Source: a virus
Taxonomy: Duplodnaviria; Caudoviricetes
DNA: 43,090 nucleotides
Strand: one strand, 5' to 3'
Virus record (IMG/VR): IMGVR_UViG_3300030328_003813
Span: 1 to 43,090 of that record
Below, one piece after another: positions 1-43,090 of the stretch. Positions within the stretch are counted from its first letter, which is position 1, and every line of letters starts with the position of its first letter. The notes beneath the pieces are model-generated. The model saw only the letters and a program-made list of their open reading frames with translations. It did not search any database and was not told where the DNA came from. Position numbers and translations under genes: made by a program.

Positions 1-99
1 TCGCATATCGTTGGACAGAGCTGTGACAGCTCCCAGTCGCACGGTCTCGGCTTGCCTCACAATGCTTCGCTTTCGGTTGAGCCACAGGCTAAAAGCCAA
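1..99. repeat. Terminal direct repeat, copy 1 (identical to 42992-43090); probable circular-assembly overlap
   Basis: tcgcatatcg...aaaagccaa at 1-99 matches 42992-43090 exactly. The length of 99 is a common assembler k-mer, and a reading frame runs uninterrupted through the junction. Confidence 0.95.
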
Positions 100-167
100 A
101 TCGTAGCGGGTCTTGATCAAATTTGCCAAATCCCCTGCCCCATAGCACGCTGCCAGGTCGCAAAATG

Positions 168-509
168 CTACGTTTTTTTTTGAAGTTGGAAGCACCACAG
201 ATCAAAGGCGTCCAGGAGCCCGAGCAGCTCCGCGATGGTCATGCCGGTGTCGTCAGCGTTGCTGAGTCGCTTTACCTGGAACGCTCGAGCAGCTGCATTT
301 GCGGCAATTTCCAGGGCCATCGGATCCTGCTGTTTTGCTTTTACCAGGTGCTCTGGCTTGTATTCTGGATCTGTCTGTAAAGCCATCGCCACCAGCAACG
401 GATCGCAATGCCTGATTCCTTGCCTGGTTTCGTAGCTGAATATGGCTCGAGCTCTTTCCTCGTTATCAGCTCGCTTTTCGACTTTTTTGCGTTGCCATCG
501 GCCAAACAT
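168..509 (-). CDS. Putative tail assembly chaperone (gpG-like, 113 aa) with -1 frameshift extension
   Basis: Ends CAA AAA AAA ACG TAG. The -1 frame is open from 174 through the circle junction to the stop at 42890, immediately upstream of the tape-measure-like gene, which is the classical G/GT arrangement. Confidence 0.75.
   Translation of the reverse strand: MFGRWQRKKVEKRADNEERARAIFSYETRQGIRHCDPLLVAMALQTDPEYKPEHLVKAKQQDPMALEIAANAAARAFQVKRLSNADDTGMTIAELLGLLDAFDLWCFQLQKKT
173..181 (-). other. Programmed -1 frameshift slippery site (A9 run, A_AAA_AAA)
   Basis: Nine T on + at 173-181. The heptamer is in the correct phase just before the stop, and the -1 frame reads NVAFCDLAACYGAGDLANLIKTRYDLAFSLWLNRKR... 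Confidence 0.75.
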
Positions 510-510
510 A

Positions 511-1143
511 TCACCCCCCTGTGTAACTTGGATCCATGAGCTCTACCAAATCAGACAGGAAAATGTCCGCCTGATCGGGCATTGCGGCTCTCATTGAGCA
601 CAGGATTTTATTGTTGTGCTTCACCTCGATCGAGTAAATACCATCACCCCGCTCAAATGCTACCTGACGATACAGATCAATTTCCGCGTATCCGTTGATT
701 GTTTTCACAACGTTCCCAGTAATGCTAGGCACAATGTCGTTGCCTACGACGCTGTTGGCCTCGATCACTTTGCAGGTCACAACTGCATCACTGACTGCTG
801 TACCGTTGAGAGAAATTTGCGCCTTCAAGCGACACATTTGACTTCCAGGCGGTGTCGGGATCACGTTTTGCTGCAGTGTTCCCGTGAATTGCGTGCCTGC
901 GGTTCCAAACGTCACGCCCTGGAGCACGTCCGCAACTGGAGGCAACGTTAAATTGCCTGTGCTCGCTCCCACAGCAATGCCGTCACGCACATCATCTGGC
1001 GATGGCACTATGCCTCCTCCGGTTGATAATGTTCCCTGGAGCGCATTGATTGCGTCTCCATAGGCTGGAGCCGTGTTAATGACGTTCCCCTCGGCTGGGT
1101 AAATTGCGCCAAAAAACGTTGCGAAGCTGTTTTGCAGTGCCAT
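511..1143 (-). CDS. Putative virion/tail-associated protein (210 aa)
   Basis: Two PxxxDVxxGxxxG...TGxL repeats of the kind seen in phage tail/fibre proteins; beta-rich C-terminus; lies between fibre-like genes and the tail chaperone. Confidence 0.55.
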   Translation of the reverse strand: MALQNSFATFFGAIYPAEGNVINTAPAYGDAINALQGTLSTGGGIVPSPDDVRDGIAVGASTGNLTLPPVADVLQGVTFGTAGTQFTGTLQQNVIPTPPGSQMCRLKAQISLNGTAVSDAVVTCKVIEANSVVGNDIVPSITGNVVKTINGYAEIDLYRQVAFERGDGIYSIEVKHNNKILCSMRAAMPDQADIFLSDLVELMDPSYTGG

Positions 1144-1145
1144 GA

Positions 1146-2204
1146 TTAACTCAACGTGACCTGGATGGTGTCCCCTGACTGTGCCGTTGCGGTGTACGCC
1201 ACCCCGGTCTTTGTTGTGGTGGCTAGCGCAGTTCCGTTGCTTGCGATTCCAGCATTGTCAGGGGCAACAGTGTTTGCCCCGTCCGTGCCTCGCATGTCGC
1301 TGTTTGACACACAAACCGCAGTGCTCGATACGTTCGTTACATTGGCAACTGTGTCTGCGGCTGGATCAAAATCATTTAGGCCAAGGACATCATTTCCAAC
1401 TGTACCTATCAATGTCTGGATGATGCCGAAGTTGGTAATGCTGCTGGCGTCTGTCATAAAATTCCCCGCCAATGCGTTCGAGTCAACTTTATTTGCCAGG
1501 GTAAATGTGAGCTGATCCGTCTTTGTCTTTATTGCTGCAATATCGCTATTTGCCGGCGCAACAGTATTTGCGTTGTCTGTACCTCGCATGTCCGTATTTG
1601 TCGTACAAGTCGCTACCAGAGTAACCTGTGCCACCGTGTCAGACGCTGGATTAAAATCGTTCAAAGCCGCGATTGCAGTGCCGTTTGCAGTTATTCCTGC
1701 ATTATCCGGAGCAGTCGTATTGGCGTTGTCGGTGCCACGCATATCAGTATTGGTCGTGCATGTCGCCACGAGCGTAACATTAGCCACGGCATCTGCAGCA
1801 GGATCAAACGTGCTGGCGTTGTCGGTTCCTCGCATGTCGGTGTTAGCGGTGCAGGTTCCAACGAGCGTCACGTTGGCCACCGCGTCGGCTGCGGGATCAA
1901 ACGTTGACAAACCAGTAACGTTAGCTTTGAAGTCTGCGAGAACGTAAGGAAACGCCTGGGCAAACGAATTAACGGCGTTCGTCAATACCATGACCGCTGA
2001 TAAGTTGTCAGCGTTTGTTTCCGCCTGCGTCAAATCCAAAACCCAGACTCCGTTCCCCAGGTGGCTTGCAGTGTTCGTGCTTGTTGCCTGGGCTCCTCCA
2101 TCTTTCGACAAATGAACAACTGGCGTTCCTGATGTGACCGCCGAGCCGTCCGCTGTGGCGATTGCAATAAAACTGATGTGTTGCCCCGAAGTATTTTTAA
2201 GCAT
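1146..2204 (-). CDS. Putative tail fibre/structural protein with internal repeats (352 aa)
   Basis: Ala/Thr/Asn/Asp-rich; four copies of (S/N)xFDPAxDxVAxVT...C..NxDMRGTDxA; located in the structural block. Confidence 0.65.
   Translation of the reverse strand: MLKNTSGQHISFIAIATADGSAVTSGTPVVHLSKDGGAQATSTNTASHLGNGVWVLDLTQAETNADNLSAVMVLTNAVNSFAQAFPYVLADFKANVTGLSTFDPAADAVANVTLVGTCTANTDMRGTDNASTFDPAADAVANVTLVATCTTNTDMRGTDNANTTAPDNAGITANGTAIAALNDFNPASDTVAQVTLVATCTTNTDMRGTDNANTVAPANSDIAAIKTKTDQLTFTLANKVDSNALAGNFMTDASSITNFGIIQTLIGTVGNDVLGLNDFDPAADTVANVTNVSSTAVCVSNSDMRGTDGANTVAPDNAGIASNGTALATTTKTGVAYTATAQSGDTIQVTLS
1225..1906 (-). repeat. Four imperfect intragenic repeats (about 29-45 codons each)
   Basis: DMRGTD recurs at about 1281-1298, 1575-1592, 1728-1745 and 1821-1838, with near-identical flanking peptides and synonymous divergence. 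Confidence 0.85.
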
Positions 2205-3378
2205 TGGGAAAACCTACGATACTTGGTGGAGTTCGGAAATATGATTTGAACGATGCTGGTGGCCCGCCGGCAACACCTCTCGCTGACTCCAGCCATGTGA
2301 TGTCGCTCGATGTAAGTACATAACTTGGAAATGCTCGACAATCATCAGCCAGACCATTCAGTGGATACCGTATGGTTCCGCTCGGTGCTCCAGCGAGACT
2401 TACGTCTACTAAACCACCAACAGCCTGTGGTGCTGGCTGACCGCTGACGCTCCCATTCGGTATCGCAGTCACACCGTTGCCATACTCGATGACCGTGGTC
2501 ACCTCTGGCTGATCGTCGATGTATATCTTCACCCGATCTGCCAGCGACTGAGATCCATCGAACGTGATGGCAATGTGATACCAAGTGTTAGTCGAGTTGA
2601 TTGTGTTCGCGTACACTCTCATCGCGTCAGAACTGCTGAACCCTGGATCGTAATACCCGATAAACAGGTTGACGGTCGCTCCACTTAAATAAATCTGCCA
2701 GTTACCTTTGCGGTAGCCGTGGTTGCAATAGATCATTCCCTTGGTGGCAAGCGACGATGGGTTCACCCAGCAGGACCAACTGCATGTCGTCAGATTGTCA
2801 AATCCAGTGTTCCCGCCATCAGACCACACATCGTTGACGCCATCAAAACTGAATGCGTGAGTGCCTCCAGAACCAGTGCTCGCAACAATCGACGCACCGT
2901 TCTGTGGATACAGGTGTCGCGAATTATTCGTAAGATCAATTCCGCCCTGGTACGCTTCGCCATTCCACCAGAGATTCTCACCATAGGTAGCTGGCATGTT
3001 CGCTGACGTAACTTGCAACTCGACTGACACTTCATCGAGCGTCACCGTGCCGAACATCTGATCGCTCAGGTAAAACTCCCAGGTGCCATCGACGCTCGAA
3101 GGAAAGCTGCCGCTGTTTATTTGCAAGGTGTCGGTTCGAGTGCCTGATCCGAACGGGAGACTTCCGCTGTTGAAAATGTAGTGATAGCTTCCGTCTGGAT
3201 CAATTACATAACACTCGCACCCCTGCCAGCTAGACTGGTTATCCCATGTGATGCTCAATTCGATACCAGTAATGTCGCTCGCGGCGAGCAACAAATCAGC
3301 ACCATCAACTTCAACATCAGACTGGACGCTTTGGCCGGATTGATTTGTCAGGTTTTCGTAGATAAGTGTTTGCGTCAT
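2197..3378 (-). CDS. Adhesin/fibre-like protein: P-domain-like jelly roll plus LamG/concanavalin-A-like domain (about 393 aa)
   Basis: Start reassigned to the ATG at 3378 (ATGA overlap with the upstream stop). LamG motifs FSFDGVND, SWSCWVNP, TWYHIAITFDG, VKIYID, LNGLADD. N-terminal GTWEFYLSD...TLDEVSVEL resembles a proprotein-convertase P domain. Confidence 0.75.
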   Translation of the reverse strand: MTQTLIYENLTNQSGQSVQSDVEVDGADLLLAASDITGIELSITWDNQSSWQGCECYVIDPDGSYHYIFNSGSLPFGSGTRTDTLQINSGSFPSSVDGTWEFYLSDQMFGTVTLDEVSVELQVTSANMPATYGENLWWNGEAYQGGIDLTNNSRHLYPQNGASIVASTGSGGTHAFSFDGVNDVWSDGGNTGFDNLTTCSWSCWVNPSSLATKGMIYCNHGYRKGNWQIYLSGATVNLFIGYYDPGFSSSDAMRVYANTINSTNTWYHIAITFDGSQSLADRVKIYIDDQPEVTTVIEYGNGVTAIPNGSVSGQPAPQAVGGLVDVSLAGAPSGTIRYPLNGLADDCRAFPSYVLTSSDITWLESARGVAGGPPASFKSYFRTPPSIVGFPNA

Positions 3379-3614
3379 TTTTTGCTGCCTCGCAATTCTT
3401 CGACCTGGCAACCAGCTTGCTTCGCGATGGCTTGCCAAATATGCAACCTATCTTCCTGGCAGTCCGCGAGCGCGGCCTGGGTGTCATCGAGTTTCTTATC
3501 TACCCGTGTGAAATGCTGCATCATTTGCTTCCATAGCACGCCTATGACTGTCCCCAGGGCCGCCACAGCGGCGACTAGCATACCTACCTGCGTAATATCT
3601 GTGTTTCCGATCAT
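3375..3614 (-). CDS. Small single-TM protein with coiled coil, holin-like (79 aa)
   Basis: Hydrophobic VGMLVAAVAALGTVIGVLW followed by a charged helical tail; adjacent to the protease gene. Confidence 0.55.
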   Translation of the reverse strand: MIGNTDITQVGMLVAAVAALGTVIGVLWKQMMQHFTRVDKKLDDTQAALADCQEDRLHIWQAIAKQAGCQVEELRGSKK

Positions 3615-4396
3615 TGCTCTGCTCGCGGTAGTGCCTGATGTACCCCGACATACTCCCAGGCGTTTAATCTATTCCCCCAAAACTCGCCGTATCCGTTGTT
3701 ATTCCACCTGGATCCGTAGCTGTTGACAAATGCAATGCCGTACCGATCAAGCGACGTAGCTGGTGCTCCACCTCGATCGAGAACCTCGAGCCCCAGGATC
3801 GCGTGCTTCCACCAGGGTACTGAAAACGTGACAGGGCATGGCGTCTCCGAGAGCATGAGGCTGATCGCCATATCGAGATTGTCGCCGCAATCAGTGAACG
3901 AACATAGCTGGTTCATCTCTCTGGACTCGAGCACTTTCGGATCGCTTTTCAGTGTCCTGTCCAGGCTTCGATTAGGCCACGCCTCGACTGAGGGGATCCC
4001 GCCCTGGTCCTGCATCATTTTGACGGCTTTACTGCAGTGCCCGCCTCGATTCGCGAAGTTCAGGCCAACTGCTGCGACTGCAGTTGCTGAAAGGTGCGGC
4101 ACAGGATCAATTCCCTGGAAAGCCAGCCTATTCATCACGCCCGCAACCACCGAGTATGCCCAGCAGTATTTGAGTGAGCCCTGATCGAGCACTGGCACCT
4201 CGTGATACTGGTGCGCGACCAGGGGGGAAGTGCCGAGTGACTTCTGGGTTTTAATCAGATCAGGCCACCGCTCTCTGGGTATCGGATCGGAGAAAAGTTG
4301 CACAGCAGAAACAGGGAACACGCTACCGACCGGCTCGATGCGGTAATCGCGCTGTTCCAGGCCGTGGTCGTCGCTTGGCTCGAATAGATCGTTCAC
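3611..4396 (-). CDS. Papain-like (C1 family) cysteine peptidase (261 aa)
   Basis: Catalytic motifs in the expected order: LDQGSLKYCWAYS (oxyanion Gln plus Cys-Trp), WKHAIL (His), FVNSYGSRWNNNGY (NSWG-like Asn). Confidence 0.85.
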   Translation of the reverse strand: MNDLFEPSDDHGLEQRDYRIEPVGSVFPVSAVQLFSDPIPRERWPDLIKTQKSLGTSPLVAHQYHEVPVLDQGSLKYCWAYSVVAGVMNRLAFQGIDPVPHLSATAVAAVGLNFANRGGHCSKAVKMMQDQGGIPSVEAWPNRSLDRTLKSDPKVLESREMNQLCSFTDCGDNLDMAISLMLSETPCPVTFSVPWWKHAILGLEVLDRGGAPATSLDRYGIAFVNSYGSRWNNNGYGEFWGNRLNAWEYVGVHQALPRAEQ

Positions 4397-4752
4397 TGCA
4401 GATTCCTCAATCGCTCGAGTATGTCGTCGTCGATCGGAACTACAATCACCTGTCCGTCTCTGCGAATTGCAGCCGCTGGCCTGGATCCCTCGGTAGCCTG
4501 GTATAGCTCTGGAATCCAGGATTCCGCGTTTTCCAGGTCCACGCCCTCGGTGTATCGCCGAAGCTCAATTTTGTTCTCAGCCGCCCATTTGTCGAGCTCG
4601 ACGCTGCCACCCATTCCAGTCGGCGGAACAATCACCATTGCGTCTGGGTAGTCGTTGCCGACCGGCTTCTTAGGCACCTGGCGAGACCCGAGCGCAAGCA
4701 AAGCGATTAACAGTACAGCCACGATTGCCGCTTTTTGTGTCTCACTTGCCAT
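4393..4752 (-). CDS. Membrane-anchored/secreted hypothetical protein (about 119 aa)
   Basis: Probable start MASETQK at 4752, followed by hydrophobic AAIVAVLLIALLALG; ATGA overlap with the peptidase gene. Confidence 0.65.
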   Translation of the reverse strand: MASETQKAAIVAVLLIALLALGSRQVPKKPVGNDYPDAMVIVPPTGMGGSVELDKWAAENKIELRRYTEGVDLENAESWIPELYQATEGSRPAAAIRRDGQVIVVPIDDDILERLRNLQ

Positions 4753-5092
4753 CGTCGTCTTTTCCCTGGTCAGCAATTAGTTTCGCAAGCATCTCACGCA
4801 CGTCTGGGTCGTCCAGGTTAATCCCTGGCTTTTTGGTGAATGCACCCTGCAACCGATCCAGGCTCGTAGCGACCAATGGCCACAGCCCGCTGACTAGCAG
4901 GATCGCGACATATCCCACGCCATCCACGGCTGAAATGAGTGCCTGGATCGCCAGGGCAACGACATCAACTGAATCCACCTGGTCGCCGGATGAGCTCCAC
5001 AGCCCGAACACATTATTGTTATACAACTGATAGGCAGAAAAAAGCACGAAACAGCCAACCAGGAAACGAAATCCTCTGTCATCTTTCATCAA
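4742..5092 (-). CDS. Membrane protein with two or more hydrophobic segments, possible holin (116 aa)
   Basis: FRFLVGCFVLFSAY and VVALAIQALISAVDGVGYVAILLVSGLW segments; charged C-terminus. Confidence 0.55.
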   Translation of the reverse strand: MMKDDRGFRFLVGCFVLFSAYQLYNNNVFGLWSSSGDQVDSVDVVALAIQALISAVDGVGYVAILLVSGLWPLVATSLDRLQGAFTKKPGINLDDPDVREMLAKLIADQGKDDDGK

Positions 5093-5321
5093 TCAACTCC
5101 TCGAGCCAGTTGTTAATTAACCGAGCTGCAAATTTGATCGCCACCGCCGTGAGCAATGCCGACCACAACCCCGTCACCTTTTTCTTCCTGATAAACCTAA
5201 AAGTGTCCTCCTGAACCAAGGCTGCAGTTCTTGCATCCTTCGTATCGCGGACGTTCCATCGCTCTCTGGCGTAATCCCTGATCTCGATACGGCGGTGACG
5301 TGGTATCAGCTTTTCAATCAT
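5079..5321 (-). CDS. Hypothetical protein with C-terminal hydrophobic helix (about 80 aa)
   Basis: Start reassigned to MIEKLIPRH (ATG 5321, ATGA overlap with the upstream stop); contains GLWSALLTAVAIKFAARLI. Confidence 0.55.
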   Translation of the reverse strand: MIEKLIPRHRRIEIRDYARERWNVRDTKDARTAALVQEDTFRFIRKKKVTGLWSALLTAVAIKFAARLINNWLEELIDER

Positions 5322-5737
5322 CGCTTGCCCCAAATCCTCACCCGGTAGCTTGCGCCACTTGAATACGAAACCGCATCGCCGAGCAGCACCCTGGTATTGT
5401 CGTCGTGCGGTCCAGACCGCCCCGATGGCCGGCAAGTCCCGACCGATCGGTGCGGCGTGTTTTTCCCTCGCCAACCCACGCCCTCAAATCCGGCTCCTGG
5501 GACACTCATCCAGCTGCCCGCACTTCGAGGTGGATGGCCACGGTAATTGTACCTCGCCATGTAGTCTGCCCTGGCCTGCGCAATTTTCTGACCATAAGAA
5601 ACAACTGGCTCGGGCCGTGGCCGCGTAATAACAGCCAGGACCGATGGAGCCACTGACGGCTCGCTCGATTCTGGCTGCTGCGTTTTTGCCTGGCTAACTG
5701 CCAGGGCAAGTAAGGCTATAGCGATCAGCCACCGCAT
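5318..5737 (-). CDS. Secreted CAP/SCP-like protein (139 aa)
   Basis: Signal peptide MRWLIAIALLALAVSQA; AQARADYMA...GH...FEGVGW...GDAV...YRVRIW resembles a shortened CAP domain. Confidence 0.55.
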   Translation of the reverse strand: MRWLIAIALLALAVSQAKTQQPESSEPSVAPSVLAVITRPRPEPVVSYGQKIAQARADYMARYNYRGHPPRSAGSWMSVPGAGFEGVGWRGKNTPHRSVGTCRPSGRSGPHDDNTRVLLGDAVSYSSGASYRVRIWGKR

Positions 5738-6075
5738 CCTAGTGACCTACGCTGGAACAGTCGGCTGAACAAAACACCGCTTCGACGTGATTGTCGCTCG
5801 GTAACTGTCCGTGTGGTTCTCTGAGTGGCTGCCCTGAGCCTCTGTACGGGGCGGCAGATCCCATCTCGGCAAAAGGCTGCCGATTCCGAAACAGGCGTTT
5901 CCGTGACCGTCCGAATACGCTTAAACAGGACGGTAGGCTTCGCTTCTGGTGCAGCTGGAGCTACTTCGGGTGCAGCAGGTGCCACCGCACGATCGCCGGC
6001 TGACACGTCTGAGACCAGGTAACTCGCAGCCACCGCTGCAAATAACCCAAGCAATACAATGATCTGATTTCGCAC
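5725..6075 (-). CDS. Secreted/membrane-anchored hypothetical protein (about 116 aa)
   Basis: Probable GTG start at 6075 (AGGGA upstream), then hydrophobic IIVLLGLFAAVAASYLV, an Ala/Pro linker, a CRDGIC motif and a basic tail. Confidence 0.55.
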   Translation of the reverse strand: MRNQIIVLLGLFAAVAASYLVSDVSAGDRAVAPAAPEVAPAAPEAKPTVLFKRIRTVTETPVSESAAFCRDGICRPVQRLRAATQRTTRTVTERQSRRSGVLFSRLFQRRSLGCGG

Positions 6076-6087
6076 GATTTTATCCCT

Positions 6088-6183
6088 AAAAGGCGGCGCT
6101 GGCCGGTTTGACGTAGGGGCGACACGCCCGACCGTTCCCGCGCCGCCGCGATCATCGTAACTAGGGAATCGCCAGCAATGCAA
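6088..6183 (-). promoter_or_regulatory. Candidate late promoter followed by a structured leader ending in a U-tract
   Basis: TTGCAT(6183-6178)-18 nt-TACGAT(6159-6154). Downstream GGCGGCGC(6147-6140) pairs with GCGCCGCC(6099-6092), followed by TTTT; inner GGGCG-TGT-CGCCC hairpin. Confidence 0.4.
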
Positions 6184-6184
6184 G

Positions 6185-6853
6185 CTACATCACTGGAGGC
6201 ATCCCGAAATGCTCCTCGATCTGGATCACCAGCGTCTCCTCGCCGCGAGGGCATACGTCCTGGAAATGTGAGATAGTGGCGATGTTATTTGGACCGTCGT
6301 CTGGCAGGATCCCGATGTTGACGAGCCCGTCCGTGACGGCTTTTGTGCAAAGATTATCCAGGTCGATCAGCCGCTGCCGCTTGTGCCAGAACTCCAGGGA
6401 TACCAAGCTGTCAAACTCTTTCGGACGCACAGTGATTTTCTCTCGCTCGTACCCGTTGGCCAAAAATCGTTTGAGCCTGGCGTGCTCGAATTGGTGCTTC
6501 TTTCGGAGTCCTGGCAACTCTGATTTTCGCTTTTTGCTTGGCCGGCTCAGGTTCTGGTATTCCGCCAGACACAGCTCTGACGGGAACCGTCCGCTAACAG
6601 TTTCGCCGACGATGTTGTGGATCATTTTCCGCAGCTTCATGCGGCTCATTTCGTGCATCGCGAGCATCCGATTCCAGGATGGCACCGCAAAATTTTGTAT
6701 TTCAATCGACATCGAAAATACAGGGACATACACGTCCTCGTCGATCTGCATCTTCGTTATATGCGTAGCCACCACGTCCTCATCAGCTCGATCGACCAAA
6801 TCCATCCAGTGAACCATTACCTGCTCCATTTTGTTAAATCTTTGAATACGCAC
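6185..6853 (-). CDS. rusA: RusA-like Holliday junction resolvase (222 aa, extended)
   Basis: RLIDLDNLCTKAVTDGLVNIGILPDD matches the RusA DxDN..K...D.L......DD motif; N-terminal VPSWN; located at the end of the replication module. Confidence 0.75.
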   Translation of the reverse strand: MRIQRFNKMEQVMVHWMDLVDRADEDVVATHITKMQIDEDVYVPVFSMSIEIQNFAVPSWNRMLAMHEMSRMKLRKMIHNIVGETVSGRFPSELCLAEYQNLSRPSKKRKSELPGLRKKHQFEHARLKRFLANGYEREKITVRPKEFDSLVSLEFWHKRQRLIDLDNLCTKAVTDGLVNIGILPDDGPNNIATISHFQDVCPRGEETLVIQIEEHFGMPPVM

Positions 6854-7099
6854 CTAGCTGTGTAAGTCGCCAGGATCAACCAACTGCTCCACATCACACA
6901 CAGAATTATCATGTCGCTCATTAGGTTCCCTCGCTCGCTTTCTTAAATCCTGGAGCAGCATATCGTGCTCCGACTGGGTTATTTCCTCTTTGCGTAGCAG
7001 CTCGCCGAGCTCCCTCGCCTTGTTGATACATTCGATCAATCCAAGGTTGTACCTTGAATCAATCCGCTCTAATTCGCTTTTTTGCATCCGACTGAACAC
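6854..7099 (-). CDS. Hypothetical protein (81 aa)
   Basis: Fills the gap between the DUF6475 and RusA-like genes; helical and charged. Confidence 0.55.
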   Translation of the reverse strand: MFSRMQKSELERIDSRYNLGLIECINKARELGELLRKEEITQSEHDMLLQDLRKRAREPNERHDNSVCDVEQLVDPGDLHS

Positions 7100-7661
7100 T
7101 GATTCGCCTCGTTGGTTCGATGATTTTCGGCGTAGCGACGCGGCGCACTAGCACCTGCTGAGATTCCACTTCGCCATTAACTCGAGTTACCTGGTTAGCC
7201 TCGGAGATTCCTGGCAGCGGTGCTGCCTGCTCCCTGCTTGTCCCTGCTTTCGCCAGTGCCTGGTACGTCTTGGCGAACTCTTTTCTGATCCAGCTTTCGT
7301 CTTTCGGATCCATGCTGCAGAACTCAGGCCAACCACCCAGGTGCCGGATCGTCGCATTCACCACCTGGTCCTCAAAATCGACGTGCCGGTACATACCGTG
7401 GTGATGGATCGCAGCTATTGCTGAGTCCCACGCTCTTACGGCGTCGGCTTCGGGATTGGCAGATCGCAGGTCGCACGGCTTCGGGAACCACTGGCTCGTC
7501 GCGACGTGCGCGGCTGCTGCCTGCTCGAGCTGATCCAGGTGAACGTCCTGGAGAGCCATCCAATACATTTTGAGCAGCTCCTTTGACATTTGCTGCTGAT
7601 ATACCACTCCCAGGCTTTCCATTATTGCCGCAAACCGCAGCTTCTGTTCCTTCTCACTCAT
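7059..7661 (-). CDS. DUF6475-like protein, replication-associated (about 200 aa)
   Basis: Start reassigned to MSEKEQK (7661). VDFEDQVVNATIRHLGGWPEFC...WIRKEFAKTY is typical of DUF6475; N-terminal YWMALQD...WFPKPCDL resembles a helicase-loader/inhibitor-like domain. Follows the initiator gene. Confidence 0.7.
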   Translation of the reverse strand: MSEKEQKLRFAAIMESLGVVYQQQMSKELLKMYWMALQDVHLDQLEQAAAAHVATSQWFPKPCDLRSANPEADAVRAWDSAIAAIHHHGMYRHVDFEDQVVNATIRHLGGWPEFCSMDPKDESWIRKEFAKTYQALAKAGTSREQAAPLPGISEANQVTRVNGEVESQQVLVRRVATPKIIEPTRRISVQSDAKKRIRAD

Positions 7662-8490
7662 TGATAAAGCCCTCCACGCGGCTGTTCCTGGCTGCTGCCT
7701 GGTCCGCCTGGTCGTAGTTGCCTTCGAGCAACCTGGTGACGTGCTCAATCGAGAGCATCCAGTCGAACGACGGCTGCCACTGGAACGAAGCCGTATTGTG
7801 AACCGGCAACTTCTGCAGAGCCTCTGCCCAGGCGCCCAGGAATCCTGGCTTCTTCGCTGACGCGTTCCACTTGCGTCTGCGCCCTGGCGTAATGGTACGC
7901 ACGCACGCGACGCCAGGAACCGACTTAAATGCAGCGTTCCATTTCTGAACCGCGACCTCAATTTTGATGTGCTCACCGCCATCTTTGATGGCGCAAGAGT
8001 CATCTGGTTCTAGCTCTCTCTCTTTCTCTTGATTTAATTCTAATTCTAACTCTAACTCTAACTCTAACTCTCTCCCTGTTACAGCTTTTGTAACAGGCTT
8101 GCGTTCCGGCTCTGTGGCAGACTCTGTAACAGACTCTGTTGCAGCTATGCTCTTTTGTTTTTTCGCTGACCTCGCTTTCCTGGTTTGATTGAATCTGCGC
8201 TCGCTTTTTTGCTTCTGCTCAGCAATGACCAGGGCCATTCGCTCGTTGCGATACTTTGGTCCTGGGAGCTGCGTGAACTTCTCGTGCAGGATCTGCTCTA
8301 AATCCTCAACCCCCTCTAAGCCAGGCACTGCGACGTAGCGGTAGATCATTTCTATAGTCAGATCACCCTGCTCAAATTGCAGGAGAAGAAGGTTGAGATA
8401 AAGCCCTTGCTGCTGGAAGGTCATTCCGCGTGTTCCGACGATCCAGGCGTCGTGGTACAGGGGGAACCAATGGTGTTTTGCGGTGCTCAT
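7654..8490 (-). CDS. Phage replication initiator, DUF1376/YdaU-like (278 aa)
   Basis: N-terminal WFPLYHDAWIVGTRGMTFQQQGLYLNLL...YRNERM; central repeat linker and ELELEL tract; C-terminal SFDWML...LLEGNY. Confidence 0.8.
   Translation of the reverse strand: MSTAKHHWFPLYHDAWIVGTRGMTFQQQGLYLNLLLLQFEQGDLTIEMIYRYVAVPGLEGVEDLEQILHEKFTQLPGPKYRNERMALVIAEQKQKSERRFNQTRKARSAKKQKSIAATESVTESATEPERKPVTKAVTGRELELELELELELNQEKERELEPDDSCAIKDGGEHIKIEVAVQKWNAAFKSVPGVACVRTITPGRRRKWNASAKKPGFLGAWAEALQKLPVHNTASFQWQPSFDWMLSIEHVTRLLEGNYDQADQAAARNSRVEGFINE
8035..8145. repeat. Putative replication origin: iterons plus hexamer repeats inside the initiator gene
   Basis: Five (C/T)TGTNNCAG units starting at 8076, 8088, 8112, 8124 and 8136 (12-bp phase); perfect 9-bp inverted repeat 8075-8083/8089-8097; adjacent TCTAAC/TCTAAT tandem hexamers. 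Confidence 0.7.
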
Positions 8491-8522
8491 TGTGGTACAA
8501 TTTATTCCTGTTGTGGTTTTTA

Positions 8523-8559
8523 GGCCGCGCTCGAATCCCGCCCGAGCGCGGCCATTTTT
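8523..8559 (+). terminator. GC-rich hairpin with T-tract, oriented antisense to the genes
   Basis: GGCCGCGCTCG-9 nt-CGAGCGCGGCC (11-bp perfect stem) followed by ATTTTT on +; intergenic between the HTH and initiator genes. Confidence 0.6.
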
Positions 8560-8568
8560 GTTAGCAGA

Positions 8569-8919
8569 TCAACGTAGTTTTTTGTCGTTGTATCTGTGCT
8601 TTCCGTCCAGGATCCTCGCGATCGTCGAAGTCCCGCACGGTATCAGTTTAGCGATCTCACGCTGCTTGGTGCCCTGGACATGGAATCCAATCACCGCTGC
8701 AACCTGCAGGCGGCTCAAATCCGGCTTCTCGCGGCTGGAATCGCGAGGCTTTCCCAGGTGCCTCACATCACGGTGTGACGCGTCCAGGACTCGCTGGACC
8801 GTCGCAGACGAGACCTGGAACACCTTAGCAACACGTTCTACTGGTTCGTTCGCATATTTGCGAAGATAGTCCCAGATCAGCACGGCAAGCGACGCTGATA
8901 TTTTATTCTCGCCACCCAC
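8569..8919 (-). CDS. Tandem helix-turn-helix DNA-binding protein (116 aa)
   Basis: Two HTH-like segments: VERVAKVFQVSSATVQRVL and QREIAKLIPCGTSTIARIL. Confidence 0.7.
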   Translation of the reverse strand: MGGENKISASLAVLIWDYLRKYANEPVERVAKVFQVSSATVQRVLDASHRDVRHLGKPRDSSREKPDLSRLQVAAVIGFHVQGTKQREIAKLIPCGTSTIARILDGKHRYNDKKLR

Positions 8920-10007
8920 TATTGCTGCTCCTCAATATTCTGGATCTTGTCGCTGATCCGTTTGAGCAGTCCAGCCGCGTGCAGTTCTGGCAGAGCTCCC
9001 ATGCTGGCGTCGTAGCTCACCTGGTCGGCCAGCAAATTCAGGTGCTCTTTCGTTTTCGCCTCCTTGATTGATTCCGCGAACGACTCAATGACTTTCTCGT
9101 CAGGCGTCAGCACGTCAGCATTGTCAGCATTGTCAGCAGCCTGGTCCGGTTCGGCTTTTGCTTTAGCTTTCGCTGGTTTTTTTGGCTTCGGCTTGGCCTT
9201 GGCCTTGGCAATCAGCTGCTCCCCCTGGCTTGGCTTTGGCTCAGCTGGGGGTGAATCTACGGCTGGGAATGCCTGGTCAACCGTCTGGAGCCCGTCCTGG
9301 ATTGCGACGTAAATTCGCCTCATCGCGAGATATTGAGCTGGCTGGATCGCGTCCACCGACCGTTGCAGCTTAGCTACGATCTGCTCCTGCGACACGCCGA
9401 TCTCCGCGAACTTTTCGACCATCTGCATGATTTTGGTCGCGTCCAGGTCAATATTCGCTTTGAGCGTCCTGGCACATTCGTCCACGGCTTCCTCAATCAC
9501 GTCTCGAGGTATAACGTTTTCCAGGCAGGTTCGCACTCTCCGCTGTGCCTGGTTCGCAATCCAATCTGCCAGCTCATCCTCACGCAGCTGCCGCTGCCGC
9601 CCACCGACGCGGATCCGGTGCGGAACGATGAATTGCCGGCTGTACCTGGCGTTGGTCTGCTGGTCCCAGGCGTATGCCTCAACCGTCGATTCCCCTCGGC
9701 CTCGCGACAACTCGCGATAACCCCAGTCAAGATTTCCCCACGCCAGCGCGACCTGGACCACCAGGCTAATGCTCGGACCAGTAATTTCTGTGCCGCCTTT
9801 TGCGTAGCTGTAAACCGCTGACTCAGCCAGCCGCACACGCTGGCAACTTGTCTGCACCTGCGTTATCGCTCGCTGCTCGTTACGCGGCCTGGCCGCCGCT
9901 ACCGTCAGCGACGCCTCGATCGCTCCGCGTGTCCTGGCCTGCTCCGAAACTGACAATGCTTGCGTTTCGACTTCGCTCTGCTCGATTAGTTGGGTATTCA
10001 TGCTCAT
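8919..10007 (-). CDS. Probable single-strand annealing protein/recombinase partner of YqaJ (362 aa)
   Basis: Directly downstream of YqaJ with an ATGA overlap; conserved-looking core PRNE...YSYAKGG...GPSI...AWDQQTN...RRVRTC; Lys/Ala linker and small C-terminal domain. Function inferred from context. Confidence 0.55.
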   Translation of the reverse strand: MSMNTQLIEQSEVETQALSVSEQARTRGAIEASLTVAAARPRNEQRAITQVQTSCQRVRLAESAVYSYAKGGTEITGPSISLVVQVALAWGNLDWGYRELSRGRGESTVEAYAWDQQTNARYSRQFIVPHRIRVGGRQRQLREDELADWIANQAQRRVRTCLENVIPRDVIEEAVDECARTLKANIDLDATKIMQMVEKFAEIGVSQEQIVAKLQRSVDAIQPAQYLAMRRIYVAIQDGLQTVDQAFPAVDSPPAEPKPSQGEQLIAKAKAKPKPKKPAKAKAKAEPDQAADNADNADVLTPDEKVIESFAESIKEAKTKEHLNLLADQVSYDASMGALPELHAAGLLKRISDKIQNIEEQQ

Positions 10008-10909
10008 TTGATTAGTAGCCTTCTGCTAGTGGTGGTTTTCGTAAATTCATCACACAGCTCTTTGTGAGCTGCTTTCAATGCTGACGTATCCAGCCGTTTG
10101 CTTGTCGATGCTTTCCAGGTAGCCAGAATGCGATCACCATCAGCAAGCCCTTCCGAGTCGCCGATCGCAACCTTTAGCTCGGATTCGATCATCTTGATCG
10201 CAGTGCTCGTTTTCTTGCTCTCAGCCTTCAATGCTTTCAGTTGCTCTAACTGCAACACAATTTGATCGTCAACTTCAACCGTCTTTCCTGGCTCATGCTT
10301 CGGCCACATTGCTGCAGCCTCGTCGCCTGTAGTTGGCTCCGGTGGCTCGCCTGAGACTACCGACGCCCAAAACTTATCGACCGTTTCCGCCATCCACGCC
10401 TGGAATTGCTTGTCCGCCTCAACGTGGTAGCACTCGATCCGCCGACTGCCATCAAAGAACAGCACCGGTACGTCCGCCCAGGTGAGTCCAGCAACGTGCA
10501 TGTTCCACTGCACCTGGCAGAAGTAGTCCTGGGGAATCTCAGCGGATCCTGGTTCGCCCCAGGAACGTGAGTCGCCCGACGTTTTCGCCTCGAGCACGCC
10601 ATGATCACCGCTCGGTAGCGTGACCAGTCCGTCTAGGTTGCAGCGTTTCCATGGCGCATCTTTCATCGCGATACAGTCCAGGTCTGTCTGTACCTGGTTG
10701 CCAGTGTCCTGGCGGTACTTGTCCACAATGAAGTCCTCGAGATAAGTACCGAGCTCCATCGGCAGCGTAGGCGGCTGCTCGACGATCGGGCTCGTTTTAT
10801 CGAGCCACACGTCGAACGGGCTTCGCCATTTAGACAATCCAATCACTGCAGAGACCTCGCTGCCCCCCACACCGTTTTGACGCTCGGTGAGCCATTCCAA
10901 CCTGCTCAT
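10004..10909 (-). CDS. YqaJ-like viral recombinase / lambda-type exonuclease (301 aa)
   Basis: EWLTERQNGVGGSEVSAVIGLSKWRSPFDVWLDK, GTYLE, NLDG, LEAKT, YFCQVQWNM motifs. Confidence 0.92.
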   Translation of the reverse strand: MSRLEWLTERQNGVGGSEVSAVIGLSKWRSPFDVWLDKTSPIVEQPPTLPMELGTYLEDFIVDKYRQDTGNQVQTDLDCIAMKDAPWKRCNLDGLVTLPSGDHGVLEAKTSGDSRSWGEPGSAEIPQDYFCQVQWNMHVAGLTWADVPVLFFDGSRRIECYHVEADKQFQAWMAETVDKFWASVVSGEPPEPTTGDEAAAMWPKHEPGKTVEVDDQIVLQLEQLKALKAESKKTSTAIKMIESELKVAIGDSEGLADGDRILATWKASTSKRLDTSALKAAHKELCDEFTKTTTSRRLLIK

Positions 10910-11391
10910 GCTTCACCTCCTTCGTCAAAACTCATTATCTTTTGCTGCACATTCTCATCCACGACGCGACCGCTGAAAATGTCGCGTAGCGTTGCAATGA
11001 TCATCTTGTCGGATTCAATTATTTTCCGCAGCAGATCCGCATCCTTTTGACGCGACCATCCATCCAGATTGTTTACCTGCAACTCGTACAGCTCCGTACG
11101 CGACTCCAGAACAGTCGCCAGGCACCAGGCGACTGCTCGCGTGGACTTGCCATAGCTCGTCGGTTTTTTGTCCTGCAGCTTTTTCACAGGCTGCTTTCGC
11201 TCGAGCTCAAAATTCATCGCTTCCAGGATGTTTTTGAGGCTGTTCCACGTCACTGAATAGCCCTTTGTTTCCACCAGCGTGGTAATAGCCTCACGCTGAC
11301 GCGGTAGCTTTTTTTCACTTGCCATCTGCATCAGCCAAATTTGCAGCGTTGCTAGTTCCTGGTGATTTACTCGTCGTCTCTGAGTCTGCAT
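10906..11391 (-). CDS. Hypothetical protein (about 161 aa)
   Basis: Start reassigned to MQTQRRR (ATG 11391 with TAAGGA SD); ATGA overlap with YqaJ. Confidence 0.65.
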   Translation of the reverse strand: MQTQRRRVNHQELATLQIWLMQMASEKKLPRQREAITTLVETKGYSVTWNSLKNILEAMNFELERKQPVKKLQDKKPTSYGKSTRAVAWCLATVLESRTELYELQVNNLDGWSRQKDADLLRKIIESDKMIIATLRDIFSGRVVDENVQQKIMSFDEGGEA

Positions 11392-11416
11392 ATCTCTGTC
11401 CTTACTTAAAGAAATG

Positions 11417-11580
11417 TTGCCTGTCCAACGTGGATACAGGCAAAGGGACGCCGGGAGTCGAATACCGGATGAGCCATGCAGATTGCACGCTCGCGCCCCT
11501 TGGATGGTCAGGTCGTGATCGTCGCGCCAGCTCGTCAGCTGCGCGTCACCTCCCGCCATCCTGCCATCCGTGGATGACAA
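11417..11580 (-). ncRNA. Structured intergenic RNA containing a D-arm-less tRNA-like element (11443-11501)
   Basis: On minus: AAGGGGCG...CGTCCCTT closing stem, GAGC-GTGCA-ATC-TGCAT-G-GCTC arm, CCGG-TATTCGACTC-CCGG T-arm-like hairpin; flanked by two more hairpins. Confidence 0.45.
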
Positions 11581-11586
11581 GTGTGG

Positions 11587-11883
11587 TCACGCCCAGGAGC
11601 CGTCGCCGAACATTGCTAACCCTTCGATACCCCAGAACCGATCGTTATCGGCTTCATCGCTGGTGATACCTTCCTCGCCGCACAGACCGGCCTCGTACAG
11701 CCACTGTTGAGCATTGTGGACGTACATGATGTATTTCCGCCTGGCAGCCTCTACGCGATGCAGGGGAGCCCTGCAGTATTGCGACATTACATCGAGCTCG
11801 TGGTACTTGTCCCACAGCTTGTTTGCGCGGTCGATGCGTCGCTGGATTTGTCGCTTTGTGATGTTTTTGGTTGTGGTTTTCAT
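11587..11883 (-). CDS. Early hypothetical protein (98 aa)
   Basis: ATG preceded by the AAGGATTGCGACC leader shared with neighbouring genes. Confidence 0.7.
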   Translation of the reverse strand: MKTTTKNITKRQIQRRIDRANKLWDKYHELDVMSQYCRAPLHRVEAARRKYIMYVHNAQQWLYEAGLCGEEGITSDEADNDRFWGIEGLAMFGDGSWA

Positions 11884-11910
11884 GGTCGCAATCCTTGGTT
11901 GTGGTGGTGA

Positions 11911-12564
11911 TTAAAACAGCTCGAGTTGACCGACGCAGGCAGTAACGGCGACGGCGGCTTTTTTCAGGAACTGGAGTCGCTGGCCGATACCTTTGCCAGC
12001 CAGGGGAAATGATGTGTTCGGCTCATACTGGAACGGCTCCAGGTAGTCCTTGCCGGCCAGGACAGCAATCTTTGGGCAGCTCACGCGGTTTCTGTAGTCA
12101 CCGATCGCTGTGCATACTTTTCTGTAATAGTTCGGCTTGAGGTACTGCCGGCTGTCTGGACCAGAGAGTTTCAGGTCGTAGCTCTCAATTACCTGGTCGG
12201 GCCACACCAGTCCGTGCTTGGCTGACAGGATCGCCCACTCCTTGCCGTTGGCTTTCGCCCAGGCTGCCGATGCCTTAAATAGCTGACTCTGGTACAGATC
12301 CTCAGCTCTGTGCGAGCCCTCGAGTTTTTCGCCGCAGCACGAAACGAGCACCAGGTCGAACTCGCCATGTGATCGTTCGTCTGCCACAACAAAATGCGAC
12401 GAATGAAGCCAGCATTTCTTGACCCGCGTATTGATGTGGGCGTCGCCTTCGTCGTCGATCGTCGCCTGGAGGGTTTCGCGGTAACAGGCGTCGGCCAGTT
12501 TTCCGTCGCCGAAGTGCCGCATGAGCTCATCGTAGCCGGCTGAAACGTAAATTTTTGTAGTCAT
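11911..12564 (-). CDS. DUF6884-like protein with N-terminal extension and C-terminal QLELF (about 217 aa)
   Basis: LVSCCGEK...AEDLYQSQLF...WAILSAKHGLV...IESYDLKL...LAGKDY...PLAGKGIGQRLQFL. Start reassigned to MTTKIY (12564) because the shared GGATTGCACCC leader lies directly upstream. Confidence 0.75.
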   Translation of the reverse strand: MTTKIYVSAGYDELMRHFGDGKLADACYRETLQATIDDEGDAHINTRVKKCWLHSSHFVVADERSHGEFDLVLVSCCGEKLEGSHRAEDLYQSQLFKASAAWAKANGKEWAILSAKHGLVWPDQVIESYDLKLSGPDSRQYLKPNYYRKVCTAIGDYRNRVSCPKIAVLAGKDYLEPFQYEPNTSFPLAGKGIGQRLQFLKKAAVAVTACVGQLELF

Positions 12565-12607
12565 GGGTGCAATCCAAATAGGGGTGGGGTTGTCAGTGAC
12601 AGGTGGG

Positions 12608-12850
12608 TTACAGAGTCTCACCGAGCTCTACGCCCAGGATCAGTGCTCTACACGCAGCCACATGCTTGGCCGGCAGTTGCCGGGTGGCTGTGAAACTGAC
12701 CATGTGGAGCCCGAAGGATCCAATCACGGGTTTCTGCTCGTACTTGAAGCGTGGATTGCCGCAAACGCAGCCGAGGCGAAAAGCGATAAGATCCAGTTTT
12801 TCGGTGGGAATCTGACGCTGACAAGTGAGGGTAAATGTTGGCTTCGACAT
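12608..12850 (-). CDS. Early hypothetical protein (80 aa)
   Basis: ATG preceded by the AGGATTGCACCA leader. Confidence 0.65.
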   Translation of the reverse strand: MSKPTFTLTCQRQIPTEKLDLIAFRLGCVCGNPRFKYEQKPVIGSFGLHMVSFTATRQLPAKHVAACRALILGVELGETL

Positions 12851-12884
12851 TGGTGCAATCCTAATGGGGGGGGTGTGTATTCGA

Positions 12885-13037
12885 TTATTTTTTCATCTGC
12901 TCAACGAGCAACAGTGATCGCAATACGTCCTTGAGCCTTTGGACTCCTTCCGTTTCGCCAACGAGCCGGACAACTTTTGCGTCGAGCTCTGGTTTCAGTT
13001 CGCAAAGTGATTCAACAAGTTTGTCTAAGTCGCTCAT
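12885..13037 (-). CDS. Small early protein, 50 aa, absent from the ORF track (MSDLDKLVESLCELKPELDAKVVRLVGETEGVQRLKDVLRSLLLVEQMKK)
   Basis: Translated by hand: ATG 13037 to TAA 12885; preceded by the AGGATTGCACCC leader; first gene after the candidate early promoter. Confidence 0.7.
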   Translation of the reverse strand: MSDLDKLVESLCELKPELDAKVVRLVGETEGVQRLKDVLRSLLLVEQMKK

Positions 13038-13068
13038 GGGTGCAATCCTGTCTGAGTTGTTTTCCGCG

Positions 13069-13119
13069 TGTGTCTCAGTGACACATCAGCAAGTATCGGG
13101 ATAACGTCCCACTCGTCAA
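13069..13119 (-). promoter_or_regulatory. Candidate sigma70-type early promoter with operator-like palindromes
   Basis: TTGACG(13119-13114)-16 nt-GATACT(13097-13092); GGGA-N5-TCCC inverted repeat in the spacer; TGTGTC-N5-GACACA at 13069-13085 near the start site. Confidence 0.55.
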
Positions 13120-13325
13120 CAGCACTTGTCACAGTTTCGTGGCGAAAGCCCTATTTCCGTCCACCATTCACCAGGGTTTTTGCGTTATTTACGGTGTGTT
13201 TGGCTGAAAAAGTTTTTTTGCATTCACACAAAATTTTCAGTCTCTGGCAGGACACGCAACGGCATTTCTGGCATATTGTCGTGCCTTCTGGGCTTAATTC
13301 CTGGCAGTGATTACAACGGGCGACC

Positions 13326-13670
13326 ATGAGATTCCTTTACGATTTCGACAATCCGGAGTTCAGCGATCCGGATCCTGATCGCAGCAGCCGCACGATGCTG
13401 CACCAGTATTTGCTCGAAAAAGAATCCACCGCCGTTTGCATGGATGGATATGATGATGCGGTCTGCGGCGTACTTTTTGACGGCGAAAAGGATCGCGTGA
13501 TTTACTGCTACGCTTCAATGGTGGCTTGCCTTATGCGTGATGGCATGTCAAGCGAGGAAGCCACGGAATACCTACATTTCAACACAATCGCAGCGTTGCC
13601 AGACGGTGGCCCGATGATCATCGACCAGGCTTTTCCGGTTACGATTCAAATCCGCGAAAAAGACGAATAG
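13326..13670 (+). CDS. Phage hypothetical protein (114 aa); the only credible plus-strand gene
   Basis: Occupies a gap with no minus-strand gene; MDGYDDAVCG...VIY...LMRDGMSSEEATEYLHFN...P resembles a family I recall from aquatic phages. Confidence 0.75.
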   Translation: MRFLYDFDNPEFSDPDPDRSSRTMLHQYLLEKESTAVCMDGYDDAVCGVLFDGEKDRVIYCYASMVACLMRDGMSSEEATEYLHFNTIAALPDGGPMIIDQAFPVTIQIREKDE

Positions 13671-13714
13671 CAGCGCATGGCGTAATTAACGCAATCCTTT
13701 GCGTCGTGCGTCTG

Positions 13715-14467
13715 CTATTCAACTTCCACAGGGCCATCGCCCTCGCGTGCAGCCAGGATAGCGTCGTATTGCTCCTGCATCTCTGCCTGGCGAGCAGCCA
13801 CTGCCGTATCGAGCCCGGTAACGTCGCGATTCCATAAAACGCCTCGAGTTGCGTCGTCAACAGCAGGGCCGCGATGAGCCTCGAGCGTGAAAGTCAGAGC
13901 GCTAAATTTCGTCCCTTGGCTGCACTCAATCGGGGAGCTCATCATAATAGTCGGAAAATTGAAGCAGAACCAATCCTCGCTTTTGTCAGCTGGAGCAGCG
14001 ACGGTGATCGGATTGTTCCTGGCCGGCACGATCAGGAGCCTGAACCGATGCAACTGCAGGATCGGCGTGCCGACCTCGTAGTCGTAGATAGCTCCGTTGG
14101 TCGAATACGCGCTATTCTGACGCTCTACCCAGTAGCGTACACGCTGGTTCCAGGTGCTCAGGTTGATGCTCAACTGGACAATTCGTCCCAACACCTGGCG
14201 TTCAATGGGTGGCCCCTGGGGACCGCCATTAGAGTCACCAGGCACGTCGTTAAAGAACTCTCGCGTCACAATCGCTGTGTCATCCATCTGTTCGCCGAAC
14301 CAATACAGAGTTGCATTAGGCGTGGATCCGTCCGCGATATAGAGATTCGATCCGCCGGCAACCTGGACGTTCACGTCCTGGAGCTGGTCGGCTCCCGCAT
14401 TAGCGTTCGGATCAGGAATGCTCGCGACTGCTGGGGGATCGGTATTTAGTGGTTCGCGTCCTGTCAT
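13715..14467 (-). CDS. Probable tail tube / major tail protein (250 aa)
   Basis: Follows the head-tail adaptor; size and beta-rich pattern (VQLSINL, FNFP, LTFTLEA) fit a tube protein. Largely a positional inference. Confidence 0.5.
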   Translation of the reverse strand: MTGREPLNTDPPAVASIPDPNANAGADQLQDVNVQVAGGSNLYIADGSTPNATLYWFGEQMDDTAIVTREFFNDVPGDSNGGPQGPPIERQVLGRIVQLSINLSTWNQRVRYWVERQNSAYSTNGAIYDYEVGTPILQLHRFRLLIVPARNNPITVAAPADKSEDWFCFNFPTIMMSSPIECSQGTKFSALTFTLEAHRGPAVDDATRGVLWNRDVTGLDTAVAARQAEMQEQYDAILAAREGDGPVEVE

Positions 14468-14979
14468 GTCTGGCCGCCTTGGCTCCTGGGAAGCCTGGTA
14501 ATCGGTGGAGGGAACAGTTTATTTCTGACGGTCATGTCGTTTCGATTTTGCAGTTGCACAGCTGTCGGTCCAGCGTGATCCACGATCGTCGCATCGAGTT
14601 GTGCGGGCAGGTCGAATATGTTTGCGCCTTTTTCCAGCTTTTCGATCAACCCCCACCACTTTGCCTGTACGGATTCGGCGTTGGCAGGGATTGATTCACT
14701 TCTGCGCTCCCACAACCGGATGATTGCGAGCCCACAGACCAGATCAGCCAAATACGCTCGGTTGACACCTGTAAGCCCTGACAGGTCCGCCACGCTGTAC
14801 TGACCGCCCTGGATCAGAGCAGCTTGCACCTGGCCACTTGCGCCGTCGAGCGCTGCCAGGACTGCAGGGTGATCCGTAACAACACCCCTGGACAGGTGAT
14901 CGCGATTGTCTGTCGCTAGATCACCCACCCAGTCAATGTCATATCGCAGAGCTAGGTCAGTGCCTGTTGCGTAAGCCAT
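14464..14979 (-). CDS. Head-tail adaptor, DUF1320 / Mu gp36-like (171 aa)
   Basis: MAYATGTDLALRY...ALDGASGQVQAAL...Y...LADLVCGLAIIRLWERR pattern; directly after the major capsid gene. Confidence 0.75.
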   Translation of the reverse strand: MAYATGTDLALRYDIDWVGDLATDNRDHLSRGVVTDHPAVLAALDGASGQVQAALIQGGQYSVADLSGLTGVNRAYLADLVCGLAIIRLWERRSESIPANAESVQAKWWGLIEKLEKGANIFDLPAQLDATIVDHAGPTAVQLQNRNDMTVRNKLFPPPITRLPRSQGGQT

Positions 14980-14981
14980 TT

Positions 14982-16022
14982 TTAGCTCAGGATATTCTCG
15001 AACCGGAACCCAGAAGCAGGAGCCGTCGAAACTACGTCGAAGTCGTCAACGACATGGCCCTCTGTGCGTCTGTCGTTTTCGTTGTCGTTCGTCCAGACGG
15101 TCATGTCCTCGAACAAGAACAAGTGAACAGTGCTGAACGAAGGTCCGCCGCTCTCGGCGACCAGGCTACCTGGTCGAGCCAGGAGGTAAGCATAGTCATT
15201 GTTTTGGATGAACGAACTTGCAAGCGTAGCGCCTCGCTTGCTGCTCACTCGCACCGCGTCCTCCACAACAATGTCGATGCCGTACAGCCGATCGGGAAGT
15301 TGATACTCTCCCCACTTGCCAGCGTCGCCAACGACCTGGCTGTAGGCGTCTGGCGAGCTCTTGATGTGTTCGACGATCTCCTGGCTCTCGCTCATCGCGT
15401 GAGCCGCATCTGGTGACAGCACCAGCTGCAAGTCTTTTCGGCGAACCACGGACAGCGTAGCCAGCATCACTTTTTCGACCGCGTAGGCGAGCGAGCGTTT
15501 GATGTCCTGGCGAGCACTCGTGGACTGATCCCAGTTTCCTGAGTTCCCAGGAATTGTCGTCACGTCAATCGAGTGACCGGTTGCCCAGGATCCTGCAGTC
15601 TCGAGCAAGCCATGCACACTTAACGTGCGAGCTGTCATCGCCTGCTGTGCCTTAATCCGGCTTTGCGACTCAATGATGTTCCAGTCAGCCTGCTCTGACG
15701 CTTTTCGGCCAATGGTAAAATCGTAGTCGTAACGCTCGGTTTCGTAGCCTTCAAATTTGAACGACTCGGTGCCGTTGTTCCGACTCGGGCGAGGCGCACC
15801 GTCCGGCCAAACGAACTCAGCCAGGTTGGCGTTCAGGACGCGAGCTGCTTCCTCTGGAGTAATCTTGAGGTAATAGCCCGCAGCCTTCTGCACGTTCGAG
15901 AGCTGGATATAGCTGTTCAGTGCGAACTCGTCTGGGTTGCGTGAAAACTCAGTAATGAGCCGACCTGATGCGTCCAGGTCTTTTACAAAAGTGTTATTTC
16001 CGCCTGGATATGCAATAGCCAT
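14982..16022 (-). CDS. Major capsid protein (346 aa)
   Basis: Position after the protease/scaffold and cement genes; size; HK97-fold-like motifs LVLSPDA and LPDRLYGIDIVV; AGGA SD. Confidence 0.85.
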   Translation of the reverse strand: MAIAYPGGNNTFVKDLDASGRLITEFSRNPDEFALNSYIQLSNVQKAAGYYLKITPEEAARVLNANLAEFVWPDGAPRPSRNNGTESFKFEGYETERYDYDFTIGRKASEQADWNIIESQSRIKAQQAMTARTLSVHGLLETAGSWATGHSIDVTTIPGNSGNWDQSTSARQDIKRSLAYAVEKVMLATLSVVRRKDLQLVLSPDAAHAMSESQEIVEHIKSSPDAYSQVVGDAGKWGEYQLPDRLYGIDIVVEDAVRVSSKRGATLASSFIQNNDYAYLLARPGSLVAESGGPSFSTVHLFLFEDMTVWTNDNENDRRTEGHVVDDFDVVSTAPASGFRFENILS

Positions 16023-16104
16023 ATCAAACTGTCCTATAAAATTTGGGGGGGTTAAATCTGTTTACAGTCCCGCCCCAGGACTGCTGTTAATTTTCGCAGT
16101 GTGG

Positions 16105-16497
16105 CTAGTTGACCTGCCCAGCAGTAACCAGCACTTTCGCGCGTGCTCCTGCTGCGGCACCAGTCGTGCACACTGCACTGTAGTTTTCACCAGTTCCTGC
16201 TGCGACTCCAAGGCCGGCAGCGTCGGGCTTTACAAAATCACCAGCGGTTAAACCGCCTGTGCCTACGATCACCTCACAACTTTCAGTTGCCTGGTAAACG
16301 CGTTTCGATTGCCCAGAGTAAACGGCGATCGTATCGTTGGCGTTCGGGATTGGCGTGTCCCATGCACTTTCGTGCATCACGCCGATTGCTTCGTCGCCGG
16401 CACCCGCTGTTTCTACCGTGTTGTCGCCGCTAATTTTGACGAACACACTGACGTTAATGTTTGCTGATGCCTGAAATTGTTGACCGTCGCCAGCCAT
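16105..16497 (-). CDS. Capsid cement/decoration protein, DUF2190-like (130 aa)
   Basis: Gly/Ala/Val-rich, AGAGDEAIGV...GGLTAGDFVKPDAAGLGV; sits between scaffold and capsid genes; GAGGTG SD. Confidence 0.75.
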   Translation of the reverse strand: MAGDGQQFQASANINVSVFVKISGDNTVETAGAGDEAIGVMHESAWDTPIPNANDTIAVYSGQSKRVYQATESCEVIVGTGGLTAGDFVKPDAAGLGVAAGTGENYSAVCTTGAAAGARAKVLVTAGQVN

Positions 16498-16545
16498 AAT
16501 TCACCTCGATTTCTTTGGTTTCATTGCCCCTACATAGACTGGAAA

Positions 16546-18462
16546 TTACTCAGCTGACAGCTGTGTTTTTGCTTTTTCGACTGCTTCTTGGTAGGTCAGA
16601 CGATTGCCTGATTTAATTCCTTGGTTCACCAGATCCAGCGCGGTATCAGCGACGCGAGCGGCGAACTTGTCACTTTTCACGTCGCCTGATCCCATGCCGT
16701 CGTATCCGAGGGGAATCATTGGCGACTGAGGTGCCGTGACAGCCGCGTACTGTTCGATCAGGGAAAGCCGAGAATCAAATTCTTCGTTTGTTGGAGCATT
16801 TTCGTTGTTTTTGTAGAGGCAGTGCTCCATTTCCTGCTTCAAGTCCACCGCGCTGTACCGATGCGCCAGGTTGGTCAAACGCTCTTTACGCTCGGCGTCG
16901 ATAGCGTGCTGCCGTAGCTGCACGACCTCGTGCTGCGTCGCGGCGTACATTTGCGCTTGCTCTGTTAGCAGGCTGTCATTGTGTTTCTTTAGCTGATTCA
17001 GCTCTTTACGCATTGATTGGTTTTCGGCGTGGATCGCTTGATATTGATCTCGGTTCATGTTTCCCTCGCTGGTGGAATCATATCGGTGATAGCCTGGCAC
17101 AGCGCCAAACTGTTGTCTCGGGGTCGCGGCCAGGTTTCCTTCACCTGGTCCTGCGAGAATCTTGGCTAAAATGCCCTGCTTTCTTGGCTGCTGTTGGCCT
17201 TGTCCTTGGCCCCGGTTCATCGCTTTTTGAGCTGCCATTGTTCCGGCTGTTTGCCCGGCTGCCTTGGCACCTTGCTGCAGTGCCATGCGTCCTGCTGCTG
17301 CGATGGCCGGCGCGACGTTTTGATCAATTTCTTCCTCTACAACTTCCTCCTCCATGCCAGGCCCCATCGGTGGCATCGCTTCGGCTCCCATGCCGGGATC
17401 GACCATCCCAGGATCCATCCCAGGATCCATTCCTGGATCCATTCCAGGATCCATGCCAGGATCCTCCATCGGTGGCTCTGGCATACCGCCGGCCATCGGA
17501 TCCATCATCCCTGGATCGCCTAGCTCGTTTTGCCCTGACATCACCGGCTGGTCTTGTCCTATAGCCTGCGCCGCTTCGCTAATTGCTTTCCATTCTTCCG
17601 TGCTCATCAGTGCGTTGAGCACTTCGCGTATCATGTCAGGATCCGCTGCGGTGTTGCCGTACATATCTTTACCTTGGTTTCTGTCGCGTTTTGTTTTCGA
17701 GTTTTTGCCAAACGTGTTCATCCCTCCAGGGAATACCGCGTTAAGCGCTGGCGTCGCGTCGTATCTTTCCACGGTTACAGCGTCGTCATTCTCCGCTGCA
17801 GCTGCGTATTGTGCTGTGGTTGGCAATGGCAGCCTGGGCGCTTCCGATAGTGCAGCTATTGGATCTATGTACCGCCTTCCGTTGGCCTTGAGCTGGAGCA
17901 CTTCCACGCTTCGATTTGGCCGATCCTGGAGCTGTTCCCGTCTGTCATTACGCTGCCACTCATTGGCAAAAATACCCCATCTCGGATTCTTTCTGCCCAT
18001 CATGCCGAGCCGGTAAGGACCGACAAATCCTAGATTTTTGGGTGGATCAGGATCGCGATATGGTGGGGGCAACGTGTGCTTGTCTACCAGGGCTGTGTAC
18101 GCATCCGTGTCCTGGATCCGGTGATTGTTTTCACGCACGATCCTGGTCAGCTCATTCAGATCGTAGTTCGTAATCTGCTCTTGCCCTTCCGCGTCATAGT
18201 TCACTTTTTCGTGTTCCATGAAAAACGGCCTCGGCGACGTTGCCGTGTACTGCTCGCCCGCAAAATAGCGATTAGCCTGATCGAGCAGCTGGTTGCCTTT
18301 TGAGCGGTCCCAGCTATTCCACACAGCCTGGTTTCGCTCTGCTGGATCCGGCACCTGATCCGCGAGCGCATGGTGAGCTCGGACAATAAAATCCTCCTCG
18401 GATTCCTGTTGTCCTGGTTGAATCGCCACCACTGGTTGCTGTACTGCATCCATGATTTTCAA
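16546..18462 (-). CDS. Mu gpI-like prohead protease-scaffold fusion (about 638 aa)
   Basis: N-terminal DKHT...LGFV...RPNRSVEV...IAALSEAPRLPL resembles the Mu-type protease (His/Ser); low-complexity linker; C-terminal coiled coil ending TYQEAVEKAK. The start may be the ATG three codons downstream. Confidence 0.7.
   Translation of the reverse strand: MKIMDAVQQPVVAIQPGQQESEEDFIVRAHHALADQVPDPAERNQAVWNSWDRSKGNQLLDQANRYFAGEQYTATSPRPFFMEHEKVNYDAEGQEQITNYDLNELTRIVRENNHRIQDTDAYTALVDKHTLPPPYRDPDPPKNLGFVGPYRLGMMGRKNPRWGIFANEWQRNDRREQLQDRPNRSVEVLQLKANGRRYIDPIAALSEAPRLPLPTTAQYAAAAENDDAVTVERYDATPALNAVFPGGMNTFGKNSKTKRDRNQGKDMYGNTAADPDMIREVLNALMSTEEWKAISEAAQAIGQDQPVMSGQNELGDPGMMDPMAGGMPEPPMEDPGMDPGMDPGMDPGMDPGMVDPGMGAEAMPPMGPGMEEEVVEEEIDQNVAPAIAAAGRMALQQGAKAAGQTAGTMAAQKAMNRGQGQGQQQPRKQGILAKILAGPGEGNLAATPRQQFGAVPGYHRYDSTSEGNMNRDQYQAIHAENQSMRKELNQLKKHNDSLLTEQAQMYAATQHEVVQLRQHAIDAERKERLTNLAHRYSAVDLKQEMEHCLYKNNENAPTNEEFDSRLSLIEQYAAVTAPQSPMIPLGYDGMGSGDVKSDKFAARVADTALDLVNQGIKSGNRLTYQEAVEKAKTQLSAE
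17392..17470 (-). repeat. 12-bp tandem repeat encoding (DPGM)n in the scaffold linker
   Basis: GGATCCATCCCA-type units; protein EDPGMDPGMDPGMDPGMDPGMVDPGM. Confidence 0.9.
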
Positions 18463-18496
18463 ATCCTATACGGTTTTTAGGTTCGACTGCAAGCTA

Positions 18497-18793
18497 TTAC
18501 GGCGTAATGGTTTTACCACTCTCCAGAGGGTCGCCCATATTAGCCTCGCAAAAGAATGCTGTCACTTTTCCCTCCAGGTGTTTCACGATCTCCTCGCACG
18601 CCCAGACAGCAGCGTCACCTTTGTCGGGTGTCCATTGCTCCCAGGACGCGTAGTGATTAGCAATATCCTGATACAGCTGATTCCCTTCTGATCCTACCCA
18701 GAAGCCGTCAGAATGCAGCAGTAGTACATAATTCCGGTGATCGAACGTGGCCAGGATCTCCAGTTCGTCCGCTTCGTCTTGTTCGTTTTTCAT
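18497..18793 (-). CDS. Small acidic protein (98 aa), possible inhibitor/partner of the upstream metallopeptidase
   Basis: ATGA overlap with the 919-aa gene; GAGGATTGCT leader. Function inferred from position only. Confidence 0.6.
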   Translation of the reverse strand: MKNEQDEADELEILATFDHRNYVLLLHSDGFWVGSEGNQLYQDIANHYASWEQWTPDKGDAAVWACEEIVKHLEGKVTAFFCEANMGDPLESGKTITP

Positions 18794-21549
18794 AGCAATC
18801 CTCTGAGTGATGCGATTGTGAAATTGAAGTGATCCGGTGATGCTTTTGCGAATGCGATCGGCTTTTCGTGCAGTGCCTGGATCCCCATTGATAGCACCTC
18901 CGACGCGTCAGCAGACCCGTAATATTTTCCTGTGTACGCACTCATAAAACCGTTTTTGCTGCCTACCTCATCTGCACGGGTGCCGCCGCCTACCCATTTG
19001 GTTTTGTGTTTTTGAATTGCCGCTGCCTCGAATGCTTTGGTTTTCCTGCCCTGGTCGGTTTCGCTGTCGAGTGTGTGGCCGAGCTCGTGCAGGAGTATGC
19101 CCTTCATTACCTGGCCGGGGTTCATGTTGATGGATGCACCTCGAGCAAACGACCGGTTTTTGTCGGTCGTGGCATAGTTCACGGTGTGATCTGCGAGCGC
19201 GCCGCCTGACCAGGTTTCGAGCGTCTGCACCGCGTCCGCGACGCGATCTTTTACAAAATCGGGCACGGTCGATCCGTACTTGATGTTAATTGCAGGAGGC
19301 TTGCCCTCTGCTCTGCGTCGATTGCTCGGCAGAGTCTTTATCCAGTCAGTCAATGCTGTGTATTGCTTGTCCCGTTCGTCAGATAGGTCTTGTTTCATTG
19401 AATCGTATTTTGCACGCCACTCCTTCCACACCTCGAAATCACTGTCGCTGACTTCCATTTTCAGGTGCTCATCCATTGCTTCCTGCTTTTTGTCTATTTC
19501 CTTCGTCAGTTTTTCATACCCTGCCAGGAACTTCTTGCGTTCCTTGTCCACATATTTGTTAGCCGCTGTTTTCAGCTTCCTGCCGAGTGTCGCACGCAAT
19601 CGGAACGTATCTGTTTGCTTGATGCCTTCCACTGTTGCGGAGGCTGTCACCGATTCCTTCTTTTTTTCGCGTTGATCAGCCGGCACCCAGGGGCTTTCGC
19701 GGTATTTCTCATAGGCACCCTCTGGCACATCCTCGCCTCGCTTCACGGCTTGCATCACTTTGCGGCGATGCTCTTTTAGCATTTCGCTGATCTGCTCCGA
19801 CGCAGCCCAGCCAGCTTTCTGATTAGTAAGCCAGAACGCGATCCCCTTTACCGGCATGTCCTGGTCCAGAGATTCGTGCATTGTGTTGCCGAGCCACGGC
19901 AGCGCGTTATACACGTCGTTGCTATAGAAATATTCCTTGGGGTTCAGTCCGTGCCGCTTCGCAGCTGCCTTAAATCCAGGTCGGTCGTTCTCGATTCCTT
20001 CCCACCACTCACTCGCTACCTTTGCCATGCTCTCCTTTTCTATATTCTGATGCACTCGCTGCAGGAACTTATCGCCCTCAGTTTTTCCGTTCAGCGTTGC
20101 TAGTCTTGCTTTCTCCTCTTTCAGAACCCTCGCCAGGAGCCATTCCTGTTGAGTCAGCGTACCTGGGTCTGCTGCCTCGAGCTCCTCCCTGGTTCCGTAC
20201 TTTTTGATTGCGTCCTTTATTTTCCTTCGCTTGTCTTTCCTGGGTTCGTACCCGATTGTGTTTTGCTTTGCTTTCAGCTTTTCCCTGGCGGATTCCATTT
20301 TTGGCGTCGTGGGACTGTTTCCCTTTGTCCATTGGCCTCCCCCTTTCTCGCCTTTCTTTTTTCGCGGCTGGTCCTTCCATGCCTTTCCTTTACCGTCAAA
20401 AAGTCTTTCCTGCTTGTCGCCTTTTGTGCGGAATTTCCCCGTGAACTCATCGTCCCACAATCCCAGTTGGCCAGCGTACCTGGCGACGGCTTCGCGGAAC
20501 GTCATGGCGCTAAATTCATCCACGGACTCGGTGACGGTCTCGGGGAATAACTCCGCAACCTGTGCCTTGATGTCGTCGTACAAATCCCAGTCGTCATCAG
20601 CAGCAGCATCGTTCGCCTGCCTCATTAGATCGCTGTATTGCTTGTCTCGATCGCGTTCCTCTTTAGATCGCTCATCTGGCTCCTCTGTGCCGGTCATGCG
20701 CTCGTAGGCTTCTGATAGCACATCTAGGTCGTATGCCTTCGGTGGCTGTGGTAGCGGCATCCTCAGAGCCTCCAGGACCACTTGCTCCGCTGGTATTTCA
20801 CCCCCGCTGTCGCGGGCCCAGCTAATGGCACCAGGGGGAAGGTAAGCAACCAGGTCATGGATTGCGCTCTGGTCGTTCTTCCATCCTCCTGAGCTGGCTA
20901 ATTCTGCCACTGCTTCATCAAATCCTCGGATTGAGCTTGCGTCGCTGGCTGATCTTGCTTGCGACTGTGCTCCCGTCAGCTTTCCGGCGTCACCAAACAC
21001 CTGGCGAAGTGCATCCTGCCCAGCCTGGATCATCTGAGTACGCTCAGAAACTACTTCATTTGCCACATCCAGCAGCTCTAGCAATTCGTCTTTGGTTGCA
21101 TCCTCTGGCAGAAACCTTCCGACGACTCGATCACGGAAACCAGGTGGCAGCCGCTTACGCTTCGTCTTGACTTGCTCATCGTCCTCGAGCCAGTCAGGAA
21201 TTTCCTCGTCACCAGGCGGCTCGGGCACGCTGTCCTCGAGCTTGCGCTGCTTTTCCGGCTTCCGCTTGAACTTGCCGGTAAATGGATCGTCGAACGTGCC
21301 TAGCTGGCCTGGGCTATCTCGATCCTGCTTTTTGCCCTTGCCTGGCTTCACCTGGCCTTGCTTAAAGTCTTTCCAGTATCCAGGGCTGTCGCTTTTCGGG
21401 TTGATTTTTCCGGAGTCGGTAACGAATATCGCCTGTTTTTTCCCGTCGCCGTCGGGATCCACGCTGATAAATTGTCCACCCTGGGGATTTGCTGCCTTGT
21501 ATTGGTCCAGGTAGGCAGCCACGCGTTGCGAAAAGGTGATTTTTGGCAT
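18790..21549 (-). CDS. Polyvalent head-associated protein with C-terminal zincin metallopeptidase (919 aa)
   Basis: HELGH at 19075-19089 followed by AYTGKYY...SEVLSMG; short phage-head motifs GGQFISV...IFVTDSGKI and WKDQPR...GGGQWT; AGGA SD. Confidence 0.75.
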   Translation of the reverse strand: MPKITFSQRVAAYLDQYKAANPQGGQFISVDPDGDGKKQAIFVTDSGKINPKSDSPGYWKDFKQGQVKPGKGKKQDRDSPGQLGTFDDPFTGKFKRKPEKQRKLEDSVPEPPGDEEIPDWLEDDEQVKTKRKRLPPGFRDRVVGRFLPEDATKDELLELLDVANEVVSERTQMIQAGQDALRQVFGDAGKLTGAQSQARSASDASSIRGFDEAVAELASSGGWKNDQSAIHDLVAYLPPGAISWARDSGGEIPAEQVVLEALRMPLPQPPKAYDLDVLSEAYERMTGTEEPDERSKEERDRDKQYSDLMRQANDAAADDDWDLYDDIKAQVAELFPETVTESVDEFSAMTFREAVARYAGQLGLWDDEFTGKFRTKGDKQERLFDGKGKAWKDQPRKKKGEKGGGQWTKGNSPTTPKMESAREKLKAKQNTIGYEPRKDKRRKIKDAIKKYGTREELEAADPGTLTQQEWLLARVLKEEKARLATLNGKTEGDKFLQRVHQNIEKESMAKVASEWWEGIENDRPGFKAAAKRHGLNPKEYFYSNDVYNALPWLGNTMHESLDQDMPVKGIAFWLTNQKAGWAASEQISEMLKEHRRKVMQAVKRGEDVPEGAYEKYRESPWVPADQREKKKESVTASATVEGIKQTDTFRLRATLGRKLKTAANKYVDKERKKFLAGYEKLTKEIDKKQEAMDEHLKMEVSDSDFEVWKEWRAKYDSMKQDLSDERDKQYTALTDWIKTLPSNRRRAEGKPPAINIKYGSTVPDFVKDRVADAVQTLETWSGGALADHTVNYATTDKNRSFARGASINMNPGQVMKGILLHELGHTLDSETDQGRKTKAFEAAAIQKHKTKWVGGGTRADEVGSKNGFMSAYTGKYYGSADASEVLSMGIQALHEKPIAFAKASPDHFNFTIASLRGLL

Positions 21550-21567
21550 TTCTAGTTCCTGATGAAA

Positions 21568-24500
21568 TTACGAGACTGCTGAATATACGAATTTTCCCGC
21601 TTGCTCGCCGATCTCTGCAAACTCGGGTGCGTGCGCGGATTTTACCTGGCGTCTAGTGAACGCGACAAACACGTCCGCAGGTTCCAGATCCCCGTGATCT
21701 ATATCCTCACCACCTTTGCCGCCGTGGTCGCGTAGGTCGCGGAAAACGACGCCATCAAAACCGCTTTCCTCGGCTAGATTAGCCAGATCCCTCGTTGTCG
21801 CGTCCCAGGGAATTTCGTAAATGATTTTTACCAGCTTCCTCAATACAGCGTCTCTATCGGCAAAAATTGCGGCATACCCTTCTCGTGCATTTTCTTCTTG
21901 TAGCATGTGTTCCTGGACACGTTCTGCCGCCGGCATGTTTCCCTCTGCATACGCTTGCTCGTACTGATCCTGCAGTCCAGGGCTGCGTTCGGGCAGTTTT
22001 TCCATTGTTTTTACAAGCGCACGCATCAGAGTCTGCGGAAATGTCGCGCTCATGCCTCGCATGTTTCCTACCGTTTCAGCCGCGTTCGCCATATTTTTTT
22101 GGAACTGGTCCCTTGCAATGTCCACCGCCTCGTAGCTGTCAAATAATTCTTCATAGTTATTTTGCCCCTCGAGTATGTCAAACAAATAACTTGCAGCTGT
22201 CGTTTGCAACACGCCAGTAATTTGCCTCTGGTGTTTTGTCATTTCCGGCCCTCTGAGTGGGTCGTCCATTCTGTCAGCCCTTTTTTGCATTAGCGATTGC
22301 ATTATGGGGCTATCCCATATCTCATCGCTGGTTTCTGGCATGAGTGGAATGCGATTCCAGTTTTCTCCGCGTCCGTCAACGATCATGGGGTTCGTCAGTC
22401 GGTACACGAGCGGGTACACGCCGCTGGTTCGCAAGCCAGCCGTATTGTCGCCAATCCAGCGATTCCACTTCACAACTAATTCCTCTGGAGTAGTTGCTGT
22501 CAAAACCTGGTCGCTGCTGTCCAATCTCGCGTGCACAGCAAATCCATCACCGTACTCCGCCAGGCGAAACTCTTTGGACGATCGCAGCGTGCGTTCAATG
22601 TCGTCCACGCTTGTGGCGAAGCAGGGTGTAATGTCGTCAGTCCATCCTCCGGTATATGTTGAACCCGTCCGCACACTGGTGGATCCATAAATGTGCTCTC
22701 CAACGTCAAACCTGGTGAAATCATTGAAACCGCCCTCCGTGGTTCCGTGGAAGATAATCAACGGCAGCCCTTCGTCATCGACCGCATAGTTGTCTCGCCC
22801 CCATTGCCAGTAGTTGGGGTTGCTGGCCACTTTCAGCTGCAGGTCTCGCAGCTGCCCCCGTGCGAGAGTGGTGAGGTTTGCGTTGTACTGCTCGCCGTTG
22901 ATTCCCTCCCACTGCTCGGCTGCTTCTTTCGCGTCATGCGCTGCGTCATAGTTATCAGCAACTTGGCTCAGCGATGCCATTAAAGAACGCATTTCCGGAG
23001 CGGCCTCAACTTGAATCATGTCCTGCAGTTCCGCTCGAAAATTCCTGTCCCGGTCGCCTTCCACACCCTTTCCAGGCATGTACGCGTCGGGAAGGTTTGT
23101 CTCAAGAACCGCGACCAGACCATTCAACTGATCCATTGCTACGTTATTTTCTCGCCACTCATTCCAATCGCGGAATGCCCATTCGTGCAAAGCATTATGG
23201 CCTTCGGGAATCCACAAATATTCTCTACCTTCGTCCTGGGATCCAAATTGGCTCGCAGCACTATCTGGCCAATGGATTGTGGCTACCTGCTTTCCCTGGT
23301 CCATCGGCTGATCGCCGATTAAAACTGGATCCTCCAAATCATGGACGTTGAAAATTAAGTTCTTGAAAATCATCGTCAGACTTTTGGCGTCGTTTTGATG
23401 GTCATACGGGTCGTATGGCATTGAGAAAACAAGAACTGACTCGCCGGTAAATGGATTCTGCATATACAGCTGCGATTCTTTCTCGCCGATTTCGTTTTGA
23501 CCTACCTTGGCGGTGTATTCCAATTCCTTTGTAGCAGGCGCGGTTTCGGAAATGTTTTGCCTGGTTAGTCGCACCTGTTCGGCTAGGACGTTATACGAGT
23601 CGTTCAGCCTCGCGTTGGCTGCGATTGTGTTGTCCTGTAGCTGCTTCTTCTCAGTGTCCAGGCCGCGAATTGTTTTCTGCGAATCGCTCATTTGTTTCTG
23701 CACGACGCCGATTTGTTCTTTTGCGTGTCGTACCTGGCTGCTCACCCAGTTGTTGATCTTATACGCCTTTCCTGTCGCGTCCTGGCTGCCGAGCTCGTCC
23801 GTTGCTGCTACGCCCTGGATATGTTTTTTGGGCACTCGGAACACCCTTGTGTGATCCTCATAATCGTGTTCCAGGTTGTTTCGCATTTCCTCCATGCGAT
23901 CGCGAGTCTCTGTAGCTTCTGCTAGGTCTGCTTGCATTTGTTCCCAGCTGCTCGTCACCCAGGGTTCGCTCTCGTCCCACACTGCATCCCCCCAGTCGTT
24001 TTCAAACTCTTCGGCGCTTGCTTCCATCTCCATAACTCGCCGTTCCTGCTTCGCCAGTTCCTGGTCTAATCGCGATCCTGCGCCCTGGCCAACCATTCGT
24101 TGCCACTCCTCCACGCCAGACTTTTCAGTGAGGAACACGTTGCCCTTGATGTTAAATTCCAGGTTGCTGTCAAAATTGCTACTCTGGTTCGGCTTCAATC
24201 CTTGTTTTGCGACTGCATCAGCAACACTTACCGGAGCGATGTGATACAGGTAATCATCATCCTCCCAGCCTGTGAGCTGCTTTGGCTGCTCTGGAAATGC
24301 CAGCTCGTAATGCTTTTCTGCTTGCTTGAATAACTGCGAAGCCCCTTCGCCTTCGTAGTTTTTCAGAGCGTTGTATCCCAGGCGAGCCATGTTATTTGTC
24401 CAGTTTTCTTGCTGTTGCGGCGTAAGGTCATCCGTTTTCAGCAACTGCCCAAGCGGATCCTTGGGACTCTTATCGTATTCCTCAAATTTGCTTGCCAGCC

Positions 24501-27500
24501 ATTTCAGCGACTCAGGGTTCTTTTCAATTTTCGGCACAGGTTCCGGTGCAACGTGCTCGTACGGCTCCAGGTGCTCTGCCCTGACTGCCGCGCCGTCGCT
24601 TTCCTCGTAGTCCATTCGCGTTTCGCTGCGATCAGCGACTGTCTCGGGATCGGCTATCTCTGTCTGCACGCCCATTGCCTTCGCAAATTCCTGACCTGGC
24701 TTCGGTGGTTCGTATCCTTCCATGTCGTCTGCTGCGTATCGGATACGCGGGTCGTTGCGATCGAATGCACCCGAGTTGCCTGTAACGCTCTTTATCTGCT
24801 CCGGTCGCAGCGCTATGAATGCCTGGTTATCGTCGCCTTCGCCCTCATAAATATTGTTGTACGCAATGCCGTCATACCCTGCTTCTTCCAGAGCATCCCG
24901 CAACAGTATCCAGTTTTTTCGCTTCTTAAATTTTTCCCACGCGCCGTGGTAATTGTTGAACCAGGCGTGTTCGTTGCTCACTTCTGGCACCAGGTCCATC
25001 ACCTCGTCGTTCCAGTCGCCGCGATCTGGCACCTCCTCATCGCTAATAAATTCCGGCCACGGTATCCCTTTCGCTTCCAAATCTTCTTCCATGTATGAGG
25101 TGATTTCGTCTACGTCCCACCGCCCCAAGTCGTCTGTTGTCAACGGATTTTGAATTGAGAGCCACACTGGCATGATGCGAGCGTTGTCGTGGTATTGATT
25201 CCCTATGGCTCGCTGCGTTTCAGTAAATTGCGCTGCTTGGCTTAGATCACCGAAGTGGGCTCCAATATCGCTTCCTCGCATTGTTTCAAACAGTTGCAAA
25301 TCATCGTCGGCTGTGGTTCCGTGCATGTACGGTTTTGGTGTGCCGTCAGCATTGACCACTTTGCTGTTGCCAAACCAGGTTGCAAATTCTGGCGTATCCG
25401 GTGCCTCGTATTCAGGTCGGTGGTCTGGCTCGGAAATGACTGGAATCGACTGCCAGCCTATTCGTTGCGCAGCTAATGCCGTCGCAACTGATTCCGCGTT
25501 TTTTCTGTTTTTATAAAACAGCAATGGCGGGAACTCGTATCCCTGCCGCATCGACCACTCTTTATCGTCAATTTCGCTTTCCAGTGTTTCCTCGAGTGCT
25601 CTCAGCGTCGCGTGAGGTATTGCGCCCAGGTAATCATCCAGGTCGATGTATCCAAACGATCCCCCGTTCATGTAAGCCTGCGTGTGCTGATCCGGCCATT
25701 CGTCACGCGGCACCATCTGCCATTCGGTTGGTTCATTAACACGCTCGCCGATGGCCGCCTTTCGTAACTGCTCGATAACCTGGCCGGCTGTTGGGTTGTC
25801 CACGTCCCACTCCTGGATCGCGTCGTTCTGGCCGTTGCCGAAACGGATTGACATATAATCCGGCTCGTAATCGCGAATGTAGTTGGCAATTACCCTTTCT
25901 TGCTCCGTCGTGGCTTCTTTTTCCAGGTGCAGCAATCCTGACGGGTCAAATCGTATTGCTCCTGAACGTGCAAGTGTCTGCACCAGCAATCCCCAGCGGC
26001 TGGTCGATCCTTCTCCTGAATCGCCCTGGCCATCCATTGCCCAGTCCCATCGCTGCGCGGCTTCCTCTGTTGGGATAATTGAACGATGGTCGTCGCCTCG
26101 CACTTCGCCACCGCCCTGGCTCATGTCAAGCAATGCGCCGTCTGCCATGATGAACCCTGCCGGTCCCAGGCTGTATCCCTCTGGGTACTGGTTCCGCATG
26201 AACGTGTCCATGTCCGGCTCTTGTGCCGGCTCGTATTTTCCGCCATCGGATGTGGTCTGCCCTGGGTGTAATTCCTCGCCCTGGAGATTTAATCCGAGAC
26301 TCTCTTGCAGTTCTGCAATTTCTCGCATGGCACGCCCCTCATCGCCTGCTGAGTGCAACACGTCCGCATCCATTGCAAACCCAGCCAGGTTAATGTCGTC
26401 CCCCCAGCTCTCATACGCTTTGAAGCCTAGCATCCCTAGCTGCTCTGGCGACAAATCCTCAACCATTTGCCCAAACAAGTCCTTGTTTGTTATGTGCTCA
26501 TCCAGGCTTTCTTTGTGCGGTTCGTCGTCGTCGTCAATGCCTTCGTACTCTGTAACCAGGTCCGCGAACGCAACCTGTGCATCGAGCATCCTGGTGTCCA
26601 TCACGTCGTTCAGCTGATCCGACTCCCAAAAATCAATCAGCGTCGCAATTTCCTGCTTGTGCTCGCTGTCGGGAATTTTCTCGAGCACCTCTCGCACGTC
26701 GTCAATCACAAACGGTGCAGCGTCGTGGTCGTGCTCAATCATTGTTTGCAGGTTAAGGCTGACTTTCTGTGTTTCCCCTGCCAAATGTTCTGCGTAATTT
26801 GGATCAGTTGCAGCCCACTCAAAGTGCTGGAGATTAGTTTTCAGCTCGTTGTCTAAGGTTTCGTCGTCATAATGCCCGTGCTCGCGTAGCAGTTTGCCTG
26901 GGTGCCTATCCTGCTGCCAGGAATCGTCGTCGCCTGGTGTTGTCCTGGTTAGCTTGCCAGTGTCGTAGATCCTGATATTGCCCTGGTCGTCCACTCCAGT
27001 CTGAACATCATCGCCGATTCGCCAACCGGATTCCGTCAGCGCTCGCATCTTGTTGCGGTAGTCAATGATCTGCTCACGCGATAGCTCGGCATCCAGGTCG
27101 AGCTGTTGCATTGTGGTGAATCCTTTTTCACCATGCTGCGTGAACTCTTGCGGTAGCAGCACATCATGTCCGTCCGCGATCGCCTGGTTCGTCAGCTCTG
27201 CCTGCCTGCGAGCATCTGCAATCGCGTGCTCGTGTTCGCGGAAATATGCCAGGTTGTAGGGAACGCTGGTCGATACCTTGGTGACTTTTCCGTCACCCGT
27301 TGCGAATGCCAGTCCGTCGTCACCTTTTCCCAGGAACTGCGCCCTGCCTTCGCGAATAGCGTTAATGCCCTGGTGCGATGGGTGCTGTGGCACATCGACA
27401 CGCTGATTTAAGTCGTCAGAAAAATGCTTTACCGCGTCCGGCTTCATTGTGTAGGTGCCACCGGTCTCGCTGCTGACCGTAACACTGTGTCCGTCACTGT

Positions 27501-27684
27501 CGCCCACGGTAAATGTGTGCTCTCCAGTAATCTTTCGATTCTCGGCGCTTCCTGTGTACGCCGGAACGGTAAAGGTCTCGCCTGGAGCATGGCCTAGGCG
27601 CGGCGAGGACTCGCCAACAGGGGAGGGTGTGACCATCTGCCCTTCGCCTGATCCCGGTGCATCACCGGGATCTTCCGCCGGCAA
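21568..27684 (-). CDS. Large polyvalent effector protein (2038-aa ORF; about 2714 aa if fused to the upstream ORF): kinase-like plus three ADP-ribosyltransferase-fold domains
   Basis: Kinase-like FLGKGDDG...VTKV...IYDTG. ART-PolyVal-like FATWFGNSKVV...HGT...PVWLSIQNP...GYDGI...QIKS.TGN.G.FD. A YHIAP...KQGLKP...VFLT ART-like domain. A second ART-PolyVal-like FHGT...VYP...NP...GFDGVVF...QVKS. Confidence 0.8.
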   Translation of the reverse strand: MPAEDPGDAPGSGEGQMVTPSPVGESSPRLGHAPGETFTVPAYTGSAENRKITGEHTFTVGDSDGHSVTVSSETGGTYTMKPDAVKHFSDDLNQRVDVPQHPSHQGINAIREGRAQFLGKGDDGLAFATGDGKVTKVSTSVPYNLAYFREHEHAIADARRQAELTNQAIADGHDVLLPQEFTQHGEKGFTTMQQLDLDAELSREQIIDYRNKMRALTESGWRIGDDVQTGVDDQGNIRIYDTGKLTRTTPGDDDSWQQDRHPGKLLREHGHYDDETLDNELKTNLQHFEWAATDPNYAEHLAGETQKVSLNLQTMIEHDHDAAPFVIDDVREVLEKIPDSEHKQEIATLIDFWESDQLNDVMDTRMLDAQVAFADLVTEYEGIDDDDEPHKESLDEHITNKDLFGQMVEDLSPEQLGMLGFKAYESWGDDINLAGFAMDADVLHSAGDEGRAMREIAELQESLGLNLQGEELHPGQTTSDGGKYEPAQEPDMDTFMRNQYPEGYSLGPAGFIMADGALLDMSQGGGEVRGDDHRSIIPTEEAAQRWDWAMDGQGDSGEGSTSRWGLLVQTLARSGAIRFDPSGLLHLEKEATTEQERVIANYIRDYEPDYMSIRFGNGQNDAIQEWDVDNPTAGQVIEQLRKAAIGERVNEPTEWQMVPRDEWPDQHTQAYMNGGSFGYIDLDDYLGAIPHATLRALEETLESEIDDKEWSMRQGYEFPPLLFYKNRKNAESVATALAAQRIGWQSIPVISEPDHRPEYEAPDTPEFATWFGNSKVVNADGTPKPYMHGTTADDDLQLFETMRGSDIGAHFGDLSQAAQFTETQRAIGNQYHDNARIMPVWLSIQNPLTTDDLGRWDVDEITSYMEEDLEAKGIPWPEFISDEEVPDRGDWNDEVMDLVPEVSNEHAWFNNYHGAWEKFKKRKNWILLRDALEEAGYDGIAYNNIYEGEGDDNQAFIALRPEQIKSVTGNSGAFDRNDPRIRYAADDMEGYEPPKPGQEFAKAMGVQTEIADPETVADRSETRMDYEESDGAAVRAEHLEPYEHVAPEPVPKIEKNPESLKWLASKFEEYDKSPKDPLGQLLKTDDLTPQQQENWTNNMARLGYNALKNYEGEGASQLFKQAEKHYELAFPEQPKQLTGWEDDDYLYHIAPVSVADAVAKQGLKPNQSSNFDSNLEFNIKGNVFLTEKSGVEEWQRMVGQGAGSRLDQELAKQERRVMEMEASAEEFENDWGDAVWDESEPWVTSSWEQMQADLAEATETRDRMEEMRNNLEHDYEDHTRVFRVPKKHIQGVAATDELGSQDATGKAYKINNWVSSQVRHAKEQIGVVQKQMSDSQKTIRGLDTEKKQLQDNTIAANARLNDSYNVLAEQVRLTRQNISETAPATKELEYTAKVGQNEIGEKESQLYMQNPFTGESVLVFSMPYDPYDHQNDAKSLTMIFKNLIFNVHDLEDPVLIGDQPMDQGKQVATIHWPDSAASQFGSQDEGREYLWIPEGHNALHEWAFRDWNEWRENNVAMDQLNGLVAVLETNLPDAYMPGKGVEGDRDRNFRAELQDMIQVEAAPEMRSLMASLSQVADNYDAAHDAKEAAEQWEGINGEQYNANLTTLARGQLRDLQLKVASNPNYWQWGRDNYAVDDEGLPLIIFHGTTEGGFNDFTRFDVGEHIYGSTSVRTGSTYTGGWTDDITPCFATSVDDIERTLRSSKEFRLAEYGDGFAVHARLDSSDQVLTATTPEELVVKWNRWIGDNTAGLRTSGVYPLVYRLTNPMIVDGRGENWNRIPLMPETSDEIWDSPIMQSLMQKRADRMDDPLRGPEMTKHQRQITGVLQTTAASYLFDILEGQNNYEELFDSYEAVDIARDQFQKNMANAAETVGNMRGMSATFPQTLMRALVKTMEKLPERSPGLQDQYEQAYAEGNMPAAERVQEHMLQEENAREGYAAIFADRDAVLRKLVKIIYEIPWDATTRDLANLAEESGFDGVVFRDLRDHGGKGGEDIDHGDLEPADVFVAFTRRQVKSAHAPEFAEIGEQAGKFVYSAVS

Positions 27685-27701
27685 GTCCTCGCTGTACCTA
27701 T

Positions 27702-29711
27702 CTACTTTTTTTTTTGCATTGAATAGTATTCCACGGCTTCACCCCAGGAACTGAAAAGCGTCTGCTGGTCTGGATCTTCGTCTTTATCAAATAACGATTT
27801 TTCCCTGGCTTTCCCCTGGGGATTTTCCTGCTTGTATTGCTTCGGCACCTTCTTCTTCTTGCCCTCACCAAACAAGCCTAGCTGATCGCCCTCACTAGCG
27901 TCCTCGTTGTCCACGTCGTCTGTGGGCATGACGATGCCTGGTTGATCTTCTTCGACAATTCGGTGCTCTGTCATCTGATCGTTTAACGCGCGAAGCAACC
28001 CAGTTTTTTTGTTGTAGGTGTACTTGGTGCTGCTTCCGACAAATTTCACCTTGCACTTGTCGGGATTCTTGCCAGGCTCCACTGTTTCGATTTCACGCTC
28101 TACTTCTTTGTCGCTCTGAACGTACCCTGGGTTAGCGTAGGTCATCTTGCGCTTGGTTGTAATTTTGTCGCCAGGCTGCAAATTTCCGGTTTTGCTTCCA
28201 GCTGTAAATTTCCCGTCATCATCTCTTGGGTGGTCCGACTCGTTGAACGCTCCAAACTGATCTGGTTCCTGCGTTGTTTCCTGGATCCTGGAAACCTCTT
28301 TTTCCCCGTATGACTGCTCTGCTGGCTTCTCTTTCGGCAATGGTGGGATCGGGCCTTCTACTGGTGGTCCTGGTTCCTGCGGGGCTGGCTGCATCATCCC
28401 GTGCAATTCTTTGATGTGTTTGTTGCCGATGTTGACCAGGTTTGTTGTTCCCGTAGCTCGCTCTGCCCAGTGTCCTTTCTGGTGTAAGTGCTCCATCAGG
28501 TAGTAAGCGTAGCCAGGATCTAGGTGCTCACGATTGACAGTGATGCCAATACTTTCCGGATGGAACTCTTTGTGCGGCTTGCCGACTGTTTTTGAACTGC
28601 CTCGCCTGGCGATCCAGAAATCCGCGTCGGGGTGGTTCGTTTTTGCCGTGAACATTGTCGGCTTTGCTGCTTTCGGTGGCGGGATCGCATTCACCTGCAT
28701 TGGCTCGTACCCTGGCTCGTATTTGTCTACTGCCTGGTTCCTGTCGCGTCTGGTCATGTTCCTGGCTACAGCGTCGCCAACAGGGCCAGCCATTCCACGT
28801 CCGACTGATCGCATGGCCGTTCTGGCTAATCCGATCGGGCTTGTTTGCTTAAACCCGGTAACGAAATCGCCGACAACACTTCCGGCTCGCTCGCTACCTG
28901 TTGCATCCTGGACAGGTTCTTGCGGCTCATCAATCGCTAATCCGTTTTGTTTCAAAATCTGCACCAGGCGTGCTCGAGCTGCTGGACCAGCGTACTCGAT
29001 GGCTCCGTGGAGCTGCTCGGGCGTTGTGATTACGCCCCACATATCGAGACCTAGCATTTTCGCAAATTGTTGCAGTTGCTGCGGGCTGCCCTCGTACACT
29101 CCCGCAGTTGCCAGCTGGTCATCCTGTCCCAGTTGATCACCCTTTGCGTGCAATTCCTGGGCATAGTTGGCCGGGTTTCCAGCCTGCACAGCTGGATCCC
29201 AGGCTTCCTGCTCAACTGGCGGTGGCTGTGTGGCGGGCTTTGTGGTGCGTCGCTCTTGTATTTCTTGTAACTTTTTGGCAGCCGCATCGCTAAATTTTCG
29301 AGTTTCTGCCTCGTGCAGCGCGTCGTCGTCGAGATTGCTTTGATGTTCCGGTAACTGTTCCCACCTGGCTTCCGCTTCGTCGGCTTCCTTCTCCCACTTC
29401 ATTTCGTTGTAGTCTTGCTCCATCTGCTCGGCCCACGACAATTTTGGAGCGGGAGCCACCACATAATTCCCAGCTTTTCTGGGTAAACCCGTCGCCTTGT
29501 TAAAACCCATGTCTGGGGCTGGCTTTGCCGGCGCACTTGCCGGCTCACTTGCCGGCTCACTTTCGGGCGCACTCTGTGGCTCTCGGGCCATTTTCTTGGC
29601 AGCCTGGTCTGGGTCTGGCTTGTTTAACTCTGCTGCTCTGCCTGTTAGCGGGCTGCCGTCCAAGTACGCATACCGTTCAACGGCGTCGCGAAATGATGTT
29701 GCATTGCTCAT
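27702..29711 (-). CDS. Head-associated multi-motif protein in the MuF position (669 aa)
   Basis: Directly after the portal (1-nt overlap). Low-complexity linkers, an HsdS-like segment (about 28405-28655), FNESDHPRDDDGKF motif, an SH3/KOW-like segment and QLGLF motifs. No MuF domain recognised. Confidence 0.7.
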   Translation of the reverse strand: MSNATSFRDAVERYAYLDGSPLTGRAAELNKPDPDQAAKKMAREPQSAPESEPASEPASAPAKPAPDMGFNKATGLPRKAGNYVVAPAPKLSWAEQMEQDYNEMKWEKEADEAEARWEQLPEHQSNLDDDALHEAETRKFSDAAAKKLQEIQERRTTKPATQPPPVEQEAWDPAVQAGNPANYAQELHAKGDQLGQDDQLATAGVYEGSPQQLQQFAKMLGLDMWGVITTPEQLHGAIEYAGPAARARLVQILKQNGLAIDEPQEPVQDATGSERAGSVVGDFVTGFKQTSPIGLARTAMRSVGRGMAGPVGDAVARNMTRRDRNQAVDKYEPGYEPMQVNAIPPPKAAKPTMFTAKTNHPDADFWIARRGSSKTVGKPHKEFHPESIGITVNREHLDPGYAYYLMEHLHQKGHWAERATGTTNLVNIGNKHIKELHGMMQPAPQEPGPPVEGPIPPLPKEKPAEQSYGEKEVSRIQETTQEPDQFGAFNESDHPRDDDGKFTAGSKTGNLQPGDKITTKRKMTYANPGYVQSDKEVEREIETVEPGKNPDKCKVKFVGSSTKYTYNKKTGLLRALNDQMTEHRIVEEDQPGIVMPTDDVDNEDASEGDQLGLFGEGKKKKVPKQYKQENPQGKAREKSLFDKDEDPDQQTLFSSWGEAVEYYSMQKKK
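27705..27715 (-). other. Candidate -1 frameshift site A_AAA_AAG (A10 run) joining the 669-aa and 2038-aa ORFs
   Basis: ATG CAA AAA AAA AAG TAG; the -1 frame continues GTA GAT AGG TAC AGC GAG GAC TTG CCG (VDRYSEDLP), in frame with 21568..27684. Confidence 0.7.
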
Positions 29712-31309
29712 TACAAATAAGTCTCCACCCGATTCTTGAATGCCCGGCTCATCGCTGCGCCGTTCGCACTGTTTTGATCAATAACTTGGCCCAGGTCGAT
29801 CGGTGCCTGAGCCGGCTGCCCTGGTTCTGGCATACCCTCCATTGGCATACCAGGATCGGCACCTGGCATACCCATTGCCGCCTGGCCTGCTTGCATAAAT
29901 GCAGGATTCTGCAGCACCTCGTCGTCTGCATCTGGCATGGATACGCCGATCGTATCTGCTACTTCGTCAGCGCGGATCTTCATTCCCATGTCCCAGGCCA
30001 TTTTCATCGACGCAAGCCGGCGATCGCTGTCGGGCTCCTCGGTGCTGATTCTGAACTGCAGTCGGATCCCGGCACTGTCGGGGAAATTCCATAGCTGCAG
30101 CGGTCGCAGGAAATCCGTGGTTATCGTTTCCTCGAGATTAACACTGTCGTACTGAACAATGTCTGCCAGGGTTGCCAGGTGCGCGTCGGCCACGCCACTG
30201 CCCAGGCCAGTCGCCTCGGCTTCGCTGCTGAGCACTTGGCCCAGGATGAATCGCTTGATCTTGTGACCCCAATACGTCCGTATCATGTCGATCGTCGTAT
30301 TGATTCCTCCCAGTCCTGGCTCAACCAATCGCGGAACAAACAGCTCCTGGTCCTCGCCTGGCTGAATCGGCGCGAGAATGATTGTACGACCGCCGCCCAT
30401 TGCCTCCTCGGCTGCTTTCTCTGTCGCTTCTTTCTGTGCCGGGCTTCCTGCCTGGTACGGCCATATTTCCACGCCGAATGCTGCTCTGTCCAGGTATTCC
30501 ACCACTCGCTGGAGGCACTCGATCATCGCGTACCAGTCCCAATAGATATAATCTCGGATCCCTACGCCGTTAATCCTGCCGGCTAACTTTGGCTCGAAGA
30601 AAGGCGCGTCCTCGATCATGTGCTTATGCACCACTGCCTGGCGTCGTTCCCATTTGTCCAGCCAGTAAACCAGTCCCTCCTCGGTAGGCTGAATTTTCTG
30701 GATCACCTCACCGGTATTTGGATCCATGTAGTTCCTGGGAGCGGAGTAGGCTGTGCTGACGCGTATTCCAACCTGGCCATCGACGTGTTTCAGTGTCCCG
30801 TCGTCGAACCGAAATTTCAATTTGTCGCCGTTCCTGGGCGACCATTTCCTGCAGCAAATCCGGTTGATCCCGCCGATTCTCTTATTTTCAAATTCACCCA
30901 ATGTCATGTACCGGCCATACCACAGCGATTCCAACAGGCACCGCCGCATTTCCGCGAACCTGGGTGTTTCCTGCAAAATGTCAGTCATACATCGCACGAG
31001 CTGCTGCTGCTCGAAACTAGCAGAATCCTCTGGCTCAATGCTCCAGTTTTGCAGGGCTACAGCTCTTTGCCTGGCGTGCAACGATTCCATGATCCCGCAA
31101 TCATTGCGCATTCGATACGCGTTGGCGCGGCTATCGTTTATCGCTTGATCAGCGCTCAGATATGAGTAGCTGACCAGGCCGTATCTGCCGTTTACGCTTG
31201 AAACGTGCGGCAGAATCTCGCGACTGTAGTTGGGTGCTCCGCTTGTGCCAGCTGCGGGATCCTTTGGCCTGCTATACAGAAATTCTGCCGGCAAACTGCT
31301 ATCGTCCAT
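29711..31309 (-). CDS. Portal protein, DUF935 / Mu gp29-like (532 aa)
   Basis: ARQRAVALQNWSIEP, ESLWYG, ILGQVLSSE...GSGVADAHL...TITTDFLRPL...NFP motifs; located after the terminase. Confidence 0.88.
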   Translation of the reverse strand: MDDSSLPAEFLYSRPKDPAAGTSGAPNYSREILPHVSSVNGRYGLVSYSYLSADQAINDSRANAYRMRNDCGIMESLHARQRAVALQNWSIEPEDSASFEQQQLVRCMTDILQETPRFAEMRRCLLESLWYGRYMTLGEFENKRIGGINRICCRKWSPRNGDKLKFRFDDGTLKHVDGQVGIRVSTAYSAPRNYMDPNTGEVIQKIQPTEEGLVYWLDKWERRQAVVHKHMIEDAPFFEPKLAGRINGVGIRDYIYWDWYAMIECLQRVVEYLDRAAFGVEIWPYQAGSPAQKEATEKAAEEAMGGGRTIILAPIQPGEDQELFVPRLVEPGLGGINTTIDMIRTYWGHKIKRFILGQVLSSEAEATGLGSGVADAHLATLADIVQYDSVNLEETITTDFLRPLQLWNFPDSAGIRLQFRISTEEPDSDRRLASMKMAWDMGMKIRADEVADTIGVSMPDADDEVLQNPAFMQAGQAAMGMPGADPGMPMEGMPEPGQPAQAPIDLGQVIDQNSANGAAMSRAFKNRVETYL

Positions 31310-31314
31310 TCTTA

Positions 31315-32304
31315 TCAGCCTCTATTTGGCGTTCCTCTGTCCGGTCCACCCCTGTCCGGCTGCCCATATTCTTGCGGTGCCAGCGTACTGCGCCGGAACC
31401 CTCTTTGTTCGAGCGTCGCGTTCGGCCCAAGTCTAGCATTAACCTGCCTGGGTCTGCCAACCGGTTTGAGATACCTGGTTTTGAATCCCTTGGCTGTCGC
31501 TTTCCTGGGAACATAATTTCCCGTTACTGAGATCAAGCGATACTGAACTTGATGCCCAAATATGCTTCCCCTGACACGCAGGTGATCCCACACTGCGGAT
31601 CCCGGTGATTCTGCAGCCTGGCGGCGAAACGCGTTGTACTTCTGTATTGTGACGCCGAAATACGCATACGTCGGCCCTGGTCCCTGGCGGGGCTGTCCTT
31701 TCCCAACAGCTGGTGCCAGGAAGGTCACATAGAGAATGCCGCTATATTTGCTCTCGGGCTGCCAGTAGTAGCTAAAAACATTGCTTGATGCTACCTGGAC
31801 GCTACCCTGGCGTATCAGTGTGAAATCATCAGGATCGTAGTCGTAGCTGCGTCCGAGCGTCTCTATGTCGTCGTATTCTTCTTCCTGGTCAACTTGCTCT
31901 TGACGAGCTCGTAGGCGGAAATACTCAGCGATCCATTCATCCTGCGTGCTACGCCTCCCCGCTGGAAATGGAGGCGGCACGTTGCCGGCACCTGCTGGAT
32001 CTGGCGGTAGCGGAATCGGCCCTGGCGGCGGCGGTGGTATCGGACCTGAGACTGGTGGTAATGCTCCCTCGGGTGACAGCCGGGAACGTGGCACTCGTTG
32101 CAGCCTGGACGCCAAGCCGGCTTCCTCAGCGCGTCGCTGGAGTCCTCGCCTTAACCCCTGCCCTGGTTCGATTGGTGGCTTCTCGATGTATGCGCTGCCC
32201 TGGGTGCCCCTGGCGGCTGTCCCGAGCCCGCCCGATCGTCGAGCGTTGCTGTACCCTCGGAGAAAATCCCTGGCCATCCTGGCCAATCTATTCAGTGAGC
32301 TCAT
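31315..32304 (-). CDS. KTSC-domain protein with Arg/Pro-rich extensions (329 aa)
   Basis: VASSNVFSYYW...LYVTF...TYAYFGV...YNAF...AESPGSAVWDHLR is the KTSC pattern. Confidence 0.7.
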   Translation of the reverse strand: MSSLNRLARMARDFLRGYSNARRSGGLGTAARGTQGSAYIEKPPIEPGQGLRRGLQRRAEEAGLASRLQRVPRSRLSPEGALPPVSGPIPPPPPGPIPLPPDPAGAGNVPPPFPAGRRSTQDEWIAEYFRLRARQEQVDQEEEYDDIETLGRSYDYDPDDFTLIRQGSVQVASSNVFSYYWQPESKYSGILYVTFLAPAVGKGQPRQGPGPTYAYFGVTIQKYNAFRRQAAESPGSAVWDHLRVRGSIFGHQVQYRLISVTGNYVPRKATAKGFKTRYLKPVGRPRQVNARLGPNATLEQRGFRRSTLAPQEYGQPDRGGPDRGTPNRG

Positions 32305-33731
32305 TACCGCTGCCTGTTGTAAAGATTGCGTCTCTGGCCCCTGGAACCGCCCAATGCAGTTAATGATTGGCCGAATCTCTTTGTTTGTACCTGCTTTCGC
32401 TTTCGATCTGCAACCGCGTCCTCGGGCTGCGTCAGAGCGGCCAGGCGATTAAGCGCGGCACTGGAGGCGTCAACCTGGTCAGCCTGGCTCGATTCTGGAA
32501 ATGCAGATAGCTCGCCCAGAAATTCCTGGTTCCAGGCTGCTTTCACGATCCGTACGTTCCCGGCCTCCGCTTGGGCTGCCATCGGCTGCGCCCTGGTGAT
32601 CTTTGCCTGTCCTGGTAGCTTCACGCCGCCGACGTTCCTTTGAGCGGATCCGCTTGCCAGGTCACGATAGACAGGATAGCCGGCCAACATTTTGATCATC
32701 TGCTGCATGACCTCCTTGCCGCCGGATCCGCCTTCCTGCTCCGCGTAAATGAGCACCTCGCCACCAAACTCCTGGTGATCAGCTTCTGCCGTCTGCAGAA
32801 TCACGGTATCCCGATCAGCTGGCGACCATTGGCCGCGAACCACGTCCTCAATGTAGAAGATACCTCGCGGGCACCTGGCGACGCGTATTCCTGCCGTGTA
32901 CGAGCTGGTGCTGATCGTGCTGGCTGCTTTGTCCCAATAGCGGACTCGCAGCGCTTGCCTGGGGGCGAAATCTACGGGCTGGAACCACTCACGTCGGAAC
33001 ATGAGCCCGTCAATGTCAATGAATTGGCCGCCGAGCTCCTGGGCTGCCAGTAGTGGCGACAAGTCCTGGGCCATGCTGTCGAAGAAATCCGGTGGCAGAA
33101 ATGGATTGTCCGCTGTGCTCGCCTGGATCAATTTTACGCCTGGCTTCGGAACATACGGCACTCCCTGGATCACCTCAGCATTTGGCTCCGTGCCGTCTCC
33201 CCGTGAATAGCAGAGCTCGAAAGTCCAGTGGCTACGGCCACGCGGTGTCATCGTCAGGATCGTCGGCCCCATCACCCCGCCACGCCTTAGCGTTGCCCTG
33301 GCAATTCTCATTGCGTCGATCGGCTGATAGCTCGCCTCGTCGAGCCACAGTCCAGACTTGTTCGGCCCTCGTAATTTGTCCGGCTTTTCAGCTGAACGAA
33401 AAACGATCTGCGCTTCGCCGCCGTCTAGGGTTTCCCACCAGATACGCGGGTATGGGCTCATCACGCTCCGGTTCAAGCAATTCAGCTTTTCGCAATTCTC
33501 AATAAATGTCGGAACAGTCGTCTCCAGGCTGACGCCTGCGTCGGGCGATACCGCCATCCACTGGTCGCCATTCTTGGCCCTGGTGATGATGCGATAGCTG
33601 CCAATGAATGTCTTTCCACCACCACGCCCGCATACCATTGCCGTGATTGGCTCATTGCTTGCCAGGAAATCTGCCTGCACCTTGCTGATCGGCAAGACGG
33701 GCATCGCTTCGCCAGGAACCGGTGCGATCAC
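32304..33731 (-). CDS. terL: Terminase large subunit (475 aa)
   Basis: Walker A GRGGGKT, LRGPN...Walker B LWLDEA, TMTPRG, DNPFL, and nuclease-domain RYWDKA and DQVDA. Confidence 0.95.
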   Translation of the reverse strand: MIAPVPGEAMPVLPISKVQADFLASNEPITAMVCGRGGGKTFIGSYRIITRAKNGDQWMAVSPDAGVSLETTVPTFIENCEKLNCLNRSVMSPYPRIWWETLDGGEAQIVFRSAEKPDKLRGPNKSGLWLDEASYQPIDAMRIARATLRRGGVMGPTILTMTPRGRSHWTFELCYSRGDGTEPNAEVIQGVPYVPKPGVKLIQASTADNPFLPPDFFDSMAQDLSPLLAAQELGGQFIDIDGLMFRREWFQPVDFAPRQALRVRYWDKAASTISTSSYTAGIRVARCPRGIFYIEDVVRGQWSPADRDTVILQTAEADHQEFGGEVLIYAEQEGGSGGKEVMQQMIKMLAGYPVYRDLASGSAQRNVGGVKLPGQAKITRAQPMAAQAEAGNVRIVKAAWNQEFLGELSAFPESSQADQVDASSAALNRLAALTQPEDAVADRKRKQVQTKRFGQSLTALGGSRGQRRNLYNRQR

Positions 33732-34285
33732 TGGCCGGCCTCCAGTGTGATCGGCTGAACCGCGATCTTCTCCAGGTCTTGGTAATTCATTTGCTGCAGA
33801 GCATCGACTTCTCCCCTGGTATGCACGATGACCTCAATGAGACCACTTCTCGCCAATGGATCCACTTTGCCGCCGTCGTCTTTGTGAGCTGCAACGATGT
33901 TGCCGATGCTGGTGTTGGCCTTTTCTGCTAATGCCAGGAACCTGGGATCCCCTGGCAGATTGTCGGGCGATTTGCTGTCGCTGTACGCGCGGAAAGCCAG
34001 TGATAATATACGTCGCTGCGTCATCAGCACCGTCTCTACCAGATCCTGGTGCAATTCCGCACGCTCGAGTTTCCAGGCTTCGCGGCCACGGTCGATTGCC
34101 TTGTAAACCGTACGCTCGTTCATGTCGAGCTGCTGGCTTATCTCCTTAGTGGTGTAACCCTCCAGGTGCAGATCGAGCGCCTGGCAGTCACGCATCGCCG
34201 CTATCGTGGCAATGTCTTTCTGCCTCTGCCGTGAACGTCCCACTGGCTTCTTTGCCGCCTTTTTGGCGGCTTTCTTTTTGGCCAA
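33728..34285 (-). CDS. terS: Probable terminase small subunit (185 aa)
   Basis: N-terminal HTH GYTTKEISQQLDMNERTVYKAI; ATGA overlap with terL; AGGAG SD. Confidence 0.75.
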   Translation of the reverse strand: MAKKKAAKKAAKKPVGRSRQRQKDIATIAAMRDCQALDLHLEGYTTKEISQQLDMNERTVYKAIDRGREAWKLERAELHQDLVETVLMTQRRILSLAFRAYSDSKSPDNLPGDPRFLALAEKANTSIGNIVAAHKDDGGKVDPLARSGLIEVIVHTRGEVDALQQMNYQDLEKIAVQPITLEAGQ

Positions 34286-34295
34286 AACGTCGCTC

Positions 34296-35333
34296 CTATT
34301 CTGCTTCTGCAGCTGCCTCGCGTTCGATCGCGGCCATGATCTGCGCCACGGAACCTGGTTTTGCTCTGTCTGGGTATTGCTCTTTCAGCCCCGCAACAAT
34401 CTGCTGCTTGCTGCATCCGTCGAATGCCATCTGCCGCACCTGCTCCCGATAATTGTTCAGGTCGGGATAGCTGTCTACGTTGGCTGCCGCGTTCCCTGGA
34501 TCCTCTGCATACGCCTTCGCGTCCGCTAGTTTTTCGTTGGCTGCTATTCGCACTCGCTGTAGGTGCAGTTCCGGCGTAACAGCTGGTGGCGGAACCTGCC
34601 CATCGACAAGCAATCCGTTTTCCCTGGCGTAGTCAATGACTGTCTGCTGGTCCAGGTTTTTCATCCTGGCAATCTGCCTGCTCGGCACGTTTTGATGCAG
34701 AAGCATGTCCAGGCTCTCAGGAGCAATCACGGGCTCAGACGGCAAAGACTTCACTGGCTCGGTAATCTTCTGCTGCACTCGTGAGCTGCGGGCTTCCCAT
34801 AGCTCGGCGTCGGCTTTGACTTGCCTGTTCCAGTGCGGGCTGACGACTGGATCTTTTCCTTTGCCAGCCTCCAGGTCTGCCAGGACACGCCTGGCGTCGG
34901 GCTGTCCGAACTCGTCTTTCCACTCGTAAATTTTTGCGATCTGCGATGGGCTGCATTTCTGCACCCTGGTGAGGTACTCGATCGTCTCGAGCATTAGCGG
35001 CTGTGGCTTCCGGCTTGCCAGGGTTACACACTCTTTCCATGCTCGCCATACTTCATCGGTTCCGCCTGGATTAGATTTGTGATCGTCGCGGAATCGGTCC
35101 ACTTCGTCGATCCAGGCGTCGAGTGCCATCACAAGCCGATAGGCAAGTGGCTCAATCTCAGGACCAGACACAAAATCGTAGAGCTCAGACCAGCAGCGAT
35201 CGAGCCTGGCCGAAACTGCTCGGACCTCCCGCATCTCGTATTCCACCATTGGCGTCTGGTCGTCGTTTTCCCAGGTAACCGCCTCTTTCTCGGTGGCATT
35301 TACTTTCGCTGCAATTTCGTCCCAAGTCCTCAT
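34296..35333 (-). CDS. Hypothetical protein with three HTH-like repeats (345 aa)
   Basis: CSPSQIAKIY, VPSRQIARMK and CSKQQIVAGL segments; upstream of terS. Confidence 0.6.
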   Translation of the reverse strand: MRTWDEIAAKVNATEKEAVTWENDDQTPMVEYEMREVRAVSARLDRCWSELYDFVSGPEIEPLAYRLVMALDAWIDEVDRFRDDHKSNPGGTDEVWRAWKECVTLASRKPQPLMLETIEYLTRVQKCSPSQIAKIYEWKDEFGQPDARRVLADLEAGKGKDPVVSPHWNRQVKADAELWEARSSRVQQKITEPVKSLPSEPVIAPESLDMLLHQNVPSRQIARMKNLDQQTVIDYARENGLLVDGQVPPPAVTPELHLQRVRIAANEKLADAKAYAEDPGNAAANVDSYPDLNNYREQVRQMAFDGCSKQQIVAGLKEQYPDRAKPGSVAQIMAAIEREAAAEAE

Positions 35334-35351
35334 AGTAACCCCTTTCAGGTT

Positions 35352-35780
35352 TTACGCCCTGGTAATACCAGTAGCGTTTAACGTCAGATTGAGCAGCGCA
35401 TCCGATTGCGCATACCCCACAATGGTCAATTCAGCACCCACTGCCAGATCGGCTTCGGGTGCAATTCCTCCAGCATTGGCTGACGACAAAACCAGCACGG
35501 TGCCGGCTGTCATCACGCCCGTTCCCAGGTTGATTATAGCGTTGCTTCTGGCAATTACGCCCTGCTGGTCGGTGTCGCCACTTGCCATCGCAATGGCGGC
35601 CTGGCCAGTGTTGCCTGGTTTCGACGAGTCGTTGCTGTCGGTCAGGTAGAATTTCTGATCGGTCGAGCTCTGATATACAGCCTGGCCAGCTGTAATTGGC
35701 TCGCCATACTGCACGGCGCGATAGGTTCCAGTGTTGCCGGCTCGCTCCACGTCGGTCTGTGTAATGATCAAATCAGCCAT
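35352..35780 (-). CDS. Small virion structural protein, cement/decoration-like (142 aa)
   Basis: MADL.IT...GEPITAGQAVY...AIA...AG.V.VLS..AGGIAP.ADL pattern; Gly/Ala/Thr-rich. Confidence 0.6.
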   Translation of the reverse strand: MADLIITQTDVERAGNTGTYRAVQYGEPITAGQAVYQSSTDQKFYLTDSNDSSKPGNTGQAAIAMASGDTDQQGVIARSNAIINLGTGVMTAGTVLVLSSANAGGIAPEADLAVGAELTIVGYAQSDALLNLTLNATGITRA

Positions 35781-38700
35781 TGGCTCGCATCCTGTTAGTG
35801 AAATCGCGTAGGTTTGTGGCTATCGCTTCTACGCTGGTACTTTGCTGAAATGCCCGCTTTTGTTTTGAATATAGCGTACTCGCGATGAGCTCCAGTTGCC
35901 TGTCCGTAGGCTCGCCCTCGCGATGCTCCCATCTGCTGATCACCGGCACGACATCCTTTTTGCACCCGCATCCCTTGAATAGCGCAGGATACTCTGCAAC
36001 AAACGCATCGCCCCATCCCTGGGGCTTTGCGGCTGTTTTGGGTTCCGGCGGCGGTGCATTCAGTTCCGCGTTGTGGAATGTCGAGCCGACGGTATGCACG
36101 CCCATTGACGCCAGCACTGCCGCCTCGTTGCCTCCTGCCCTGCCCTCCACATCACAGCACGTCACGCCAAACGTAACAGTGTCCCAGCTTGATCCACCGC
36201 CCTGGTCTGGAAAGTCTGGCTCGATTCCGCAACCTTGATTGTTTCCGTATGTTGCCTGGCAGCTGTTGGGAACGTCAGCTCCAATTTCCGTTGGCATCGT
36301 CATGCCGAGTACCACAGGCGCTGACCAGGTAAAGGTAAGTGCAGCACGATTGTTTTGCGCGCACTGCATAATGTTTGACGGGTTAATTAAACAAACCTCT
36401 GCCGTGACCGTTTGCGTTGCCCCGCTGAGCGGGTTAGTCATTTGTATAGACAGGTTCTGGCAACAATCGTTTTGGCTGCTTGTCCATACGTCCGACCCTT
36501 GGACAAACTCCACGCGATCACCGTTAGTAAGCGTTCCCGAAATGTCGGCAATCGAAAACTCGTAGCCGTATGGGCAATTATCTAGGCACGAATCACATTC
36601 GACACATTCTGTACCACATGGCCCGCATGGAAAAGTAACGTAGGTTGGTTCGCCTGGTGCCGGTGTGTTGGTTGGCATATTGCCAGTGCAGCAGCAGTCG
36701 TCATATTCCGGCGGACAGGTTTTTACTGCTGCCCAGCCTTCTCCTTGTGTGTACTGGTATGCGCAAATATGTTCATCGCAATCACACTCAGCGCAAATGT
36801 TGACGCACTCTGCCTCTACATAGGCTGTGCTGCATACCTCGATGTCCCATGTGTTAAAGCATATATCGTTACCCAGCCTGAACGCATCGCTAACGACCCT
36901 CTGGGTAACCGTCTGCAGGCTCGCGCTGCCCACTGTAGGCTGGCTTCCACAGGCAAACGCTTTTATGTTCTGCTCGGCAAAACTAAACGTGCAGCCCAGG
37001 TCACCGGCAAAGCTATTCATAATCGCCAGGTCATCCGGAGGCCCAAGCATCGCGGAGTTAGTTGCAACAATGTGATACTCGTGTGTCGTTTCGTCGAACA
37101 CAGCAAACGCGTCGTCACCGTCCTCCAGGCAATCGCATCCAGCGAGCAAACTGCAACTAATCGTTGGTTCACAATCACCCAGGACAGTTGGTGCTGTCGG
37201 GTCTTGCCCATGCCAATACCTAACAAGCTCGAATCCGTCCCAGGTGCCGCCCTTTCTGACATGCACAAATCGGGCAAATTGACCGTGGTCGTCATTCCGG
37301 ATCTCGTAGACCGATTCCACGATCCACTTTTCGCTATTAGAGTTCACGCCCCCGTTGTGCGGCGTTGTCACATTGGTGGGCAGCGACGAAACAGATTTGT
37401 GCGTGTCTCTGCGGATCCGCAACCGTGATCCGCTGAGTGCAGTCAAGCGGTACGGATTTTCGATTGGGATTTTCCAGCAATATCCTTCGCTTTCGTCGCC
37501 GTCGTCAACAACTTCCGGTGGAAAGTCCACAGCCGGATATGCCGAGCGAATCCACTGGTCCGTTTGGTCGAAATGCCCCCATCCAGTCCAGGTTGTGCCG
37601 TCTGGAGCGTCGGCTTTCATGCAATCCTCCAGGTACACGTCCATCTGGTCGATTGATCGCGAGCACGTTTCAACTTCCCACCGCGTCACTTCTTCGGGGT
37701 TGTTGTCACTCGTTGCTGGCGTTCGCAAATATGCCGTTCCGGTGCTCCCGCCGATATACTCATCCCCAAAACAATTCGTAACCGTTTGGTACGCCGAAAA
37801 AACAACATCGGCAAACAAATTGTTAGGGTCATGCACCTCAATTTCGTCGTCCACGGCTACAGCGCTGCCGTCGCCATTCCTGACCTGGGTGACAATGACG
37901 TTCCAAATTCCACTTCGCTGGTAGCCTACGGGATTCTTTGCTCGAAATCTGATCCAGGGTGTCTGCCCGCTGCCGGCTGGGCCTGGCTCGCCTTGGACCA
38001 CAAACCAACCGTCCTCGCTCTGGTAATAACAGGACAGCGTTGAGCCGCCTGGAATTGCTTGGCTTGCTGCCGCGTTAAGGTGAACGGCTACTGGATTTGG
38101 CGTCCCGTTGTAGGGAGTATCCAGGTCGATAATTTCCCCGGTGCCTTCGGTCGCTCCTTGCGGGATGCCTGAGCTGTTCAAAATGATCCGTGCAAGCTCT
38201 TGCGGGTGCCGGTACAGACCAGGACTTTGGCTCAGATTGACGATCGGATGCTGGTTAGGTTTCCGCGTCTGGTACGTCGTCATCACTTCGGGTATCGAAT
38301 TACTGCAATCTAATTTGACGTGCATGTAATCGGTGAACCCATTGGACTCTAACTGCCGCGATGCGTCGGGCACGCCTGCGATCGTGAAGTTGTATGAGTA
38401 GGCGTCCCAGGCTGCATGATCCGACCTGATTTGCTCCGCGAGCGAGTCGCGAGCGGTTTCCGACGCTGAATCCACCACCTCGTCGTAAAATTCCAGGAAG
38501 AAAGTGCTGACAACATGCTCCTCCTCGCTCGTGATCGGAGCTGTTGGCGAGGGATTTTGGACTCTCTTATCGTCCCAGGTTTCGTTATCGTAGTGATCGT
38601 TCAGCCGCCTGTGCGATAGCGTCAGGTACTCTGCTTCCGACGCTGGGGCGTTGTCCTCTGTCCCAAAAATCAGTGATTCCGGCCAGGTTGTTAGGTCTGC

Positions 38701-39531
38701 AGCTGCCTCACTTGCTGCCTGGAATGTAATGTCACTGCGACCATATCCTGCAACCTTTTCTTCCAGCACGGCTCGCATACCGATAGAATGCGCAATGTGA
38801 TCAATCGCGTATGCCAGGCTGCGTCTTGCGGAAAAGTAGCCTGGATCTGGCTGCAGATAAGCAGCGTTGATCGGAGCGGTGAGCGAGTTAATTGTCTGCG
38901 GTAACTGATGGTTAATCGCGTCAATCAGCTGCTGCCAGGTCGTTGTGCTATCAACCGCACTATCATTTGAAGTCGGCACGTCGTAAGGATCAAACGTCTC
39001 GTACAGCAAGTGATAGCGATAATCCACAACAGGCACGATCCACAGTTGCCGGGTTGTGACTGACGAGTCCACCTGAATCGGTGGCAGCATCCATACCTGA
39101 GTCGTCCACTCGTCGTCTGCAGCATCGTTCATTGCCAGGTTGAGCGGGCGCATTGATCGCTGCGTTGCCGGCCAATCTCCTGTACCGTCCCAGGTAATAT
39201 CCCAGGCAGCGAGTACCATCGTCTGAATGTTAGCCTTGTCAACCAGGAACAGCCCGCGACCGAATCGTGATACCCCGGTTGGAAAAATATATTCATTGAT
39301 TCCGACCGGCGGGAGCTCCGCCATTCGCGGCCTGGAATGCACAACCGGCTCGGCGTCGATGATTGCCTGGACATAATCATCCTCTACCGATTTGGCGAAA
39401 GGGTATTCATCGTCCTTAAATCGTGTTTTGAGATAGTCTGCTACCTGGTTTTCGTAATCCATGCAGACCGGCATGTGGACGTTCAGCGTCTGGGTCGTGT
39501 TGCCATAAAAATATATCTGGCTTTTACTCAT
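35773..39531 (-). CDS. Large tail-tip/baseplate protein with cysteine-rich C-terminal region (about 1252 aa)
   Basis: Probable start MSKSQIY at 39531; downstream of the tape-measure-like gene; clusters such as CVNICAECDCDEHIC, DDCCCTG, CGPCGTECVECDSCLDNC and GCGCKK. Confidence 0.6.
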   Translation of the reverse strand: MSKSQIYFYGNTTQTLNVHMPVCMDYENQVADYLKTRFKDDEYPFAKSVEDDYVQAIIDAEPVVHSRPRMAELPPVGINEYIFPTGVSRFGRGLFLVDKANIQTMVLAAWDITWDGTGDWPATQRSMRPLNLAMNDAADDEWTTQVWMLPPIQVDSSVTTRQLWIVPVVDYRYHLLYETFDPYDVPTSNDSAVDSTTTWQQLIDAINHQLPQTINSLTAPINAAYLQPDPGYFSARRSLAYAIDHIAHSIGMRAVLEEKVAGYGRSDITFQAASEAAADLTTWPESLIFGTEDNAPASEAEYLTLSHRRLNDHYDNETWDDKRVQNPSPTAPITSEEEHVVSTFFLEFYDEVVDSASETARDSLAEQIRSDHAAWDAYSYNFTIAGVPDASRQLESNGFTDYMHVKLDCSNSIPEVMTTYQTRKPNQHPIVNLSQSPGLYRHPQELARIILNSSGIPQGATEGTGEIIDLDTPYNGTPNPVAVHLNAAASQAIPGGSTLSCYYQSEDGWFVVQGEPGPAGSGQTPWIRFRAKNPVGYQRSGIWNVIVTQVRNGDGSAVAVDDEIEVHDPNNLFADVVFSAYQTVTNCFGDEYIGGSTGTAYLRTPATSDNNPEEVTRWEVETCSRSIDQMDVYLEDCMKADAPDGTTWTGWGHFDQTDQWIRSAYPAVDFPPEVVDDGDESEGYCWKIPIENPYRLTALSGSRLRIRRDTHKSVSSLPTNVTTPHNGGVNSNSEKWIVESVYEIRNDDHGQFARFVHVRKGGTWDGFELVRYWHGQDPTAPTVLGDCEPTISCSLLAGCDCLEDGDDAFAVFDETTHEYHIVATNSAMLGPPDDLAIMNSFAGDLGCTFSFAEQNIKAFACGSQPTVGSASLQTVTQRVVSDAFRLGNDICFNTWDIEVCSTAYVEAECVNICAECDCDEHICAYQYTQGEGWAAVKTCPPEYDDCCCTGNMPTNTPAPGEPTYVTFPCGPCGTECVECDSCLDNCPYGYEFSIADISGTLTNGDRVEFVQGSDVWTSSQNDCCQNLSIQMTNPLSGATQTVTAEVCLINPSNIMQCAQNNRAALTFTWSAPVVLGMTMPTEIGADVPNSCQATYGNNQGCGIEPDFPDQGGGSSWDTVTFGVTCCDVEGRAGGNEAAVLASMGVHTVGSTFHNAELNAPPPEPKTAAKPQGWGDAFVAEYPALFKGCGCKKDVVPVISRWEHREGEPTDRQLELIASTLYSKQKRAFQQSTSVEAIATNLRDFTNRMRANG

Positions 39532-40081
39532 TTTGTGGCACCTCGAGCGGTGGCAATCCCCAGTCAAACGGAGTGTTGAACGTCATCGACATGCCCATGA
39601 ATTGGTACTGTCCAACCTGGGTGAAACCTGGCGGATCCGCGTACCGAATTGACAGCTGCTCACGCAACAGCCATCGAGTCATATCTAGCTGCTGGTCGTA
39701 AATTGAAAGGTCGTAATCTGCCTCCAGCAGAGCTCGAAGAATATCCCACTTGCGTTGCAGCAGCCCGTCCTCCTGGGATAACAGGGCCACCATTGCCTCA
39801 CGCGGCTTGTCTCGCACCTGGCGAACCATCGGCGTCACCACCGTCGTCGCGTTTTCTGTCAGTGTATTGAAGCCGGATCCTGCGAACATATTTTCGACGA
39901 ACTGGCCGGTTCCTGGTGAGATTGTGCAAGCCTCGCGACCGATTGGCAATTCAACCGGTATGGGCTGATCCAGGATGAAGCAGTTACCAGGCGTGTAGGC
40001 CGGAACCGCCTCGATGAGCCGATCGCGTATCGCCTCGAGCACTTCCATTTGTGTCGCGTACTTGCGGGTGTTTTTGGTCAT
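39524..40081 (-). CDS. Putative tail completion/terminator-like protein (185 aa)
   Basis: EVLEAIRDRL N-terminal helix, size and C-terminal beta strand resemble tail terminators; positional support. Confidence 0.45.
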   Translation of the reverse strand: MTKNTRKYATQMEVLEAIRDRLIEAVPAYTPGNCFILDQPIPVELPIGREACTISPGTGQFVENMFAGSGFNTLTENATTVVTPMVRQVRDKPREAMVALLSQEDGLLQRKWDILRALLEADYDLSIYDQQLDMTRWLLREQLSIRYADPPGFTQVGQYQFMGMSMTFNTPFDWGLPPLEVPQNE

Positions 40082-42036
40082 TCGTTAGTTCCGCTGTTGA
40101 TTACTCGATCCTCGTCGTCGCTGATCGTTGAATATGCGATCGTCGCGTTCGTGTCCGTGGCCGGAACTATGTCGATCGGCAGAGCTCCTGGATTTAGCTC
40201 AGCATCCAATGGCAATCGCTTGTTGCCACCGTAGATCAGTCGCAGCGCAATTCCATACGATTTTGTGCTACCGTCAGCCGTGATCTCTGGCGGCCTAATC
40301 GTCGGGGTGAAATGCAGTAGCGAAAAGGTGATTCCGTTTTCATCCTGGATGGTATCGTTGATCGCTGGCATGAGCGGGTGCAATCCTGTCCGCACTGCTT
40401 CGATCTCGTAAATCAGTCGCGTGCAGCCCGTATTCACCTGGAGTATTGCAGCTGTAACTTCGTCGGCCATCTCGATCGAATACGGTAAATGTAATCGCCC
40501 CATGCCGGTCTCCCAGGTCGCGGCGATCGTGTAGTGCGTGTAGGGATAGCGCACCACATCGTACTTTGCCTGGACGTTGCTTCCTGGATACTTGTCCCAG
40601 GTTGTGTCGTCGATCGTCAACGGTTCGGGTTCTGGGTACTCCCAGCTGTCTGGTGGATACGCCGGCACTTCTTGAGGTCGATCATTCCTGGATGGCTGCT
40701 CCTGCTGAATGCCAGGCATACCGTGCCATTGGCTGCACGGGTGTTGAAGGTAGCAAGCCAGCTGCCCTGCTGGTGTTTCGCTGTCATACGTCAATGGCTT
40801 TGGCCATATCACTGGATCGTAACCGTCGATGCCGTCTGGACCTGTCAGGTTGCCCCCTCTACCGCCGGCCATCGTGTTGACACGCATGGACAGCCAGGTG
40901 TAATCCGTTGTGGTGTACTGGACGCTGGCCCGCATGGTGATCCTGGGTAAGTGCAGCTGATCAATAATGGCCATTTCTTTCAGGACCGATTGGTGCTCTG
41001 ATTCTTGCGGCTCGTTCTGAATGTCGCGGATCCGCTTCGTGAGCACATTGCCGGCTGCTGCAATCAAGTCCTTTTTGTCTACATCCTGGTTGCCCGTCAG
41101 CGTGATCTCAAAGTTGGCTACCTGGTTAGCTCCCTGCGCCGTCGTGCTCTCAGTATGCGTGGCTTCCCACTCCACAGCTGGAGCTGGTGGTGCCGCGTAT
41201 CTCTGTCGATCGACGATCTGATACTTCAATACCGTATTGGTTGGATCGCTAACGAATTGCTGCGACTCTCGCTGGTATCCCTGCATCAGTGGCGGAAACA
41301 CTGCCGACCGATAATCCTGGGCGAAAAAGTCCGCATGTCGCGTTCGCAGCGTGCCGCTGATCGTCCGAATCGTGGCCCAGTTTGCGTCTTTAGATTCCGA
41401 AATAGACCAGCGGTTGTTCAGGATCTCGCCTAGTTCCGCGTCGGGTAGCAAAGTGTAATCATCGACCGGCTTCTGCTCGTCATACTCGACACACAGAGAC
41501 CTGGCGATTTTGAACGTCGCGGACACTCGCATGGCTTTGCCGCCGAATATCTGTTCAATGGCCACATCTTCAACCTGCGGCCCATTCTCCACGTCGATCA
41601 CCTGGAACCGCGACGTGCTGCCCTGGCCGGCGAACCGAGGGCTCCTGTAAATGGTGGTGTCCCCCGCAACTTCCAGGGATCCTGCAGCTATCAGCAAAGT
41701 ATCCTCGCGATCCTCCGCATCGAGCCCCGGCGTCTGGCCGCCGCAAATTAGCCAGAAGTCCTTGCGATTCTCGGACAGAGCTCGAGCCACCTGGTCCAGC
41801 GAGTCCACCACATTATCGCCCTGGACCGGGACTGAAATGAAAGCGTTGCGAGGTGCGTTGGGATCCACGCCGAGCGGCACGTCCTGGTAAGCCGCCTCGA
41901 CCAGCGTACTTTCCACCGTCACCATGAACCGGGAATACATAACATCAGTATTCGACTCGTCTCGCAGGACAGTCTGCTGGAATCGCTTAACGACGCAATC
42001 TTTCAGCACAATGTTGTTGTAATACAAGCTAATCAT
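40078..42036 (-). CDS. Putative tail structural protein (652 aa)
   Basis: ATGA-coupled to the tape-measure-like gene; repeated beta-strand patterns; no family recognised. Confidence 0.55.
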   Translation of the reverse strand: MISLYYNNIVLKDCVVKRFQQTVLRDESNTDVMYSRFMVTVESTLVEAAYQDVPLGVDPNAPRNAFISVPVQGDNVVDSLDQVARALSENRKDFWLICGGQTPGLDAEDREDTLLIAAGSLEVAGDTTIYRSPRFAGQGSTSRFQVIDVENGPQVEDVAIEQIFGGKAMRVSATFKIARSLCVEYDEQKPVDDYTLLPDAELGEILNNRWSISESKDANWATIRTISGTLRTRHADFFAQDYRSAVFPPLMQGYQRESQQFVSDPTNTVLKYQIVDRQRYAAPPAPAVEWEATHTESTTAQGANQVANFEITLTGNQDVDKKDLIAAAGNVLTKRIRDIQNEPQESEHQSVLKEMAIIDQLHLPRITMRASVQYTTTDYTWLSMRVNTMAGGRGGNLTGPDGIDGYDPVIWPKPLTYDSETPAGQLACYLQHPCSQWHGMPGIQQEQPSRNDRPQEVPAYPPDSWEYPEPEPLTIDDTTWDKYPGSNVQAKYDVVRYPYTHYTIAATWETGMGRLHLPYSIEMADEVTAAILQVNTGCTRLIYEIEAVRTGLHPLMPAINDTIQDENGITFSLLHFTPTIRPPEITADGSTKSYGIALRLIYGGNKRLPLDAELNPGALPIDIVPATDTNATIAYSTISDDEDRVINSGTNE

Positions 42037-42893
42037 GGTCCGAATATCCTGTTCCTGTCTGCGTCAGTCATCAGTGGGTGATTGCCTGGATTCATGTACG
42101 TCGTGCCGGTGCCGTCAAACTTGCCGTCTGACACATCACTCAGAAATGCTCGAGCAGCCAGCAGCTCGCGATCCGTGGAAGCACTGCCGCCTGGAATTAG
42201 ACTCGCCAGGTAGTCCATGCTTTTCGTCACTGCCGTAAGACCTGGAACGATGTAGCTGAGCAAATAGTTCCTGAGCTCTGACAATCCAGCAAGCAGCTCA
42301 ATACCAGCTGACTGCAGTGGCACCGTCACCTCTGTCATCATGTCGCGGTATTCCTGGTTAGCCTCATCGAGCCTGGCGTATTCTGGCCCAATGCCCTGGC
42401 CCTGGATAATATCACGCTCGATCTGCCTGGCTTGGGCGAGACCGACGGCTGCCGCTATCTCCCCGTTCCACTCCGCGAGCCTGGCGTTGGCCTGGAGTGT
42501 CCGATTGGTGAATCCCGTGATCGCTACCTGGGCACCGACAACCGCCGTGGTCATGGCTCCAATAGCCTGGCCAGCTCTCATTGCTGGCGACGTTCGCGGA
42601 TCAGCGTCTGGATCCGCTGTATTGCCGGCTCCAGCTGTTCCTGGGGGAGCTCCGTTGTCCAGAATCGCTTGCAATAGGTCGGCTTGCGCCGGGTCCACGT
42701 TCTCGCTGTCAGCGATGCCGGTGCGGTTTCTGCCTGCTGCATTCTGCGGCTCAACGGGCTGACTCTGTGGCCTATTATCCGGCTCTCCAGCTGCCTCGGG
42801 CTGCTTTCCGCTGGCCAGAATGGATGCCAGTTGTTGGCTTCCCGGCTGCTCATTACGGTCGTCAGCAGTGTCTTTTGGTGGCGTATTGCTCAT
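42033..42893 (-). CDS. Short tape-measure-like protein (286 aa)
   Basis: Directly follows the frameshifted chaperone (ATGA overlap); Ala/Gly/Leu-rich amphipathic helices after about 100 aa of disordered N-terminus. Confidence 0.5.
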   Translation of the reverse strand: MSNTPPKDTADDRNEQPGSQQLASILASGKQPEAAGEPDNRPQSQPVEPQNAAGRNRTGIADSENVDPAQADLLQAILDNGAPPGTAGAGNTADPDADPRTSPAMRAGQAIGAMTTAVVGAQVAITGFTNRTLQANARLAEWNGEIAAAVGLAQARQIERDIIQGQGIGPEYARLDEANQEYRDMMTEVTVPLQSAGIELLAGLSELRNYLLSYIVPGLTAVTKSMDYLASLIPGGSASTDRELLAARAFLSDVSDGKFDGTGTTYMNPGNHPLMTDADRNRIFGP

Positions 42894-43090
42894 TTGCTAC
42901 TGCTTTCTGCTTGTATTTTAGCCGCCTGGTGTCGATCGAAATGATACCTGGCTTCACCTGGATCATCGGCCTGGCACATGAACCACCCGAGTCGCATATC
43001 GTTGGACAGAGCTGTGACAGCTCCCAGTCGCACGGTCTCGGCTTGCCTCACAATGCTTCGCTTTCGGTTGAGCCACAGGCTAAAAGCCAA
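42890..43090 (-). CDS. C-terminal part of the frameshifted tail chaperone (gpGT-like); frame continues from 174-100 across the junction
   Basis: The track's start TTG at 43090 is simply the contig end (= position 99). The frame is open upstream to the slippery site, giving a fusion of about 203 aa. Confidence 0.7.
   Translation of the reverse strand: MAFSLWLNRKRSIVRQAETVRLGAVTALSNDMRLGWFMCQADDPGEARYHFDRHQAAKIQAESSSK
42992..43090. repeat. Terminal direct repeat, copy 2
   Basis: Identical to 1-99. Confidence 0.95.

Follow-up and report, generated by a model that had tools for sequence, protein, structure and literature searches.

How a phage might join a giant enzyme-bearing protein to a shorter protein that ends, one frame away, in a regular stop codon is the question raised by the head module examined here. 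The window, i.e. the whole stretch of 43,090 nucleotides that was analysed, is a circular phage genome of 43 kb whose host group is likely Planctomycetota. Relatives with the same junction form a marine phage group, and the portal gave no match, thus no cultured phage, in a search against 50,697 phage records. All features described in the following lie on the minus strand. The portal protein (532 aa, 29711..31309; Pfam Portal_Mu, E = 7.5e-32; PHROG 113) is located upstream of ORF1 (27702..29711), a leader protein of 669 aa without Pfam or PHROG family, which ends in Lys-Lys-Lys-stop. ORF2 is annotated as 2038 aa starting from a TTG (21568..27684), while its trans-frame segment encodes a polyvalent protein of 2045 aa (21568..27705). 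It lies between the portal gene and the genes for the likely prohead protease and scaffold (638 aa, 16546..18462; invariant His and Arg-Ser, structural matches) and the major capsid protein (14982..16022; PHROG 1005, E = 1.4e-6). A second cargo gene, ORF3 (919 aa, 18790..21549), carries copies of a V-x-R-Y-type motif and a C-terminal HELGH, a putative zincin-like motif.

Re-reading of the minus strand confirmed that ORF1 ends with ATG CAA AAA AAA AAG TAG and that the -1 frame leads from ORF1 into ORF2, reading KKK-VDRYSEDLPAEDPG, both as given in the first-pass annotation. The predicted products are ORF1 with 669 aa (74.0 kDa) and an ORF1-ORF2 fusion with 2714 aa (304 kDa). The predicted slippage site, an A10 run (27706..27715), is the longest homopolymer of the window. 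By itself such a run is not improbable, because the coding strand holds many shorter ones (62 of length 5, 15 of length 6, 6 of length 7, none of length 8) as well as one of 9 and one of 10; what exceeds chance is its conservation. The earlier assumption that an A9 run would create one continuous ORF proved wrong, since this frame reads KKSR-stop, and only A11 or A8 fuse ORF1 and ORF2 in frame. When the A-run was checked against contigs, the likely source sequencing run matched the stretch exactly. A contig from a different study showed no differences over the whole A-run but reached just 15 nt past one side, and a third contig stops at its edge. The source depth is about 12.

Related genomes (trees were calculated with FastTree) had been proposed as a check for run, heptamer and stop, and these elements are indeed kept. 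Eight of the 15 records examined, representing five lineages, retain A9-10-G-TAG-ATAGGTAC, and ORF2 follows there in the -1 frame; in the seven others the site is lost and ORF2 has its own ATG, and an in-frame ORF1-ORF2 fusion was found in none of the 15. Since the same site is kept in diverged relatives (in L005-L007, ORF1 is 33-35% and the ORF2 N-terminus 47-52% identical), an assembly slip does not account for it. The four other lineages have A9 with unchanged frame relation, the difference to A10 being a frame-preserving substitution at the 5' edge of the run. The invariant core comprises 21 nt (27694..27714), i.e. A9, G, the frame-0 TAG and then ATAGGTAC, with VDRY encoded in the -1 frame. 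In the five-way alignment of the five lineages it is the sole invariant run of more than 11 nt in about 4.5 kb, against a background of 79 invariant codons at 564 amino-acid-invariant sites. The joint chance for the six synonymously free sites in the core is about 8e-6, for sites picked after being seen. A third-frame TAG (27698..27700), two codons past the run, is likewise present in all five lineages, while, as background, 0 of 41 Arg columns are AGR throughout and 2 of 42 Asp columns are GAT throughout. Invariance also extends to the final bases of AGG and TAC, which neither stop explains. L007 has a stop in the -1 frame two codons ahead of the run, and this pins the shift to the run. At the protein level, 15 of 19 ORF1 homologue clusters end in KKK, none of the 24 close ORF2 homologue clusters carries ORF1 at its N-terminus, and a whole-protein search for fused ORF1 homologues among longer proteins, weak evidence in this respect, found none among 7996 candidates. 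In distant phages the ORF1 C-terminal block occurs in frame inside giant polyvalent proteins, and in the compared stretches of distant loci (L010, L019-L041, L075, L076, L078-L087) the cargo is arranged differently and a comparable slippery junction is not seen in the head module. With a conserved site, an ORF2 lacking a conserved start and no fused close relatives, the claim that a programmed frame change joins ORF1 and ORF2 is borne out, and we regard programmed recoding at the A-run junction as highly probable.

With respect to the mechanism, we lean, with a modest degree of confidence, towards the host RNA polymerase adding an A on the conserved A9-10 in a share of the transcripts, which would yield both the 74 kDa ORF1 and the predicted 304 kDa fusion. 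We prefer this to an E. coli-type ribosomal slip because at least nine A's are kept, the other frames are stopped, tRNA-Lys(CUU) is present in candidate hosts and the tail-chaperone site carries A8-9. All five lineages retain at least nine A's, where the heptamer requires six; a conserved homopolymer of at least eight A/T, here A9-10, is thus present at the frame transition, and nine A/T constitute an efficient slippage run (PMC5009743). Stops at the junction close the two remaining frames. Unslipped mRNA would be translated up to the frame-0 TAG, mRNA with one additional A would be read through VDRY into ORF2, and mRNA with two additional A's or one fewer would lead to a stop at the second TAG. 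In this reading the run would set the expression level and would not be needed to attach cargo; a ribosomal slip may contribute to the fusion yield. The tRNA-Lys(CUU) is encoded in five of five planctomycete genomes with related capsid genes, which serve as proxies for the phage's own host; two Lys tRNAs have been linked to polymerase slippage at Thermus thermophilus dnaX (PMC5009743). A second A9 run (173..181) is found at the tail-chaperone (G/GT-like) junction, where it ends a 113-aa ORF (168-509) and is accompanied by a conserved -1 ORF, and 13 of 14 tail-chaperone matches have A8-9 followed by C, G or T. As counterpoints, a third-frame stop is not conserved at the tail-chaperone sites, and the G after the run leaves a perfect A_AAA_AAG with adjoining stop, which suits ribosomal slippage. 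Moreover, the subclade in which ORF2 has its own ATG contains A9 runs inside ORFs at four or five unrelated places, so that these phages tolerate A9 by itself, and the degree of slippage may be low.

The same products could stem for the most part from a -1 ribosomal frameshift on A_AAA_AAG, with the UAG next to it and the conserved 3' bases in the ribosomal mRNA channel as aids. This corresponds to the main reading of the first-pass annotation apart from its hairpin, and is a possibility that we take seriously but rate clearly lower. The junction holds an in-frame X_XXZ_ZZN heptamer of the dnaX/IS3 type, A_AAA_AAG ranks with the motifs of highest efficiency in E. coli (PMC4066793), the G is retained in all five lineages, and the invariant 3' block ends approximately at the expected limit of the ribosome footprint. 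In addition, the frameshift of lambda G/GT is ribosomal, as it is in other phage examples, and stimulators can be missing in such cases (PMC5009743). However, a clean -1 slip needs neither the extra A's nor a third-frame stop, and the proposal that the heptamer is the operative signal is not supported in view of four further in-frame A_AAA_AAG copies in window genes and of the tRNA-Lys(CUU) of the candidate hosts. No hairpin 4-10 nt downstream and no SD sequence 6-17 nt upstream is shared among the lineages; their 80-nt folds are unlike (z between -2.96 and +1.36), and upstream pairing of 3-11 kcal occurs at unlike positions. The perfect 10-bp hairpin reported at 27650..27672 is real, yet it is found in the window genome only and begins 32 nt past the heptamer, too distant for a stimulator, and is probably incidental.

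That ORF2 is a separate gene with its own start codon, the A-run and stop being conserved for another reason, appears improbable, although seven of the 15 records have precisely this arrangement, with an ATG plus GGTGAG at about the place of the window TTG. The window itself offers a TTG at +17 (27682..27684), with GAGG 2 nt upstream as described before, and an ATG 65 nt past the stop. The SD score of the TTG resembles that of the capsid gene (-3.8 vs -3.9) and the ATG scores -7.7; internal ORF2 starts could therefore contribute in the window. Several homologues are also called from a Met just ahead of a conserved RxGH block. Against this, called starts are scattered among homologues, and the TTG has to be rejected as a conserved start, its position being occupied by GAA in L045 and having no equivalent in L005-L007. 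L045 and L007 have no start at all ahead of the RxGH block, their first starts being located at +254 and +260 nt, and all starts lie downstream of the conserved VDRY. When the junction was searched for internal promoters and terminators, no promoter-like and no adjacent terminator-like site was seen. Amber read-through was considered separately and discarded, as the stretch added in frame 0 is short and not conserved. The ATG subclade is nested in the clade, with ORF2 expressed from its own ATG, and shows that the fusion is dispensable. The earlier notions that ORF1 is an obligatory carrier and that only few copies of the extended product are made are thus weakened.

It had also been suggested that the A10 run is a phase-variable switch, whose length changes during replication, the fusion then being restricted to rare genomes. 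Phase variation can result from homopolymers (PMC3711429), and one contig breaks at the edge of the run; nevertheless, this is very unlikely, as none of the eight slippery records (contigs, which drop rare variants) and none of the 24 close ORF2 clusters is in the fused phase, and A10 and A9 differ by the frame-keeping 5'-edge substitution. An assembly error or recently broken gene can practically be dismissed: homopolymers are error-prone and the source depth is about 12, but five diverged lineages and 15 of 19 protein clusters agree in frame relation, and ORF2 is intact across 2045 codons.

The kinase and ADP-ribosyltransferase content claimed for ORF2 was recovered as a kinase fold and two ART-PolyVal domains. 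The protein-kinase-like domain (approximately 26940..27372) contains invariant LGKGDDG, Lys, Asp and D-x-G and has a truncated C-lobe. Its predicted model (pLDDT 86) gave 378 Foldseek matches at E ≤ 0.001, of which those listed are kinase folds, with TkArkI as best match (9.1e-6). The model stops shortly past the D-x-G strand, and the matches span about 155-190 columns of full kinases. A kinase core without C-terminal subdomain, as in Kinase-PolyVal, is thus predicted; the domain resembles Kinase-PolyVal in build and is placed by its modelled fold, not by family profile, given that a Pfam search with the domain slice returned nothing at E ≤ 1, including any Kinase-PolyVal profile. A comparison with PDB sequences gave creatine-kinase matches only, which we attribute to chance. 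The first ART-PolyVal domain (24763..25350; residues 779-974 from the TTG) matches PF18760 with 82 bits at a cut-off of 31.2, and the second (21620..22779, lower limit approximate), split by an insert, reaches 33.2 bits in two stretches. Judged by eye from the protein sequence, the His of the H-Y-D clade is found in both copies, whereas the strand-2 Tyr seems to be retained in copy 2 only, with another residue in its place in copy 1. ORF2 thus combines several unrelated enzymatic domains in one polypeptide encoded among head and packaging genes. No MuF domain was matched in ORF1, ORF2, ORF3 or the portal (Pfam, PHROGs).

The VDRY at the junction belongs to a motif, V-[DEA]-[RK]-Y, that is enriched in the head-module ORFs of 17 loci (32 seen vs 3.5 expected) compared to the region downstream of the head module (4 vs 1.6); these loci are partly non-independent and the pattern was derived from close relatives. 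The portal C-terminus is a motif copy (RVETYL), ORF1 carries copies at both ends (FRDAVERYA and GEAVEYYS), and VERY follows immediately after the protease domain in the 638-aa gene. The ORF1 and ORF2 products would join the prohead core via this repeated motif, which is common to portal and scaffold. The likely prohead protease may cut near the motif and free ORF2, whose N-terminus would then nearly equal that of the ATG-subclade product. Upon injection, the kinase and ADP-ribosyltransferase domains would modify host targets. Motif copies at extreme C-termini better fit binding than cleavage. For the 638-aa gene, the top three VIA matches are proteases of the assemblin/gp21 type (Z 7.8, 6.7 and 5.6), the first two being herpes assemblin and T4 gp21, which are middling values; a Foldseek search of the protease against the PDB returned nothing at E ≤ 0.001, and its alignment gave nothing useful against Pfam.

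The locus resembles the phage polyvalent proteins described in PMC5512222 in encoding a giant multi-enzyme protein with ART-PolyVal domains among head genes, a kinase without C-terminal subdomain and a neighbouring HExxH gene; portal fusions occur among those proteins and in the relative P0025. It differs from them in the lack of a detected MuF and of a Pfam Kinase-PolyVal match and in its predicted recoding-gated expression, and the main text of that study (Iyer et al. 2017) contains neither "frameshift" nor "planctomycet". With T. thermophilus dnaX (PMC5009743, PMC3711429) it shares at least nine A's, nearby stops in unused frames and a host, here proxy hosts, with two Lys tRNAs; there, however, the gene is cellular and slippage leads to its short product, while here the gene belongs to a phage head module and slippage would lead to its long product. 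Lambda G/GT likewise makes a short and a C-terminally extended product by a -1 change at a single locus, yet this change is ribosomal, the products are not part of the virion and the extension is a short domain, compared to 2045 aa of enzymes and a fusion dispensable in one subclade. Cargo appended by frameshifting to a fraction of a virion protein is known from T7/T3 gene 10, Lactobacillus A2, Listeria A118/PSA and Ig-like domains (PMC5009743), and in-frame and out-of-frame forms across phages are common to these capsid and tail extensions and the present cargo gene; those extensions decorate the exterior of major structural proteins, whereas internal enzyme-bearing cargo is predicted here. 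MuF-toxin fusions (MuF-VIP2, Microbacterium phages, PMC7302621) and T4 Alt are similar in the position directly after the portal and in the predicted injected ADP-ribosyltransferase, but they are plain in-frame fusions or single genes, and here no MuF and another ART clade are found.

The described cases of phage recoding concern tail chaperones as well as extensions on the surface of capsid and tail proteins, and our literature search found no report of recoding controlling internal polyvalent cargo. If polymerase slippage holds true, it would also apply to the family's tail-chaperone site, normally taken as ribosomal. We tentatively suggest, as a combined reading, that polymerase stuttering on A8-10 is a general recoding device of planctomycete phages, serving the tail-chaperone pair and the dosing of a giant injected effector, with the cargo gene being in-frame, slippage-gated or split with its own start and V-x-R-Y acting as a family-wide address for head loading and release. 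A clade in which one gene exists both with and without the gate represents a natural experiment, and the dosing of injected host-modifying enzymes thereby becomes testable with a short reporter. Gene callers currently give proteins of the ORF1-ORF2 type scattered, truncated N-termini.

The window is a single contig from marine metagenomes and represents a complete circular phage genome with a 99-nt overlap between its ends. Its head module (minus strand) comprises, in order, the terminase, a KTSC-like gene, a Mu-type portal, ORF1 (669 aa), the giant cargo gene ORF2 (2038 aa), the second cargo gene ORF3 (919 aa), a 98-aa gene, a 638-aa protease-scaffold, a 130-aa gene and the major capsid gene. 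ORF1 ends Lys-Lys-Lys at an A10 run (27706-27715), where programmed recoding into the -1 frame of ORF2 very probably takes place. The statements of the first-pass annotation on this sequence are all correct, apart from A9 as the length that would fuse the two genes, since the A9 frame reads KKSR-stop. In contigs from four of the nine listed sequencing runs, the probable source is identical throughout and one contig from another study has the whole A run unchanged (15 nt on the short side), while one stops at the edge of the A run and one lies outside it. This agreement is weak independent support; the comparative evidence is much stronger.

Relatives were gathered by portal, ORF1 and ORF2 searches, and the junction is spanned in 15 records; this count disregards four records too short for it (L001, L008, L009, L051) as well as 12 distant kinase loci. 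ORF1 and ORF2 are fused in none of the 15. The proposed slippery heptamer plus stop is kept in eight, which read NNA AAA AAA AAG TAG ATAGGTAC with CAA, GTA or TTA ahead of the lysine codons and ORF2 in the -1 frame, and which represent five distinct sequences (the window, L045, L005, L006 and L007, the last grouped with L052-L054). In the other seven (L011-L013, L046-L049; the ATG subclade) ORF1 closes CGG TGA and an ATG for ORF2 follows four bases on, behind GGTGAG and in the +1 frame; the RNA downstream is unstructured. Synonymous sites are near-saturated among the five slippery lineages (79 of 564 codons invariant), and a 21-nt core is the sole invariant run longer than 11 nt in ~4.5 kb, with a joint chance of ~8e-6 for six synonymously free sites, a value calculated once these sites had been seen and picked. 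KKK ends 15 of 19 ORF1 protein clusters, TTR or AKR the other four; with the profile search included, the tally is KKK in 20 of 27, ATG-type or similar ends in five, an unrelated tail in one and a seven-residue extension in one (P0046). Judged from the protein sequence only, the added residues of the latter are compatible with VDRY in the -1 frame (3e-4 by chance) and would leave the third frame closed as well. ORF1 precedes ORF2 in none of the 24 close ORF2 clusters, whose starts were called at widely differing positions.

In L007 a stop closes the -1 frame two codons before the run and another closes frame 0 one codon after it, and neither L045 nor L007 has a start codon before the conserved RxGH block; thus, the shift must be located at the run itself. 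Polymerase slippage is, by a modest preference, our reading of the main mechanism: the host polymerase would slip on the A9-10 run, placing part of the transcripts in the ORF2 frame. All five lineages keep at least nine A's although A_AAA_AAG requires only six. Moreover, in all five GTAGATAG closes the third frame as well as frame 0, which accounts for GAT and AGR being fixed there (background: all-GAT in 2 of 42 columns, all-AGR in 0 of 41); a third-frame stop is useful if +2 or -1 A transcripts arise and counts toward the polymerase. PMC5009743 describes a site in T. thermophilus where the polymerase slips on nine bases and stops close the two remaining frames, like the window junction in both respects.

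A mainly ribosomal -1 slip would yield the same fusion, and we regard it as less likely. Besides the surplus A's, no stimulator common to the lineages was found 4-10 nt downstream, the spacing given in PMC4066793. According to PMC5009743, the shiftiness in E. coli is tied to its sole tRNA-Lys, whereas tRNA-Lys(CUU) is present in all five proxy host genomes; four further in-frame A_AAA_AAG occur in window genes, which use AAA and AAG equally (177:170). Against slippage, A9 runs also occur away from both junctions in the ATG subclade, plus one on the opposite strand in L023. A further counterpoint is that the weak TTG of ORF2 in the window, scored against the E. coli anti-SD string, comes out level with the capsid start.

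The only other nine-A run on the coding strand (173-181, minus strand) ends an ORF (168-509) that is G/GT-like by position and pattern and has no Pfam match. A tail-chaperone search of 25 loci gave 14 matches, 13 of which show A8 (four) or A9 (nine), a next base of C, G or T, and a conserved ORF of 85-102 codons in the -1 frame. These A8-9 runs (noted in the window and at L103-L107, L019-L022, L026, L078, L082, L084) favour polymerase slippage, which the tail-chaperone junction of the family possibly uses rather than a ribosomal shift; the missing conserved third-frame stop counts against it. In the window, tail tube and chaperone genes are separated by a replication/recombination block (3611-13715; YqaJ, DUF1376, DUF6475, DUF6884) with a papain-like peptidase; in L078 they adjoin. 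Two coding-strand C runs (C8, 12866-12873; C7, 16045-16051) are intergenic, the latter directly upstream of the capsid gene.

FastTree gene trees with long outgroups place the ATG records within the slippery lineages, suggesting that this subclade likely lost the slippery site. In the ORF2 N-terminus tree they form one clade (1.0) with L045 as its sister (0.93); in the portal tree they fall within a group without L045 (0.945), not resolved as a single clade, and the window is placed differently in the two trees. The ORF1 C-terminal block has 30 weaker matches; in 17 of these, each 1226-3496 aa long, the block continues in frame, and nine of ten scanned giants carry InPase, LPD1, LPD3, LPD5 or PBECR3 domains. 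Since the ORF2-type kinase motif is missing in all 18 matches listed, these proteins parallel the architecture but are not orthologues in fused form. P0025 joins portal, InPase, LPD1, ART and an ORF2-type kinase in a single frame, and an ORF1 domain (about 28330-28670, residues 347-460; weak DUF6943 match) lies inside ORF2 in eight homologues (P0012, P0014, P0015, P0019, P0020, P0022-P0024). Modules thus cross the recoding site, and leader-plus-cargo counts as a normal architecture of the family, in fused, gated or split forms. Several Q-L-x-L-F-like peptides (QLGLF, QQTLF, QERLF; 27740-27890 and ORF3, 18790-21549), in a block conserved in distant giant polyvalent proteins, resemble the sliding-clamp binding motif.

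The modelled ORF2 N-terminus is a kinase core (pLDDT 86) with the archaeal ArkI kinase as best structural match. Since ArkI is a tRNA-modifying enzyme, the substrate need not be a protein. The core lacks the same C-lobe helices as the polyvalent kinases of Iyer et al., and two ART-PolyVal domains score above cut-off; in that paper (PMC5512222) polyvalent proteins are proposed to modify the host as T4 Alt does. Further unassigned globular segments of ORF2 lie at about 24000-24250 and 26000-26250, one with a His-x-x-Pro start, ART-like by eye. The C-terminal HELGH zincin-like domain of ORF3 (18790-19300), also found in distant phages, is a second candidate peptidase, either for processing or as an effector.

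A short motif, typically F-x-x-A-V-[DEA]-[RK]-Y, occurs at the termini of the portal, ORF1 and ORF3 proteins. In almost every one of 15 aligned homologues it also comes directly after the protease domain; the 638-aa gene is assigned as protease with moderate confidence. At 17 partly related loci, head-module ORFs hold 32 copies vs 3.5 expected (about ninefold; noted in the window at 16546-31309 and in L014-L041), and downstream 4 vs 1.6. VDRY, the first new residues of the -1 frame, is a copy which the ATG subclade lacks. The motif, a candidate signal for loading or cleavage, may act in core assembly, cleavage or both.

Phage virion proteins extended by frameshifting have been described before, and so have polyvalent proteins. 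The literature searched, whose coverage omits most subscription papers, shows no polyvalent head protein expressed by recoding, and neither do passages of PMC2628397, PMC7302621 and PMC3711429. Recoded polyvalent head cargo is well supported as a new variation on these known themes, for which we infer the mechanism.

The search gave no cultured relative. Since capsid relatives lie in Planctomycetota assemblies of a species-genome collection at seven of eight loci, two within larger contigs (328 kb and 1.13 Mb), we infer a planctomycete host. The eighth, L077, is a 44,680-bp phage contig matching L011 in size and sequence; its binning in a gammaproteobacterial MAG is probably mistaken.
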